Source: Amphiscolops sp. MND2022 (lineage: Eukaryota). Taken from it: 64,000 nt of DNA. Positions within the stretch are counted from its first letter, which is position 1, and the number at the start of each line of letters is the position of its first letter. A program made the translations under genes and the position numbers. The stretch covers positions 14,324,001 to 14,388,000 of the forward strand of contig OZ076409.1 of the NCBI GenBank assembly GCA_964187785.1. Direction: 5' to 3'. Positions 1 through 64,000 of the stretch are shown one piece after another. The notes under the pieces were generated by a model. That model was given only the letters and a program-made list of their open reading frames with translations. It was not told where the DNA came from and searched no databases.

Positions 1-172
1 GTCAATGACATAGTAGCAAATCGTGAAAGTACTGAAGTTCGTTCTGAACCGATTTTGTCTTTTGCAAAAACGGCCGTTACCAGTGCTGGTAATTTTCCTC
101 TTAGTAGTTCTTCAAATTTTGTACCAAACCAGCAAACAACTCAATTGAACTGTACTAGGAATCCATGGCTTT

Positions 173-3100
173 GTGAACAAGCCGATCTTTTCGAATTGTG
201 CCCCAGCTCAAAACGTGCAATTTCACGTACCAAATTCTTCAACTACTAATGCAGTTCCTATTTTGGTTCCTCCATCGAACCATGCATTTCCAACTGTGCC
301 AACTGGATTACCTGCGGCAAACTTACAATCTTTTTTCGATACTCGTTTGTTTCAGGAATCTTTACCAAAACCTAATCTTGAATGTTTTTCGGGAGATCCA
401 TTGAAATGGCCCGAATGGAAGGGCATGTTCCAATCGACGTTGTCATCCATCTGTTTCAAATGATCACAAGATGCGATACTTGAAGCTTTTCACAGCCGGG
501 AAAGCCAAAGCGGTAATAGAAGGTTTTGGTTTTGGTGGTAATTTTTTCGAGCAAGCTTTCGCTGCCCTGCAGCGACGCTTTGGCTCACCCCACTTAGTCG
601 TAGGTGCACAAATAGACAAGATGAGTAAGCATCCGCCTGTCAAAATGCACAATTCGGAAGCGATCATTGAGTTCTGCCAGGCAGTGGATGCATTTGTATC
701 CGTTCTCTCGTCCGAGCAGTATTTTAGTGACTTGCAATCTTCTAGTAATTCGTCTCTTCTTGTGTCTAAACTCCCTATAAATCTTAGAGAACAGTGGTTC
801 GCATTCACTGAGAACTCGAAGTCTGCAGTGAATTTAGTTAGTTTTCGTGATTGGCTACAGAAGAAAGCGATGATTCATGAACGCCTTCTCTTATCATCTA
901 CAAAGAGAGAAAAATGTGAACAAAAACCTGAAAGGGTTCGGAGAGCAAACTTCTTTGCAACTAGTGTCTCCAACTCAACCGATAAACAACGAAATAACCA
1001 CAATTCATGTGCCTTTTGTCAGGGTAGTCATAAACTGTGGAAGTGCGGTGCATTTCTCGGCAAATCTGTTAAGCAACGAAGTACGTTCGCACGAGATAGT
1101 AAACTCTGTTTTTCTTGCCTTCAAGCCGGTCATATGTCTAAAGATTGTAAGATGGATTTGAAGTGCATCAAAAAAGGTTGCAAAAAGTCCCACAATGTTC
1201 TTTTACACATTGAAAACAGCGAGAAGTCTGGCAAAGCCACCGGAATAGCAACTGCGTCAGAAAACTCCATCGCTTCTTGTACTGTTGCGCAAGCTCACAG
1301 AGAAGCCTTGCAGGTATTAGAAATTGGTTTGAGGAATGGTTCCTCTGAAGCAAAGGCTTGGGCACTTTGTGATACCGGGAGTACCCATTCGTGGGTGTCT
1401 GAGAAGTTGCGTTCTGAAATGGGTTTGAAGGGTTCTCATGAAGTTGTTTTTGTTCGCGGTGTTACTGGGACCATTGAAGGTAGCACTCGTTGTGTACATT
1501 TGGAACTTTTTTCGTTAGAGGATAACAAATTTGTTTCATTGAAATTTTCTGCTTTGGTGAGACCCGGTTTGTACTTGGGCAATGAAAAACTAGATCTTCG
1601 GAATCTCAAACATGATTGCTCGCATCTGAAACATGTTGTTGCTGACGTTATTGATTACTCCAAACTTTCAGTGATCCTTGGTCAAGATGTGTTCTCAGCC
1701 ATCTGTCCTATTGGTTATAGTACTTCGGATAAACATTTTCCATGGGCCGTCCAGTTACCTATCGGTTGGGTTGTTAGCGGACCGCTGCCTAATTGCAAAC
1801 AACTGAAGGAAAGTTGTTGCATGTTTTCTTCTACTGAAACCAATTCGGACAAAAGCGATGGATGCGCCGAACATTTGTCATCCCAAGTGTCAAAGTGGTG
1901 GGCGCTTGAGTCCTACTCTTCGTTTGTCAATGTACAGCCGAGATCTAAAAGTGACAAACAGGCTTCGAAAATTTTGAACGAGACCTGTCACCTCAATGGT
2001 ACTCGTTATTCAGTTGGAATGCTGTGGCAAACTGAACACATCAAACTGCCGAATAATTTTGGGCAAGCCAAAGCCCACCTATTAAGTCTCGAAAGACGAT
2101 TAGAAAAAACTCCCGAAATCAAATCTCTTTATTCTGAAACAATAAAAGCATCCTTGTCAAAGGTTATGTACGCAATCTGTCACTGGGGGAATTAAAGTTC
2201 ACTTCGAATTCGCAACAATGGTATCTTCCTCACCATCCCGTGCAAAATCCACATAAACTTGATAAACTCAGGCGTGTTTGCAATGCTGCGTGTAGGTTCA
2301 GTGGAACTTCTTTGAATGATGTGTTGTTGCCCGGTCCAGATTTGTTGTGCGATCTTATTGGAATTTTGATACGTTTTCGTTTGTTCCCTGTTGCAGTGTG
2401 TGGAGACATAGAAGCAATGTTCATGCAAATCGAAGTCCCTGTGAATGAGCAGAATTTTCTAAGATTTTTGTGGCGGGAGGGTGTCTCTGATGAGATTGAA
2501 GTTTTTCAAAATACCCGACACATCTTCGGAGCGAAGTCTTCGCCAACTTGCGCTAACTTTGCTGTGCAAAAAGTAGCAGGCGATAACAAAGATGATTTTC
2601 CTCAAACCACCGAATCGGTTTTCGACTCATTTTATGTCGAAGATTTTTTGAAGTCTTTCGCATCGGCCGAAAAAGCCATTGAAGTCATGACTCAGTTAGT
2701 TGAGATGATGAAACGGGTTGGGTTCAACTTGACCAAATTCATCACGAATACCGAATCGGGATTTGAGTCAAAACACCAAGACTTTGCTTTTGCAAATCCA
2801 TCCTTTTCTGACGTTGGAAGTGTTAGCGTTCTTGGGCTCAACTGGGATACGCGAGATGATACGTTTTCTGTGTCTCGTGGTGTTTCGAACGATCTTCCGG
2901 CCAAGTTAACCCAACGTAAAGTTCTATTTTCAGTCTCTTCAGTTTACGATCCGTTAGGCATCGTAGCCCCGTTCACCATTCGCGGTCGTTTAATCCTAAA
3001 AGATTTGTGGTGTTGCATAGGACAGTCATGGGACACTGTCGTTCCGCAAAACATCAATGACTTGTTCCATGAATGGAATGGTGAGAAAGATGTCATTCCA

Positions 3101-3204
3101 AACGTGAAGTTAGCTCGTTGTTGTTTTACTCAGTCCAGTCATTCAAACCATGAACTTTACACTTTTGTTGATGCATCCCGAGCAGCCACGTGTGTTGTGG
3201 TTTT
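173..3204 (+). mobile_element. Degenerate BEL/Pao LTR retrotransposon, internal gag-pol region, 3'-truncated within RNase H
   Basis: Gag motif FSGDPLKWPEW; BEL-type triple zinc knuckle (CAFCQGSHKLWKC, CFSCLQAGHMSKDC, CIKKGCKKSHNVLLH); protease ALCDTGS; RT motifs NPHKLDKLRRV, LLPGPDL, GDIEAMF, FGAKSSP, YVEDF (YVDD decayed); SVYDPLG; RNase H FVDAS. Stop at 461-463 and frameshift near 2160. No LTR in the window. Confidence 0.93.
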
Positions 3205-4137
3205 TTCATTTGAGCACGTGACAACAATTAGAAAATGTTGCATTTTAACGTACTAGTCGTAGAATGTTAAAATTAAATGTTGGTACCTGCCTCTAATGGT
3301 AATCTTTCCGGATTCATTATTATAGAGGTCTTTATTGGCAATTAACTTGGGGTCAACTTGCCGCTTTTAATGAACTGGGACGAATTGTCGCTTAAGGGTT
3401 AAATCGCAACACGACTCTTGAACAGGGGTGGCCATTTCAAGTTTTAAATTAATTTTGAACAAAACAGACGTTTTCAACGTTTTACAAAATATCTAAAATT
3501 CCGACGAACAAAGATTGAAAAACAAGCTTGAAAGAATGAGTTTATTCATCGAATCACAAAACTAAGTTTTTCAACTTTTTGAACTCCAAGCCTGTTGCGA
3601 TCAGAATGGATGGACTAGGCATACCATTTCGAGTGCCAATTTCAGCAATTCTTCGGGATAGGTTTTCGTTTTCACTCGACATTTTATAAAGTTACTCATT
3701 TTGACGCCTACTTGTCTGTCTACAACGATTACATGTACATACATGAAATAAAAACCATTGATCGGACTGTATTTTATTCAAAATAAAGCAGTGTTTTAAA
3801 ACTGTTTTGAAACGTGTTTTAAAACAACAATGTTTTATGTTGGCCAACCCTGCTCTTGAACAAGAAACAGGTCTGGAAATCCAAAAGGATTCAGTCCATG
3901 AGTGTCGTAGTTTCATTTTGGCGTACACTCGCCTCTGTTGCTCTTCTTCAATGTCAGTGTCTCATTATTTACCCCAAATGAGGATTGCGCATTCGAAGGG
4001 AGACTTAAAAAGAAAAAAAGAAAACACTACATGCATATTTAAAATAAAAAAACTTTTAAAATGGCATGAAGAACAGTGTGCACACAAATAACACATACAA
4101 AATATTACGAAAATTATTTAATCACACAGAGGCGAAG
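3205..4137. repeat. Left arm of 933-bp inverted repeat (partner 5320-6252)
   Basis: TTCATTTGAGCACGTG...CACAGAGGCGAAG is the reverse complement of 5320-6252; I saw 3 mismatches. The ORF track gives identical peptides on opposite strands (3807+ / 5366-; 3692- / 5529+). Confidence 0.97.
3423..3852. mobile_element. hAT-type MITE (copy inside left IR arm)
   Basis: TIRs CAGGGGTGGCCA / TGGCCAACCCTG; 8-bp TSD CTCTTGAA at 3415-3422 and 3853-3860. Confidence 0.88.
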
Positions 4138-4422
4138 AGGTAATATTTGCGGGAAAATGATAGAAAACGCTTGGAAAAAATATGAAGTGAGATTTTTCAC
4201 GCCAAATCACGCTAAGATTTTTCTCAAAATTGGGACTTGGAAATTAGTTGTTGAATCCTTCAAGTTGGATCCACCCTCCCACAATTACTACAAAATACGA
4301 AAGAACCAATTGAAAATATGAAAGAAAAAATTAGACGTTACTTTACTGGAAAGTTCGTGAATGAATTTGAAAATCCTCCATTTGGTCAAAAATTTTGGAA
4401 GGATTACCGTTTTAGATAATTA

Positions 4423-5332
4423 CACTTGTGATAAGCAAGTGTTATGGTAAAGTGCGTGCTTTTTTTCCGGGCGACAACTCTCGTTTCAGTCCGCATAGTT
4501 CAGCCGTTCGTGTTTAGTGGTAAGATGCTAGCTTTTCAACCCACAGGGTTCGTGTTGGAACCCGTGCGTATGCGCTAATTTTTTTTACAAGTATTCCGAA
4601 GCAGAAGGTTCTCACTTTTTTTCGGCACTATGAGACTCCCCCTTTTTTCGGCTTTGTGAGACTTTTTTTCGAAAATTTTTTAATGGCCCCCAAGTGTCCT
4701 CCCTTCAATTTGTTTGATATTTTGTCACAGAACGAATGTTAGAAAAGCCCAAAGGGTCCCTTTCTCAGATTTCCGGCACTATGAGACTGTTAAAATGTCT
4801 CATTTTTTGTTTTCTTTCGAAAATTTTTCGTAAGACTCCAAACGGTCCCCCTTCAGTTTTTTGAAATTTTGCAACAGAAGGGATGTTAAAAAATTTCATA
4901 GGGCCCCCTTTTACAGTTTTCGGCATTGTGAGATTTTCAAAAGGATTAATTTTTGTCTTAAAATTAGGTTTTCTCAGGCCCAGCACGCTATATCCGATTT
5001 TCGTTTTTTTTTAAAAGACTGGTGTTTTTTCTATGCGACTTTTTAAAATTCGTTTTCATTGAAGCCCTCAATTTTTACCAGAAGCGAAACGTTTTGCGAG
5101 CGTAAAGGACTCCTCAACGTTTTCGGCACTTTCTCATCCTCAACGTTTTTTGCTTTTTCCAGTTGGTGAAAAATGGTTTTCGAGACTTCTGCGTATCTCA
5201 AGTATTTTTGGCGCTGTAAAATTGATGAAATTTTAACAATGTTCTTTTACCCTTGGTTCTCCGTATGATATTGCTTTTTTGGTTTTCTTCAAAAGTTCGA
5301 AAGTGTTTGCGAAGCACGGCTTCGCCTCTGTG
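4423..5332 (+). mobile_element. Non-autonomous element with CAC...GTG termini flanked by TA, carrying a tRNA-like segment
   Basis: Collinear with 13069-14088 from TACACTT to CCTCTGTGTA; internal CGGCACTATGAGACT / GGGCCCCCTTTTACAG subrepeats. Confidence 0.7.
4503..4575 (+). other. tRNA-derived segment (degenerate A/B boxes) inside a repeat
   Basis: TTTAGTGGTAAGATG ... GTTGGAACCC; homologous to 13161-13232; no clean cloverleaf. Confidence 0.5.
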
Positions 5333-6252
5333 TAATTAAATAATTTTCGTAATATTTTGTATGTGTTATTTGTGTGCACACTGTTCTTCATGCCATTTTA
5401 AAAGTTTTTTTATTTTAAATATGCATGTAGTGTTTTCTTTTTTTCTTTTTAAGTCTCCCTTCGAATGCGCAATCCTCATTTGGGGTAAATAATGAGACAC
5501 TGACATTGAAGAAGAGCAACATAGGCGAGTGTACGCCAAAATGAAACTACGACACTCATGGACTGAATCCTTTTGGATTTCCAGACCTGTTTCTTGTTCA
5601 AGAGCAGGGTTGGCCAACATAAAACATTGTTGTTTTAAAACACGTTTCAAAACAGTTTTAAAACACTGCTTTATTTTGAATAAAATACAGTCCGATCAAT
5701 GGTTTTTATTTCATGTATGTACATGTAATCGTTGTAGACAGACAAGTAGGCGTCAAAATGAGTAACTTTATAAAATGTCGAGTGAAAACGAAAACCTATC
5801 CTGAAGAATTGCTGAAATTGGCACTCGAAATGGTATGCCTAGTCCATCCATTCTGATCGCAACAGGCTTGGAGTTCAAAAAGTTGAAAAACTTAGTTTTG
5901 TGATTCGATGAATAAACTCATTCTTTCAAGCTTGTTTTTCAATCTTTGTTCGTCGGAATTTTAGATATTTTGTAAAACGTTGAAAACGTCTGTTTTGTTC
6001 AAAATTAATTTAAAACTTGAAATGGCCACCCCTGTTCAAGAGTCGTGTTGCGATTTAACCCTTAAGCGACAATTCGTCCCAGTTCATTAAAAGCGGCAAG
6101 TTGACCCCAAGTTAATTGCCAATAAAGACCTCTATAATAATGAATCCGGAAAGATTACCATTAGAGGCAGGTACCAACATTTAATTTTAACATTCTACGA
6201 CTAGTACGTTAAAATGCAACATTTTCTAATTGTTGTCACGTGCTCAAATGAA
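5320..6252. repeat. Right arm of 933-bp inverted repeat (probable source copy)
   Basis: Reverse complement of 3205-4137. Both edges continue into elements that extend beyond the arm. Confidence 0.97.
5605..6034. mobile_element. hAT-type MITE (copy inside right IR arm)
   Basis: TIRs CAGGGTTGGCCA / TGGCCACCCCTG; 8-bp TSD TTCAAGAG at 5597-5604 and 6035-6042. Confidence 0.88.
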
Positions 6253-6357
6253 TTCATTTGTAGTTGGTTTGGTTATTTCTTTCATTTTAAACTTCAAAAG
6301 ATTGGTAATTAGCTGATCAATTAAACAATTAGGGACGAATTGTCGCCTTTTCAAAAT

Positions 6358-6729
6358 GGGACGAATTGTCGCTTGGGACGAATTGTCGCTTGGGACGAAT
6401 TGTCGCTTGGGACGAATTGTCGCTAGGGACGAATTGTCGCTTGGGACGAATTGTCGCTTGGGACGAATTGTCGCTTGGGACGAATTGTCGCTTGGGACGA
6501 ATTGTCGCTTGGGACGAATTGTCGCTTGGGACGAATTGTCGCTTGGGACGAATTGTCGCTTGGGACAAATTGTCGCTAGGGACGAATTGTCGCTTGGGAC
6601 GAATTGTCGCTTGGGACGAATTGTTGCTTGGGACGAATTGTCGCTTGGGACGAATTGTCGCTTGGGAAGAATTGTCGCTTGGGACGAATTGTCGTTTGGG
6701 ACGAATTTTCGCTTGGGACGAATTGTCGC
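6358..6729 (+). repeat. 17-bp minisatellite (GGGACGAATTGTCGCTT) x ~22, at the right end of a non-autonomous element spanning ~6062-6736
   Basis: Head-to-tail units without spacers; one inverted unit at ~6064-6080 and one direct unit at 6332-6346. Confidence 0.95.
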
Positions 6730-8849
6730 CCAACCCTATTTATCCAGTGGTAATTTCGAAAACTGAAATTTGTGCCATTAAAAGTATTCCTTTCAGTTAA
6801 CGTAGCCTCAAATTGATTTGACGCTGATTTTTAATTTGAAGTTTTTTGAAAATGCAAGTACGAAAGCGTGAAACAAATGTAAGTAGTCGAAGTTTTCACA
6901 GAAGATTGTATTCCGATTTCCAAAATACGGATTCCAAGATATGGAATTTATAAATACTCAAGTTGAGTGACCAATTGCATTTAACGACCGAAATCAATCC
7001 AAATTAGTGAATTAGCATTGAAGTGTAAATTCACGAGACGCACAGTGACACTGCGCTAGTTTTGTTTATTGTTACAAGACGCTCGACAAAAAATTAAGAA
7101 CTTTCAAATTTTTCTCTATTGAGAAAGGCAACGAAACAATTGCAGCTGAAAAACCATCTACAGATCTGAAAACTAGTTTGTGCATATATGCATAAAGGGT
7201 TACAAAATGGCAATTCCAATGTGAGTATTTTTATCGCTTTCTCGGTGTGAAATCTAATTCAAAAAAGTAAATTTTTAGCAAACACCGAATTTTTATATAC
7301 TTAAATACGTTATGCCAGGAAACTGCCATCATAGGTGAATTTGATAGTGCCGATATACCAATAAAAAGAATTTTCAGGCTGATCAAGAGATTTTCACTCC
7401 CGACTAAAAGCAAAAACATCAAAGGCATTGAAATTAATGAAACGTTTTGCCACTACTAGGTGCACTCCAGATAGAAGAAAATCTGCTCAAAATGGGGAAA
7501 AATGGAGAAAAACCAAAGGATGGGGGACCGGGACTCACCAACCAACGTTTCCCAGCACCAGTCACCACGCATAGAAACACCCGTTAATCTTTGAGGCAAG
7601 CAGATTGTATTTTCCAGCAGCTTTTAGTGATTCCATGCAGTAATAGTCGGAAGAAAATTTTTTGAATATGGTTCCATTTAGATCTGCTTATTATACTTAC
7701 GTATCTACATGAAAGTTTGTTGGCATAGTGACAACTCATATCAAGCAAAAACTCATATAAGGCGACAACCCATATCGGAATGACAAGACGGAAACTCATC
7801 AGTTGACACTCATATCAATTGTGAAAAAGATACAACTCATACCAATATTCACTTGAAACACAATATCCAGTAAGGTACGTTAATTGAACGAAGGCTGTTT
7901 AAAATGCAAAATTTTTATCTAAATATTTTAGTATGGAGAGAACGCGGTAGTTCTGATAATAGCTTAAGGTCGTTTCGAGCCGCTCGATGACTTTAACATA
8001 CTTTGCGTATTTCCGAGTATTTTTCCAGCGTGTATACCAGCAATTTCTACTTCCGTACAGTTTTGTTCCTTCCTGAGAAACGAAAGAAAATTGCCCAATG
8101 TGATACGAGCCAATTTCATTCCATGTTGGAATACTCTCTGCGAATCTTCAGCGAAATTTTCTGTGAAAATTTATTTATTTTCTGTGATCCACTCAAGACA
8201 TCCTCATACTGCTTCCATAACAGTAAATCAAACTGTGGATTGGTTCATCGTCCCAACTTCCCAGATGCTCCCAGCCAAGTGTTTTGATGACACTCGAGGA
8301 ACTGAATCAAAAGGTATCGGGGAGTAACATTTCCAGAGTTTTACAAAAAACGAGATGAACATCCTTGGACGGCATCAAGACTCTCCTCTTGCGATTCCCA
8401 CAAATTTCTATTGTTGCTGGGCATGAGTGTATTGGATAGTTTTTAGTTTTACAGTTTCCGGATTCTTATTTCTGCGTTTTCTTGTACTATTTGCCTTTGG
8501 TTGTTTGTAATCCTGACTCTTACATACGGCCCTTCCTCGAAAAGTTACCGTTTTTGCGCTCTCGTTGGTTTCTGGCAGTCTGTTGGATGTTCAGAAAGTT
8601 TTGATTTTCGGTTCAGCTTTTTCTAACTTTGTTTGAGATCGTTTTTGTTTATTTTCGATCTAAACTTTTCTATCTTAAGTCGCTGTAGTTTTAAGACTTA
8701 GTTTTTCCTAAGACAAATTTGTTTTCGAATGTTGTTGGTCTTTTACCGTAATTCTGGGTTTTGGGTAGTTCTCGTCATGACGTGTATTGCTATATGTTCG
8801 GTTTTCCACATGAACAGTTTTTTGCTAGGTCGTTGTTCCAATCGGTTAC

Positions 8850-9188
8850 CAGACAAAAGCGCCCCAGGCAAAAGTGCCCATGTGATTTGTTGACTCTTTT
8901 AGTTCACCAACTTTTAAGTTCCTCACTTCAATCAAATAATTGGCTTTTTAGGTTTAAAACAATGTATTGACTAATTGATTCTTCAAGAAATTGATATTTT
9001 GTTGCCGGAAATGCCAAAATTTACAATTTAGGTCGTTTTCAATTGGAATTCGCTAGGTGTGAAAATGTTAAACAAGGCATTACCAATGAATTATTATTTT
9101 GTTTGGACACCTTCAATTTGAGTTAATTAGAGGAGCTGAAATCGGCTCACAATTAGCTAGGCGGTTTGTATTGGGGCGCTTTTGTCTG
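8850..9188. mobile_element. MITE-like element with 16-bp inverted repeats
   Basis: CAGACAAAAGCGCCCC at 8850-8865 and GGGGCGCTTTTGTCTG at 9173-9188; a second degenerate unit follows the left copy. Confidence 0.6.
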
Positions 9189-9468
9189 TACACGTTTCAA
9201 TCATGTTTGTGTTCATTGCAATGTCCTGGCTAAAATCTATGTCTACTGCAAATCGGTGCTGTTGGTAAACCCGTTCAACGCTACTAACGATCGATATCCA
9301 TAGTTAGGTAGGACTCTCAGTTCCGCCAGGAATTCTATCTGTTGAAAGTTTCTGTTGCTTCTGTTAAAGAAAGCTGACTGTATATTTTTTTCGCTTGAAT
9401 TTTTAGAACTTTGGGGAAGTCTGATATTATTTATGCAGTCTACACTTGCAGTAAATGTTAGCTCCATA

Positions 9469-9880
9469 CAGGGGTGTTTTCATCATTTTATTCGAATATT
9501 ATTATTCCAAATAATAATTTCTAGAATAATTTGAATTATTTGAAATTATTTTTGTTTTGCTAAAATAATTATTTTTGTTCTCAGCGAAAAACGGATATCA
9601 ACAAAAACTTAAATTGGCCATCCATAATCAGGCCAAAACGCGGCGACAGGGCTTTTTCAATGAACTCTTCGACCTTTTGAGTCAGTAACCCAAGGTCGAA
9701 TTTAATTGGCTGACGATATGTTGAATTAAAGACGATTAGTTTTAGTTATCTCAAGAATAATTATTTTTATTTTAACAGGCCCAAAAATAATTATTTTTAT
9801 TCATTTGAGTGTAAAAATAAATTATTTTATTTTATTTATTATAATTATTCTCACCCATAATTATTCATTGAACACCCCTG
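9469..9880. mobile_element. hAT-type MITE
   Basis: TIR CAGGGGTGTT / AACACCCCTG; perfect 8-bp TSD GCTCCATA at 9461-9468 and 9881-9888; internal AATAATTATT palindromes. Confidence 0.92.
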
Positions 9881-10764
9881 GCTCCATAGAACCTGTCAGT
9901 TGTTAGATATTGTTGGAATTGTTTTTCGTGTAAATTCTATTTTCTGCTACATCGCTTCTGCAGTACGGGAGAATCGTTTCGCGTTTCGATTTGTGACGCA
10001 AGTTTTGGATGAGGGATAGTTTGTCCAGAACTCAAAAAACCGAGGTAAAATTGATTTTAAAAGAATCATGCTTTTTTCAAGTAGACTGCTACTGAATTTT
10101 TCGCAAACTTTCTGAATCACAAGTCCAAGTGATTGTGAAAATTGTGAAATAAAATGGCCCTTTGGCTTTGAATAAAATATTTTCGTGTTTCAAAAGCCCA
10201 TCTTTGATTCAAAAACTGCACTCTGTTCAATTGTCTACTAAACTCTTTTCCATTTTGACACCTTTGGTTTTTTACAAGAATCAAAAAGCTGTCACAGGTA
10301 GTAGCTGACGGTAGTAGTCTTATTCCAGAACTTCATAAGCAAATCAAAATAATTGATTTTCGCTTCGAAAATTCGGAAAGCGATAAATGGTTTGTGGGCT
10401 TCTCAACAGACATCGAATGGTCTATATTCAAGGGGGTGTCAGAACTTCGGAAGTTTCAAAAGTGGTCAGTCAACATGTGATATCGAGCTAAAAGTTTTTC
10501 CAAATACTTTCTCATTCTAGCTCAAGTGTGATCGTAGCATGTTCAAATGAACACGAATGTGAAACAGAAAAATCTGGAAACTATACGTTTTCAAGTTTCC
10601 TGAAACTTTTGATGGTTTTGGTGACCAAAACGATTTCGCTCGAGACATTTTTCATAATACCGAGGTTGGTTTTTCCTTCCACCACTCTAAGTTTTCTATT
10701 CATCATGCCGCCCTTCACTTTAGGAATTTACCCTAATTGAAACTGCTGAAATTTTTTAAATGCT

Positions 10765-11240
10765 GCAGGCCGGCATGCAGGGAAATTTTTTTTATAAAAC
10801 CCAGAAAATTCAGTTAGAGTTCATGTAGTAAATTTTGTAGAATTGGACTGCATTTTCCACTACTGCAATTAAATTTGACAATACTTCCCCCTTCTTTACG
10901 GACACGATCACGTTGTCTTCACACTTTATTATTTCGACTACTCATTTGATTTAATCACCGCTTCTCAAATAGGACGCTGGAGACGACGACGCTAGTTTGT
11001 TGTATACATTGTGAATGACTTAAATTTGCACTAAAATGGTGGTGACATCTCAGCTGCAGTTAAATTAGGAACCGATGCATAATGAAACTTGCCGAACTTC
11101 ACGGCTTGAAATTGCCGCCAAAACTTTGATGATGCTTTCAAGCAGCCTGATAAAAGTTGATGAAAACCGAGAAATATTACCGCATTAAAGATTTCTTAAG
11201 GGTTTTAGAAAATCATAATAAAAGTTGCTGGCAAGTTCAA
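10765..11240 (+). repeat. Dispersed repeat of unknown class (related copies at ~42527-43000, ~15530-15875, ~43190-43480)
   Basis: Shared blocks such as TGCAGGCC.GCATGCAGGG, CTTCTTTACGGACA.GATCAC and GCTTGAAATTGCCGCCAAAACTTTG. Confidence 0.75.
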
Positions 11241-11535
11241 GCTTGTCCAACAAGGGTAGTCATGAAAACTTTCACCATGCTTCACAGAATTGAACAAAAC
11301 TCGAGTCTGTTTCTGTTGAATGAAAATTCATGTAAGCACTAGCTTGTCGGCGAATAGACACGACGGTTTGTTGCAAATTCGCAGCGATTTCAATGCAGCA
11401 CAGCAAAAACTATTTTTGAGTTTATCGAAAAAGCTCACAAGAAATTTTCAATGTTGATTTCTTTCAAAAACGAGTAGAACTCATCAAGGAACGTCTTTGT
11501 GCCTTCAAAGATACGAATGGTACTGTTTTTGATTT

Positions 11536-12211
11536 TTAGTCGGCGCTTCTTAAGAAAAGAGTCGACTATAGTCATGGCTTTCCGTCAGTGTTTTTTTTCG
11601 ATACACCTGAAGTGACCCAAATAGTTCTACCAAAAGTTCTACAAATTTTAAGGTTCTACAAAATTGTACCTGTTGGTAGACTCGGCAAAAATTAAATTCA
11701 CCAACGGGCCACAACGGGCCTGAGTTTTAAAATGTTTGACCATTTTTTTCTTTCAGTGACCACTGTAGGATTGGCGGGCGAGACATTCCCCTTCAATGGT
11801 TGAAGACATTGAAATGATTTGTATGGTTTATAAAAACGGCTTGTATAAATAATTGAACTTGAAATTCAATATTTCGAAAAAAAACGTTTTCAAGACTATG
11901 AGCCGTCGAACTAACAAACTTTTTTCGAAAACAAATTTTGCCCAAAGATTTCTCCTTCATGTTTTTCCAGGATTGTGAGACTTTTTTCGAAGAAGATATT
12001 TTCACCAAAGGGTCCCTCCTTCATTTTTTTTGATGAATTGCGACACAATTGGTAAAAAATCTCAAAGGGTCCCCTGGTGCACCAATTCGGTCCAACTTTC
12101 GGGTTTTTCGGGTACTGTAGAAGACAATACTTTGACACTATGAAGTCCTTTTGCTATTTTTTGAGCCTTAGGCCTTAGATATAGTGCCGACTTGGGCCGG
12201 TCCCGGCTTGT
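11536..12211 (+). mobile_element. Helentron-associated (HINE/DINE-1-like) non-autonomous element, apparently complete
   Basis: 5' subTIR TTAGTCGGCGC with adjacent partial inverse (CGACTA); 3' subTIR GTGCCGACTT followed by hairpin GCCGG-TC-CCGGC then TTGT; T-rich flanks; no TSD. Confidence 0.7.
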
Positions 12212-13068
12212 ATTCTTGGTTGAGCAAATAAAATGCTGGATCAAAACGTGGAGAATGCATGATTTTGATGCATCGACTTTTTACACGAAGGAAAGTAGAT
12301 TGGGATTGTATACGTCCAGGAATTTTTTGATCAAACCAGTGAATTGATTCGTATACTCAAAATTGTGTATCGAGTTTTTGTGTATTTTTCTTTATTGCAT
12401 CGGTATCGTGTACAAATATCATCATACACGGTAACGTGTATCGACTCAGAAAAACAAAGTTTTGGATAAATAAGTAATTTCATTCAGAAAGCGCAAATTC
12501 TTTGGTGAAAGTCTGTTTCAACTGTCAGCATATTTCAAATTACGAAAGAACAACTTTTCCACTGATAGAGAATTGGCCGGAATTCACAATGGCTCTAGAA
12601 CTAAATTTTAAATCCCTTAACCAGTTCGTTTTCTCGCCAGAAAGTTAGGATCATTTCACCCCTCTGCGAGTTATTTTCGTGTCAAAGCGGACGCCGAATA
12701 TCTTTTATACTCATTTTGGAAGCCAATAAAATTGCTTCATTTTCTCGTGTAAATCGTGTAATTTGAGTAAATGGTGTAAATCGGTAGTTCATGTAACGGT
12801 ACCAGAAACTTCGTGTATTCAGGTACCGACGTCAATTCACTGGATTGAACAATGGTAAGGCAAAACTCACTTGCAAACTCGTTATGCAAAGTGACAAGAT
12901 GTTAGGTTAAGTGATCTATCTCTAGGAAAGTAAAATCCACGTAGAGAATCTCGCAAGTTTGTACCTGGTTTTTTAGGAAAAGAGTTTCGTATGTATTCAC
13001 GTTCTTTCTCGGAAATGTTTTTAAAAATGAAAGAGAAGTAATACTCGTTTTCAGTGTTGGTTTAATTA

Positions 13069-14088
13069 CACTTCCGATAAGCTAGTGTTATGGGAAAGTG
13101 CGGGCGCTTTTTTTCCGCGCGACAACTCTCTCGTTTCAGCCCGCAAGTCGCATAGTTCAGGCGTCCGTGGTCTAGTGGTACGATGCTTGCTTTTCAACCC
13201 AGAGGGTTCGTGTTCGAACCCGTGAGTATGCGCTAATTTTTGTAAAAGTAATCCGAAGCAGAAGGTTCTCACTTCTGCAATATGAGACTCCTTCCTTTTT
13301 TCGGCTTTGTGAGACATTTTTTTCGAAAAGCTTTTAATGTCCTCAAAGGGTCCTCCCTTCAACTTGTTTTGATATTTTGCAGCAGAACGAATGTTAAAAA
13401 ATCCCTAAGGGTCCTTTCTTTCAGATTTTTCGGCACTATGAGGATGTTAAAAATTCTCGTTTTTTGTTTTTTTTGAAAACTTTTTCAAAGACTCCAATGG
13501 GTTCCCCTTCAAGTTTTTTGAAATTTTGCAACAGAATGATTGTTAAAAAATCTCAAAGGGCCCCTTTTACAGTTTTCGGCATTGTGAGAAATTTCATAAT
13601 GAATATTTTTTGTCTTAAAATTAGGTTTTTTGAGGCCCAGCACGCTATATCCGAATTTTGTTTTTTTTAAGATACCGGCGTTTTTTCTATGCTACTTTTT
13701 TAAAATTTGTTTTCATCGAAGCCCCCCTCAATTTCTACTTAAAATGAAACGTTTTGCGAGCATAAAGGACTGCTCAAGGTTTTCGGCACTATGCGACTTA
13801 CCGGAGACCTTCTTCAAAAATTTTTTTCGAAAAATTCTATTTTTTCCTTTATTTTTCTGTTTTTTTTTAAATGTTTCCGTTTGAGAAAGATGAGTTTTTT
13901 GCTGTTTCCAGTTGGGGAAGAATGGTTTTCGAGATTCATGCGTATCCCTTCGGGTATTTTTTGGCGCTGTAAAAATATGAAATTTTAACAATGTCATTTT
14001 ACACTTGGTTCTCCGTATGATTTTGCTTATTTGGTTTTCTTCAAAAGTTCGCAACCTTCTGCGCAAGTGTTTCTGAAGCACCTCTGTG
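13069..14088 (+). mobile_element. Second copy of the CAC...GTG element with tRNA-like segment
   Basis: Collinear with 4423-5332; TA on both sides. Confidence 0.7.
13161..13232 (+). other. tRNA-derived segment (A box GGTCTAGTGG, B box GTTCGAACCC), tRNA-Glu/Gly-like
   Basis: GCGTCCGTGGTCTAGTGGTACGATG...TTTTCAA...GTTCGAACCCG; stems imperfect. Confidence 0.55.
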
Positions 14089-15061
14089 TATAATTTTAGG
14101 ACCATGTTTCTTATCCCCCAGTTACACCTTATTTCGAACCCCTCCCCAACACGATCGAACATTTTTATTCTCGGGGGAAAATATTTCACTAGTAAGAGAA
14201 TATTATATGAATGTGAATATTTAGAGGATTGTCTATGCAGCTGTTTTGACACTTCCAAGAAAAAATGACACTAATTTTTTTGATTTTGTTGTCCAAAATA
14301 GCCAAAATTCGCGTTTGGAATAAACTAAAATCGTAGAAAAAAAAGCCCTTAGTTCAACGCAAATTTTCTCCTCCATAAAGTCTAATTATGGCTACTTTTG
14401 GCAATCAATGTAGAAAATTATGTGGACATCAATCATTTTATTGGACCAAAATTTCAATCCAAACTGTCGACATAATGGCATTTGAACCTTGTTTCTTATC
14501 CCTTCGCCACCGCTTGTGGGGAAAGAGACGCATGGTCCTAACTTTATAATAACGGTAACCAATCGAGTTTGCAAAAAAACTCAGAAAAACTCTGAAGGAG
14601 TAACTGAAGTGTTTCGGACTCCTCCAAACAAGTAATTTTCTGTTGCACTTAACTTTCATGTTTCAAATTGCCCTTCACACGAGATTTTCAGATGAGCAGC
14701 AGTAATTTGTCTGAAATTATCCGATACTTCTGGCTGAGCCTGTGATCCCTACGTACTCTTGAAATTGACCTGAAGTAAATGAAATCAAAGGAACAAAATA
14801 TTAGTCGTTTCTCGTTGACAAAAAACAAGTTGGTACAAAAAATATATATCATACGTGACTGCAAGTTGCTTGCTATAAAATATTATAAAAAATTTAGTGA
14901 AGTCCTTTTGATGTCTGCATATGCGTAATTTTTCCGAGAAACCTTCCGAAGTTGAAGCATAGAAAATTATATTCGAGAGCCCGACTCAATTAATAATTAC
15001 TTAGAACAACAATGCTAGGAGAAAAGGCTGATATTGTGCTGAAAAGCCACATCGTATTGCG

Positions 15062-15190
15062 ATGCGCATTCAAAAGCCGAAATTTAGTTACGATCCGGCG
15101 TTTGAATTTTTCAAGTCGAAAATTAATAAATTCCCCAGACTTACTGAAGTGGCAAGAAGAATACTGTTGCTGAATGTGGTTTTTCCAAGG
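15062..15190 (+). pseudogene. Remnant of hAT transposase C-terminal dimerization domain
   Basis: DPAFEFFKSKINKFPRLTEVARRIL resembles the hAT consensus DPLxWWK...FPxLxxLARxxL. Confidence 0.55.
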
Positions 15191-15214
15191 CGTCTTTTAT
15201 GTTGTTCAATAGAA

Positions 15215-16583
15215 ACTAGACGGGAACGTCTAAAGTCTACGCTATATCTAAGGATCAAAAAGCGCAAAGTTTTAAAAATTGTATAAGGGGGGACCCTTTC
15301 GACTTTTTGAAAATCCAGTTTGTTGCAAAACATCAAAAAAATTGAAGGGGGACCCTTCGGAGACATTTAAAAAAATTCGAAAGATTTTTTGAAAAAAAAA
15401 ATTAGAAAGAAACGCAAAATTAGAATTTTGAAACAGTCTGATAGTGCCGAAAAAGTAGAAAAGGGAGACCCTTTGGGCTTTTGAAATTTCAGTTTGCTGC
15501 AAAATATCAAAAAAATTTGAAGGGGCCCTAGTCGAGATTGCTTAAACATTTTACATGCTGCATGGAAACATGCAGGCGAATTTTTTACAAAACACGGAAA
15601 ATTCCGGGAGCCTGCATGGAAACATTTTGTAAGATTACAATGCAGCTTCCACTGTTTCAATTAAAACTAAAAACATTTCCACTACTTCACCACCGCGATC
15701 ACTTTGTTTTCACGCGTAAGTTTCTCAAGTAAATAACTTATGTAATCACCGTTAGTCGCTACTTTGAAACTTATAATGTGACTGAAGTTTATTTGCATTG
15801 AAAGCGCGGTAAAATTGATGACGGTCTCAGCTGCTTTCAAAATTAGAACGGTGTCTTAATGAAACCTGCAAAACTTCAAAGGGGGAACCCTGTAGTCCCT
15901 TCCGGTTTTGTATCTTACGTTAAAAATTGAGTACATGAAAGGAGGGACCCTTTGCACTAACTTAGATGCACTAACTTAAATGCACTAACCCGCGCTAAAG
16001 TCTCACAATGCCGAAAAACTGAAAAGGGGGACCCTTTGGGGTTTTTCATTATCCATTCTGTAGCAAAACATCAAAAAATTGAAGGGGGAAAATTTTTTAT
16101 TTTCGGAAAAAAATCTCAGTGCCGAAAAAAAAACAGTAAGGGGGACCCTTTGGGATTTTCCAACATCCATTCTGACGCAAAACAGCAAAAAAATTGAAGG
16201 GGGGCCCTTTGGGGAATTTTTTTTCCAAAAAAAGTCTCGCAGTGCCGAAAAAAACTAAGGGAGACCCTTTGGGATTTTCCAACATCCATTCTGACGCAAA
16301 ACATCAAAAAAATTGAAGGGGGACCCTTTGGGGATTTTTTTTCCAAAAAAAAGTCTCGCAGTGCCGAAAAAAAATAAAAGTGGGGACACTTGGTCTCGCC
16401 CGGTATGGTATGTTACGCTGAAAAACAGGAAAAACCTTTTTGGTTCAGTTCGCTAGGCCAAATAGTGCAATTTGGTGCAATAATATTTTGTAGAACTTTT
16501 AAGAACTATTTTGGTCAGTTCGTGTGGATAGAAAAAAAGAGTCACTATAATAGTCGCGTTTCACTTCATGAAGCGCCGACTAA
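15215..16583 (-). mobile_element. HINE/DINE-1-like element interrupted by another repeat (~15530-15875)
   Basis: GCGCCGACTAA at 16573-16583 (5' subTIR on the minus strand); minus-strand 3' hairpin TAGACG-TTCC-CGTCTA ending CTAGT at 15215; tandem ~120-bp GGGGGACCCTTTGGG modules at 16020-16380. Confidence 0.65.
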
Positions 16584-16626
16584 AAAAGTATACGAAAACA
16601 TTTAAAAGCAGGGATCCTCATGGAAA

Positions 16627-16740
16627 ATTTTTGTAAAACTTCCCTACATCTTGGAATATTTTGGAAAACTTCCCTGCATCTTGGATTATTTTGGAAAACT
16701 TCCCTGCATCTTGGGTTATTTTGGAAAAGTTCCCTGCATT
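16627..16740 (+). repeat. 30-bp tandem repeat x ~4
   Basis: TTTTGGAAAACTTCCCTGCATCTTGGATTA-like units. Confidence 0.85.
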
Positions 16741-19605
16741 TCATAGAAACTTTGAAAAAGAGCCACTAAAATTTGACAAAAATTTTCCAGCAAAAATGCT
16801 GAAAAGGACAGGCAATTTTCCGTATTTTTTTTAAGTCTGTCTTAATTTTGACGAAATTTAGTTTTCTCAAAAAAGGTCCTCATCTCGAAAATATAGGAGC
16901 TGAGAAAAAAGCAATTAATAAAAAAATGAAAAACTACTGATTGAATATCTACAAATTGAAATTACGCAATCTAATGGTCAAAAGTAGTTTTGGGAACAAT
17001 TTCAACGTTCTTTCATGACTTGCATGGATGGATACGCATGATCCCTTCAAGTAAACCCTTCGATTTGTAAGAATTGTACAAAATACTAGAAAGGATGATT
17101 TTGCTGGATTTTCCCAGAGGTAGAACTTTGCAACCAAGACATTCCTAAGAAATGAGATCGAATCCAGAAGTCCAAGAACCAAGATATTCAAATATCTCGA
17201 CGAGCTGTTCAGGTGTCTAGACCAAAGTTTTTGAACCTTTCAGAAAAATCAATTTTTTTGAACCCAACATCTCTAACCTCGACAGTACACCGAGAGAAGT
17301 CGAGAAATTGACAAAATTTTGGCAAAACTTTTTCAAAGCTTCATTTCCGCACGAGTAATAGCTGCATCTCAAATCGGTTTTCTGTTCCTCAAAGCCCTTT
17401 ACCTTTCAAATGCACACTAGTTAGGTCGGGAGTTGGCGCCACTTGTTGGGCCTTTCAAACGTCGGTTGAACTCGTAACTGAAGCTTCATTGAAAAAACTT
17501 CTATATGCGTTTTCAATGGTCGCCTACTCTGTTACTAGAGTGGGACAGTAACTTAGCAAACAGTTGCTCAGTTATTGAGAAAAAGCGAATTTTCTGAAAT
17601 GTACTTTTCTGCATTTTTTCACTTTTCTCGATTACTTTTTTGCCAGTGGCTCAGAAAAAAACTATATTGACACAAATAACAATTCTCCCCAGATAGTCCA
17701 ATAGATTGTCGATAAGAAAGACATTTTTTCCTTTTCCTCTATGCTTTTTGCGTTTCGTAATTTATTATTGATTGCAAAAAAAGCACTGTCCCCATTTGAG
17801 GACGAAACCACTGTCGAGGTTAAGTAAAATCCAAAAGCGTGAACTGTTTGAACGCATTCCCGATCATGCCATCATAATTGCTCTCCCAAAACTTCAAATG
17901 GCGTGAAAATTGACCTTGATGTTGTCGTCATTTTCACAAGTTCTCACCAATCAAAAAAGAACTTTGACCTTTTGACGGATACATCATGTTGCCAATATTT
18001 AGTTATTTTATCATAGCTGAATTGTTCACGTAATAGTCATGTCAATTAAAAATCGATGAAATGTGGTTTTACTGTTATCGAATGCAAATAGAGAAGAAGG
18101 TTAAATAAATTTATCGAGGTTTGTGGTCACTGCAATTTCAATCAGGGCGCATTTTTATCATTTTCAAAAATCAGGTCAATTCATTTCAAGAGTTCACTGG
18201 TAAACTGATCAAATTCCATGGCAATTGCAATCTTAAGATATCAATGAACTATATCGATTGTAGAAAAGGGTCAAAATTGGCGAGTATCTCATGTTTTTCA
18301 ATAGCATGCAGCACATGATCTTTAGTTCATTACATTGCTCCTAAAGATTGAGATTTTTTGAACTCATTGAATGCTTTTTTAAATACTTTTTTAGTGTTTG
18401 GTGTATATTTCAGCAAAATATATTTCATCAGTTTTTTTTGCTAATTGCGACTAGGGATTGCAGAAAATCGTCACACTTGTGTGAAAAACTGGATTCGCAT
18501 GAATCCGTGACTTTTGCGTGTAATCATCGATCCAACATAATTTTGAAGGCATTTTGGTGAATTTTCAGAAACTCGTTGATTCAATGACAAATTACTTCCT
18601 GGCAGTTTTAACTCAAATTTTTACCCAAAGAAGTCCTTAGATTTTTAGAAGTAGTCAATGCGAATAAACTCTTTCCGAATTGTTTTATTGAAAATGTGAA
18701 AATAAGAAATGACTTTTTGTGTATGCCCTTTAGGAAATTAAACAAAAGACTTTTCAACATATTTTTACATTCTTTTTACATATACTAAACAAGATCTTCG
18801 ACCTTTTGATCGTTTAAAGGGCTTTTTAACTTTTAATCTCATCAGAAACAAGAAAATTGAAAAATTGCCAAGAAAAAAATCGCACAGTGCTGAACAATGC
18901 AGAGCGAGAGCCTTAGGTTTTACAATGGCTTTTTAGAGACTAAACGTACAAAGAAAACCAAAGGGGCCCTTTTGGAAATGTGAATCTTGGCAGGTGACAT
19001 AGAGACGAAGGGAAAAAATGATAATGTTGCTCATCGTCCAGTACGAATATAAAATACCAACACGACGGGTGTAAGATGGAATTACGGTAGCTTTAACTAT
19101 CGGTTGAGAATAGCTCCACTACCACTCAATTAAACCCGTAGGTACCATGCACGAGACAATGACTGACTGAGCATCTACATAAATTCATTAACTTCGACTG
19201 CAAAGAAGAATCCGTGAAATCGAAGACGGTGGGAGTAAGTGTGACAAGGAAATCACGTTCTTTTTACAAATTTGCTATCTTGCCATCTTTCGGGGCTGTC
19301 TCGCTACTCTTAAGCTGTTTTAGAGGAGTCTTTTCACTAATGAAAAAGAGCGGTTTGAAAGTCAATTAATATCATCAAATAGATAGGGCGATTAATGGAC
19401 ACAAACACAATTTCACATCCACGAATAATAGAATGGACATCGATTATAGCGGAGAATAATACGGATTACAGTAGGAGGCATGGAATAGGTTCCAGCAAGG
19501 TTAGTTGTAGTATCCGTGAGGTTGGGGTGTGATATCGAAGATATCAAAAAAATCATCGCGCCGAAAAATCTCTATCGGTCTTGGAGTGAAACGTTAACTA
19601 ACTAC

Positions 19606-19765
19606 CGGTGTATTCGTAGGCCACTCAGCCTGTGTCGGTGTATTCGTAGGCCACTCAGCCTGTATCGGTGTATTCGTAGGCCACTCAGCCTGTATCGGGG
19701 TCAGTGTATTCGTAGGCCACTGCGCCTGGTTTGGGGTCAGTGTATTCGTAGGCCACTGCGCCTGT
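19606..19765 (+). repeat. 30-35 bp tandem repeats, core GTGTATTCGTAGGCCACT x5
   Basis: Directly visible; 3 copies in unit 2 (24986-25085). Confidence 0.95.
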
Positions 19766-21388
19766 TACGATAGGATCACTACCGGACGCAAAGCAGCAAA
19801 CCGTTCTTAAGATTTCAACTCACTTTGTGTGTCGCAAAAATGGCGCACATTTCGTTCAAAATTACTTTTTCGGCAGTTTAGTCAATTAAGTATTCGTAAT
19901 TCGTCATCATTCCATTTTTTGGTGCCTGACTAAGTGTTGAGTAAGACAGTTCTCCCTACTTCGGTACTAAAAATTCTTCAGGAGTACATTTTCTCATCAC
20001 GAGTCAGTCCTGGTTCCACCTCCTTGTCAATCATGACTAGTTGTTTCACTTCGTTTTCAATAGAATTTAACGGGAGGTGTCACTGACTCAATTTTTCCCA
20101 CTTTAGTAAGCACGACTTGAACTTCGGCTTACTGATTGACATTTGCAGTTTTTGTCAGGTCTCTTTTTCCCACACGGCCACTGACAACTCTCTCCAGCTA
20201 GATATGGCTGAAGGAAATACTTTTCCACAATTTACAATGACCTAAAAGGCGAGTTTAATTCCTGTCCTAAAAAGTCGATTTTTGGGTTACGCATTCCAAG
20301 GGCAAAAACTAGGTGTCTGATCACCGGGGGCCAAAACTAAGCAATTCATCTGAAAGGACATTTGATGGGCTACAAAAATGCTAAATGTCAATATCTTTCT
20401 ATTTCATTTCCTTCACGGTGAAAAACGCCCTTGAAGTACAGTAGCGAAAAATCACGTTTTGATATTTACTGAATTCTCAACTTTGGAGGACTCGTACTCA
20501 TCCAATTCAAAAGATACAGGGTGGGGACCTATTTACAACGCTAGCCCAAGCCAAGAGGAGTATTTTGCAGTTTGGACCAAGATGAGGTCTCTAGCTTGCT
20601 TCAACAATTTTTGGTGACGGTTTTTCTAAAAGAGAAAAAAATCACAACTTTGAATCTTAGAGGTTCATCGGTAGCGCGCCGCAGGATTGTATTTATTATT
20701 CTATTCACTCCTCTGCTTCAGTTCTCAAGTACGCTGTGAAGGGGGCGGCTATTGTGCGCTTCTACGTCGAGTACTAAGCGATAACACGAGAAAAACGGCT
20801 TTTTAGACTATTTTGGGGCCATTTTTAACTTTTGCTGTTTCAAATCTCAAAAACTGCCGAATATTAGTTATTTTCCATTCACCACACAAGTTAAGACATC
20901 CATTTATCTTTAATTTAGGCCATATCCGAACGTTTTCTGACAAGTTTAGCGATCACACGAAGTTTTTAAAGGAAACTCATTTTTGGAAAATCGTCAAAAT
21001 TTTATACGAACTTATTTTCAACGCTTCACCCTAATATGTTCTTGTTGTTGCACGGGGCTCATATTCTCAACTTAAGCTTTCCTTCAGACGGGCTATCGAA
21101 TGCTGAAAACCGTTTATTGATATCTTTTTCCATCTTCGAGAAATCGCGTTTTGGTTTTTAATTTACATTAAGAGTGGGATAATTCCAAAGTGTGTGGCGG
21201 CCGTTTTCTTATTAGCTGTGCGTACAGCCACTAACAACGCGTTCTCATTTTCATTCATTTCGCTTTCTGACACGCTTAGCTGAGTTGCTTTCTATGCTTA
21301 TACCGCTCACTGTGAAGTTTCACACCTAGCCACTCTCCTTTACACGTGTTAACATAGCAATTCCGCTAACTTTCTATTCTTCGTAAAA

Positions 21389-22379
21389 ATGGCTTCTTCA
21401 TCTAATTCCCGTTCGTTAAAGTACTCTACTGATTACTCAACACGTAGTCAAGGCGTGGTTGAACGTATTAGTGATATTTATACTGGTTTTATTAACAATG
21501 ATAATGTTTCTGATTTCACTTTAATTCATGAACTTTGGCCGCGTTTCCCTACTATTTCCCCTGCTAATTTTAACTCATATTCTTCCTCGCAGCCAAGTAT
21601 TCTTGCTGGAGTAAATACGGAGCCTAGAGGCATTTTAAAGCAAATTTCTGACCAGCCTAATTTAACTTGGACCGATTTAGAAAGTATTTCTGACCCCTTT
21701 TAATTAATATTACGAAAGGAAAAGAGTATTCTGTAACTCGTGAATTTATTAATTCTTTGCAGGGTGATATGGATTTAGTTAACTGTATTACGTCTTTTTC
21801 ATTTGTAGACCAGATCGTGACTAGTAGTATAGGTTTGTTAATACAGGGCCCTTGGTTTTCGTATGCGCATATTGAAGTTGGTGGAGGCGATATTATGCTC
21901 TCTTGCATACGGGAATTTAGATCTGGTGTTCTACCACTACCAATCGATCTTCCCGCTTATTGGAACGATGTTGTAATAATGCAAATAACTTCATTGATTT
22001 CTTTCAAAGGGGGCCGCGTGAAAAGGAGGCGAAATATTTAAGCTTTACCATTCAACGGCCGGGTGACCTAATTTATACTCCCAGTTTGCGGGCTCATGCG
22101 ATGTTAACTCTAGACTAAGGCAGGCCAACAACTTTATCTGGTTGGGATGCTTCGACGATCGTGGATTCCAATATTATTACGCGGACATTAGACGAATACA
22201 ACGTGGGGGTACGACGTGGCACCTGGAGAAAAATTCTACGGACACAGGGCAGGGAGGAATTACGCAAATGGATGTTTTCGCCAGCAAAGGGCCCTCAAAC
22301 CTCGAAAGAACACCTTGTCAAACACTGGACGTATTGGGAGGCTTATTGTCCCCATCTACTTAATAATTTGTCTCCTTAA
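21389..22379 (+). pseudogene. Intronless JmjC/cupin 2-oxoglutarate-Fe(II) oxygenase pseudogene, copy 1
   Basis: Joining frames gives WFSYAHIEVGGG..YALLHTGI*IW...FTIQRPGDLIYTPSLRAHAMLTLD, the JmjC HxE...(K)xW...QxPGDxxxxP...H pattern. It has 2 frameshifts and 2 further in-frame stops. Confidence 0.8.
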
Positions 22380-22859
22380 TGCTATTGTGTACTAACTTGA
22401 TATCACACCCGGTTGATCTAATGTAACCTTGCTGGTTAATAAAAATTTACATAAACATCATAAAATAGTTGAAAAGGTCAAAAATCCTACATTCCCTCCA
22501 CTTGGACTACTACTCTCCTGAGTAGTTGGTTTTTTCAGATTTTATTCTTTTACTAGGGGTGTTTGGAAAGGTTAACTCGCTGTCCAGTCAGGATGTAATG
22601 TAATTTTGCTTTATTAACAACATTTATTAATTTTATAAACCAGTGGTTAGAATACAATAACTATAAAATCACTTCACACTTTAATAATAATACCCTTGGT
22701 TAAATACAATATGCCTTCACATTAAACAAAATGTAAAAAGTTTATCAATTCTTTTCCGATTTTTATCGGGCCTTCATTACCAGTTTAAATTGAGAGGCGG
22801 AAGTTCCAGTTTCGGGCTTTCTGGACTGCGGGGATTTTTCCTATGTAGTATTTTTCTTT

Positions 22860-23610
22860 TAATCGCTGAGGGAAATATCACCGCCGCAGTGGTATTGACA
22901 CCCTCCGTGTCGCTACTGTCTGCGTCGAAGGTCGCTACCTCTACTCCGGGGTCGAAGTCGAGCTGCTGACCGTAGTCGTCGTAGGGGTAGTAGTTGTTGC
23001 CGCGGAGTTTTCAATCGTCAAATGTTGAAACATTGCCCTTTGAAAAGTTGTTACATCTACACGGGGGCGGTGGGGCGGCTGATGGTAAACCTGGAACGAC
23101 TTGTCTCAGGGAGATTCTCCGTGCTGCACCCATCCCCACATGTATTGGTGCATCGGCCCCTTCCGGTGGAATCCTGTGTTGAGGGGATTCCCCTCTGCGC
23201 GTGGGCCTTCGTCGGGCAAGGCAAAGATCCTTGTCATGGTTGCCTTGAAATTTGCTCTTTCGGATTTTTCCATCGCCGCTTGAATTACTGCCATAAGTAT
23301 CTGACGAGTAAACTCGCAGTATAAGCTCAGTTTCATCCACCAGGGATACCAGAGGCCCTCCAGTGGGCAATACTTTTCCAGATGAAAATAAATGTAGTCG
23401 GCTTCCGGCGATGGAGTGTCGATCTTATTCCATTTATAAGTTATCAGGGGGTTTCCAGCTCGCAGGGTGAGCGGGAATATCCCCACCATAACCGGCATGT
23501 TGGCATTACGAGTTTCCTCGTTTGCGGAGCTATAGTATTGGTTTGGTACAAAGGCCGTAACATTTCCTTCTTGGATATTACTATTCGTGGACGATTGGGT
23601 GGGTTGGATT
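22860..23610 (-). pseudogene. Degenerate ORF of unknown function, convergent with the JmjC gene; Thr/Ser-rich tail
   Basis: ORF 23106-23498 extends upstream (STNSNIQEGNVTAFVPNQYY) and past one stop (AATTTTPTTTTVSSSTSTPE); GC higher than flanks; no recognisable family. Confidence 0.4.
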
Positions 23611-24444
23611 GTGAAACTTGTTTACGTTAGTACTGGAAGAAAAAGTTAGTACTGGAGGAATGATATCAGCGTTCAGAATCGACTGTTTAGTGGCAACTAA
23701 AGTTTCTTACTGACTGGATTTTCTAGTTATCTTCCTAAAACTTTTCTCCTCCCTCCTAATTTGATTGACATCTATTTTATCCTGGATATAAAATTTTTCC
23801 CTCATTTGTCTAAGCGGAGAAGGGGGTAGGGATGACTTGTCAGTCAATCTGATTAGGGCAAATCAAAATAGGGGGCGGAGTATAGTAACATTATCAGAAT
23901 TAAGGAGTTAAAATCTCACGGTTCTATATGGTTTACTGGTTTCATTGTGGTTTCTTTTATCCCTGGGGAGGGGGGGGGGTTGTGAGGCGCTGTCGGTTGT
24001 GGGAAGTTGTTGCGACTCCTCTGCTATCCCGGTCAAGCGGCATTTTCCTTCCCCCTGTTAGTTCTATCGCTCAACCCTCGTAGCACATCACTCGTGTAAA
24101 CACTGTTGCCCCCTTCATCGCAATCCATCATCGGACTTCCTGCATGAGGAATCTGCAGTCTTCCACAGCAAGTCGGCCTCGCCAGTCGGCTGAAGATCGA
24201 GTGATACTCGTCGGGCTAGTGTTAAAGAGGAGTCCTGGTGAATTTTCTTTGAAGCTCAAGGGTTCGAAGGATTCCACGTTCAGCAACGTAACTGGTGAAG
24301 AATATAACTGCATAACGGTTATAATGCGAAGGAAGAGAAGAGGAAAAAAATTATTTGTAGTTCAAAGTCGGTCATCAGTGAGAGGAAAGAGGCGATAACA
24401 AACAAGCAAAGATTACCCACCCAGGAGCGCCAATGTAAGTTTTT

Positions 24445-27400
24445 TGGAATTACGGTAGCTTTAACTATCGGTTGAGAATAACCTCACTACCTCTCAATTA
24501 AAACCGTAGGTACCATGCACGAGACAAGGACTGGCTGAGTATCTACATAAATCTATTAACTTCAACTGCAAAGAAGAATCCGTGAAATCGAAGACGGTGG
24601 GAGTAAGTGTGACAAGGAAATCACGTTCCTTTTACAAATTTGCTATCTTGCCATCTTTCGGGGCAGTCTCGCTACTCTTGAGCTGTTTTAGAGGAGTCTT
24701 TTCACTAATGAAAAGGAGCGGTTTGAAAGTCAATTAATATACATCAAATAGATAGGGCGATTTATGGACACAAACACAATTTCACATCCCCGAATAATAG
24801 AATGGATAATTTGATGACATCGATAATAGCGGAGAAAAATACGGATTACAGTAGGAGGCATGGAATAGGTTCCAGCAAGGTTAGTTGTAGTATCCTTGAG
24901 GATGGGGTGTGATATCGAAGATATCGAAAAGATCATCTCGCCGCAAAATCTCTATCCGTCTTGGAGGGAAACGTTAACTAACTACCGGTGTATTCGTAGG
25001 CCCCTCAGCCTGTATCGGGGTCAGTGTATTCGTAGGCCACTGCGCCTGGTTTGGGGTCAGTGTATTCGTAGGCCACTGCGCCTGTTACGATAGGATCACT
25101 ACCGGACGCAAAGCAGCAAACCGTTCTTTAGATTTCAACTCACTTTGTGTGTCGCAAAAATGGCGCACATTTAGTTCAAACTTACTTTTTCGGCAGTTTA
25201 GTCACTTAAGTATTCGTATTTCGTCATCATTCTTTTTTTGGTGCCTGACTAAGTGTTGAGTAAGACAGTTGTCCCTACTTCGGTACTAAAAATTCTTCAG
25301 AGGAATACATTTTCTCATCATGAGTCAGTCCTGGTTCCACCTCCTTGTCAATCATGACTAGTTGTTTCACTTCGTTTTCAATGGAATTTAAGGGGAGGTG
25401 TCACTGACTCAATTTTTCCCACTTTTGTAAGCACGACTTGAACTTCGGCTTACTGATTGACATTTGCAGTTTTTGTCAGGTCTTTTTTTCCCACACGGCC
25501 CCTGACAACTCTCTCCAGCTAGATATGGCTGAATGAAATAATTTTCCACAATTTACAATGACATAAAATGCGAGTTTAATTCCTGTCCTGAAAAGTCGAT
25601 TTTTGGGTTACGCATTTAAAGGACAAAAACTAGATGTTCCGATCACCGGGGGCCAAAACTAAGCACTTCATCTAAAAAAACATTTGATGGGCTACAAAAA
25701 TGCTCGTGTTCATTATCTTTTTATTTCAACTCCTTCACGGTGAAAAACGCCCTTGAAGTACAGTAGCGAAAAATCACTTTTTGACATTTACTGAATTCTC
25801 AACTTTGGAGGACTCGTACTCATCCAGTTCAAAAGATACAGGGTGGGCACCTATACACAACGCTAGCCCAAGCCAAGCGAAGTATTTTGCAGTTTGGACC
25901 AAGATGAGGTCTCTAGCTTGCTTCAACAATTTTTGGTAACGGTTTTTCTAAAAGAGGTCCTTTTTCGAATTTTGGTGACATGACTTTCAACTTTGACGGT
26001 CAATATCTCAACACCACGGCATGTTTCGGAAAAACTCTTCTGGTAAACGCTGTGCGCGAGACTCTTGAGGGTCTACCCTGAAAGTTGCAGCTCGATATCT
26101 TCCAAAACGTGCGGAGGGGGGAGTTCGCATTTTGGTAGGTCGACATACCTATGAGCAGATAATAATCACAACAAATTCTTGGAAGTTTTTCGCTAGCGCG
26201 CCGCAGCACTGTATTTATTATTCTATTCACTCCTCCGCTTCAATTCACAAGTACGCTGTGAAGGGGGCGTCTTTCGTGCGCTTCTACGTTGAGTACTAAG
26301 CGATAACACGCGAAAAACGGCTTTTTAGGCCATTTTGGGGCCATTTTTAACGTTTGCTGGGTCAAACCTCAAAAACTACTGAATATTAGTTATTTTCCTT
26401 TTAACACAAGTTAGGACATTCAGTTATCTTTAATTTAAGCCATATCCGAACGTTTTCTGACAAGTTTAGCGATCACACGAAGTTTTTAAAGGAAACTCAT
26501 TTTTAAAAATTCGTCAAAATTTTATACAAACCTTTTTTCAACGCTTCCCCCTAATATGTTCTCGACGTCGCACGGGGCTCATATTCTCAATTCAAGCTCT
26601 CCTGTGGACGGGCTGAAAACCGTTTGTTGATATCTTTCTCCATCTTCGAGAAATCGCGTTTTGATTTTTAATTTACATTAAGAGTGGGATAATTCCAAAG
26701 TGTGTGGCGGCCGTTTTCTTATTAGCTGTGCGTTCAGCCACTCACAGCGCGTTCTCATTTTCATTCCTTTCGCTTTCTGACACGCTTAGTTGAGTTGCGT
26801 TCTATGCTTATACCGCTAATTGTGAAGTTTCACACCTAGCCACTCTCATTTACACGTGTTAACATAGCAATTCCGCTAACTTTCTTTTCTTCGTAAAAAT
26901 GGCTTCTTCATCTAATTCCCGTTCATTAAAGTACTCTACTGATTACTCAACACGTAGTCAAGGCGTGGTTGAACGTATGAGTGATATTTATATGGGTTTC
27001 ATTAACAATGATAATGTTTCTGATTTCCCTTTAGTTCATGAACTTTGGCCGCATTTCCCTACTATTTCCCCTGCTAATTTTAACTCAATTTCTCCCTCGA
27101 AGCCATGTAATCTTGCTGGAGTAAATACAGAGCCTAGAGGCATTTTAAAGCAAATTTCTGACCAGCCTAATTTAACTTGGACCGATTTAGAAAACTTTTC
27201 TGACCCTCTTTAATTAATATTACGAAAGGACCAGAGTATTCTGTAACTCGTGAATTTATTAATTCCATGGAGGGTGAAATGGATTTTGTTAACTGTATTA
27301 CTTCTTTTTCAAAGGGGGCCGCGTGAAAAGGAGGCGATATATTTAGGATTTACCATTCAACGGCCGGGTGACCTAATTTATATTCCCAGTTTCCGGTCTC

Positions 27401-27797
27401 ATGCGGTGTTTATCTCTAGACTCAGGTAGGCCAACAACGTTATCTGGTTGGGATGCTTCGACGATCGTGGATTCTTATATTATTACGCGGACATTAGACG
27501 AATACAACGTGGGGGTATGACGTGGCACCTGGAGAAAAATTCTACGGACACAGGGCAGGGAGGAATTACGCAAATGGGTGTTTTCGCCAGCAGAGGGCCC
27601 TCAAACCTCAAAAGAACAACTTCTCAAACACTGGACGTATTGGGAGGCTTATTGTCCCCATCTACTTAATACCTTGTCTCTTTAATGCTATTGTGTACTA
27701 ACTTGATATCACACCTGGTTGGTCTAATGTAACCTTGCTGATTAAAAAAATTTTACATAAACATCATAAAATAAGTGGGAAGTTCAAAAATCCTACA
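24445..27797. repeat. Unit 2 (partial) of head-to-tail duplication
   Basis: Collinear with 19077-22491; has an extra ~200 bp at ~25956-26160 and lacks ~200 bp of the JmjC core; ends at a HINE-like element. Confidence 0.93.
26899..27685 (+). pseudogene. JmjC pseudogene, copy 2 (HxE segment deleted)
   Basis: Same N-terminus MASSSNSRSLKY; QRPGDLIYIPSFRSHAV retained; deletion junction at ~27310. Confidence 0.78.
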
Positions 27798-28186
27798 ACG
27801 GGAACGTCTAAAGTTGGCGCTATATGAGGCTCAAAAAGGGCAAAGTTTTTAAAATTGTAAAAGAGGCGACCCCTTGGGTTTTCTGCAAGTCCAGTTTGTT
27901 GCAAAATATCAAACATTTGAAGGGGGACCCTTTGGAGACAAAAAACGAAAGAAAGGTCGCACAGTGCCAAAAACAATTGAGAGGGGACCCTATAGGCCCG
28001 TCCGGTTTTGTATCTTACGTTAAAATTTGAGTACACAAATGGGGGATCCTTTGCACTAACTTAGATGCGTTTCACTTGCCGGTCCAGTAGTTTAGTAGTT
28101 CTGTAGAAAAAGTGTTCACTATGCATACATTCTGTTGTCTGACGAAAAAAACTAGTCACTTTTAAAGGAAAAGGCGTGGACGAAAA
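27796..28186 (-). mobile_element. HINE/DINE-1-like copy
   Basis: ACGGGAACGTCTAAAGTTGGCGCTATA terminus plus GGGGGACCCTTTGG modules. Confidence 0.6.
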
Positions 28187-29517
28187 ACCTAAACATGAAA
28201 GAAGAAATTCTGACACACCCACTGAACCGGGACAGGATGTCCAAATAATTTTTCGGAAAACTACACAAAAAACTAAACTGAGAAAATCAAATCATAGCAG
28301 CGATGGGCAGTTCCAGTGAAATTCCTTGCGCACGAATCGGCAAGGTTTCAGAACAAAACAAGTCTTTCAAATCCTGACAATCTTAAAAATTTTCAATCCC
28401 TAAAGATTACTGGAAAAAATAGAAGTCGATAAACTAAAATAGAAGTCAAAAATTTCCAATTCGAAACATAATGAAATAGAATCATGCACACCGGACAATA
28501 CATACCGGAGACAAAACGAAAACTCTCTAATGATATTTCAAGAAACGATGAAGGAGAATTCTCAAACCATCTCGTCATGTGCAGAACCAAAAGTAAAGAC
28601 GAAGCACTAGCGGAAACGCCACTGGGAAGAAAGATTCGGTATGCGAATATTCTTCATTTTCACAGAGAAAAAAAAACATAACATAACTTCAGTAGAAGCG
28701 AGATTTCTACATGAAATCCGAACCGCAATTAGTTCAGCTGAACATTCGGTAACTACAGATAACAGGAAAACCACGCACCAAATGTTCCTTTGGCACCAGT
28801 TGTACTTCATATAGAAAAAACGTAACCAGTTGTACTTCGTATAGAAAAAACGTAGCTAAATGACGTTATATTTACACCGTGGAAGCACTATTACGGGGTG
28901 CTGCCGGCAAAAACTAACTGGCGCAAAATCCTACGGGAAATACTGGACAGGAAACCGAAAATTGTACGAACCAACGAATCAAGAAAGACACCAAGGAGTG
29001 CGGAAGTTAAAATGTTTTTTTCTTTTCTTTTCTTTTTTGGTTGAAAAAAAAGACGCCGATGAATACGCTCGTGAGACGTTCGTTAACTCCGAAAATAACG
29101 GATCTATACCAATTCACTTTACCGGAAGGTGGAAGAAAATTTCCGACCGACGAAGTATCTACCGGTGAAAATAAAGTTAGTATTATTTTAACCGAAACTC
29201 TATCAACTGGATTCATCGAACCGTGAAAAAAAGGTACTGAATCCGTACGGGGGAATAAAATGCGCAAAAACTTTTGTGTTTAAGTGAATGGTTTTGAGCA
29301 ATACAGGTGTTGATTAGACTAGAAGAAAGGATACGCCAGAAAAGTTATATCAGACTTTTCAAAGTTATCAGACTTCAACAGAGAAGCAAGCCTACGACCC
29401 GGATCTTCTCAGATGTAACCAAAACTACTCAACTAGGGAGGGGTTATCTGATGGTTTAAACCAAAACCAGTCCACTCGGGAATGGCAACAAAGAGAACTG
29501 AAAGAACCTAACCTGTA

Positions 29518-30138
29518 CAGTAGCGTTCTAAAATATCGCAACCTCATAGCATAAAACGGCAAAATTCAAAACCAAATATCTCATAAACTGTCACGAATAC
29601 AAAATTTTTATCAGCTAGTTTCTTAGAATTTTATATAGTTTACAAAAATGTTTGTTTGAAATTTCTACGACCATTACCAAAAAAGTTGGAAATTGCAAAT
29701 TTTTTTTCGAATCAGAAAAAATGCACTTTATTTTGTGTCTATGCACTGAAGTACATGTATTAAAATAGGCTATAAGAATTGTATTTAAAAATTGATGATT
29801 TTTATTTGAAATCGAAAAAGTTTTCCAATCAAATTATAACAGCATCCTCAGGAGATTTGGGGGCAAATGATTGACTGAAAATTTTTCAAAAATATATTTT
29901 CAACTTTGTGAAAATCCAGAAAAAGTACAAATTTGATTAAATTTTGTCAAAATTTCCATTTTCTAACTTTTGTAATTTTTGTTGCAGAAATTTCAAACAA
30001 ACATTTTTGTAAACTAGATAAAGTTCCAAGAAACTTTCCTAGCTGACACTTTTTCGTATTTGTGACAGTTTTCAAGAAATTTGGATTTGAAATTTGCAAT
30101 TTTAAGCATTGGAGTTGCGATATTTTAGAACGCTACTG
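29518..30138. mobile_element. Tc1/mariner-type MITE with long imperfect TIRs
   Basis: TA|CAGTAGCGTTCTAAAATATCGCAAC ... GTTGCGATATTTTAGAACGCTACTG|TA; inverted similarity extends inward for more than 150 bp. Confidence 0.92.
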
Positions 30139-31379
30139 TAGATGTTTATGTTTTTGTTTACCAACAGTTCAATGTGAACACATACAAAGAGGAAACATTT
30201 GGACGATAGTCATCGGGTAAAGTAGAAAAATATTTGTGGAATCGGCCTCTTTTTTCCTTATCTATTCGACATAGAACATTCCTTGTGTACATCATCATGT
30301 TAGTATTCTATGGACGAAGCTTGTATGAGGCCCAAGTTTTTTTAGAACGCTTGAAAAATGCCTTGAATGAAGCAGCGCTACTATAGCTGTGTCGATCGAT
30401 CTTGTTATTGGCTTTTTGAGTCCAACACGTTGCCGAGATAAATTTCAGAATAACATCATCCTTTTCAATCATCGGGGTTATTACCACGTTTTCAGTGCCA
30501 CGAATTAAACCAGTGAAAATGCATTTCTGGAGAAACCCGGGAAAAGCGTACGCACGAGAAGCTGGAATTACAAACTCATCAAAAAAATTTCCTGGGCTTG
30601 TTTTTATGATATGAAGCTTCGGAAAAACGCCACAGTATCGAAAAAGTAAAACATGGGTGTTGTAATCGAATGTTCTACGGTTAAAACGAGTCTTTTTTCT
30701 GAGAGTTAACTGTAATGTCATCAAACAAACTACACATCACAATCTTTTCGTATCTAATGATCACGAGTCTAATTAACACAAAATGACAGCATTTAGAGTC
30801 TAGTGGTAAACAAGGCCATGTCTCTCTGTCTGAATCCGCTTGTTCTATGGTACGGTTGAAGGTCACGTTGGCAATTGACTGCGCATGTCACAATGGGACC
30901 CTTTGGTCTCGCGTAGTTTTCTAAACACAAATTATTGCATTTAACAAAGATGGACCCTTTATAGGCTTTGTGTATGTATGGCAGAAAAAAAATCCTGTAC
31001 GAGGTTCACCATTCAGTGTGTGAGTTGTAGTACAGAGAAAAAACACCTAGCCCTAGCTTGTCCCTTAAAATCCACAAAAATTCGAAGTGACTTTCATGGC
31101 ATATATAGGTACCTTCCAAAATTAGTTTTTGTGGAAAGTGCGAAAGATGAAATAAAGTTGACGACTTCCACCGAAATCTGTTAAAAAAGGTTTGTGCGAA
31201 GAAAGAGTGACGTTGAATAACGTTTTCATGAAATACTGCTGTTTTTGAACCTCCGCCTCGTCCTTAGTAAAATGCAAAATAGTTGGAATATAACTTCAGA
31301 AATTCGGATATAGCGCTTTACTCAAAAGTTCAAAAACTATTGAAAAAAAATATTTTTGGGTATATATTGAGAAAACCTT

Positions 31380-32300
31380 ATTTCAGACTGAAAAAAAAAC
31401 AAATTGGAAACAGTCTCATAGTGCTGAAAAATTTGAAACAGAGACCCTTTGGGATTTTTGAAACTCGTTTGTTGCGAAATAGCAAAGAAATTGAAGTGGG
31501 GACCCTTTGGTGGCAAAAAAACTTTCAGGAAAAAAGTCGCACGGTGCCGGAAAAAATCAAGGGGGACCTTATAGTCTCGTTCAGTTCACGTTAACAATGT
31601 ATCTTACGTCAAAAATGGAATAAACGAAAAGAGGCCCTTTGCGCTAACTTAGATCCGTTTCCGCTTGCCGATCAACTAGTTTAGTAGTTCTGTAAAAGCA
31701 ACGCATCCCAAGGTCAAGCCGAACTACTTACTGTGGATAACCTACGACGAAACTGATATCCTGCAAGCACGTGGTACCGTGGTAGTGTGCTGTCTAGCGG
31801 TCCTTATTTCATACACAGCGATGACGCGCTACGTCATCCATGAATACGGATTAGAAGAGATCTTTAGACTACGACCAGTCGTTGGAAAGGCGATGCACCT
31901 AGTCAAGTCGCCAAATGCCCCATGGTACAATAACATTTATCTGTAGTCTGACGGAAAAAAAACAGTCAAGGTAATAGTCTGGCTTATTGCCCTAAAAAAA
32001 TTGCGCCGACTCACTAGTCGCTAAAATAGTCGGACCTCGTTCCCTTAAAAGTGAATAACAAGCCGAGAACGGCCAGAGTCGGCGCTTTATCTAAGACTCA
32101 AACTTGTAAAAGGGGGACCTTCGGGCTTTGTGAAACTCCATCTGGTTGCAAAGTATGAAAAAAAAACTGAAGGGGAGCCCTTGGGGACTTGAAAAAATGA
32201 GCTTTTTGAACAGTGTTACAGAGCCGAAAAATGTAAAAGGGGGGACCCTTTGGTGCCATCCAAAAAATTTCAAAAAAATGCCGCATAGTGCCGAAAAAAT
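31380..32300 (-). mobile_element. Cluster of two partial HINE/DINE-1-like copies
   Basis: GCGCCGACT at ~32003; ACAAGCCGAGAACGGCCAGAGTCGGCGC terminus at ~32058; same internal modules. Confidence 0.55.
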
Positions 32301-34592
32301 TCGATATTAATTCATTAATCATATAATTTTTAAATCATTTATTAATCCATCTAATTTCAATATGCAAACATTTATTTCATTACCGATGATTACATTCATG
32401 ACGTTTATCTTTGAAAACAAAATGAGTACAAAGTCGCCATATCGACCAAATCGTGAAGTCTTACTTTTTAATCCGTAGTAGTAATTTCATAATTAGGTGC
32501 AATGATGACCGAAAAGTGCAGTCATAGCTTGCACACCATCGCAATAATTGAGTTAATTGATGGAGATTTATAGATGGTGCTAATTAACACTTTTCCGTGC
32601 GCGCAATATTAGTGGCTGGTCCTAGTGAGTGATAAGACGCTGTAATCAGTTAAGCGTCGATACCAGTAAGACCACATTACAATTTTTGCTACCACGGCTG
32701 ATAGTTACAATCGTAAACTGTAATCTTATGTTAAAATTTAGCCTCAAACTTTACCTTCTAACCAATCTTCATGCCAATAAACCTTCAAAATCTTATCGTA
32801 TTGTTCATATGGTAGAAACTAGATTGCAAAGTAATAGAAACATTTTGATTGAAATCGAAACCATGACCGACAGGGAAAGCAATCATAGCATCTCCGAAAT
32901 GCCTTCGCGAGATCAAATGATTGACATTTGATAAATGGATATTTATTGAATCATGAGAGAGAGAGAGTACGACAGAAACAGGATATAACAACGGTTTTCA
33001 GATATGATACAACAGATTGGCGAGCTGACAAATATCGTTTTACACTTACTTGAAAAGATTTCCACTAGCATTGGAGAAGGGACCGGAATAAACGTACTGA
33101 CTACTGAACCTAACAGCCGTTCCGACAACTACCATTATATTTCGCCACGAAACCTAAGATACATTTTCCATTTTCCAATTTTTCCATTTTTCCTGTTCTA
33201 TTTTTTTTGCCAAAAAGAGGGCCCTGCGCTCGAAACTTGCTTCCCTAGAGAAGTTATTGCTTTTTTCAGATAAACTGTCCAAACTGCACGTTTTGGGATT
33301 TGAATACACTGAAAGTTTTACTCCGATGAGATGATCAAAGACTTACAGATTGATAATTTTCAAACTTCAAGGTTTCATAATACAGACTTAAGATATGTGA
33401 CCTCATAAAGTAACCTGACGCGCAGAAATTGGTCGTCCTCACGATCTGTGCAACAAGAGACTTATATACCCGAGTTTGGATCAGAACTAGGTCAGAAGTC
33501 CCAAGTTACCGAGACCCGCTAACTTGACATCTTTACTTTGTGGGTTTCCGGACCTCGATAGCCTGCTCGTACCCGTAAATATGGCGGTCGGGATTTAGTA
33601 ACGGTGGCCAAGATCCGTACACAAGATAGTGTCGGGTAGGAATTTTAAAACTGTTCTCAGATATTCAAAGAACTGTAAGCTGCTAACAGTAATGGAGAGT
33701 GAAAACACGAATATTCAATAGATAGTCCCATCCGTTCCAGAATGTCTTCAGCAACCAAGAAACGTCATCATTCCTTTTGACAATTATTCTAGTTCAAGTC
33801 GATATTTATGAAAAGAGTGATTTTAAAATACCAAAGATCAACCTAAGCATGAATTGACTTTCAAAATATATAAAAACAGAAATCGAGACAAATATTGCAT
33901 GCGATGGAATGAAAAAATAATCCTAGTTTTAGCACAAGATGTTTTCAATTAAATGTTTCCAACCGTTTCTGTGAATAGGTACTAGATGCTAGAGAAAAAA
34001 TGCTAGTTTCACTCCGCTAATCAGCGATATGAAGAATTAGCGGCTACGCATAATTTTTCACTGCTTTCATTTTTGATTGAATTTAGCGGCAATAATACCG
34101 ATTTTGGACAGACAGTTGCCCCGCTTCAAAACACCGGAATAAACATGTTGACAACTGTTTCAGTTTTGACGCAAAAAGTCTTTGTAATGAACTTCATCCA
34201 ATTTTCGTTCCAATTTCTGTAATTTGAAAGTAAAGAAGATGAATGAGAAATTTTTTCACATCGGTGTTCCCAAAATCACTGGGGTGCGACGTTGGGTTTT
34301 TTGATAACTCCCTATTCGTTTATCCAGCCTAAATAGTCTGGGCTTCTATTTCTGTTCATCATTGTTTCTATTTGGACGAAAAATCAAAAAATGGACACAA
34401 TAGCACTGAGATTTCTCGTAAGCTGTGGGGAAACGCTTTTAAAAAATTATGAACTTCCCAATAGAATCGTTGTTGAAACCCACACGAACTTTTCGAAACA
34501 AAGTAATCCACTGCTTCTCCATTGTCAGACATATTTCAGAAAACACCATTAACTTGCGTACACCGCAAGATTATCAACCTTTTTGTTACCTC

Positions 34593-34930
34593 AACAAGCC
34601 GGGAACAAGTTGGCGCCATACCTAAGGCTCAAAAATGGCACATGGACTTCGAAGTGTCAAGTATTCTCTTCTACAGTACCAGAAAAACCCTAAAGTTGGA
34701 ACAAACTGGCGCACCGGGGCGGGCTAGCGTGGGCCCGTTGCGCGTTAAAGGGAGGGAGGGAATCATCTGGACTTTCAACATCCATTCTGTTGCAAAATAT
34801 CAAAAAATTGAAAGGGCCTTTTTGGAGATATTGAAAATTTTTCAGAAAAAGTGTCAAAATGCAGAAAAAACTGAAAGGGGGGACCCTTTAGTCTTGCCCG
34901 GTATTGTATGTTACGGTGAAAAGTGGAACA
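34593..34930 (-). mobile_element. HINE/DINE-1-like partial copy
   Basis: ACAAGCCGGGAAC-AAGTTGGCGCCATACCTAAGGCTCAAAA terminus; collinear with the reverse complement of ~12100-12211. Confidence 0.6.
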
Positions 34931-36569
34931 AGATGGTCTTTCTACAACTCTAGACATCAGTTTTCGTCCCAAAAGTGGTTTCCAGTGGGGACGTTTCCAA
35001 CATCGAGGAGGCTCCTCATTTAGAGCTCCGTGGCGACGCGACGGCACACGCAAAGTCCAGACACGTCCCACAAGCACCTAAAAACGAATCCTAAGGTTCC
35101 TGCGCTTTCCTACATAATCCCTAGGACCAAAAAGGGTATTTAGCTAAAGTACGTTCTTCTAGGGTGAAATGATCAAATTAAGGGATCTAACAGATCCGAC
35201 ATTATCGTACACCCGCAAATAAACATCAGTCACTCACAAACATCTGTAACAATATCAATGAATTTTCGGCCTGCGAAACAGTCCGTGGATAGGTTGCACC
35301 TTCAAATGGCACAACATTGCGTATTCTAGGGGTATTCTGTCAGTCTTTTCTCGCTCTTTGGTGTTCTCTCCGTCGGTGTCTTTTTTTCGTGCTCCGTCTT
35401 CTCAACTGATTTTCGGTACCCGCCCCCTGCATCACTGGAGTTTTCGAAACAAAATTGAAGAAAAATATCCTTTTTGGATGGCTTGGAGTTTAACTTTCCA
35501 ATCAAAATAGTTTAATTCACTCCAAATTTAACTCATGAGTGAAACTCGGAGTTAAATTGTGCATCACTGGAGTTTTCGAAACAAAATTGAAGAAAAAATA
35601 TCATTTTTGGAAGAATTTTTAATGATTTTTGCCCAAAAAACTATTTTCGCACAGTTTTTAGTTTTTCAGTTATGGAAAACCGTTTTCCGAATCCTCAATG
35701 TGACGGCTTTGGTTAGTTTTTGCACCTTTGGGCCGATGAGAATTTTCTTAATACTTGTGGAAAGGACAAACGTTTTTTTTTCAGCATTGCGCGACTTTTT
35801 CTCAAAAAAGTACACCCTTCACTTTTCGAGAGACTTTGGATTTAAACAAGCTGTTTGCGAATTGAAGGGTCTTCTCAATTTTTCGGCACTATGAAACTTT
35901 TTCAAAAAGAAATAATTGGAGAATTTTTTCAAACATTGGAATGTTTCGAGTTAGGGAAAAAGATGTTTTCGAATCTGTGAATTTTCAAAAAGTTTAGCAA
36001 TAGTCTTCCTTAGCATAGTTCTAACTATTTACTATGTTTGAATTTCGAGCGGAGGCCAAGATGACCTCAGTTTGTACATCCTGGGCGAAATGCCGTTTAA
36101 TTGGACGAAGAGCGACAAAAACGGCGGTTGATTGATCACTTCGTTTTCAACTGTATGTTGTGAGAATCAGACTCCAATAATGAGTTTAATAGATTGTCAG
36201 GTGAGTTGAATCAAAAGATTTCTCAAGAAATCGGTGAATTTATGAGTTCTGTCAGCTCCCAAATTCAGAGGGCCATAAATGAGGCTATAAATGACCATAT
36301 ATTGCCTCAGATTCAGGCAATTCTGAGGTCTGGTCAGTGGCACGCGCCTGAAAGAAGATGGGAAATTCCGGCTAGATGACAGGGGTTTAGCTCTGAAGAG
36401 GCCATTGACCGCAGATTCAGAAGTAGTTCTAGAGAGGAGTGTAATAGGAATTCTACTGGGAATGAAAACCTAAACAACACTTGTGACACCTATATCAATA
36501 AAGGCGCGCCAATTTCGGTACATACATACCATTCATTCATTTCGGTAGAGGCAGACACGAAAATATTGT

Positions 36570-37335
36570 AATAAGAGATCAATTACTAGATTGCAAATCT
36601 TTTTGTAAGTGCATAAGACTTTACATAGATCCAATACTGACATCCAGAGACAGAATAGACCATGATGTTAAAATTGCATGTTTTGAGGCTTAAATTAACA
36701 TGTGAGATATAATTGTATCCCAGAAAATGACTTACGCTTTATAATTTGTTTGAAAAGTCGATGATAGCGTATGGACTGCCTATTTACGGAAAGTGAACGA
36801 AAACAAACTTACAAAAGATCGACAATGCCCAAAAGCGATTTCTTCGTGTTATGTTCTACAGAACAAAACATGATTTTGATGCAGGAATAATTGTCCAGTA
36901 TCAAAACTAATGCAGTATATGAATTGTTCACAACGCGTTAGTGCATAAAGTCTTCAGAGAAGTCAGTATAGAGTTGCCATTGCAGTTATTGAAGTTTTCA
37001 GGACAATTGGAGTTTCAACGAAAAATAAAGTTGAACTCGAAAGGGCTCTTCACTCCTGTTATTGCGAGAGCTATTACAAAGCAAAACAGGTGTTGGCCTA
37101 CTCTTCCGAAACTAGCTCATAATTGGCTGGAAGAGTTAGACCTCATTGCTTCGCAAATAGGAACGACGACTGTGCGACAGTTAAGAATGCATCCCAATCT
37201 AATCAATGAGCTATATACATCGTTGAATATGAAGATCTCTCTGGATTATATTTCTAGACAATTAGATTTTGCAAGACAGAAGTATTTGGAATATTCTGCG
37301 TTAAGAGCTAGTGTGAACAAGCCGCCCGCTAAGCA
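36570..37335 (+). mobile_element. 3' remnant of a non-LTR retrotransposon (CR1/L2/Jockey-like ORF2 C-terminus)
   Basis: YNLFEKSMIAYGLPIYGK*TKTNLQKIDNAQKRFLRVMF fits the LINE RT thumb pattern Y...S.I.YG...YG...L..I...QKR.LR; many stops. Confidence 0.65.
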
Positions 37336-37391
37336 CCGGGATATTTTCCGCCCTTTTCGCCTTCACCAACTGAGCCATAGCAATTTTGGGA

Positions 37392-37520
37392 GGGGGAATA
37401 GGATCTAAAGAATAAGATCTAAGTTTTAGTGATTTTAGATCTTATTCCCTTTAGATCTTATTCCCGTCCTGAAATTTTAGATCTTATTCCCTATTTTGAC
37501 TTTAGATATTATACCCTCTA
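37392..37520. repeat. Small inverted/tandem array of TAGATCTTATTCCC units (MITE-like)
   Basis: GGGAATAGGATCTAA and GAATAAGATCTAA, followed by four TTAGATCTTATTCCC-like units. Confidence 0.6.
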
Positions 37521-39197
37521 AACTAGTCAGAGTCAAGTGGATAGATAGTCAAGTGGTAGAGATAGTCAAGTGGATGGAGATAACCAAGTGGAGTTTTGGC
37601 AGAATTTGGAAAAAAAACGCGTCACAGATCATGATTTTCCTCCCCCATTTGTAAAATGTGGGGTCGGAAAATAACTACATTTTGAATATTTTGATGCTGA
37701 GTAACGTTTGGCTGATGATATTCTAGGGGCGCAATCACTATGCTTGTTTTGCGTCCTAATTGGGTGTATTGTATATGTTCTATGTATCTCAGAACACCCA
37801 ATTGAATGACCTATTTTTATTTCTGTGCTTTTGGTGTGTTTGAATTTGAATGACATGTCAAGAGTTCCAGTTTAATGCTAACTCCACCAATTTTTCATGT
37901 TCGGTTCTGAATGCAAACCAAATTAAACTTTTTAGGTAGCTGTCAGTCGAAAATTTTTAGTGTTTGTTCATGTGATGGGTCATAAATTTCAATTAAAAGT
38001 CTCAAAACTGTCATTCCAATGCGCAATCCAGACTGAAAAATTTCTAGTCCAGGTCAAAATGGATTTAGCTAAACTTGTTTGGTTCCAAAGTAAATACAAA
38101 CTAAGTACCAGAACTTTGAGATTCCTGGAAAGACCAACCATGATAAACCAAATAATCGGTCAAAAATTTATTGTAACCACTCTACCGCCTGAAAGATCAA
38201 ACCGTGATTCGGGTAACTTGATCAATCAAATCGAGTCTTTTTTGCCGACGCCGTCTTAAGATTCCATTGGAGCGTTAACAAGCGTTCTTATCTGAATTTG
38301 TTTCAATCGAATTACCCTCTCTGCTAACTTGAGAAGACGATTGGAGACTTTGCGGTTCAGGACAGTTAGTTGATTCATACCTGTTTACGGCAGCCTCAGC
38401 AGGGTAAAGATTCTTTCGAGGAAGGCACTGGAATTAAGCGTGCGAGAAGACTCCACCCCTCGATTCCATATAATTATGAAGCCATCTTTTCTCGAGAAGT
38501 TCTCCCTTATTACCCCATGAATGAATTTACTTTCCCAACTTTTCTACCTACTTTCGAGTTTTTCTTCAACAGTTATTTGTTCAGAGAAGTGGCTACACGT
38601 TGTACGTGATGTGCCACCGGGTTTGTTGATTGGTTTATATACTTGTATGTTTTTTATATATAAGCAGGAATTACATTTTTGATACAGGGGCGAAAGTGAA
38701 TGAATTTATAGGGTATGGAAGCGGCGGCTGCAGCGGTTAACCTAATAAGTTGTAGGCTGAGAACATATTTTAATGAGCAGACACGTGGTGATAGTCTAAC
38801 AAACAGAGGGGGTACCCTGTTAATCAGAAGTGACTGGTCGGCTCGTCCTAATTGAATTTGTCACATCTCTCGCCATAAACTACCAGCCACAATAACTTCC
38901 TGGGCTCAAACAACAAATTATATCTCCAGCCAAAAGTCCGCCGTCACACCTACCTCCGCTTTAACTGCCTACCAAAAAATCCCACGCGAAAAAAAAACAG
39001 ACAAGAGTCAAAAAGTTCTGAGAAATTCAAAAGGTAATGAAGGTCAAATTTAATGCGGTGAAAATATGATGAATGGAAAAAGTAATGGAAAAAAGTAACT
39101 TTTTTCTAGGAGACCTCCACCCAAAAACAACGGTGATACAAAAATTGCATAGGTGACTATTCAATAATTACTTAATTGAACCTTCCTTGAATTGAAA

Positions 39198-39787
39198 CCC
39201 AGGCTGTCCGGTCATGGACTTCCGTTCATGAGTCATCCATGAGTCATGGCTCGATTTGACATGGACCATGAATGGGAAACCATGTATCAAGGATGGTTAT
39301 CCATGAATATCCACGAACCATGGATGGTTGTTTTTGAATTTATCACCTAATTATACACAAAAAAGGGGACGTGACAGTTGATTCGTTTATGTGAGAGTGG
39401 ACTTCATTATAGTATCCCAGTGAAGACATAAAGCGTCACCATGACAATTTTCAAACAAGTTTAATTCGGTTTTGGAAATAATTTGTCGGCAGTATGCAGA
39501 AAAATTCTGAAAAAAGTTGTATATCTTGTTTTCGAACATGCACCAGGGCCTCTGATAAGGACTTAGTGAAAAACATTTTCTATTGGCACTCAGTGCAAAA
39601 CTTGTAACATAGTTCTAAAACATCATGAATTTCATGAGTTGATCTTTTTTCATGGAATAATCAAGAGTTATTATGGATGAATCATGCAGTGAAATGAGCC
39701 TTGATTATTCATGACTCATGTGAACTGGTTCAAGAATCCTTCATCATGAATGATTTTTCGTGAACAAATCATGACAGAAACGCTGGG
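39198..39787. mobile_element. CATG-rich MITE-like element with CCCAG...CTGGG termini
   Basis: CCCAGGCTGTCCGGTCATG ... CATGACAGAAACGCTGGG; dense TCATGA/CCATGG palindromes. Confidence 0.55.
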
Positions 39788-40114
39788 TAGTTGCTTCGTT
39801 TTTGTTGAGAAGACTTGTCATCAAAAATACTTTTTATCTAATTTCCAAAAACAACCCTCTTACTGACACCTTGGCTGTCTTGGCAAGATCTTGTCAAATT
39901 CCTAATACATCTTGGCAACCATGGATCCCATGGCAAGATTCCGACTAAGATTTTACAAAGATGTATCATTGTCCGAAGATCGAATCGTACTAAGATTGAA
40001 AAAATTCCAAGATTTCAAAATTTCGATCAAGAGTGCTGAAAATAGCTACATTCTTATCAGATTTTTTTGCCGGCTCTTTACGCAATTTCTCAGCCGGAAC
40101 TTGATTTCCTATAA

Positions 40115-40314
40115 NNNNNNNNNNNNNNNNNNNNNNNNNNNNNNNNNNNNNNNNNNNNNNNNNNNNNNNNNNNNNNNNNNNNNNNNNNNNNNNNNNNNNN
40201 NNNNNNNNNNNNNNNNNNNNNNNNNNNNNNNNNNNNNNNNNNNNNNNNNNNNNNNNNNNNNNNNNNNNNNNNNNNNNNNNNNNNNNNNNNNNNNNNNNNN
40301 NNNNNNNNNNNNNN
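40115..40314. other. Assembly gap (200 N)
   Basis: Run of N; sequence on the two sides need not be truly adjacent. Confidence 1.
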
Positions 40315-41980
40315 ACCATAATCCAGGCTTTGCTGGAATACAAGGACGTTGTACCTTGGTATGTTTTCCATGTATTTAAGATGCTTGTTCCAAAAAGTTT
40401 GAAGAAACACTGAGATTATTTGCTTCGGTCACTGAGGGATTTTCGGAAGTTTTTCAAAACTTCAATTTCGGAAACTTTCAACCCTGATGGCTAGTTTTTG
40501 ATCAATCGTGAATAGGAATTTGTCTTGATACTTGTACGAATATCCCCACCTGCGAATCTGATATTGAATCCGGTGACTTTCATCTCTTTGAATATGACAG
40601 GCAATCTCCTTGACTCAAAAAACTGCCATTTGAGTCGAATCACAAATGGATTTATCAAAGAAGAGAAAAAGAAGACGAAGAAGAAGAAAATGAAGAAAGG
40701 TGCGATTTTGACCGGCTACAAAAGGAGAGAAATTTGATCGCAGCTGCGGAGAAGCTAAGTGCCTACAAAAAAGGGATGTATGACTTAAGGGGGGACACAT
40801 GAAATGAATGGCCGTGGTTATAGCTATTCCGTGGTTATAACCTACAGAGGCCATTGATAAACAACAAAAATAAACGGAAGAAAAACACGTAAAAGAACAT
40901 TCAAATAATGAAAGAACAACCAAATAAAAACAACCCATCCTTTACACTCAAAATTTCCTATCAATATTTCGTTAAAAATTTTCTAAATGTGACTGAGAGG
41001 TTTTGGAGCATTATATGGAAACTCATTGCTGAGAATGAAAATATCCACAAAAAACTATTATGAAAAAGCATTTATTTTCTGAAACAAGTGCCGATCAACA
41101 ACAGATTACGTGTTTCGGTTTTTGCTTTTGATCTCGTGTTTCCTGGAAAATGGAACCGCTTGTAATTATGCTTGCCAACCTCTTCTCAAAAACAATTCTC
41201 TAGATTCAAGAGATTACTTGAAACTTCATTTTAAAATCAATTTCAATTTTTCAATTTAATGTTACACTTTATTTCAGACAGAAAATGATTTATTCAACCC
41301 ATCTGGGAACAAATTGTTCGAATGCCATTCAAGGTTGATTGCCGATTTTGAATTTGAAATACTTTTCGAAGTCAGTTTATGAGACAAGAAATAGCTTTGA
41401 TTGTCTCAAAAAAAACAGATGATTCGTGAAATTATATTAATTTGTGAATGCCGAACAATTTTTGTAATTATGATCTAGAATTGGAATAAACAAACTCCAA
41501 AAAGACAGAGAATACATTCTAAAATCTGCGCTGTTTTTATCAGCAAATTTGTTTAAATTACATAAGGAAATCGAGTAAATTTGGTGCTAATTTTTGCAAT
41601 TTATATGGTAAATTGCAAAAATTAGGTCGAAGACCTGGGTAATTATCATCTCAAATTGAAATCAAAATGACATTAAAAAAAACATTTTTTTTTCAAATTT
41701 GAAATCAGCAGTTCTAATGTAAAAAACATTGGAGTGACATAAAAATCAAAAAACCCCTCTGTAGCTGCTTCAGAAAACGCGTTTCCGGATTGCGCCCTTG
41801 GAAGCCAATATGATAATGTGTGATTCTGATGCGAGTGCTTTTAGCATGAATAGCCAACAGGTGAAATCGAATTTTGAAAAACTTCTCACATCTTTACCTG
41901 CGCACTATGATCACACTATAATCATACTTTGACAATCGTTTTGACCCAAGTTCATACTATGACAGTATAAATCACGATAT

Positions 41981-42355
41981 TTAGTCAGCGCTTTTCCATT
42001 AAGGAAAAAAGCCCGACTGTTACAGTGAATACTTTTTGTCAGTCTTACTCTTTTTGTCCTCTTTTTGTGTGCACAGTGCACTTTTACCATAGGTACTTAG
42101 TACTGAATTTTGAACGCATCCAAAGCCCCTAACATGAAATACAAAACCATTACAGAGTAGAAAGGCCCCCTTTTTCTCTTACCTGGCACTATCGGACTCT
42201 CCCATTTTTTCGGTTAATGAGACTTTTTCAAAACAATTTTAATGTCTCCAAAGGCTCCATCCTTCAATTTTTGATATTTTACAACAGAATGGATGGTAAA
42301 AAAATTCCTTAAGTGCTACCCTTTTACATTTTTTGGTAATATGAGACTGTTTAAG
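41981..42355 (+). mobile_element. HINE/DINE-1-like 5' partial copy
   Basis: TTAGTCAGCGC...CCCGACT 5' end plus GGCACTAT.GGACT modules. Confidence 0.5.
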
Positions 42356-45172
42356 TTTCTCACTTCAAGAGCTTTGAATGCTAATTCTGTACATGAAACC
42401 TACTGAACAATTGTTTTTCAGCACGCGTCATCTGAATTTACATGAATCGTATTGTAACTCAGAGTTTCCGGATGGTGAAAAACATTATGTATGCCCTAGT
42501 TGAGACTGCTTGAACTTTTTACATAGTGCAGGCCTGCATGCAGGGTAATTGTTTTAAAACCTAGAAAATTCAGTATGCATCCGTTGGTAAATCTTGTATA
42601 AATGCACTGCATTCTCCACTACTGCAATTAAATTTAAAAACATTTCCCACTTCTTTACGGACATGATCACATTGTATTCACACATTAATTTCTCAACTAC
42701 TCATCCGATGTAATCACCGCTTCTCAAACAAGACGCTGAAGATGACGCTACTTTGTTGTTTACATTGTGAATAAAGTTACTTTGCATTAAATTGGCGGCA
42801 AGATTGTTAACGTCTCAGGTGCATTCAAAATTAGAACTGATGCATGATAAAACTTGCGGAATTTCACGGCTTGAAATTGCCGCCAAAACTTTGGTGATTC
42901 TTTCAAGCTGCTTGATAAATGTTGATGACAACAGGGAAATTATAACGCACTAAAGATTTCGGAAGAGATTTAGAAAATCATCGAAAAAGTTGCTGGCAAC
43001 TTTAAAAGCATATAAAAAGTTTGTGGAAGTTCAACAAGGGTCTATTCGTAGTTCAATGAAGATAATAACAAAATAGAAAAAATTTTCCAAAACACGCTGG
43101 CTTCTCTAGTTGAAACGGCTGCAAAGCTTTATATTCTGCTTTCATCCATACTTTCGAAAGGCTCACTTCTTTACAAACAAGGCACATTCCGGTAGCCTGC
43201 TTGGAATTACTCTGGAGGAATGCAATGCAGCGTGCACTATTTCAATAAAAATTGAAGATGATTGTATTTCTTCACCGTCTCGATCACTTTGGTTCCGCTT
43301 TCAAGTTTCTCATATACTCAACTTGTGTAATCATCGTAAGTCACATTACACGCAGATCATGTCGTTACTTTGAAACGTTCAACATGACTGGAGTAAATTT
43401 GCAATAAAACGGCGGTAAAATTGATAAGGCGATGAAGTCTCAACTGCATTTAGAAGAAGAACTGCTTCTAACTGAAACAAGGGCCTCCCGCTTGGCCGAA
43501 TTATGAAATTCAATTATCGCGTGATCAAATCCGTTCTCAAATTTGATTGGAAAAAAACTCATTTCAAATGTGTGCGGACAATAGTGCATGTGAAATGAAA
43601 TCACGGTTCATATTAATTTTACAAATGAAACATGCAATTTTTCGGGTAGGCGAAACCTTTCTTATTTTCGGCCAAGTGGATATCCAAACTTCGTGGCTCC
43701 GAATTGCCGCTAAATTCAGAATGCATCTTCTAAGAGCTCGATAAAAAGCAATTTAAACAGCGAAACAGCGAAACGTTCTTGCATTGACGATTCCGAGAAA
43801 TAAATTTGCTTGGTAACCTACAAAAACTTCAAGCAAAATATTCAAGCTTTCTCAACCGGGATTATCCAGCTATAAAGGAACTGTTACACGTATACAATTT
43901 CCTTCTTGTTATATCCATCAATTTTTTCAACTGCTTTGATTGTTCTTGAGCTTTCATTCATGTTGGCGAAGGAACACGCTTGTTTCAAGGCTTTCGAATG
44001 TTATTTCATCTAGAAAAGTCCTATAATTTTGTTTTTTTTCCCCGTCAAACTGATGCATGCGTGCGATAACCGCAGTGATTTACCTCATTGAATTCGCATA
44101 TTTTTCGTATATGAATTGTGTTCTGAACTGAATTAGTATGAAGATGAATAGAAGACCATAACTTTTTTAGTTGCAATGTGACAAGGATAGGTAGACCCCC
44201 GCCCCATGTGAGGTAACTAATTGCAGTAATTTCCGTCAGCGTATTGACAGTTTTTGGTTTTTTAATGAAAAACAGGAATCATTCTTGTGTCCCCGATGCC
44301 ACCAAAATTGTAACCCCGCCTTTATTTACATGTAACACTGATGCAAAAATTCACACTTAGTATTTCAATCACATGGTGTTATCTTTGGAAAATTTCATCT
44401 ATGAAAAAATTGCATACCTGTCATATCTTTTTCAAACATTTTTTCAGTAAATTTTTAGTGGAACGTTCACGTTCACGTTCAATGTTCTTTCGAAAGAATG
44501 AGACGAAAAATTAATTTCGTTCCATGTTAGAACAGTGTACAACAAGTACCTCAAAAGACAGAATGAGAACTAGCCGTGAACTTCGTTTTCGTCTCATGTC
44601 ACTTTGAATTCTCCTCTCCAACTTTTTTCTCCAATTTCAAAGAGATCACTAACATACACACTGCGGCTGTTCCAACACTACCCCATGTTTCCAGTCTCCT
44701 TTGAGTTAGAACTAGGTTTCGTTGAAAAAGTGCCAAAAATGTTGGTGTATATGCATGGGATTGATCTATGGTCCTTTTAACTAGGAATACAACGCTCTAA
44801 CCATTGTGGTTCTAACCAGGAGTAAATATATAGGTCTTTATTAGGTTTTGGCCATTTCATAAATTGAGAAGCAAGGTGACTTCTGATTGCCGCGATATAT
44901 CCTTTTGGTGTTTTTCTTCGTGCGTCTTTTCCTTGATAGTTTTTAGTCGGTCAAAGATAAAGTGGCCGACTTGACAGTTGACCCCAATAAGCCATTTCAA
45001 TTAGTGATTACAGTGTTGGCTTCCGAAGCAGAACAAGTTCTCTCTAAAACATCTTTGCTGACAAAAAGCTCCGAACAGTATAAAGAAATGTGTACTTCAG
45101 CATTAGTTGTCGAACTTTCTGGATAATTCGGAGGAAGTTCTCTTTTTAATTACATGGAAGATCTTTATGATC

Positions 45173-45918
45173 TGTAACGGCAAGCTCTCTCCATTGCCGC
45201 TGCTCCGTCATAGAGATGGAGGAACCTATGACATGGGTATTTGCCCGGGACAGGCGCCCATAGCCATAGGCCATTTTGCCTCCTGGGTAAGAGTTGTCCC
45301 GTCAGGAGGGGGTAGTGGTATCTTAAGGAGCCCTCGCCAGCTTTATCCAGTCTTAAATTGCAGTCAGTAACGTGAATTACGCTAAGTCTTCGAAACTACA
45401 GCTTAGACAGCCTTTAAAAACGTTCCAAAAGGAAGTATAAATGTAAATTTCGCCGTTCAGGGTGACTTGGGAAATAATATCTAAAACTGCCAAGTAGCCA
45501 TAAAATCACCACAAAGGGCAATAATCTCGTCGATAACAATTATTTGGCAATGTCCACATTCAGCTCGCAAGCTGGGGCACCTCAGGCACAGATTCGTGAA
45601 TTAGACGGAAAGACCCATCTTTACGGTTTTCGCTACCTAAGGTAGCATACTGCTAAAATCAAGGTTAGCACTTGTAAAAGAGTCTCTTTTCAGAGGTTTT
45701 TGCAGTCTCTGGCGTCTGTTGTGGCGGCTGCCCTTATGGTTTTCCTCGTTCTTGCTCTTTGTTGTCGAAGTACCTCCCAATTTCATAGAAACAGCGAAAA
45801 GAGCAATCACATTGAATTAGAATTGCTGCCTGTTTGACGTTTCAAAATTTTCCTGGACTCGTACAAAGTCTAAATTCCAATATTGGCTGAATCTGCTGTA
45901 CCAGAGGGTGCCGTTACA
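45173..45918 (-). mobile_element. Solo LTR of a related Gypsy family, in opposite orientation
   Basis: Perfect 10-bp terminal IR TGTAACGGCA...TGCCGTTACA; minus-strand start TGTAACGGCACCCTCTGGTACAGCA resembles the LTR start at 62443; 746 bp versus 730 bp. Confidence 0.8.
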
Positions 45919-46098
45919 ATCCTTATGAAACTAAGAAACGTAGAATGACTACATGTCTGCTACCGGTGACAATTGAGAGAACACATCGGAGAAGGCTTTC
46001 ACTAAAACGCTGCGATAAAAACTAATAATTGGTTAAATCATGCAATCAAATCACCGAAGATTATCAATTAACCATTATCGAGTACACAACTGAATTCT

Positions 46099-46257
46099 TA
46101 CCTCAGTCACTTTTTGATTGTTTTGTACCTAACAGGTAAGAATTTTTCGATCAAGTCTTCATCGCAAATTAGCAAACCTAATAATAGTGACAGGTAAATT
46201 AGCTTTTTTGATCAGATCCAATGAAGAGGAAGGAAAACAAACCGGGAACGGCCAATG
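46099..46257 (+). repeat. 159-bp direct repeat, left flank of Gypsy element
   Basis: Identical as read to 63173-63331; separated from the 5' LTR by ATGGGC. Confidence 0.97.
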
Positions 46258-46263
46258 ATGGGC

Positions 46264-46687
46264 TGTAACGGCAAGCTCTGGTACAGCAACATCAACCGAC
46301 ATGTTTAGAAAATTTTGTCAAAAATTCGTTCAAATTTGACGTGGCACTCAAACATGCTCAAGACGAAGTACCTGCCAGAAAAAGTACCCCAAAAAAGCAG
46401 AAATCGCCGCTCGCGACGAACAAGCACCGGAGACGACTACGAAGACGTCCCCAACGCATACAGAACACGGTATTGTGTCAATCTCTAGGAGATATCCAGT
46501 AAAGGAAACCAGTGTTCCAGATGTTCGCCTGAGTATCCCTGCGGTATCCTGTGTGGCAACTAGCGCTAGCGCTGGGAACCTGAGGTCAATTCTCATCAAA
46601 TGACTCTGAACTCTTGATTTCTTGTTGTATTTTTCGATGTGGTAGATTAATATGCTCGAGAGCTGTTGTTTAACATCTGTTTATTCA
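46264..46687 (+). repeat. 5' LTR, truncated (lacks last ~298 bp and PBS)
   Basis: Matches 62443-62874 with about 3 substitutions and one 8-bp indel; similarity stops abruptly after TTTATTCA. Confidence 0.93.
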
Positions 46688-47736
46688 CTCACCAAAGTCG
46701 AGAAAAGCTCTCTGACGTTTCGACTTCAGAAAAGCACATAAAAGCCGAAAAATTCCAAAACTACAGGACTGTCAGTGCCTTATACCTAACGGGCACGACC
46801 AATTGAGGGTTTATCCCAGTGCTACGGATAGTGGGGCAACACGTTAGTCCCATTTTGCCCGCCGTATCACTTCCTGAGGTGATCCTCTTGGTCAAATTGT
46901 GAAAAAAGTAGTCAAAAACAGTGTTTTTTCGTGTTCAACGTACATAGTGAGTCGAAGACTCAAATAAGCGCTCGCGCTTCAATTCGACCATTTTAGTGGC
47001 ATTGTGAGTGCCTGCTGGCATAGACTACCAAGTTTGGTGCCGATCTGTCTGATACTTGTCGAGAAAATAGAAAAAACGTGGAGCCCAAAAAGGGGTCCAA
47101 AAAGGCAGTTTTTTTCTTAATTTTTCCAAGTAACCCGGGCACCTTAGCCGACGGGTGGGGCTACATTGCAACCCACCATCGTAACTTGTGCTAGTTCCTA
47201 GAGAATTTGAACTTGCTAGCTCTTTCCCGTGGACCGCAACCTTGAAAAAGACGTGAAAAACAGTGTATTTCGGTACATAGTGGTACCGCACGTCTGTACC
47301 TAGGTGAAACTGTGTAGAAGGGGTGCAGCTCAAAACTGTGTTCATTTTCGTAAACCTACGTGTACCTAAGATCTGCTGGTCAATTTTGGGCTGGATACGG
47401 CGCTTCCCGTGCACACCCGAGCCTTTGGAGAGTTGTCGTGCGATTTTTGAAAAATCCAAAAGTTCCTTGAAATCCTTCCTGTGGGTGACTGGAGACTTTT
47501 TGCCCCAAACCAAGTTGATTTTCTAGCCCTGTGTGCTTGTGGAAAAACGCTGTGCAAATTTGAACAGCCTACGAGCTCTAGAACGTGTTTCGAAAAATCT
47601 AGAACGTTGAATACCATCAAAATTCTTAAGTGCTCACCGGGACGACCAAGGGATCAGCTTCGAATTGAAGACCCTGGTGCGTTCGGCGACCCAATTTGAG
47701 TCTTCTGAGTAATCGTGAGCGGTATCTCGATCGCTA

Positions 47737-50030
47737 TTGATAAACGCGTTGGCCACTGAACCGATGGCGGTGTCCCATACTGGTTCACAATCATGGGTCG
47801 CGATAGAGGGTTCGCGTTTTTCAGACGACATGTCTGACGAAGTCACTATCGAACAACAGCGAAAGGAGGAATTGGCCGCTATGGTTCCTCCCTCAGAGAA
47901 CTCCAGTGTTTCTGCAAATTCGCGTCGAACTGAGCAGTGGGTCGACGAAACCTGCCGCGATAGAGCTAATGAAGTGGAAGAGGGCTGGCCTAATTCGAAT
48001 ATGACCGATGAACTGGCGGCTGAGGAAGGGTGCTCGCGCGCACCCCCGGCTGGAGAAAGACAACTTGGCTCACAAACTGACATGGAGCAGGACCTCACTT
48101 ATGTGGAAGGCATGAGTTACGCGCGACAGCGGGGACTCGGGACCACTCGAGGACCTACCCGGGTCTGTGCCTACGGGAAGCACAAGAAGGTGCGACCACC
48201 TATACTACAGGTAGGCGAGCCACGTCAAGAGGTATCCCGTGTCAGGAGTATGACAGGCTCATTGGCCTCATTGCAACGGTCTTCAGTATACAAGGCAGCA
48301 CTATTGGATGCCCAAGCCGAAACCCAACGGGCCCTAGCAGGTCTGGCCAGCACTCGTGCTGAATGCAATGAGCAACACCTTGCCATCGTAGAGAACATTA
48401 AAGTGATGCAGACGACGATGCGTGAAGGCCTGCAGGTCAGTGATCAATTGCGCACCGCGCAGAATGTGCAAAATGCTCGAGTGGACACACTGGGTCACCG
48501 GATAGGAGAGATGAATGACACGTTGATGGCTCGCGAGCTGCGCGTGGAAACGCAGATCAACGACTTAAGCAATCAGATGCACACGGTACTCAATGCCATT
48601 GATGTCATGAGGCGTGAGAGGTCACTCCCGCGGCAGCCCAGTGCAAGTGGAGGCGTGCGGAATGGAGGTCCAGTCCGTATCTCGGAGCCGACGTGCCCGA
48701 GCGAGGTAGTGAAATCGGAACTGCCGAGCGCGCTAAAGCCTAGCACTTCCAGGCCGGCAGTGCCTGCGCCCCGGAAAGATGAAGGAGTAGCCGGAAATTT
48801 GGTGATAGCCACGCCTGAAGCAGAGCGCAAGCCTGCACGAGTGCAGATGAGGGGACATCACGACTCAGCAGAATCATCGATGCCTTCTGCAATCCAGAGT
48901 ACCACTCGAGATCAAGGCGTGGACCCGATGTCGACCATCTATCTTGATTCCTCGGTTGAAGTCGACCTATCTAACACCAAAGCAACCCTAGGCTCTCAAA
49001 CCGAGGGAGCAACGTTTGCAACTGCCCCCATTTCGATGTCAGGACCAGATTCCCTATACTGGCACTCCCTGTGCTAGCAGCACTCGTAAAAAGGACGAAA
49101 TCGCCGACCTGTCGATACAAGCCACTCTTGGTAGTCATGACAGGACGCGCGAGGGGGAGGCCAAGGCCGATGAAAGAGAAGCCATATCCCCCGAGCAGCT
49201 GAGATTCACGGCCGCCATATCAAAGGCGATGTCAAAAGAGTTAGCGCCCTTACTCGCCGGCAGAGACTTGGCTCAGGCGAGGCCCAATGTATATCGCGGG
49301 TCCAAAGACGGATCCATTGATGGGTGGATCCTTATTATGCAGAGATACCTGAAGAGAACACAAACCAAGGTCTCAGCCGAGGACCAGGCTTGGAGCATCA
49401 TCGGTCACCTTGAAGGTGAAGCCCGCAACTACATCATTAACAAAGCGGAATCCGAACGTGACACCCCCGAGAAAGTGTTCGAATTGTTATCCAGCCGCTT
49501 TGGCGCTGGAGGAAACCGTATGCAAGTGCGACAAACTTTCCAGAGCCGCATTCAACAAGAGAAAGAAGACTGGATGCAGTACTTAGACGCTCTAGAGGGT
49601 CTTCGGAGTCAAGGATTCCCACAAGAGGCAATCACCACCAAGCGCTATGAAATCCTCCAGCGCTTCATGGAAGGTGTACGAGACCCAGCGCTGAGGCGGG
49701 AGCTGGCCATAGTGTATGCCTCGGAAGTCTTCCTGACCGAGCCACCTACCGTGGAATCCCTCCGCTTCACCACCCGCCAATTGCAGCGCAACCGTCCAAA
49801 ACCTAACCAATTCCCTCAACCCTATGACCCCAGACTAGCAATGAGGTCTCGACCTCATCCCTTCGCGCCACTACCCCCCAACAAAATGGTGTTACCACAA
49901 GGAGTAATGCCTCCCCCACCTGCGAGTAATGCTCCCCCAATCAAGCAGCAGTGCAGCCTGCGGCACGCCTACCCGTTGGCGCGTGCTATAATTGCGGTCA
50001 AGCTGGGCATTTTGCCCGGGACTGTCCCAC
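47737..50030 (+). pseudogene. gag: Gypsy gag (frameshifted near 49030 and 49935)
   Basis: Coiled-coil-like N-terminal region; capsid-like YRGSKDGSIDGW...HLEGEARNY...FQSRIQQEKE...RFMEGVRD; CCHC knuckle CYNCGQAGHFARDC at ~49984-50025. Confidence 0.9.
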
Positions 50031-53000
50031 CCGCGATCAAGCTCGCAAACCAGTGGCAGCTCCTGAACCAGAAGGCGTGAAAGTCACTGCTGAAGACGTA
50101 ACTGATGGCGTGTTGGAGAGCTATCCAGGCATTCATCAGTGTGCGCACTGTGGAGTCTATGACCATGTGGATGTCCCCTGTAGTGAGCATTCTCAAGCTC
50201 CGAGGCCTAATGATGAATTGGCCTACAATCGATGGGCTGAAGTGGAATCCGCTGGTGTGGCCGCCCACACGGTACCCCTGGAAGATGATCGCGTATTAAT
50301 GCTACACCCAGCGGAGCCCCCAGCGTTTCACCCCCCACTGATAGTTACATGTGGGACAAAGCAGATTCAGACGTGCTTGGAGCCTACAACGTTCGATCCA
50401 CAAGGGAGAACGTTGATCTCGATTCATCTTATGCTGGCAGCCGAGCAGGTGCGTAGACCAACGTTAACCTTGGCGAAACTCTGGGTTGAGCTATCTGTCC
50501 TCTATAACCGGATGGAATTGCCCCGCCCAAAACAGTGGCACGTCCCTGGAGAGTCGGAGACCCTGACTACGTACTCGCCAGTACCAGTCTGTGCAACGAT
50601 GGACGGCGTGGCCGTGAAGTTCGAGGCCTGTGTGGTGGTAGATGTATTCCCACCCGGCTTATGCTTGGGACCTCAAGAGCTGAAATGCTATAATATCAAC
50701 CACCAAGAACCCACCGGGGAAGCGCGAATAGATGAGCGTGCGTCGCTCGTTGTCTCCTTTGTGGTGCCTCATGCGGCACCTGTCCCACTGCGAGGCCTGG
50801 TGGACACTGGTTCCGGAGTATCCATACTAACCTTCTCCGCCTTCAACCGAGTAGCTGCACGGACCAGAGCGGTCCTGAAACCCTATCAAATTGATTTGTA
50901 CGCTGCCAATGGGAAGACAATAAAGACTTTCGGGTTGGCTGAGCAGATACGCTTCCAGTTGGGAGGGTATGAACTCGAAACCAATTTCGTCGTGGTAGAT
51001 GACGCAATGGGCGTGGAGGACTTTCTGTTGGGTCGAAACTTCCTCCGTTCCTACCAAGTCTTGGTAGATCTAACCTCCATGAAGATAGTGGTGCGAGCAC
51101 CCGTGAAGCCCGTCTGGCATCATGCACACACCCAGGTAGGTGACGCTTCGTTAACTACCCCCATTACCCTGGACAGTGACCTAGTCCTACAGTCTTTCGA
51201 GCGTACAGTGGCAAAGGCCAAACTTGTCACCAACGCGCTTGAACCATTAATCTTCCAGACCGTTGCGCTTAACGCCTCGTTGTCTGATCCCTCATTGCAA
51301 AATACCATCTTTTTAGAGGACAGCGTGGCCACTGTCAGTGAGACAGGAACACTGTATGTGAGCCTGGTAAACCTCACCAGCAACCAGCAGCGTGTACGAT
51401 GTGGTGCCCACCTAGGCACGGTAGTGCCTGTGTCTCTAGTATACCAGGCTGTGCCCCAAAAGCTGGATGCTACTGTGGAAGCTGACCACAAAACTGAAGC
51501 CGACAACAGTCGAGCAAATTTTGTTTATAAAGTATACAGTGAAATGAATCTATCCACTGCTTCTGAGTTAACTTCTTCATCTGAATTTGAGTTTTTGTCT
51601 TCTACGGATCCAAGTGAAGCGGGGCTTTCGGAGCGCGAGATTCGCAAGCGCACCGATCCCGACCTATTGGCCCCGATCCCTGGGCCCGATTCTCAATTGC
51701 AAGAAGTCAAGAAACTCTGGGGCGCTAGCGCCTGCGAGTCCTTAGACAACATTCTTAACGAGTTTGATAACCTATTCATGAAACGCAAGGCGGATATTGG
51801 CCGCTGTACCATTGCTAAACACACCATAGAGGTAGAGCCTGAGGCTGTACCGCACCGTGTAGGTGCTCGGAGAATGTCCCCCGAAAAGGCTGAACGAGCC
51901 AACAAGGAGGTTCGGAGCTTATTGGCCTTAGGGATGATACAACCTTTACTGTCCCCATGGGCAAGTGGTATCGTAATGGTAAAAAAGAAAAGCGGGGAGT
52001 TACGCTTTTGCTGTGACTTCCGACCGCTGAATGAAGTAACCATTAAGGATGCCTACCCCCTGCCCCGTATCGATGAAAGCCTGGCGCGACTGGGCAATGC
52101 AAAGATCTACACCAGCATAGATCTTGCCTGGGCTTTCTGGCAAATTCCCTTGCGAAAGGCGGACCGCCACAAAACAGCCTTTGTCTGTGAGTTGGGACTC
52201 TTTGAATGGCGAAGAATGCCATTTGGCTTGTGCAATGCATCAGCCACCTTCCAGCGAGCAATAGCGCGAGCGCTGCAAAAAATAGTCAATCGCAAAGGCA
52301 GCATGGTCATGGCATACATCGACGACATAGTTATAGCAACTGAGACTGTGGAAGATCACATGGCGCGTTTGCGCGAGGTTTTTGAATGCCTCCGCGAAGC
52401 TGGCTTCAAGATGCGCGTAGCCAAATGCGACTTCATGAAACCAGAAATCAAATATCTGGGACGCGTGGTCTCAGCAGAAGGTGTCAAACCGGACCCGAAA
52501 GCTGTTGCCAAACTGCGCGATTGGGACATCCCCCGCAACAAAACTGAAATGCAAAGTTTCCTGGGATTCGCTAATTATTATCGTGAATTCATCCCGTGGC
52601 ATGCCAAGCTGGTGGCGCCCCTCCACGCCGTTACGGGACTGAATGCCATATTTGCATGGGGTCCTGACCAACAAAAAGCCTTCAACGAAATCAAGACAGC
52701 ATTAATCGAGGCGACTGCGCTCGCGCAGCCTAATTCCGAAGGAGAGTTTGTGCTGGACACCAATGCCAGCGCCGTTGCCATTTCCGGTATCCTACACCAG
52801 TGGCAAGGAGCTCCAGGAGAGCGACGCCTACGACCGATCATATACGGCAGCAAGAAACTGACCACCACCCAAGCCAAATATGGGGCACCCAAGCTGGAGA
52901 TGTTTGCTGCCTACTACTTCATGCTCAAGTACCACAGCTACCTTTGTCCCCGAAAGTTCACCCTGAGAGTCGACAACCAAGCCCTATCCTGGTTGAAAAC

Positions 53001-54078
53001 CTACTCCACGGACCAAGCATTGATTGGACGTTGGATTATGACACTGGACAGGTATCACTTTCGCGTGGAACACAGACCACGAACGCAACACCGCAATGCT
53101 GATGGCTTGAGCAAACGAACCAACGATTATCGATGCCGAGAACAGCAGCTTGCGCAGCTGCCAGCTACTGGAGAGCGTTGGAACTTCATCTCGGCCGAGG
53201 AATTCGACAACCTCCCCATAGCCACATGGTCCGACCTGCAAGGTCGAATCATTCCAAATCATCCTGACCTACCACCGCATCTGCAGAACTTGGAGCCTAA
53301 GGCTCCTGACCAGGCACTCCGTTTGCTTCGCCGTGTGCAACGAGCGAACAAGCGAAAACGACAGGCGAAGGCGCTAGCCGCGCCTTTACCGCCTCAGCCT
53401 CCACCCGTGCTACAGAAGCACGAGGACTTCTATCCAGACTATCCTGAAGACTGGATAGACGTCACCACTGAGGCGAGCGAGGATTACCTGCTGCCAACAC
53501 ATGCAGTAAATGTCCCCTCGCGCACCATCTATTCTGTGACGGGAACGAGTAACGCCATGCTACAGAACTCTCCTGGTGGCGTGTGCGAGTCGATCATGGC
53601 CCTCAAGGACATCGACACCGAGCTCCATGAACACACACATACCGTGCATGGGATCAAGGACTTGGTTTTAGCCCAAAACCGCGATGTCCATGTGCTAGCG
53701 CTGAAAAAGCTCGTGCAGTATGAATACCTAGATAACGATGTGTTTCCCGAGAACGTGCGTGAGTTCGCACGTAATTACTTCCGCCAGAAAAAGGATCTCT
53801 TGTTCATAAACAAGAATGATGTCCTTTGCGTGCAATACTCCCCCACCCAACGCCCACTGCACGAACGTCCGTGCATGATCATAATGCCTCAACTGTACCA
53901 GCACGAGATTTTGTTCCGCGCGCACGACGCAATGGGACACCGAGGTATCTCAAAAGTGGTAGCTCGAATTCAAGAGCGCCACACTTGGCCCGGCATACGG
54001 CGCAGTGTCGGTCGATACGTCGGCCAAGGCCTCACCTGCCAAAAAATACGTGACAAGCCTGGTGACGTACGATTCTAA
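49951..54078 (+). CDS. pol: Gypsy pol part 1: knuckle, pseudo-protease, protease, dUTPase-like beta domain, RT, RNase H, integrase Zn finger; ends at a premature stop
   Basis: LVDTGSG (50803) and LLGRNFL; SPWAS, LRFCCDFRPLN, MPFGLCNA, YIDD (52315); LDTNAS, VDNQAL, NADGLS; AHDAMGH...GLTC. Confidence 0.95.
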   Translation: MQPAARLPVGACYNCGQAGHFARDCPTRDQARKPVAAPEPEGVKVTAEDVTDGVLESYPGIHQCAHCGVYDHVDVPCSEHSQAPRPNDELAYNRWAEVESAGVAAHTVPLEDDRVLMLHPAEPPAFHPPLIVTCGTKQIQTCLEPTTFDPQGRTLISIHLMLAAEQVRRPTLTLAKLWVELSVLYNRMELPRPKQWHVPGESETLTTYSPVPVCATMDGVAVKFEACVVVDVFPPGLCLGPQELKCYNINHQEPTGEARIDERASLVVSFVVPHAAPVPLRGLVDTGSGVSILTFSAFNRVAARTRAVLKPYQIDLYAANGKTIKTFGLAEQIRFQLGGYELETNFVVVDDAMGVEDFLLGRNFLRSYQVLVDLTSMKIVVRAPVKPVWHHAHTQVGDASLTTPITLDSDLVLQSFERTVAKAKLVTNALEPLIFQTVALNASLSDPSLQNTIFLEDSVATVSETGTLYVSLVNLTSNQQRVRCGAHLGTVVPVSLVYQAVPQKLDATVEADHKTEADNSRANFVYKVYSEMNLSTASELTSSSEFEFLSSTDPSEAGLSEREIRKRTDPDLLAPIPGPDSQLQEVKKLWGASACESLDNILNEFDNLFMKRKADIGRCTIAKHTIEVEPEAVPHRVGARRMSPEKAERANKEVRSLLALGMIQPLLSPWASGIVMVKKKSGELRFCCDFRPLNEVTIKDAYPLPRIDESLARLGNAKIYTSIDLAWAFWQIPLRKADRHKTAFVCELGLFEWRRMPFGLCNASATFQRAIARALQKIVNRKGSMVMAYIDDIVIATETVEDHMARLREVFECLREAGFKMRVAKCDFMKPEIKYLGRVVSAEGVKPDPKAVAKLRDWDIPRNKTEMQSFLGFANYYREFIPWHAKLVAPLHAVTGLNAIFAWGPDQQKAFNEIKTALIEATALAQPNSEGEFVLDTNASAVAISGILHQWQGAPGERRLRPIIYGSKKLTTTQAKYGAPKLEMFAAYYFMLKYHSYLCPRKFTLRVDNQALSWLKTYSTDQALIGRWIMTLDRYHFRVEHRPRTQHRNADGLSKRTNDYRCREQQLAQLPATGERWNFISAEEFDNLPIATWSDLQGRIIPNHPDLPPHLQNLEPKAPDQALRLLRRVQRANKRKRQAKALAAPLPPQPPPVLQKHEDFYPDYPEDWIDVTTEASEDYLLPTHAVNVPSRTIYSVTGTSNAMLQNSPGGVCESIMALKDIDTELHEHTHTVHGIKDLVLAQNRDVHVLALKKLVQYEYLDNDVFPENVREFARNYFRQKKDLLFINKNDVLCVQYSPTQRPLHERPCMIIMPQLYQHEILFRAHDAMGHRGISKVVARIQERHTWPGIRRSVGRYVGQGLTCQKIRDKPGDVRF

Positions 54079-54790
54079 TTGAAAAACATTCAGAGTGGCT
54101 ACTTCAACGAGCTGGCCCAATATGACCACTTAAAAATCTGCTCCTCTGATAACAACAACACTGGCATTTTGGTCATCATCGACCATTTCTCTAAATTTGC
54201 AGAGGCAGTCCCTTGTAGTCATCATGACTATGACGCAGTGACCACCTCACGATTGCTGCTGCAGAAATGGTTTGCCCGCCACAGCACCCCCACTCGCATG
54301 CAAACAGACAATGCCCCCAACCTTACTGCTGAAGTCTCTAATGAGTTTCTAAAGGCAGCTCACGTCACTAAGGTGACCTCCACTGCCGGACATCCACGAA
54401 CTCAAGGCTTGGTGGAACGGCAAAACCGCACCCTCTTAACCTTGTTGCGAGTCTTTTGCTCACGTCGCATGCGCGACTGGGACCAGTGCTTAGATGAAGT
54501 AATCGGTGCCTATAATTCCACCAGGCACGCCACTACAGGCTTCTCGCCCTATATGTTAACAAGGGGTGTTGAGAATGCAATTCCCCTCACCTTTTTATAC
54601 CCTGAATTTGCAGCCAAGTCCTTTGATACGCATGAAGCATACGTGGATCATGTGTTGGCTCGCCAACAAGAAATTCACGACTTGGTCCGGCGCAACACGC
54701 ACCAAGCCCAATTGCGCCAAAAACTGAAATATGATCGTGCTATCCGAGCACGAGTTTACCAGCCGGGAGAGCTTGTCTGGGTTTTTGCCG
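54079..54790 (+). pseudogene. pol: Integrase catalytic core (in frame after TAA at 54076-54078)
   Basis: QYDHL, IIDHFSK, QTDNAP, GLVERQN (DDE triad), AYNST..HATTGFSPY. Confidence 0.93.
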
Positions 54791-54794
54791 CTAT

Positions 54795-57080
54795 GTGCCG
54801 CAAAAAGGCTCTCCCAAACTGATGCGCGCCTGGCGTGGCCCGCACAAAATAGTACAAGTCTTTCAAGAAGGACGTGTCTTTGTATTGGACACAGGCCAAA
54901 AGGTTCATTTTGAGCGCCTGAAACCTCATCATAGTGGGCCCCTTGAGCTCGCCACCGCGCAAGCGGACAGCGGCGAAATAGTGGTACTCATGGACCCTGA
55001 CCCTGAACATTCTGTTGAAGCAGTTGACGACGATAAGTCCCAGCCTTCATTTAAAACTGAACAACTACTTTCAGAAGCATCTGACGTATCCTTGCCTTCG
55101 CGCAAGCAACATTGGATGGATACCCGTCTGCGCACAAAGTTACGTGCTGGAGGCTCCCGCATGCACTACCAGCAATTCGACTACTCAACTTCGGGCACTG
55201 ACGACGAGTTGTCCGAAATCATGCTACCGATACCTCCTGATCCCGTTGATGCTGATCGCAGGGAGCCCGAACCCCAACTCCCTTCAGACCAATCAATATC
55301 ACCTGCCCATCATCTGCCTCAACTATTCTCCGACCATGAGCGCGCGCGCTCTCCGTCACCACGAATATCTTCTCCCGAAAAACAGCCCTCCTTACTGGGA
55401 ACATCGGCCCCACGACTGACAAATCCATCACTGACGAGTTTCCTCAACAACTATCCCATTTGGCCGGCCGCTCCTTCCCTTCCTCTGAAATCCGCCACTG
55501 AGGATGACGACGCTCAGTCCAATGTCCCTACTCTTCCCACAACATTGCCCGGAGCGGGGACCGCTCCTTCTTTCAAAAGGGGGAGGGGGAGACCACCCAA
55601 AACGCGAAAAAGGCTGGTCAGAGCGAAGGCAAGAACGAGGAAGAAAGAAACTACAACAACAATGCCGTCGGAAACAGCAATACCGACCGAGGCTTCCGAG
55701 GTCCCCCGATATCAACTGAGAAGCAGACGGCAGCCACGCTATAAGTGCGGGACCTGTGGGCTGCGAGACTGTGTTTGCTTGCTAGCCGTCAATGAGAACC
55801 GGAGGGTTCCCACTGGAGCCCGGGGAGTCCCTCCAGAGCGGGGAGAAAATCTAGTACATCGCCTTACGGTGAGAGCTGAAAAGACTTATTCCTCCCTGGA
55901 ACGACACGGAGACCATCCCGTGGATACTATCCTGGAGAAGTTATCACTACCTGGAGTAGCGAAGGCCCCATGTCCTCAATTCAAGGAGTGGACTAGCGAC
56001 GGGAAAGGGTTAGAGTTCACCCTCGCAACGGTGATGCCCCCAGTACCCAGCAATATTGCTTTTGGACCCTTCAACTTCGAGCGGGAGCCTGTGCAAATGG
56101 TCCGATGCATCACCGCTGATCTTCTCTGTGACAAATACGGAATTCACGTGGATCCGGGCGGAGTATACAGCCCAGCGCCGCACTGGTGGTTGCTGGTCAT
56201 TGCTCCACGAGTGGAGGCAATAGTGGAACCATTGCACCTGCTGTCCTGCTTGGAAGGTCTGAGGACCCTCACTACCGCGGACTTGATACTTTGCTTCCAC
56301 ATCATAGACTGGTATCGTGGCAAAGTGAAATTCGCGTGGTGGTTGGAGCTGATCATCACTTGTTTCCCCAATTATCCTCGCATTAGATTGCTGGACGAGT
56401 GGACTCATACTTTCGAGATTCCGCTTCCTCCGAAAGCCGTTTTGAGCACCCTAGACACATGGGTTAGGGCGGGCAGTGATAACCGAGCGATGCCACGCTC
56501 GGTATGGCAAGACCTGGCTGCAATCCAGGGGCGTACGCCCCGCGTATGCTTGCCTGTCGACAATGGGCCGGGGAGAGAGATTATCTACCCGGGAATCCTG
56601 CATCCAGCCCCAACAGAGCACCTCTCATATGATGTGACTGATTTTCTTCAAGTAAAAGGTGATATGGTGTTAGCGTGTCCCGCTGACCTAGAGACCAACT
56701 CAGCTGCCCTACGGTACGTGCTACGAGAATGCGGCAAGGAGAACGTATTCTCCTTACGTCCTAAGGTGGGGGACATTCTCACCATTCCTCCCGATATCAA
56801 CCCAAACCCCAATCAGAGTATTCACTTGCTAATAATCAGAGCAAACCAGCGTGCGCCGCTGCTCGCAGACGACTACCTACGTTGTATGACACACTTGATA
56901 CAGCGTTTGATGGAGAAGGGATCCACGAGGGTCCACCTACCTATACTGGATCCAGAGCGACCCGCCCTCTCATTGGTAAACTTATACCATACCCTAACGA
57001 ATTTGCTGGAGGGCACTGGCATTCACGTAGTGCTGCATAACCGCGTGTATGTGTCCATTCTGAACATAGGGCTGGAGTAG
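54795..57080 (+). CDS. Integrase C-terminal extension: GPY/F motif, AT-hook, Cys cluster, two putative macrodomains
   Basis: Adding one T to the run at 54782-54786 joins VWVFCRYVPQKGSPKLMRAWRGPHKIV (GPY/F-like); KRGRGRPPK; CGTCGLRDCVC; two TARG1-like segments. Confidence 0.8.
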   Translation: MPQKGSPKLMRAWRGPHKIVQVFQEGRVFVLDTGQKVHFERLKPHHSGPLELATAQADSGEIVVLMDPDPEHSVEAVDDDKSQPSFKTEQLLSEASDVSLPSRKQHWMDTRLRTKLRAGGSRMHYQQFDYSTSGTDDELSEIMLPIPPDPVDADRREPEPQLPSDQSISPAHHLPQLFSDHERARSPSPRISSPEKQPSLLGTSAPRLTNPSLTSFLNNYPIWPAAPSLPLKSATEDDDAQSNVPTLPTTLPGAGTAPSFKRGRGRPPKTRKRLVRAKARTRKKETTTTMPSETAIPTEASEVPRYQLRSRRQPRYKCGTCGLRDCVCLLAVNENRRVPTGARGVPPERGENLVHRLTVRAEKTYSSLERHGDHPVDTILEKLSLPGVAKAPCPQFKEWTSDGKGLEFTLATVMPPVPSNIAFGPFNFEREPVQMVRCITADLLCDKYGIHVDPGGVYSPAPHWWLLVIAPRVEAIVEPLHLLSCLEGLRTLTTADLILCFHIIDWYRGKVKFAWWLELIITCFPNYPRIRLLDEWTHTFEIPLPPKAVLSTLDTWVRAGSDNRAMPRSVWQDLAAIQGRTPRVCLPVDNGPGREIIYPGILHPAPTEHLSYDVTDFLQVKGDMVLACPADLETNSAALRYVLRECGKENVFSLRPKVGDILTIPPDINPNPNQSIHLLIIRANQRAPLLADDYLRCMTHLIQRLMEKGSTRVHLPILDPERPALSLVNLYHTLTNLLEGTGIHVVLHNRVYVSILNIGLE

Positions 57081-57373
57081 CCCGCCCAAAACGCTTTTTG
57101 TTGCCCCCCCCCCTTTATTTAATTTACCCACCCCGATAATCGTTATACCTGGGAGGAAGTGTTAAACCATCCCATGAAATGATTACATTGTAACGTAGCG
57201 TTAGATAACTTCTATCTTTGTGTTCTAATTAGTTAGTTGAACTACAATTTAAACTTGTTGCGGTTCCCCTATGGAACCATCTTTGTACTATTGCTGCTGA
57301 GTGATGAGCCTTAAGCTCTCCCCACAATGCACTTGGTAAGCCTAACGGTAATCCTTTTTAGACCTATGATATA

Positions 57374-60300
57374 ATGGCTTATTACCCCAACAACACGGTA
57401 CCTATTTCCACGACGGGACCTCACGCCAAGAGGACTCAAGAATTGCCTGCGCGAGCGCAGAGGACTAATCAAGTCCAATACGTAGAAGAGCGATTGAGGA
57501 ACGGCCTCTCACCGTTAGCGGTAGCGGGCGTGGCCGCCCTACTCACCCAACTAGACACAATGCAGACGCTGCCTGGCGTATCCGTGTCTCTGGTGACGGA
57601 AGTAGCCGGTTACCGTCGCACCCTAACCTGCCAAAACAATGCGTGGGATGGCCACGATCTGACGCACCAGTTCCTGGATGAACGTTCTACCACAATGCTC
57701 GGGCCCAGCCAGGGCACGAGATTCGAGCAAGAAGCCTCACTGTGTATGGTGCCTGCCAGCGTAGCAACAATGCCTCCTCCTCAGATGGTCGCACTGCCCC
57801 CACCAGCGCCAAATCCAGTACCAATGACGCCAACTTATTCCGGTTCGCCTGCCTTTGGAACCTCATATCGAGCACCACACATGGTACTGCAAACCACTAC
57901 TAATGCACCAGTCTCTGATCGGGAGCCCTCGGGGTCCCGGTTACCACCCATACCCAACCCAGAGCTGACGGGAAGGAGTACCAGCGAACAGGCCGTAATT
58001 GTGGCCTTGCAAGCAGTGGCGAACTATCCCAACTCCACCGATTTCGTCCGTGCCGTGGAGCAGAGAATCCCTGGATTAGCCACGTATCTGAAAGCTGCTG
58101 CTCAGCCCGCGGGCTGTGACCCTCCTGCTCCCCTAGTCGAAACGGCATCTATGGATATGGAAATTGTCGCTGGACCGAGTAACAGCGCAAGCGCTGCCTC
58201 TGGCACACGAGAAGAAGCGGGGAGAAAGCGGCTAACTGAAGAAACTGTCTCAGTTACCCCAGCTGGCTCGGTAACCGAGAGCCCAACTAGTCGTCCCCCT
58301 CCCGACAAGCGCGCTGATGTACCTCGGCCCCAGCTGAAGAGTGTGGTCATCCCTAGGCCCCCGTACCGGGTAGGTCATCTAGGCCGAAGCGCACCTCAAA
58401 TGTCTTTAGCAGACGCGATCGAACAGTATGGAGATCCCGATGCAGGCTCGGAAGTGAGCTCTGTGCCCTCGGGCACCAATCCAATAGATATGTCCCTGGA
58501 GATACCTGAGACGGTGGAGGAAGCCCATCCTCCAGCCTTTCTCCCTCCATCTGACGACGTATCCGGCTCAGTAGTCACCAATGATAGCAAACGCATTTGG
58601 ATGGCGGCTGAGCATCTTTACCCCAGTCAATGCGCTATCAAGAAAAGGACCCCTCCAACTGAAACGGAGCAAAAGGAGATCAACCGGACCACGATACCGG
58701 CGCAAGTCACGCGTTCGCTCCGCCCCCGTGACGCAGACATGTCGGAGCAGGCTTGGGAACAGCGTGCTCGAGAGCAGCTGCCTATGACAACCAACGATTA
58801 CATGGCGCCCCTGCAACACAATATCACTGAGCAATTCCCCGCACGGTATGTGTTGCGAGAAGGTGAGACATGGGAGGCGAACGCCCGTTACGCTCGCAAC
58901 CTGAGATCTTTGAAACCCCTATTGAAAGCAGCTCTGCAGCGTGCGCGCTACTGCATGGCAGTTGATTCTACTTGCCGAAGTGACCTCCCTATTGACAATT
59001 TAATGCCTGACGTGCTGGTGCTAACTATGCCCCTGTCTCGCTTCGCTGAGGTCGCTGAGATGGTTGGAGCCATATACGATCCAAACTTAAGAGAATCACA
59101 AAAGGAACCACCCCCACAGCGAGTGATCTTTGCCAATCTTCTGGATCACATGGCTTGCGAAGGATTGCTGCATGACCTGGACGCCATAATGTCCAATGTC
59201 CGACGACTTGGAGACATTGCCGCCCTGGTAAACGAGGTGGTCGGTGCAATGGAACGTGCCGCAGGGATCCTTCGGGGTCGTCTGGGAGCGCTCGCGCTCT
59301 TTGTATCCCCACCAGGATTCATGTATTGGCCACGAAGTCTGCAGCAGTTCGTCTACATTCTGCTGGAGGTGTGCAAGGCGCGCAGAGTCGAATTCACCAT
59401 CTGTGCACCGAACTTGCGCGTGGACCGAGAGGACCTGCGCCCAGATACCTTATCGTATCCAGCCTTCTTTGCCGCCGTATCTAGAGCGCTTGTGGCTATA
59501 GAACGCTCGGGAAACGCCCAGCTAACCATTGACGATGCTATCCTCTATGATTATGGAATGCGGATGGGCAGACTGGCCTTTGACCTTGACGGCAACCGCA
59601 TTGCCCGAGAATCTAATGTAACCGAACGAGAGGCTGTTCGCCGGTACAATTGGCTAGTGCGAAGAGATAAAGAAATCCCAGTGCGCGCAGAATTAGCCGA
59701 CCTGACAAAACAAATTGGTGCATGGCCTGCAGCGCGCACCGTCGAGAGAACAATTCCTCAGATCCACTTCGCATTGGGAATCGAGCCCGTGAAGCTGCCT
59801 GTAGGGCTGCGGTGTATCGTAGCAATGGAAGCAACAAACCTGAAAGCAGAAGTCGACGCCGCAGCCACAACTTATGCTTATTGGTACCAGACTAGGTTTG
59901 CCACCAGAACTCTGGCAGAAGTAGCTCGAGAGCTCAATTGTCCATTGGAAGCCTTCTGTACCAGTCTTGGTCTAGGATGGAACCTAGAGGTACTAACTTC
60001 TGAGTTCTCGCTGACCCGTACGCAAACGGACAAGCTGCTAGAAACAATTGGAGAGGCAACCGTCGGAGAAATACTAGCGCTCGCGCTAGCGATGGGCCCA
60101 ACCAAGTTTGTAGCCGGACCACTGGCCTTGTTAGCCGACATGGTAATTGCCTGCGACCTCACCGTGTTCTACAGCTACTTGGTCCTGGCACAAGGACAAC
60201 TACGCAGTCTGACCCGTTGGGGACACTTGATGACTTCCGAGGACCAGCAAGACTATTCCGCCCAACTGGAACGCATGCGTGCGTCAATCCAGCACTGGCT

Positions 60301-61681
60301 ATACTCCACCCTGGTGTTCGCCTCCGGCCTATTCGTGGGCGTAGACCAATCCCAACCACTACATAACTCCGACCAGCAGATCTCACGGGAAACGGCAGGA
60401 TTCCCCATGCCGCAGCAGATTGCAGATCTCACCCTGGCTGAAGTAGAAGATTTTGTGGCAGCAATGGCTCCTGTCTTGGCCCCTATCTTTGGCGCAGTGG
60501 GCGTGTGCCGATACCCAACTAAACCATTGGCAACAGCCGTCCAAGTGCACATGGTCTCCTTTAGTACCTACCTGCGGGGCCGGCCCTCACTGACGTATCC
60601 AAGGGTAATACATGCAGTGCTGAGTGGTGAGGTGCCGCATGGGTACACGACCATAAAATCCGAAAGAGAGTTGGAGGAGAACTTGATGGGCTTGCTGCGC
60701 GCGCGCACCAGGAAAGCATGTCCTCTACCCCGAGAGCATGGACCTGTGAACTGGTATTCCGCACCTCTCAGTTTGGAAGGGGTCCCCTTTAGGTTCCCCT
60801 GGAGTCAAGAGTTCATGAGGAAGGCGATTCGCGCCAGCACTAGTGCTGGTCCACCTGTGGACCCTTTGTACTGCTTCAAATGCATCGCCTTCCCAAACCG
60901 CTATTGGAAGGAGCCGTTAGGTTGGCCCAGGGCAAAACCCGTTGGACGCGCCCCAGAGGTGTTCAACCGCCAAATCCAACACTTGGAGTCAGCCCAGATC
61001 CCAGGATGGATTGAAGGCGCTGCTCAGATCAGGCAGAGGAATCTCCAATCCCGCGTTATCCCATTCCCCAGGAAGTCGGCATGGAAGCCTACGGGAAAGA
61101 TGACCATGTCTGGAGATATGTCCATCGTCCAGCATGATGAGATAAATTCCGTGTTGGGCTCAACAGAACGAGCGAGATGGGAAGAGTACTGTCTGGAGTT
61201 GGAGATTGCACGCTTCCCTAAATGGAAGAGAGCTTGCGAGCTCTGGAGCCAATCTGGATGGATCTCACGCCGTGTAGCACTAGCGGTAGAAGGTAGAGCA
61301 GAGATAGCGAGACAACAGGCGTTCGCGCCTACCATGCTCGCACCAACGATGGCGATGTCTTTGGATCGGCCCATCTCTCAACCGATCACCATTAACCTTC
61401 CAACCCATAACTTGGAGCCAGACCCAGTTGGCCCGTCTTCGTCGCGAACGAGCCCTCAGTCCTCGCAGCAGCAGTCCGGAGAGCACACTGCCGAATTGAC
61501 TCCCAATGCAGCACTAGTGCAGCCTATTGCCGAGTTGTCGCTCCCCGAAAGTCCGTCGGACTCTGAAACAGTTACCACAGAAGTTTCTCCCCGACGTCGA
61601 GCGTCAGTGTCGACTGATAACCCAGAACAGAACCTAGATGATTCCACTGAAGAGCGGACCCGACGCAGTTCAGCTCAATAA
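57374..61681 (+). CDS. 1435-aa extra ORF in env position; putative degenerate SGNH/GDSL-fold domain plus hydrophobic helical region
   Basis: Uninterrupted 4.3-kb ATG-initiated ORF between pol and the PPT; AVDS, MP, NLLD, SPPG and DLRPD blocks are spaced like SGNH blocks; no signal peptide. Confidence 0.9.
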   Translation: MAYYPNNTVPISTTGPHAKRTQELPARAQRTNQVQYVEERLRNGLSPLAVAGVAALLTQLDTMQTLPGVSVSLVTEVAGYRRTLTCQNNAWDGHDLTHQFLDERSTTMLGPSQGTRFEQEASLCMVPASVATMPPPQMVALPPPAPNPVPMTPTYSGSPAFGTSYRAPHMVLQTTTNAPVSDREPSGSRLPPIPNPELTGRSTSEQAVIVALQAVANYPNSTDFVRAVEQRIPGLATYLKAAAQPAGCDPPAPLVETASMDMEIVAGPSNSASAASGTREEAGRKRLTEETVSVTPAGSVTESPTSRPPPDKRADVPRPQLKSVVIPRPPYRVGHLGRSAPQMSLADAIEQYGDPDAGSEVSSVPSGTNPIDMSLEIPETVEEAHPPAFLPPSDDVSGSVVTNDSKRIWMAAEHLYPSQCAIKKRTPPTETEQKEINRTTIPAQVTRSLRPRDADMSEQAWEQRAREQLPMTTNDYMAPLQHNITEQFPARYVLREGETWEANARYARNLRSLKPLLKAALQRARYCMAVDSTCRSDLPIDNLMPDVLVLTMPLSRFAEVAEMVGAIYDPNLRESQKEPPPQRVIFANLLDHMACEGLLHDLDAIMSNVRRLGDIAALVNEVVGAMERAAGILRGRLGALALFVSPPGFMYWPRSLQQFVYILLEVCKARRVEFTICAPNLRVDREDLRPDTLSYPAFFAAVSRALVAIERSGNAQLTIDDAILYDYGMRMGRLAFDLDGNRIARESNVTEREAVRRYNWLVRRDKEIPVRAELADLTKQIGAWPAARTVERTIPQIHFALGIEPVKLPVGLRCIVAMEATNLKAEVDAAATTYAYWYQTRFATRTLAEVARELNCPLEAFCTSLGLGWNLEVLTSEFSLTRTQTDKLLETIGEATVGEILALALAMGPTKFVAGPLALLADMVIACDLTVFYSYLVLAQGQLRSLTRWGHLMTSEDQQDYSAQLERMRASIQHWLYSTLVFASGLFVGVDQSQPLHNSDQQISRETAGFPMPQQIADLTLAEVEDFVAAMAPVLAPIFGAVGVCRYPTKPLATAVQVHMVSFSTYLRGRPSLTYPRVIHAVLSGEVPHGYTTIKSERELEENLMGLLRARTRKACPLPREHGPVNWYSAPLSLEGVPFRFPWSQEFMRKAIRASTSAGPPVDPLYCFKCIAFPNRYWKEPLGWPRAKPVGRAPEVFNRQIQHLESAQIPGWIEGAAQIRQRNLQSRVIPFPRKSAWKPTGKMTMSGDMSIVQHDEINSVLGSTERARWEEYCLELEIARFPKWKRACELWSQSGWISRRVALAVEGRAEIARQQAFAPTMLAPTMAMSLDRPISQPITINLPTHNLEPDPVGPSSSRTSPQSSQQQSGEHTAELTPNAALVQPIAELSLPESPSDSETVTTEVSPRRRASVSTDNPEQNLDDSTEERTRRSSAQ

Positions 61682-62425
61682 ACCCAGCCGCTAATGGGAG
61701 CGTTCGCGCTCCCTATACCCTCATAAACTGCCAACAAACAGTGCCTCAAAACTTTTCATCCAGAACGGTGCTACAGTACAAAGTGCAATTTTTGTTCTTA
61801 GTTATGGTTATATAATTAGTGTACCATTAGTGTTGCACTGGGTGTACGGCCAATAGAGTACGCCTGCCCCAGTGGCTTGAGTGACCAAGCAGAAAGAAAA
61901 GAAAACTATTGTTCAAAAAAACTATCATTTTTGTTGTGCACCGTTCGCGGTGTTTTTGAGTTGTCACAATCAAAAGAAGTCTTATCCCTCTTGATTGCGT
62001 TTCTTTCTAGTCTAGTGTTCTTCATCAATCTGGTTGTTCACCGTAAGAGCCCCCAAGCTCTAAAAAAGTTTTTAATCGCCTGAAATGAACTGAAGACTTG
62101 TAGTCTCAAATGGTAAGGAAAAGAAATTTTAGCTGACTTTGGTCGCAAAAAGGTTTTTACACAAGTTGACTGCCCAAACGAATTTTAACCGGCTGAAAAC
62201 TGTAGCTCTCGAGCTGGTGCTAAAACCTCGTTCATGTTTTGTACGAATAGCTAGGCAGTAAGTTCTTTTTTTTTTCTCTCGTAAAAAAACTGCAAAGTCG
62301 ACCAAAATTGTTGCCGAAAAACAAGGACTCGTCCTTGTTCCCCGATGTGTGGATGATGGTTCCCAGCAGTCACTGTGATGCAGTTCCCAGACGATCCAGA
62401 CGCCGCTTGCCAGGGACGACAAGCC

Positions 62426-62442
62426 AGGAGCCTGGGGAGTGA
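62426..62442 (+). promoter_or_regulatory. Polypurine tract
   Basis: AGGAGCCTGGGGAGTGA directly before the 3' LTR TGTAACGG. Confidence 0.7.
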
Positions 62443-63172
62443 TGTAACGGCAAGCTCTGGTACAGCAACATCAACCGACATGTTTAGAAAATTTTGTCAA
62501 AAATTCGTTCAAATTTGACGTGGCACTCAAACATGCTCAAGACGAAGTACCTGCCAGAAAAAGTACCCCAAAAAAGCAGAAATCGCCGCTCGCGACGAAC
62601 AAGCACCGGAGACGACTACGAAGACGTCCCCAACGCATACAGAACACGGTATTGTGTCAATCTCTAGGAGATATCCATTACTACAGTAAAGGAAACCAGT
62701 GTTCCAGATGTTCGCCTGAGTATCCCTGTGGTATCATGTGTGGCAACTAGCGCTAGCGCTGGGAACCTGAGGTCAATTCTCATCAAATGACTCTGAACTC
62801 TTGATTTCTTGTTGTATTTTTCGATGTGGTAGATTAATATGCTCGAGAGATGTTGTTTAACATCTGTTTATTCAATTTGGCGATTTTATCAGATTCTCCA
62901 ATATTACGGTTCAACCTTCATCGATTTTCAGCCCAATTTTTAAAGGCTAGTTGAGCAGTGGTCTTGAGTCTTGCAAGATGCCTGTTACTTTTAGCAGTTA
63001 CAGACTAGGACCAGGCCAGAGAGCGTCCTACGAGACGGTTCCCCCACCTTGGGACTGGCTCCTTCGGAGGAAAAATGAGCTAGGGCCGCGGAGATCTAGG
63101 TCCCAGATTATATTCGCTGTTCTAGTTCCTCCACTCTACGTTGCGGTTCAAGCGCCAGCGCTTATCGTTACA
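62443..63172 (+). repeat. 3' LTR, full length (730 bp)
   Basis: TGTAACG...CGTTACA terminal inverted repeat; first 432 bp match the 5' LTR. Confidence 0.93.
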
Positions 63173-63331
63173 TACCTCAGTCACTTTTTGATTGTTTTGT
63201 ACCTAACAGGTAAGAATTTTTCGATCAAGTCTTCATCGCAAATTAGCAAACCTAATAATAGTGACAGGTAAATTAGCTTTTTTGATCAGATCCAATGAAG
63301 AGGAAGGAAAACAAACCGGGAACGGCCAATG
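63173..63331 (+). repeat. 159-bp direct repeat, right flank of Gypsy element
   Basis: Starts at the base immediately after the LTR CA; matches 46099-46257. Confidence 0.97.
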
Positions 63332-64000
63332 TCGGCGCCCCGCTCAAGGTGCAAAAAATTAGAGTTCTTTAAGCATGTAAAAGGACACTATAAATAAAAG
63401 TTTTTTATTCTTACAGTGCAAAAAACCCGAAGTACTCGGAAACCACTTTTTGCCCAACTGGAAGCAATAAAACCCCCGAAAATGTTTTTTTTCTTCGGAA
63501 AATGTCACATAGAGCTCAAAACTTTAAGGAGTCTTCTGTGTTCGCAAAACGGTTCGTTTCTAGTAGAAATCGGAGGCTTCGATAAAATCAAATTAGGGAA
63601 AAGTCGTATAGTACCGGATATAGCGTGCTGGTTCACCTAATTTTAAGACGAAAAATAATCATGTTGAAAAATCTCACAATTCCGAAATGTGTAGAAAGGG
63701 GGCACTTTGGGCTTTTTGAAAATCCAGTTTGTTGCAAAATATCAAAAATTGAAGGGTGACTTTTGGAGACATTGAAAAAGTTTGGAAAAAATGTTTCACA
63801 ATGCCGAAAAAAATTGAAAGGGTCTCGTCCATTTAGCATTGTCCGGATTTGCAAATGCACCAAAAAGTTCCTGGCTGAAGCAGGGACTCGAACCGAAATC
63901 GCTGGGTATCCCCTAAACCGGTTTATCTCTGTACCAAAAAGTGGTGCATAGAGGGTGAGCTCTGTTGTCTGGAGGGGAAAAAAGAAAAAACTAACCACTG
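63311..64000 (-). mobile_element. HINE/DINE-1-like copy running off the window
   Basis: ACAAACCGGGAACGGCCAATGTCGGCGCC terminus and the family's internal modules. Confidence 0.6.

Follow-up and report, generated by a model that had tools for sequence, protein, structure and literature searches.

A 159-bp host duplication flanking a Gypsy-like LTR retrotransposon in Amphiscolops: a probable case of one-ended integration

Introduction

Gypsy integrases usually leave a target site duplication (TSD) of 4-6 bp. In a 64-kb window of contig OZ076409.1 from Amphiscolops sp. MND2022 (64,000 nt, the whole stretch of DNA analysed here), a Gypsy-like element is instead bracketed by two copies of a 159-bp host segment, raising the question of how so long a duplication was made.

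Long duplications around LTR elements are known from retroviruses. Among 451 putative HERV-K TSDs, eight exceed 10 bp; six of these span 61-450 bp, one of them with 2 spacer nt (PMC5488345). For HERV-K (HML-2) duplications of 111 and 250 bp, pre-integration alleles with a single copy have been shown (Kahyo et al. 2017, PMC5488345). One-ended integration of HIV and ASLV likewise yields duplications of hundreds to thousands of bp, by a route that combines one normal end, short homology at the aberrant end and appended sequences (Varadarajan et al. 2016, PMC5041404). Somatic insertions of Drosophila opus, Tabor and mdg1 have median TSDs of 23-26 bp, with caveats (PMC8090852), and passages of PMC12312487 make no mention of long TSDs at LTR elements. 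In the literature searched, which covered main texts and few subscription papers, no Gypsy insertion with a duplication >100 bp turned up.

Results

The duplication and the original target

The features of the two junctions are as follows.

46099..46257, + strand: left copy of the 159-bp host segment, supported as the derived one; stops 22 nt into the dispersed-repeat terminus
46258..46263, + strand: 6-nt junction insert ATGGGC, read directly from the sequence
63173..63331, + strand: right copy of the 159-bp segment, supported as the original; adjoins the LTR CA
63310..63339, + strand: intact terminus of a dispersed repeat family, with other copies at 32057 (+) and 12212 (-)
63330..63336, + strand: TGTCGGC, look-alike of the LTR terminus TGTAACGGC; proposed priming site

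Positions 46099-46257 and 63173-63331 are identical at 159/159 nt, with 0 nt of leftward extension (sequence comparison; BLAST E 8e-78), as the initial annotation had reported. This duplication is the single shared 18-mer diagonal between 40320-46263 and 63173-64000, and no 14-mer from the segment has a third copy within the window. The right copy begins immediately past the 3' LTR end CGTTACA (63172), so that one normal end, the CA junction at 63172/63173, adjoins the duplication as in one-ended integration. After the left copy come ATGGGC and then TGTAACG (46264) of the 5' LTR; the annotated asymmetry, a right copy touching the CA and a left copy set off by six nucleotides, is thus correct on both sides. 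A short TSD is absent, as the element's left-hand and right-hand flanks agree at no more than one base in register at lengths of 2-8.

The right copy runs on into a GTCGGC.C motif that is found in all three independent copies of the repeat (3/3), which supports the right copy as the original target and bears out the earlier observation that an intact repeat terminus on the right is cut on the left. This terminus, shared by three independent copies, shows that the right-flank repeat is the end of a dispersed repeat family; GGCCAATGTCGGCGCC has one exact occurrence (63324-63339) and one with three mismatches (32071). The family had been named HINE, a label that is only putative here. Helentron-derived repeats of that kind are recognised by subterminal inverted repeats, a 3' hairpin, a TT target and a link to a Helentron. 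Folding gave nothing consistent, and a hairpin at the breakpoint is unsupported (z 0.48).

A dead Gypsy-like element

The element itself consists of the following parts.

46264..46687, + strand: truncated 5' LTR, 424 bp, TG end intact, lacking the last 298 bp
46688..47718, + strand: leader past the LTR break, without clear homology to the missing LTR tail
47719..57080, + strand: gag-pol, with zinc knuckle, protease, RT, RNase H and integrase in order (Pfam)
57362..61681, + strand: second long ORF, 1439 aa from stop to stop, without a Pfam family
62434..62442, + strand: purine-rich, PPT-like tract GGGGAGTGA, directly 5' of the 3' LTR
62443..63172, + strand: complete 3' LTR, 730 bp, TGTAACG...CGTTACA

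This is a dead LTR retrotransposon of 16.9 kb with TG...CA ends. It resembles Ty3/Gypsy elements (Metaviridae) in its TG...CA LTRs, the PPT-like tract before the 3' LTR, a CX2CX4HX4C knuckle and the order protease-RT-RNase H-integrase, the last seen by Pfam both in the window ORFs and in the siblings P0135 and P0155. It differs from them in its length, a long C-terminal extension of pol, the second ORF of no known family (residues 480-1250 had no atlas match) and the lack of a 4-6 bp TSD. As such a TSD is absent both here and at a related solo LTR (see below), we label the element Gypsy-like only. Its integrase architecture is ordinary (zinc-binding plus core). Four breaks interrupt gag-pol: the reading frame shifts near 49050, 49935 and 54790, and a stop lies at 54076-54078. 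Inheritance from a shared defective donor is unsupported: among 52 close relatives, each break is spanned by 7-19 and coincides with the end of none.

The initial annotation had missed the truncation of the 5' LTR, as well as the four gag-pol breaks and the solo LTR's lack of a 4-6 bp TSD. This LTR aligns with the 3' LTR over just the first 432 of that repeat's 730 bp. Over its 424 bp the two LTRs differ by three substitutions and one 8-bp gap, all in the last 191 bp (99.3% identity, gap aside). We rejected a true LTR of only 432 bp; the terminal inverted repeat lies in the 298-bp tail, and this tail shares homology with the solo LTR (score 92, compared with 24 +/- 3 when shuffled, with 0/200 shuffles as high). 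Because the 5' LTR is cut at 46687, the location of the primer-binding site is missing, and reading by eye revealed no TGG-type site directly past the break. There are no tRNA genes in the 64-kb window and no Rfam matches in 45000-64000. The break in the 5' LTR has a 7/8 inverted near-copy (read by eye).

The end point of the duplication resembles the LTR end

What is new at this locus is where the duplication stops: it terminates where the host sequence (TGTCGGC, 63330) most resembles the LTR end TGTAACGGC. Across 63173-63974 the best look-alike is the duplication end point itself, with a score of 7 against 5 for the runner-up; a score of 7 occurs at 0.077% of host positions and in 0.7% of +/-4-nt windows. 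Other termini also score 7 at this breakpoint: 37/4000 12-mers starting with TG, 27/1642 of the same GC content and 60/2094 starting with TGT. The resemblance amounts to seven matches with a 2-nt bulge at a chance of 0.7-3%, on a score defined post hoc, and it leaves the added bases unexplained. A plain TGT overlap (score 3) is reached in 18% of +/-2-nt windows.

Between the ideal priming joint and the LTR lies TGATGGGC (8 nt). On sequence grounds, the ATGGGC insert can be split into ATG, which repeats the 3 nt before it, and GGC, which equals the target bases 63334-63336; alternatively, the whole insert can be taken as an inverted copy, at 5/6 positions, of the GCCAAT next to it. A search for a template found only 9-mers at least 1.8 kb away and two nearby 7-mers, which we judged to be chance matches.

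A neighbouring solo LTR and the search for relatives

45173..45918, - strand: related solo LTR of 746 bp, carrying TGTAACGGC at each end, 180 bp upstream of the element

This solo LTR also has no 4-6 bp TSD. Its flanks can be read in two ways, as the 3-bp repeat ATC or as a repeat matching at 9/10 positions (45161-45170 and 45919-45928) with a 2-nt spacer. The latter, with one copy adjoining the LTR, has a chance of 0.06-0.3% in simulations on a statistic chosen post hoc, and where the repeat ends the target reads TGAAAC, a look-alike of TGTAAC (read by eye). ATGAT is present in both repaired-looking junctions, that of the element and that of the solo LTR. The 3-bp reading recalls the TSDs of Troyka elements (Kojima 2025, PMC12440569). 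We rejected a Troyka identity, as these have CG...CG ends, LTRs of 100-400 bp and a CX2CX8-10HX4C knuckle (PMC12440569), in contrast to the TG...CA ends, 730-bp LTR and CX2CX4HX4C knuckle found here.

The first 24 nt of the LTR had no matches in metagenome or genome contigs, and a degenerate version had none in viral contigs. Protein-based scans found no confirmed relative in viral or genome contigs, and 30 loci, from 135 candidates, in metagenome contigs (1.0-11 kb, 32-62% identity). As blastn gave no LTR match in any of the 30 and the seven longer ones checked were all without an internal repeat, they yielded no readable sibling TSD.

Discussion

One-ended integration finished by host repair is the most likely explanation of the 159-bp duplication, and we consider it probable, though well short of certain. 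The integrase would have linked the element's right (U5) end to the top strand immediately ahead of 63173, at the junction where the clean CA now lies. The left (U3) end would have been left uninserted, and its free 3' end may then have annealed some 157 nt onward, at TGTCGGC. By analogy with the ASLV/HIV model, a host polymerase would have synthesised a copy of the target back as far as the integration nick, and this product would have been connected to the left host arm; for this reason, everything between the nick and the priming site would lie on both sides of the element. An extra slip or abortive priming could have left the few added junction bases. The deletion in the 5' LTR and the four breaks in the coding region presumably represent separate damage, mostly later.

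The exact duplication, which starts at the LTR CA and has no leftward extension, the ancestral right side and the LTR-like end point all support this reading. The initial proposal of an aberrant integration into a right-hand original target is favoured on three counts: the repeat motif in 3/3 copies, the clean right LTR end and the other breakpoint at an LTR-end look-alike. Against it, the microhomology score was defined after the junction had been seen and needs a 2-nt bulge, and simple priming predicts a joint without added bases, yet 8 nt intervene. The intact LTR end also seems to fit less well, as aberrant retroviral ends are often truncated.

The duplication is another instance of a known phenomenon, most likely a rare accident familiar from retroviruses, and long TSDs have precedent in HERV-K. 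As in HERV-K, an LTR element lies between near-identical host duplications, which there measure 61-450 bp and include one case with 2 spacer nt and one truncated provirus (PMC5488345). However, HERV-K is a retrovirus, whereas here we have a Gypsy-like retrotransposon, known from one allele, whose spacer is 6 nt long and whose duplication stops at an LTR-end look-alike. The HIV-1 and ASLV cases share one normal, integrase-made end, another end joined by host enzymes, usually with short homology, and large duplications (PMC5041404). Drugs, integrase mutations or mutation of a DNA end had provoked those cases in cell culture, and truncation was frequent at the aberrant end (PMC5041404), whereas the present insertion is natural, lies in a genome assembly and has its terminal TG intact.

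Three other explanations seem to us unlikely, each to a similar degree. Two insertions of the same family, some 164 bp apart on different haplotypes, may have undergone in vivo recombination via the sequence they share, giving a hybrid whose left flank comes from the distal and whose right flank from the proximal insertion. The duplication would then be a 'pseudo-TSD' of 164/165 bp with an allelic difference of TC versus ATG. ATGGGC can be aligned to TCGGC of the target so that its three final bases fall in place; pseudo-TSD models are discussed in PMC5488345. The family has many members (clusters of 381 and 693 sequences), the solo LTR 180 bp away indicates repeated use of this spot, and all four LTR differences lie within the last 191 of 424 bp (chance ~0.04, post hoc). 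However, this requires two events within ~165 bp plus a complex junction mutation, and it leaves the resemblance of the end point to the LTR terminus unexplained. The LTRs are also 99.3% identical, gap aside, while most long sibling protein matches are at 96-97.5% (one at 99.3%).

An assembly chimera, in which two haplotypes or loci were merged via the element or the 159-bp segment into a structure present on no single molecule, is just as doubtful. The structure is known from the assembly, the element is a 17-kb high-copy repeat, and 100% identity between the host copies stands beside four differences between the LTRs. That contrast (0 differences in 159 nt versus 3-4 in 424 nt) is not significant, though (Fisher p 0.57-0.58), and the assembly gap closest to the left copy (40115-40314) lies 5.8 kb away from it. 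A mis-join alone would presumably create no 6-nt insert and select no LTR-like end point.

No better is the prospect that this large Gypsy-like lineage routinely integrates one end, the host capturing the other at an LTR-end look-alike, so that variable duplications of ~10 to 160 bp with short spacers would be its regular footprint. Both of the lineage's insertions in the window (2/2) lack a 4-6 bp TSD, and at the solo LTR the 9/10 repeat with its spacer, the TGAAAC look-alike and the ATGAT shared by both junctions fit such a habit. The initial annotation had offered a family-specific mechanism as its alternative, and this neighbouring solo LTR is the sole hint of one. However, the sample is two insertions and the statistic post hoc, the integrase has its ordinary architecture, and the solo LTR flanks are explained equally by local periodicity of a site with a 3-bp TSD, or by LTR-LTR recombination and ageing.

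Least probable is a normal insertion with a later break at its left junction, the host end being extended by 159 nt on an empty homologue or sister through synthesis-dependent repair and then linked to the LTR by microhomology-mediated end joining: this gives the same final structure, accounts for the insert and microhomology, and recalls the other repair-type lesion 424 bp away in the 5' LTR with its inverted near-copy (read by eye), but the break must hit exactly the LTR terminus without loss of the terminal TG. At one locus, such later repair and one-ended integration are indistinguishable.

As a single event, one-ended integration here would be a clean natural example, outside retroviruses, of the type of integration accident seen in ASLV and HIV, and as such of modest weight. 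It would mean that LTR insertions can duplicate host DNA well past TSD length. If the lineage does so regularly, the case would carry more weight, as a natural route of integration, half integrase and half repair, that TSD-based annotation would overlook. With hundreds of related copies in public assemblies, the frequency at which host repair completes germ-line retrotransposon integration is measurable.

An exact 159-bp duplication around the element

The segments at 46099-46257 and 63173-63331 are identical across exactly 159 nt, cannot be extended leftward and have no third copy within the window. They enclose a 16.9-kb LTR retrotransposon (46264-63172). The right copy starts immediately past the LTR end CGTTACA (63172), and on the left ATGGGC intervenes between the copy and the LTR start TGTAACG (46264). 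Since the element's two flanks share at most one base in register at lengths 2-8, an ordinary TSD is absent. The initial annotation had claimed this exact repeat, the right copy abutting the LTR CA, the 6-nt spacer on the left and the missing 4-6 bp TSD, and all of these were confirmed. Judging by the sequence, the duplication structure is real. An assembly chimera is quite unlikely; the closest gap is 5.8 kb distant, nor does the perfect match between the copies speak for one (Fisher p 0.57-0.58, copies vs LTR differences). A scaffold gap of 200 N lies at 40115-40314.

A dead copy from a large family

The following LTRs are compared below.

62443-63172: 3' LTR of the element, 730 bp, TGTAACG...CGTTACA
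45173-45918 (-): solo LTR from a related family, lying 180 bp to the left of the duplicated segment

The element, which we label Gypsy-like, has a purine-rich tract directly before its 3' LTR and encodes zinc knuckle, protease, RT, RNase H and integrase, in that gag-pol order. Gag-pol is interrupted near 49050, 49935, 54076 and 54790. Because none of 52 close relatives terminates at any of these breaks and 7-19 cross each, the breaks look private to this copy, which is dead. Although gag-pol is broken four times, a second ORF of 1439 aa (57362-61681, +) is uninterrupted; it had no Pfam family and, for residues 480-1250, no atlas match. The best pol matches are 93-97% identical, with 381 and 693 ENA sequences in the top two clusters, and the family is large. 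Membership of Troyka was rejected.

The initial annotation had overlooked that the 5' LTR ends after 424 bp, without its final 298 bp; it otherwise differs from the 3' LTR by three substitutions and one 8-bp gap. We count the 298-bp tail as true LTR because it can be aligned with the solo LTR (score 92 vs 24 +/- 3, 0/200 shuffles); the LTR interior preceding it does not align. The bases following the 5' LTR break (46687/46688) include TCACCAAA, which in inverted form matches the continuation of the LTR itself at 7/8 positions. The four LTR-LTR differences are all confined to the 191 bp next to this break. A 17/19 inverted match at 46964-46982 to the LTR subterminal palindrome (63147-63165) may be chance.

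By language-model features, the final 180 aa of the pol extension (56532-57077, +) are similar to small phage proteins (0.90-0.91); one cluster at 0.89 carries Macro on 22% of its members, a lead only. A lone fragment at 31701-31943 (+), 70-77% identical to P0019 and P0020, is akin to the C-terminal pol extension found in sister families.

Original target and far end point

The segment's last 22 nt are the beginning of a dispersed-repeat terminus, present at 63310, 32057 and 12212. Including the left segment copy, the terminus has four matches in the window, a number reached in 0/100 shuffles. As the initial annotation had proposed, the right copy is taken as the original target and the left as cut within the repeat motif, because all three independent repeat copies continue as GTCGGC.C, just as the right copy does.

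The duplication stops where the host resembles the LTR end: TGTCGGC at 63330, against an LTR start of TGTAACGGC. Under a scoring scheme that is anchored at the LTR end, allows one gap and was devised post hoc with the junction already known, this site reaches 7, and the runner-up across 63173-63974 reaches 5. A score of 7 is found at 0.077% of host DNA positions and in 0.7% of +/-4-nt windows. A score of 3, equal to the plain TGT overlap, is reached often, in 18% of +/-2-nt windows. Alternative 12-mer termini score 7 at this site in 37/4000 (TG start), 27/1642 (same GC) and 60/2094 (TGT start) cases. This likeness amounts to moderate evidence. The structure, its polarity and the coincidence of its end point with the look-alike can be read directly at the locus. 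Eight nucleotides (TGATGGGC) separate the ideal homology joint from the LTR, where a direct joint would add none. The ATGGGC insert is readable as ATG followed by GGC from the target, or alternatively as an inverted copy of GCCAAT that matches at 5/6 positions; a template was sought and none established.

Probable one-ended integration

Varadarajan et al. (PMC5041404) describe the consequences of an integrase inserting one end only. The unjoined 3' end serves as a primer on host DNA close by, usually via short homology, and may append more than one piece; joining is by recombination, and to one side of the first junction hundreds or thousands of bp end up duplicated. Our locus is alike in its clean end at the duplication start and its LTR-end look-alike at the stop. 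Here, the integrase would have joined one LTR end only, giving the clean end where the duplication begins; the free LTR 3' end would have primed at the host look-alike, where it stops; and host joining by recombination would have left the segment on both sides of the element. We infer the enzymes, the step order and the source of the added junction bases. On this analysis, one-ended integration finished by host repair is a reasonably probable account of the locus. The aberrant integration suggested by the initial annotation probably holds, as it fits the clean end, the right-side target and the look-alike end point.

Recombination between two insertions ~164 bp apart would account for the GGC in the junction insert and perhaps for the clustered LTR differences (p ~0.04, post hoc), but the double insertion it requires is rare and the end-point homology is not among its predictions, and we consider it improbable.

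The neighbouring solo LTR bears on whether the lineage habitually integrates this way. It starts, on the + strand, with a 16-nt exact match (TGTAACGGCAAGCTCT) to the element's LTR start, and its flanks likewise have no 4-6 bp TSD. They show an ATC/ATC repeat (chance 2.2%) or, in an alternative reading, a repeat matching at 9/10 positions, of which one copy touches the LTR and the other stands 2 nt away (post hoc; simulated chance 0.06-0.3%). Two insertions are insufficient to decide, and no sibling element with both flanks was found in metagenome, genome and viral contigs. Such a lineage-wide habit, with regular one-ended integration and host repair, seems unlikely. A later break repaired from an empty homologue would yield the same final structure and is improbable.

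Other repeats in the window

Inverted repeats of 933 bp (3205-4137 and 5320-6252; 99.7% identical, 1182 bp between) are accompanied by TTCATTTG at 3205 and again at 6253; the arrangement has the appearance of a young non-autonomous DNA transposon. A diverged direct duplication (90-93%) occupies 19077-22491 and 24445-27797, ~5.3 kb apart, and a 17-bp unit is repeated in tandem at 6357-6729 (~22 copies, 96% matches).

Comparison with known long duplications

Kahyo et al. (PMC5488345) list 8/451 putative HERV-K TSDs longer than 10 bp. Six span 61-450 bp, one of them with a 2-nt spacer; for the 111- and 250-bp cases, empty alleles holding a single copy were verified. Pseudo-TSD models are also considered. 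Median TSDs of 23-26 bp are given, with caveats, for three Drosophila LTR families in PMC8090852. Our literature search, which covered the main text of largely open-access papers, returned no Gypsy duplication >100 bp, which falls short of showing absence. The event was probably a rare integration accident, and on our analysis the finding would be best filed with the known one-ended retroviral integrations, as a further example.

Follow-up and report, generated by a model that had tools for sequence, protein, structure and literature searches.

A conserved third gene with a predicted, rewired SGNH domain lies where env would be expected in a Ty3/gypsy LTR retrotransposon of Amphiscolops sp.

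The window analyzed here (64,000 nucleotides of contig OZ076409.1 from Amphiscolops sp. MND2022, assembly GCA_964187785.1, forward-strand positions 14,324,001 to 14,388,000) harbors a Ty3/gypsy LTR retrotransposon, assigned to this class on the presence of LTRs, a polypurine tract, gag and a pol region in the order PR-RT-RH-IN; all features described below lie on the plus strand. The element begins with a remnant of the 5′ LTR (46264..46684); this copy lacks the 3′ part of that LTR, the primer-binding site and some 1.6 kb of the leader. It continues with a gag region (47719..50080) yielding a PNMA-like capsid match and broken by a frameshift near 49060, followed by a zinc knuckle and pol (PR, RT, RNase H and IN; 49930..57080) with a long conserved C-terminal tail, and ends with a 3′ LTR (62443..63172) preceded by the polypurine tract. 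A macrodomain identity of the pol tail could not be confirmed: several comparisons were blank, one gave a lead at 0.84, and another a P value of 0.015 with a probability of 3%. The copy is damaged by the 5′ deletion, the gag frameshift, and a stop (54076-54078) and a frameshift (near 54800) in pol, but the frame located between pol and the polypurine tract (57374..61681) is open throughout and encodes a 1435-residue protein, ORF3, in agreement with the initial annotation, which had described an intact ORF in the env position.

ORF3 consists of several regions. An N-terminal domain (aa ~26-110; 57449..57703) aligns across all families of the element at 25-43% identity and found no match in a search of PDB sequences. 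It is followed by a Pro/Ser/Thr-rich linker (aa ~130-400; 57761..58573) that carries, near aa 284-310, a basic RKR and a Ser-Pro motif. The N-terminal region, initially described as Pro/Ser-rich, is only partly of low complexity, because aa ~26-110 form a conserved domain. Downstream lie a predicted SGNH-fold domain (aa 523-711; 58940..59506), a confidently predicted, conserved all-helical domain (aa ~799-983; 59768..60322; pLDDT about 80-98) and a proline-containing hydrophobic stretch (aa 1027-1045; 60452..60508) conserved in the seven family representatives compared; its hydropathy of 1.7-2.3 is moderate, and it may be a membrane contact or a buried helix. Basic clusters resembling nuclear localization signals occur in all seven representatives, short basic clusters being frequent by chance. 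Outside the helical domain, a structural model of aa 715-1340 was of low quality (mean pLDDT 52). Searches of PDB and viral structure libraries with this model brought no clear match, the best match listed for the helical part being TnsD (Z 4.1, rmsd 4.4, 93 aligned residues). Pfam searches with the protein itself and with 63 and 54 alignment members returned no match, nor did searches of PDB sequences and the ESM Atlas, and a homologue search using non-host relatives contributed one new row out of three. No published account of this ORF3 family was found in a literature search that fell short of most subscription journals and of supplementary files.

Its location 3′ of pol and its single hydrophobic stretch could suggest that ORF3 is either an envelope protein that has diverged or a passenger frame evolving neutrally. 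In line with the initial annotation, however, ORF3 displays none of the expected anatomy of an envelope: it lacks a signal peptide (in a hydropathy scan, the best nine-residue value within the first 40 residues was 0.24), a junction between furin site and fusion peptide, and a C-terminal anchor, its sole R-x-K/R-R motif lying at aa 1428 in a polar C-terminus. The true env of another family of the same genome, used as a positive control, has a signal peptide, a furin site and a C-terminal anchor. The passenger reading fares no better. ORF3 is carried by at least six families of this genome, all of which keep its frame at 1400-1550 codons; among the 136 sibling matches that were scored, 29 fall in frames of 1430-1440 codons. 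Rather than neutral or absent, ORF3 in sibling copies is under purifying selection at a dN/dS of about 0.09: ratios of 0.08-0.13 were obtained for 12 of 27 siblings, those with dS ≥ 0.18, and of 0.09-0.10 between families at dS 1.5-1.9. We therefore consider both readings largely refuted and highly improbable. This gypsy-type LTR retrotransposon carries ORF3 as a conserved third gene.

The same comparisons bear on whether ORF3 might serve as a counter-defence or chromatin factor, shielding the element from host silencing or steering its integration, with the SGNH and helical domains acting as protein- or DNA-binding modules. The high copy number of the carrier families (2,570-3,292 first-look candidates) and the faster divergence of the ORF3 core relative to RT (about 30% versus 72-73% identity) would fit such a role, as would faint leads to helical, DNA-binding folds, namely TnsD (Z 4.1) and Myb_Rap1 (E 0.064 in 2 of 54 members). 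Both leads are at noise level, however, and the dN/dS comparisons gave no sign of positive selection; we regard this role as rather unlikely.

That the center of ORF3 might adopt an SGNH-hydrolase fold had been proposed from motifs alone, and the five motifs then quoted do sit in this region, at 58949-59479. While sequence searches were silent, an AlphaFold model of aa 490-800 (pLDDT 80) and the structure searches run with it bore out the predicted fold. The model matched SGNH hydrolases with Z scores up to 10.7 over 150-185 aligned residues (rmsd 3-4.6); the top entries of one search, both at Z 10.4, were 3p94 (rmsd 4.1, 178 aligned) and 1bwp (rmsd 3.6, 175 aligned), and essentially all of the 50 matches listed were SGNH-type as judged by their titles. 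The nearest folds include the lipid acetylhydrolases PAF-AH and TesA; the model does not match GTPase or TIR folds. Foldseek alone yielded no hit at E ≤ 0.001, its best SGNH row standing at 6.1e-3. The esterase structure of ZfL2-1 (4C1B) did not appear among the matches listed, 50 per search, an absence that does not amount to exclusion.

To place the catalytic blocks, residues 1-179 of E. coli TesA were aligned to residues 34-222 of the model, counting inward from the ends without gaps, a register that depends on the alignment end points and on motif matching. It would equate Ser10 of TesA with Ser532 and His157 with Arg689. The conservation counts that follow come from alignment rows that are not independent and include decayed copies. 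In block I, Asp531, Ser532 and Thr533 are kept in 33, 30 and 32 of 35 rows, respectively. In block II, placed by motif, the Gly is replaced by Leu, Cys or His in 47 of 47 rows, a change that some SGNH members tolerate because this residue acts through its backbone NH. The oxyanion Asn of block III (GxND) gives way to a hydrophobic residue or Thr in 51 of 52 rows, and an N-x-hydrophobic-D-H motif is found instead, in which Asn588 (50/52), Asp591 (51/52) and His592 (49/52) are newly conserved; Asn588 may compensate for the lost Asn. The block V His, reported as missing by the initial annotation, is indeed lost: in 44 of 54 rows position 689 holds Arg, a single row has His, and the accompanying Asp of the Asp-x-x-His motif is present in 9 of 52. 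Since Ser532, Asn588, Asp591, His592 and Arg689 are nearly invariant between families only about 30% identical, the pocket appears to have been repurposed rather than to have decayed.

What this pocket does is less easily read. The initial annotation had called the domain catalytically dead, and the canonical mechanism is likely lost, but loss of all catalysis is not proven because Ser532 is retained and a nearly invariant His592 is new in block III. An active, non-canonical hydrolase or acyltransferase, in which Ser532 would be the nucleophile, His592 would stand in for the block V His and Arg689 would bind an anionic substrate, draws on the conservation of Ser532, Asn588, Asp591 and His592 down to about 30% identity, and on the fact that ORF3 keeps the Ser that Oskar, a true non-enzyme, has lost. 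Nevertheless, three further catalytic positions are replaced, and a block V-type His is kept in every catalytically described row of the published block table in the portion available to us; an enzyme of this kind is distinctly improbable. More likely, the domain binds a ligand rather than hydrolyzing esters, and the Ser/Thr/His/Arg composition of the pocket suggests that this ligand is anionic.

Two SGNH proteins with other fates help to frame this proposal. The Oskar OSK domain (5A4A) has the SGNH fold without the catalytic triad, its Ser being lost (GDDFM) and Phe occupying the His position, whereas ORF3 keeps the Ser and has Arg in place of the His (PMC10792757). In the structure search OSK scored Z 7.6 (rmsd 4.0, 156 aligned residues), 45th among the matches listed and below active SGNH enzymes, and the Pfam OSK family matched none of 63 ORF3 alignment rows. 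Oskar is built as a small N-terminal domain, a linker and then the SGNH domain, an order that ORF3 resembles. ORF3 and OSK are likely to have lost canonical catalysis independently.

The second is the ORF1p esterase of ZfL2-1, a CR1/L2-type LINE, which, as described by Schneider et al. (2013; PMC3905857), is active, with a full triad and a basic surface facing the membrane. It shares with ORF3 a retroelement-borne SGNH fold, and its block II FPGARV lines up with ORF3 MPLSRF, but it belongs to a non-LTR ORF1 with the triad intact, whereas ORF3 has an LTR context, a broken triad and a neutral domain. By analogy, and in keeping with the initial annotation, ORF3 could be a membrane or lipid trafficking adaptor. 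Its dead pocket would then accommodate an acyl chain or the head group of a phospholipid, and the protein, standing in for an envelope, would bring particles to membranes or into germ cells. The presence of PAF-AH and TesA among the nearest folds, the env position of the gene, the hydrophobic stretch at aa 1027-1045 and the finding that the ZfL2-1 esterase still binds acidic lipids with a mutated active site (PMC3905857) all speak for such an adaptor. Liposome binding by ZfL2-1 is driven by surface charge, however, and the SGNH domain of ORF3 is about neutral (21 K+R, 23 D+E); ORF3 has no fusogen-like feature, and rank among SGNH folds does not name a ligand. We hold an adaptor role to be a tentative possibility. 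The lack of net positive charge in this domain also counts against an RNA-escorting function of ORF3.

Twelve nucleotides ahead of the ORF3 ATG lies a splice-acceptor-like site (CTAAC, T-tract, AG; 57342..57361), one of nine such sites in the 15.7-kb element interior. It is kept in five of five families examined, and in four distant families a comparable site precedes a shared Met by 105 nt. No splice donor was identified. Judging from the acceptor-like site, ORF3 is likely translated from a spliced RNA.

The closest precedents, neither of them named in the initial annotation, are the GDSL ORF3s of rotifer LTR elements (PMC5408684) and CERV (PMC10309623). In Vesta LTR retrotransposons of bdelloid rotifers (Rodriguez, Kenefick and Arkhipova 2017), a GDSL/SGNH ORF3 likewise occupies the env position without envelope features, and an auxiliary role has been proposed for it. 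The Vesta protein keeps its catalytic residues, however, and was detected by HHpred, whereas here the His is replaced by Arg and the SGNH module, set within a multidomain protein of 1.4 kaa, was missed by Pfam; departure from neutrality within the genome was not clear for Vesta, in contrast to the strong purifying selection on ORF3. GDSL derivatives without catalytic residues are noted in that report only for Athena-L Penelope-like elements. CERV of the C. elegans element Cer1 (Sun et al. 2023) is a nuclear protein made from spliced RNA, formerly taken for env, with a dead GTPase-like domain. As read here, ORF3 would resemble CERV as an accessory protein of an LTR element with several domains, a probable dead-enzyme domain, a candidate nuclear localization signal and, in CERV, a part once called env. 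They are likened by description and not by homology, CERV being a 517-aa pseudo-GTPase sharing exons with gag and ORF3 a 1435-aa pseudo-SGNH protein; splicing and RNA export are established for CERV and would be extrapolations for ORF3.

On this basis, the explanation we favor, with a probability of roughly one in three, is that ORF3 acts inside the cell as an accessory protein and deals with the RNA of the element, probably much as CERV does. Made from spliced RNA, it would remain inside the cell, its SGNH-fold pocket would hold a ligand, probably anionic, instead of cleaving esters, and the protein would bind the element's own unspliced RNA and escort it on its way from the nucleus to assembly, the task that CERV performs for Cer1. 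An internal acceptor implies that intron-containing genomic RNA must be exported, which is the problem CERV solves. A bolder possibility, to which we give limited credence, is that ORF3 represents an undescribed class of giant accessory proteins combining a rewired pocket (Ser532, His592, Arg682 and Arg689) for non-canonical catalysis or a specific anionic ligand, two domains without fold match and, where pol ends, macrodomain-like modules in tandem. On this view, it would have allowed a gypsy lineage lacking an envelope to reach thousands of copies.

The same genome also contains intact SGNH domains, carried by LINE-like elements and by an unrelated LTR family that bears an env. The ORF3 profile did not match the intact LINE-type esterases; 31 matching loci were fetched, and in 20 of these the profile failed to pick up canonical SGNH ORFs. 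No donor of the domain was found. Since intact and rewired SGNH domains coexist, active and rewired versions may be compared within one host. ORFs located 3′ of pol are routinely called env from their position; here, this position holds a large and strongly selected pseudo-enzyme protein, common to several abundant families of one gigabase genome and unrecognized by the sequence libraries tried. ORF3 adds a case to the repeated capture of SGNH folds by retroelements and, with Oskar and CERV, illustrates that captured enzyme folds can persist as binding modules. Its conserved pocket offers a small, expressible domain for ligand finding.

ORF3 (57374-61681, forward strand) belongs to a Ty3/gypsy LTR retrotransposon that occupies the right third of the window and is richer in G+C than the DNA flanking it. 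From 5′ to 3′, the element comprises a 5′ LTR remnant (46264-46684), gag, in which a PNMA-like capsid was matched, a zinc knuckle, pol (order PR-RT-RH-IN) with a long tail ending at 57080, a 281-nt spacer, ORF3, a polypurine tract and, at 62443-63172, the 3′ LTR. Compared to its siblings, the other genomic copies of this element, the window copy has a 5′ LTR truncated on its 3′ side and lacks the primer-binding site along with ~1.6 kb of leader; gag and pol are both interrupted, and the copy is defective. ORF3 itself, which the initial annotation had described as intact, is open over its 1435 codons. An identical 159-nt direct repeat borders the element on both sides (46099-46257 and 63173-63331). 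This length far exceeds that of a target-site duplication and, together with the 5′ LTR deletion, suggests either that the insertion was rearranged or that the assembly is in error here. In siblings such as L045 and L046, the primer-binding-like sequence TGGCGACCA lies 14 nt past the 5′ LTR end, not adjoining it, and the leader upstream of gag is ~2.6 kb long; the LTR pair of one sibling is 99.6% identical, indicative of a recent insertion. Elsewhere in the window are a BEL/Pao gag-pol fragment (405-3256; DUF1759, protease, RT, Peptidase_A17), a perfect 933-nt inverted repeat (3205-4137 and 5320-6252; spacer of 1182 nt) next to which a tandem array of 17-nt units spans about 6270-6815, and a multi-kb duplication with 89-96% identity (about 19077-22403 and 24445-27709, about 5.3-5.5 kb apart).

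Searching the 1.07-Gb host assembly with the SGNH region of ORF3 returned 3,261 first-look candidates, of which 136 were scored; these were 95-100% identical to the query, and 29 lay in frames of 1430-1440 codons, confirming the presence of ORF3 in sibling copies. As no gag-pol frame was unbroken in the ten siblings whose upstream part was also examined, an intact ORF3 in any single copy partly reflects chance survival. Pairwise dN/dS against the window copy, calculated for 27 siblings taken from the 1430-1440-codon matches and selected for an open ORF3, was 0.08-0.13 in the 12 whose dS was 0.18 or more and climbed to 0.67 for the nearest sibling, as expected where recent post-insertion changes dominate. 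Further ORF3 families, with frames of 1400-1550 codons, were found at about 82%, 52%, 42% and about 30% identity. The four distant families checked all share the pol-then-ORF3 layout, with RTs 72-73% identical to that of the window, and dN/dS between distant families was 0.09-0.10 at dS 1.5-1.9 (0.04-0.065 over the core) in five pairs, two more being saturated. The substitutions in ORF3 thus bear the mark of purifying selection; the observation is real and the protein well selected. The homologues P0338 and P0260 find best matches of only 29% and 44% in this genome, so that ORF3-type proteins probably occur in other organisms; one homologue labelled Bacteroidota, on a contig of just 816 bases, is likely host carry-over.

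Five families share a conserved pol tail (56031-56402 and 56610-57077; 37-41% identity). It matched nothing in Pfam or the PDB, and its pattern, which we take to resemble two tandem degenerate TARG1-type macrodomains, is no more than a lead (Atlas Macro cluster, 0.84; repeat-to-repeat P 0.015).

ORF3 fails the tests for an envelope. In line with the initial annotation, which had reported neither an envelope nor a signal peptide, no hydrophobic N-terminus was found and the sole furin-like motif sits in the polar C-terminus, whereas the recognisable env of an unrelated LTR family from the same genome (RT 36% identical), used as a positive control, displays a signal peptide, an RQPR cleavage site, a fusion-peptide-like stretch and a C-terminal anchor. 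An env is very improbable, as is a neutral frame, against which the low dN/dS values speak. That same unrelated family (L104, 1438-2406; L124 and L125, G000:C7 near 61.30 Mb) encodes, besides its env-like gene and immediately 3′ of integrase, a canonical SGNH domain in which every catalytic motif is present, so that this genome has SGNH folds in two of its LTR lineages; LINE-like elements (L112, L113, L116 and L120-L123) have an SGNH ORF1 upstream of their endonuclease ORF.

No sequence library searched named ORF3. An AlphaFold2 model of aa 490-800 built from 63 sequences (pLDDT 80, pTM 0.78) was compared with 48,161 representative chains, 35 of which scored Z ≥8. GDSL lipase 3p94 (rmsd 4.1, 178 aligned) and PAF acetylhydrolase 1bwp (rmsd 3.6, 175 aligned) ranked jointly first at Z 10.4; among the 50 matches listed, essentially all were SGNH-type judging by title, Oskar OSK ranking 45th (Z 7.6). 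Foldseek was weakly concordant (best SGNH match, E 6.1e-3). The middle domain (aa 523-711) is therefore predicted to belong to the SGNH fold superfamily, as originally proposed. Outside of it, aa ~26-110 are conserved throughout all families, aa ~799-983 form a confidently predicted helical domain with no clear structural match when searched within a 626-residue model, and aa ~985-1300 are conserved but modelled with low confidence.

All five motifs that the initial annotation had read in this domain were found where it had placed them. Set against a published SGNH block table (PMC10792757), the ORF3 blocks read VDSTC (I), MPLSRF (II), FANLLDH (III) and a block V ending in LRPD. In row counts to which decayed copies contribute and whose rows are not mutually independent, the block II Gly is replaced by Leu, Cys or His (47/47), the oxyanion Asn position is hydrophobic or Thr (51/52), the catalytic His position is Arg in 44 of 54 rows and His in one, and the block V acid is mostly missing. 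TesA residues 1-179 align with model residues 34-222, and ungapped counting from either end places Ser10 on Ser532 and His157 on Arg689, in agreement with the motif reading. Nearly invariant are Asn588 (50/52), Asp591 (51/52), His592 (49/52), the PPG motif, Arg682, Arg689-Pro690 and Ser694, all of which, by TesA, presumably line the substrate groove. Together, these replacements and invariant positions indicate that canonical chemistry is likely gone and that the predicted pocket is selected for another role; its Arg, His, Ser and Thr residues suggest an anionic ligand. The earlier description as catalytically dead, including the missing block V His, probably holds for canonical catalysis but not for the nucleophile, Ser532 being retained in 30 of 35 rows; a non-canonical Ser-His enzyme is quite unlikely. 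In its sequence and context, ORF3 does not qualify as an active SGNH hydrolase, an OSK domain or a LINE esterase.

CTAAC, a T-tract and AG are positioned 12 nt ahead of the ORF3 ATG; the 15.7 kb of the element contain 9 acceptor-like sites of this kind (0.57 per kb). Four distant families have a comparable site located 105 nt ahead of a Met common to them, in phase with ORF3 (offsets for two adjusted by hand); their common ancestry makes this a case of conservation and not of independent recurrence. A splice donor for the acceptor-like site was not identified, and we infer splicing of ORF3 RNA from sequence. An internal acceptor would turn the genomic RNA into an intron-containing transcript, which the ORF3 protein would handle inside the cell in the manner of CERV from C. 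elegans Cer1. CERV, once regarded as env, comes from a spliced RNA, contains a dead GTPase-like domain and is needed for genomic RNA export (PMC10309623); in the literature searched it is the only tested case with such an anatomy. We favour such an intracellular accessory protein acting on the element's own RNA, at a probability of about 0.35, although the neutral SGNH domain (K+R 21, D+E 23) gives no support to bulk RNA binding. The same neutrality speaks against liposome binding of the ZfL2-1 type, described as charge-driven in PMC3905857; since a hydrophobic, proline-containing stretch (aa 1027-1045) recurs in 7/7 family representatives, the protein may still contact membranes, but a role in lipid or membrane trafficking is doubtful, and one in counter-defence or chromatin targeting unlikely.

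SGNH-type ORF3s are already known from LTR elements of bdelloid rotifers, where they keep the catalytic residues (PMC5408684), unlike the window ORF3 with its His-to-Arg replacement. A survey of gypsy elements with env, dated 2026 (PMC13524379), contains neither "SGNH" nor "esterase" in its main text, and the literature searched held no description of the present family. ORF3 likely works as a pseudo-enzyme scaffold of the CERV or Oskar type.
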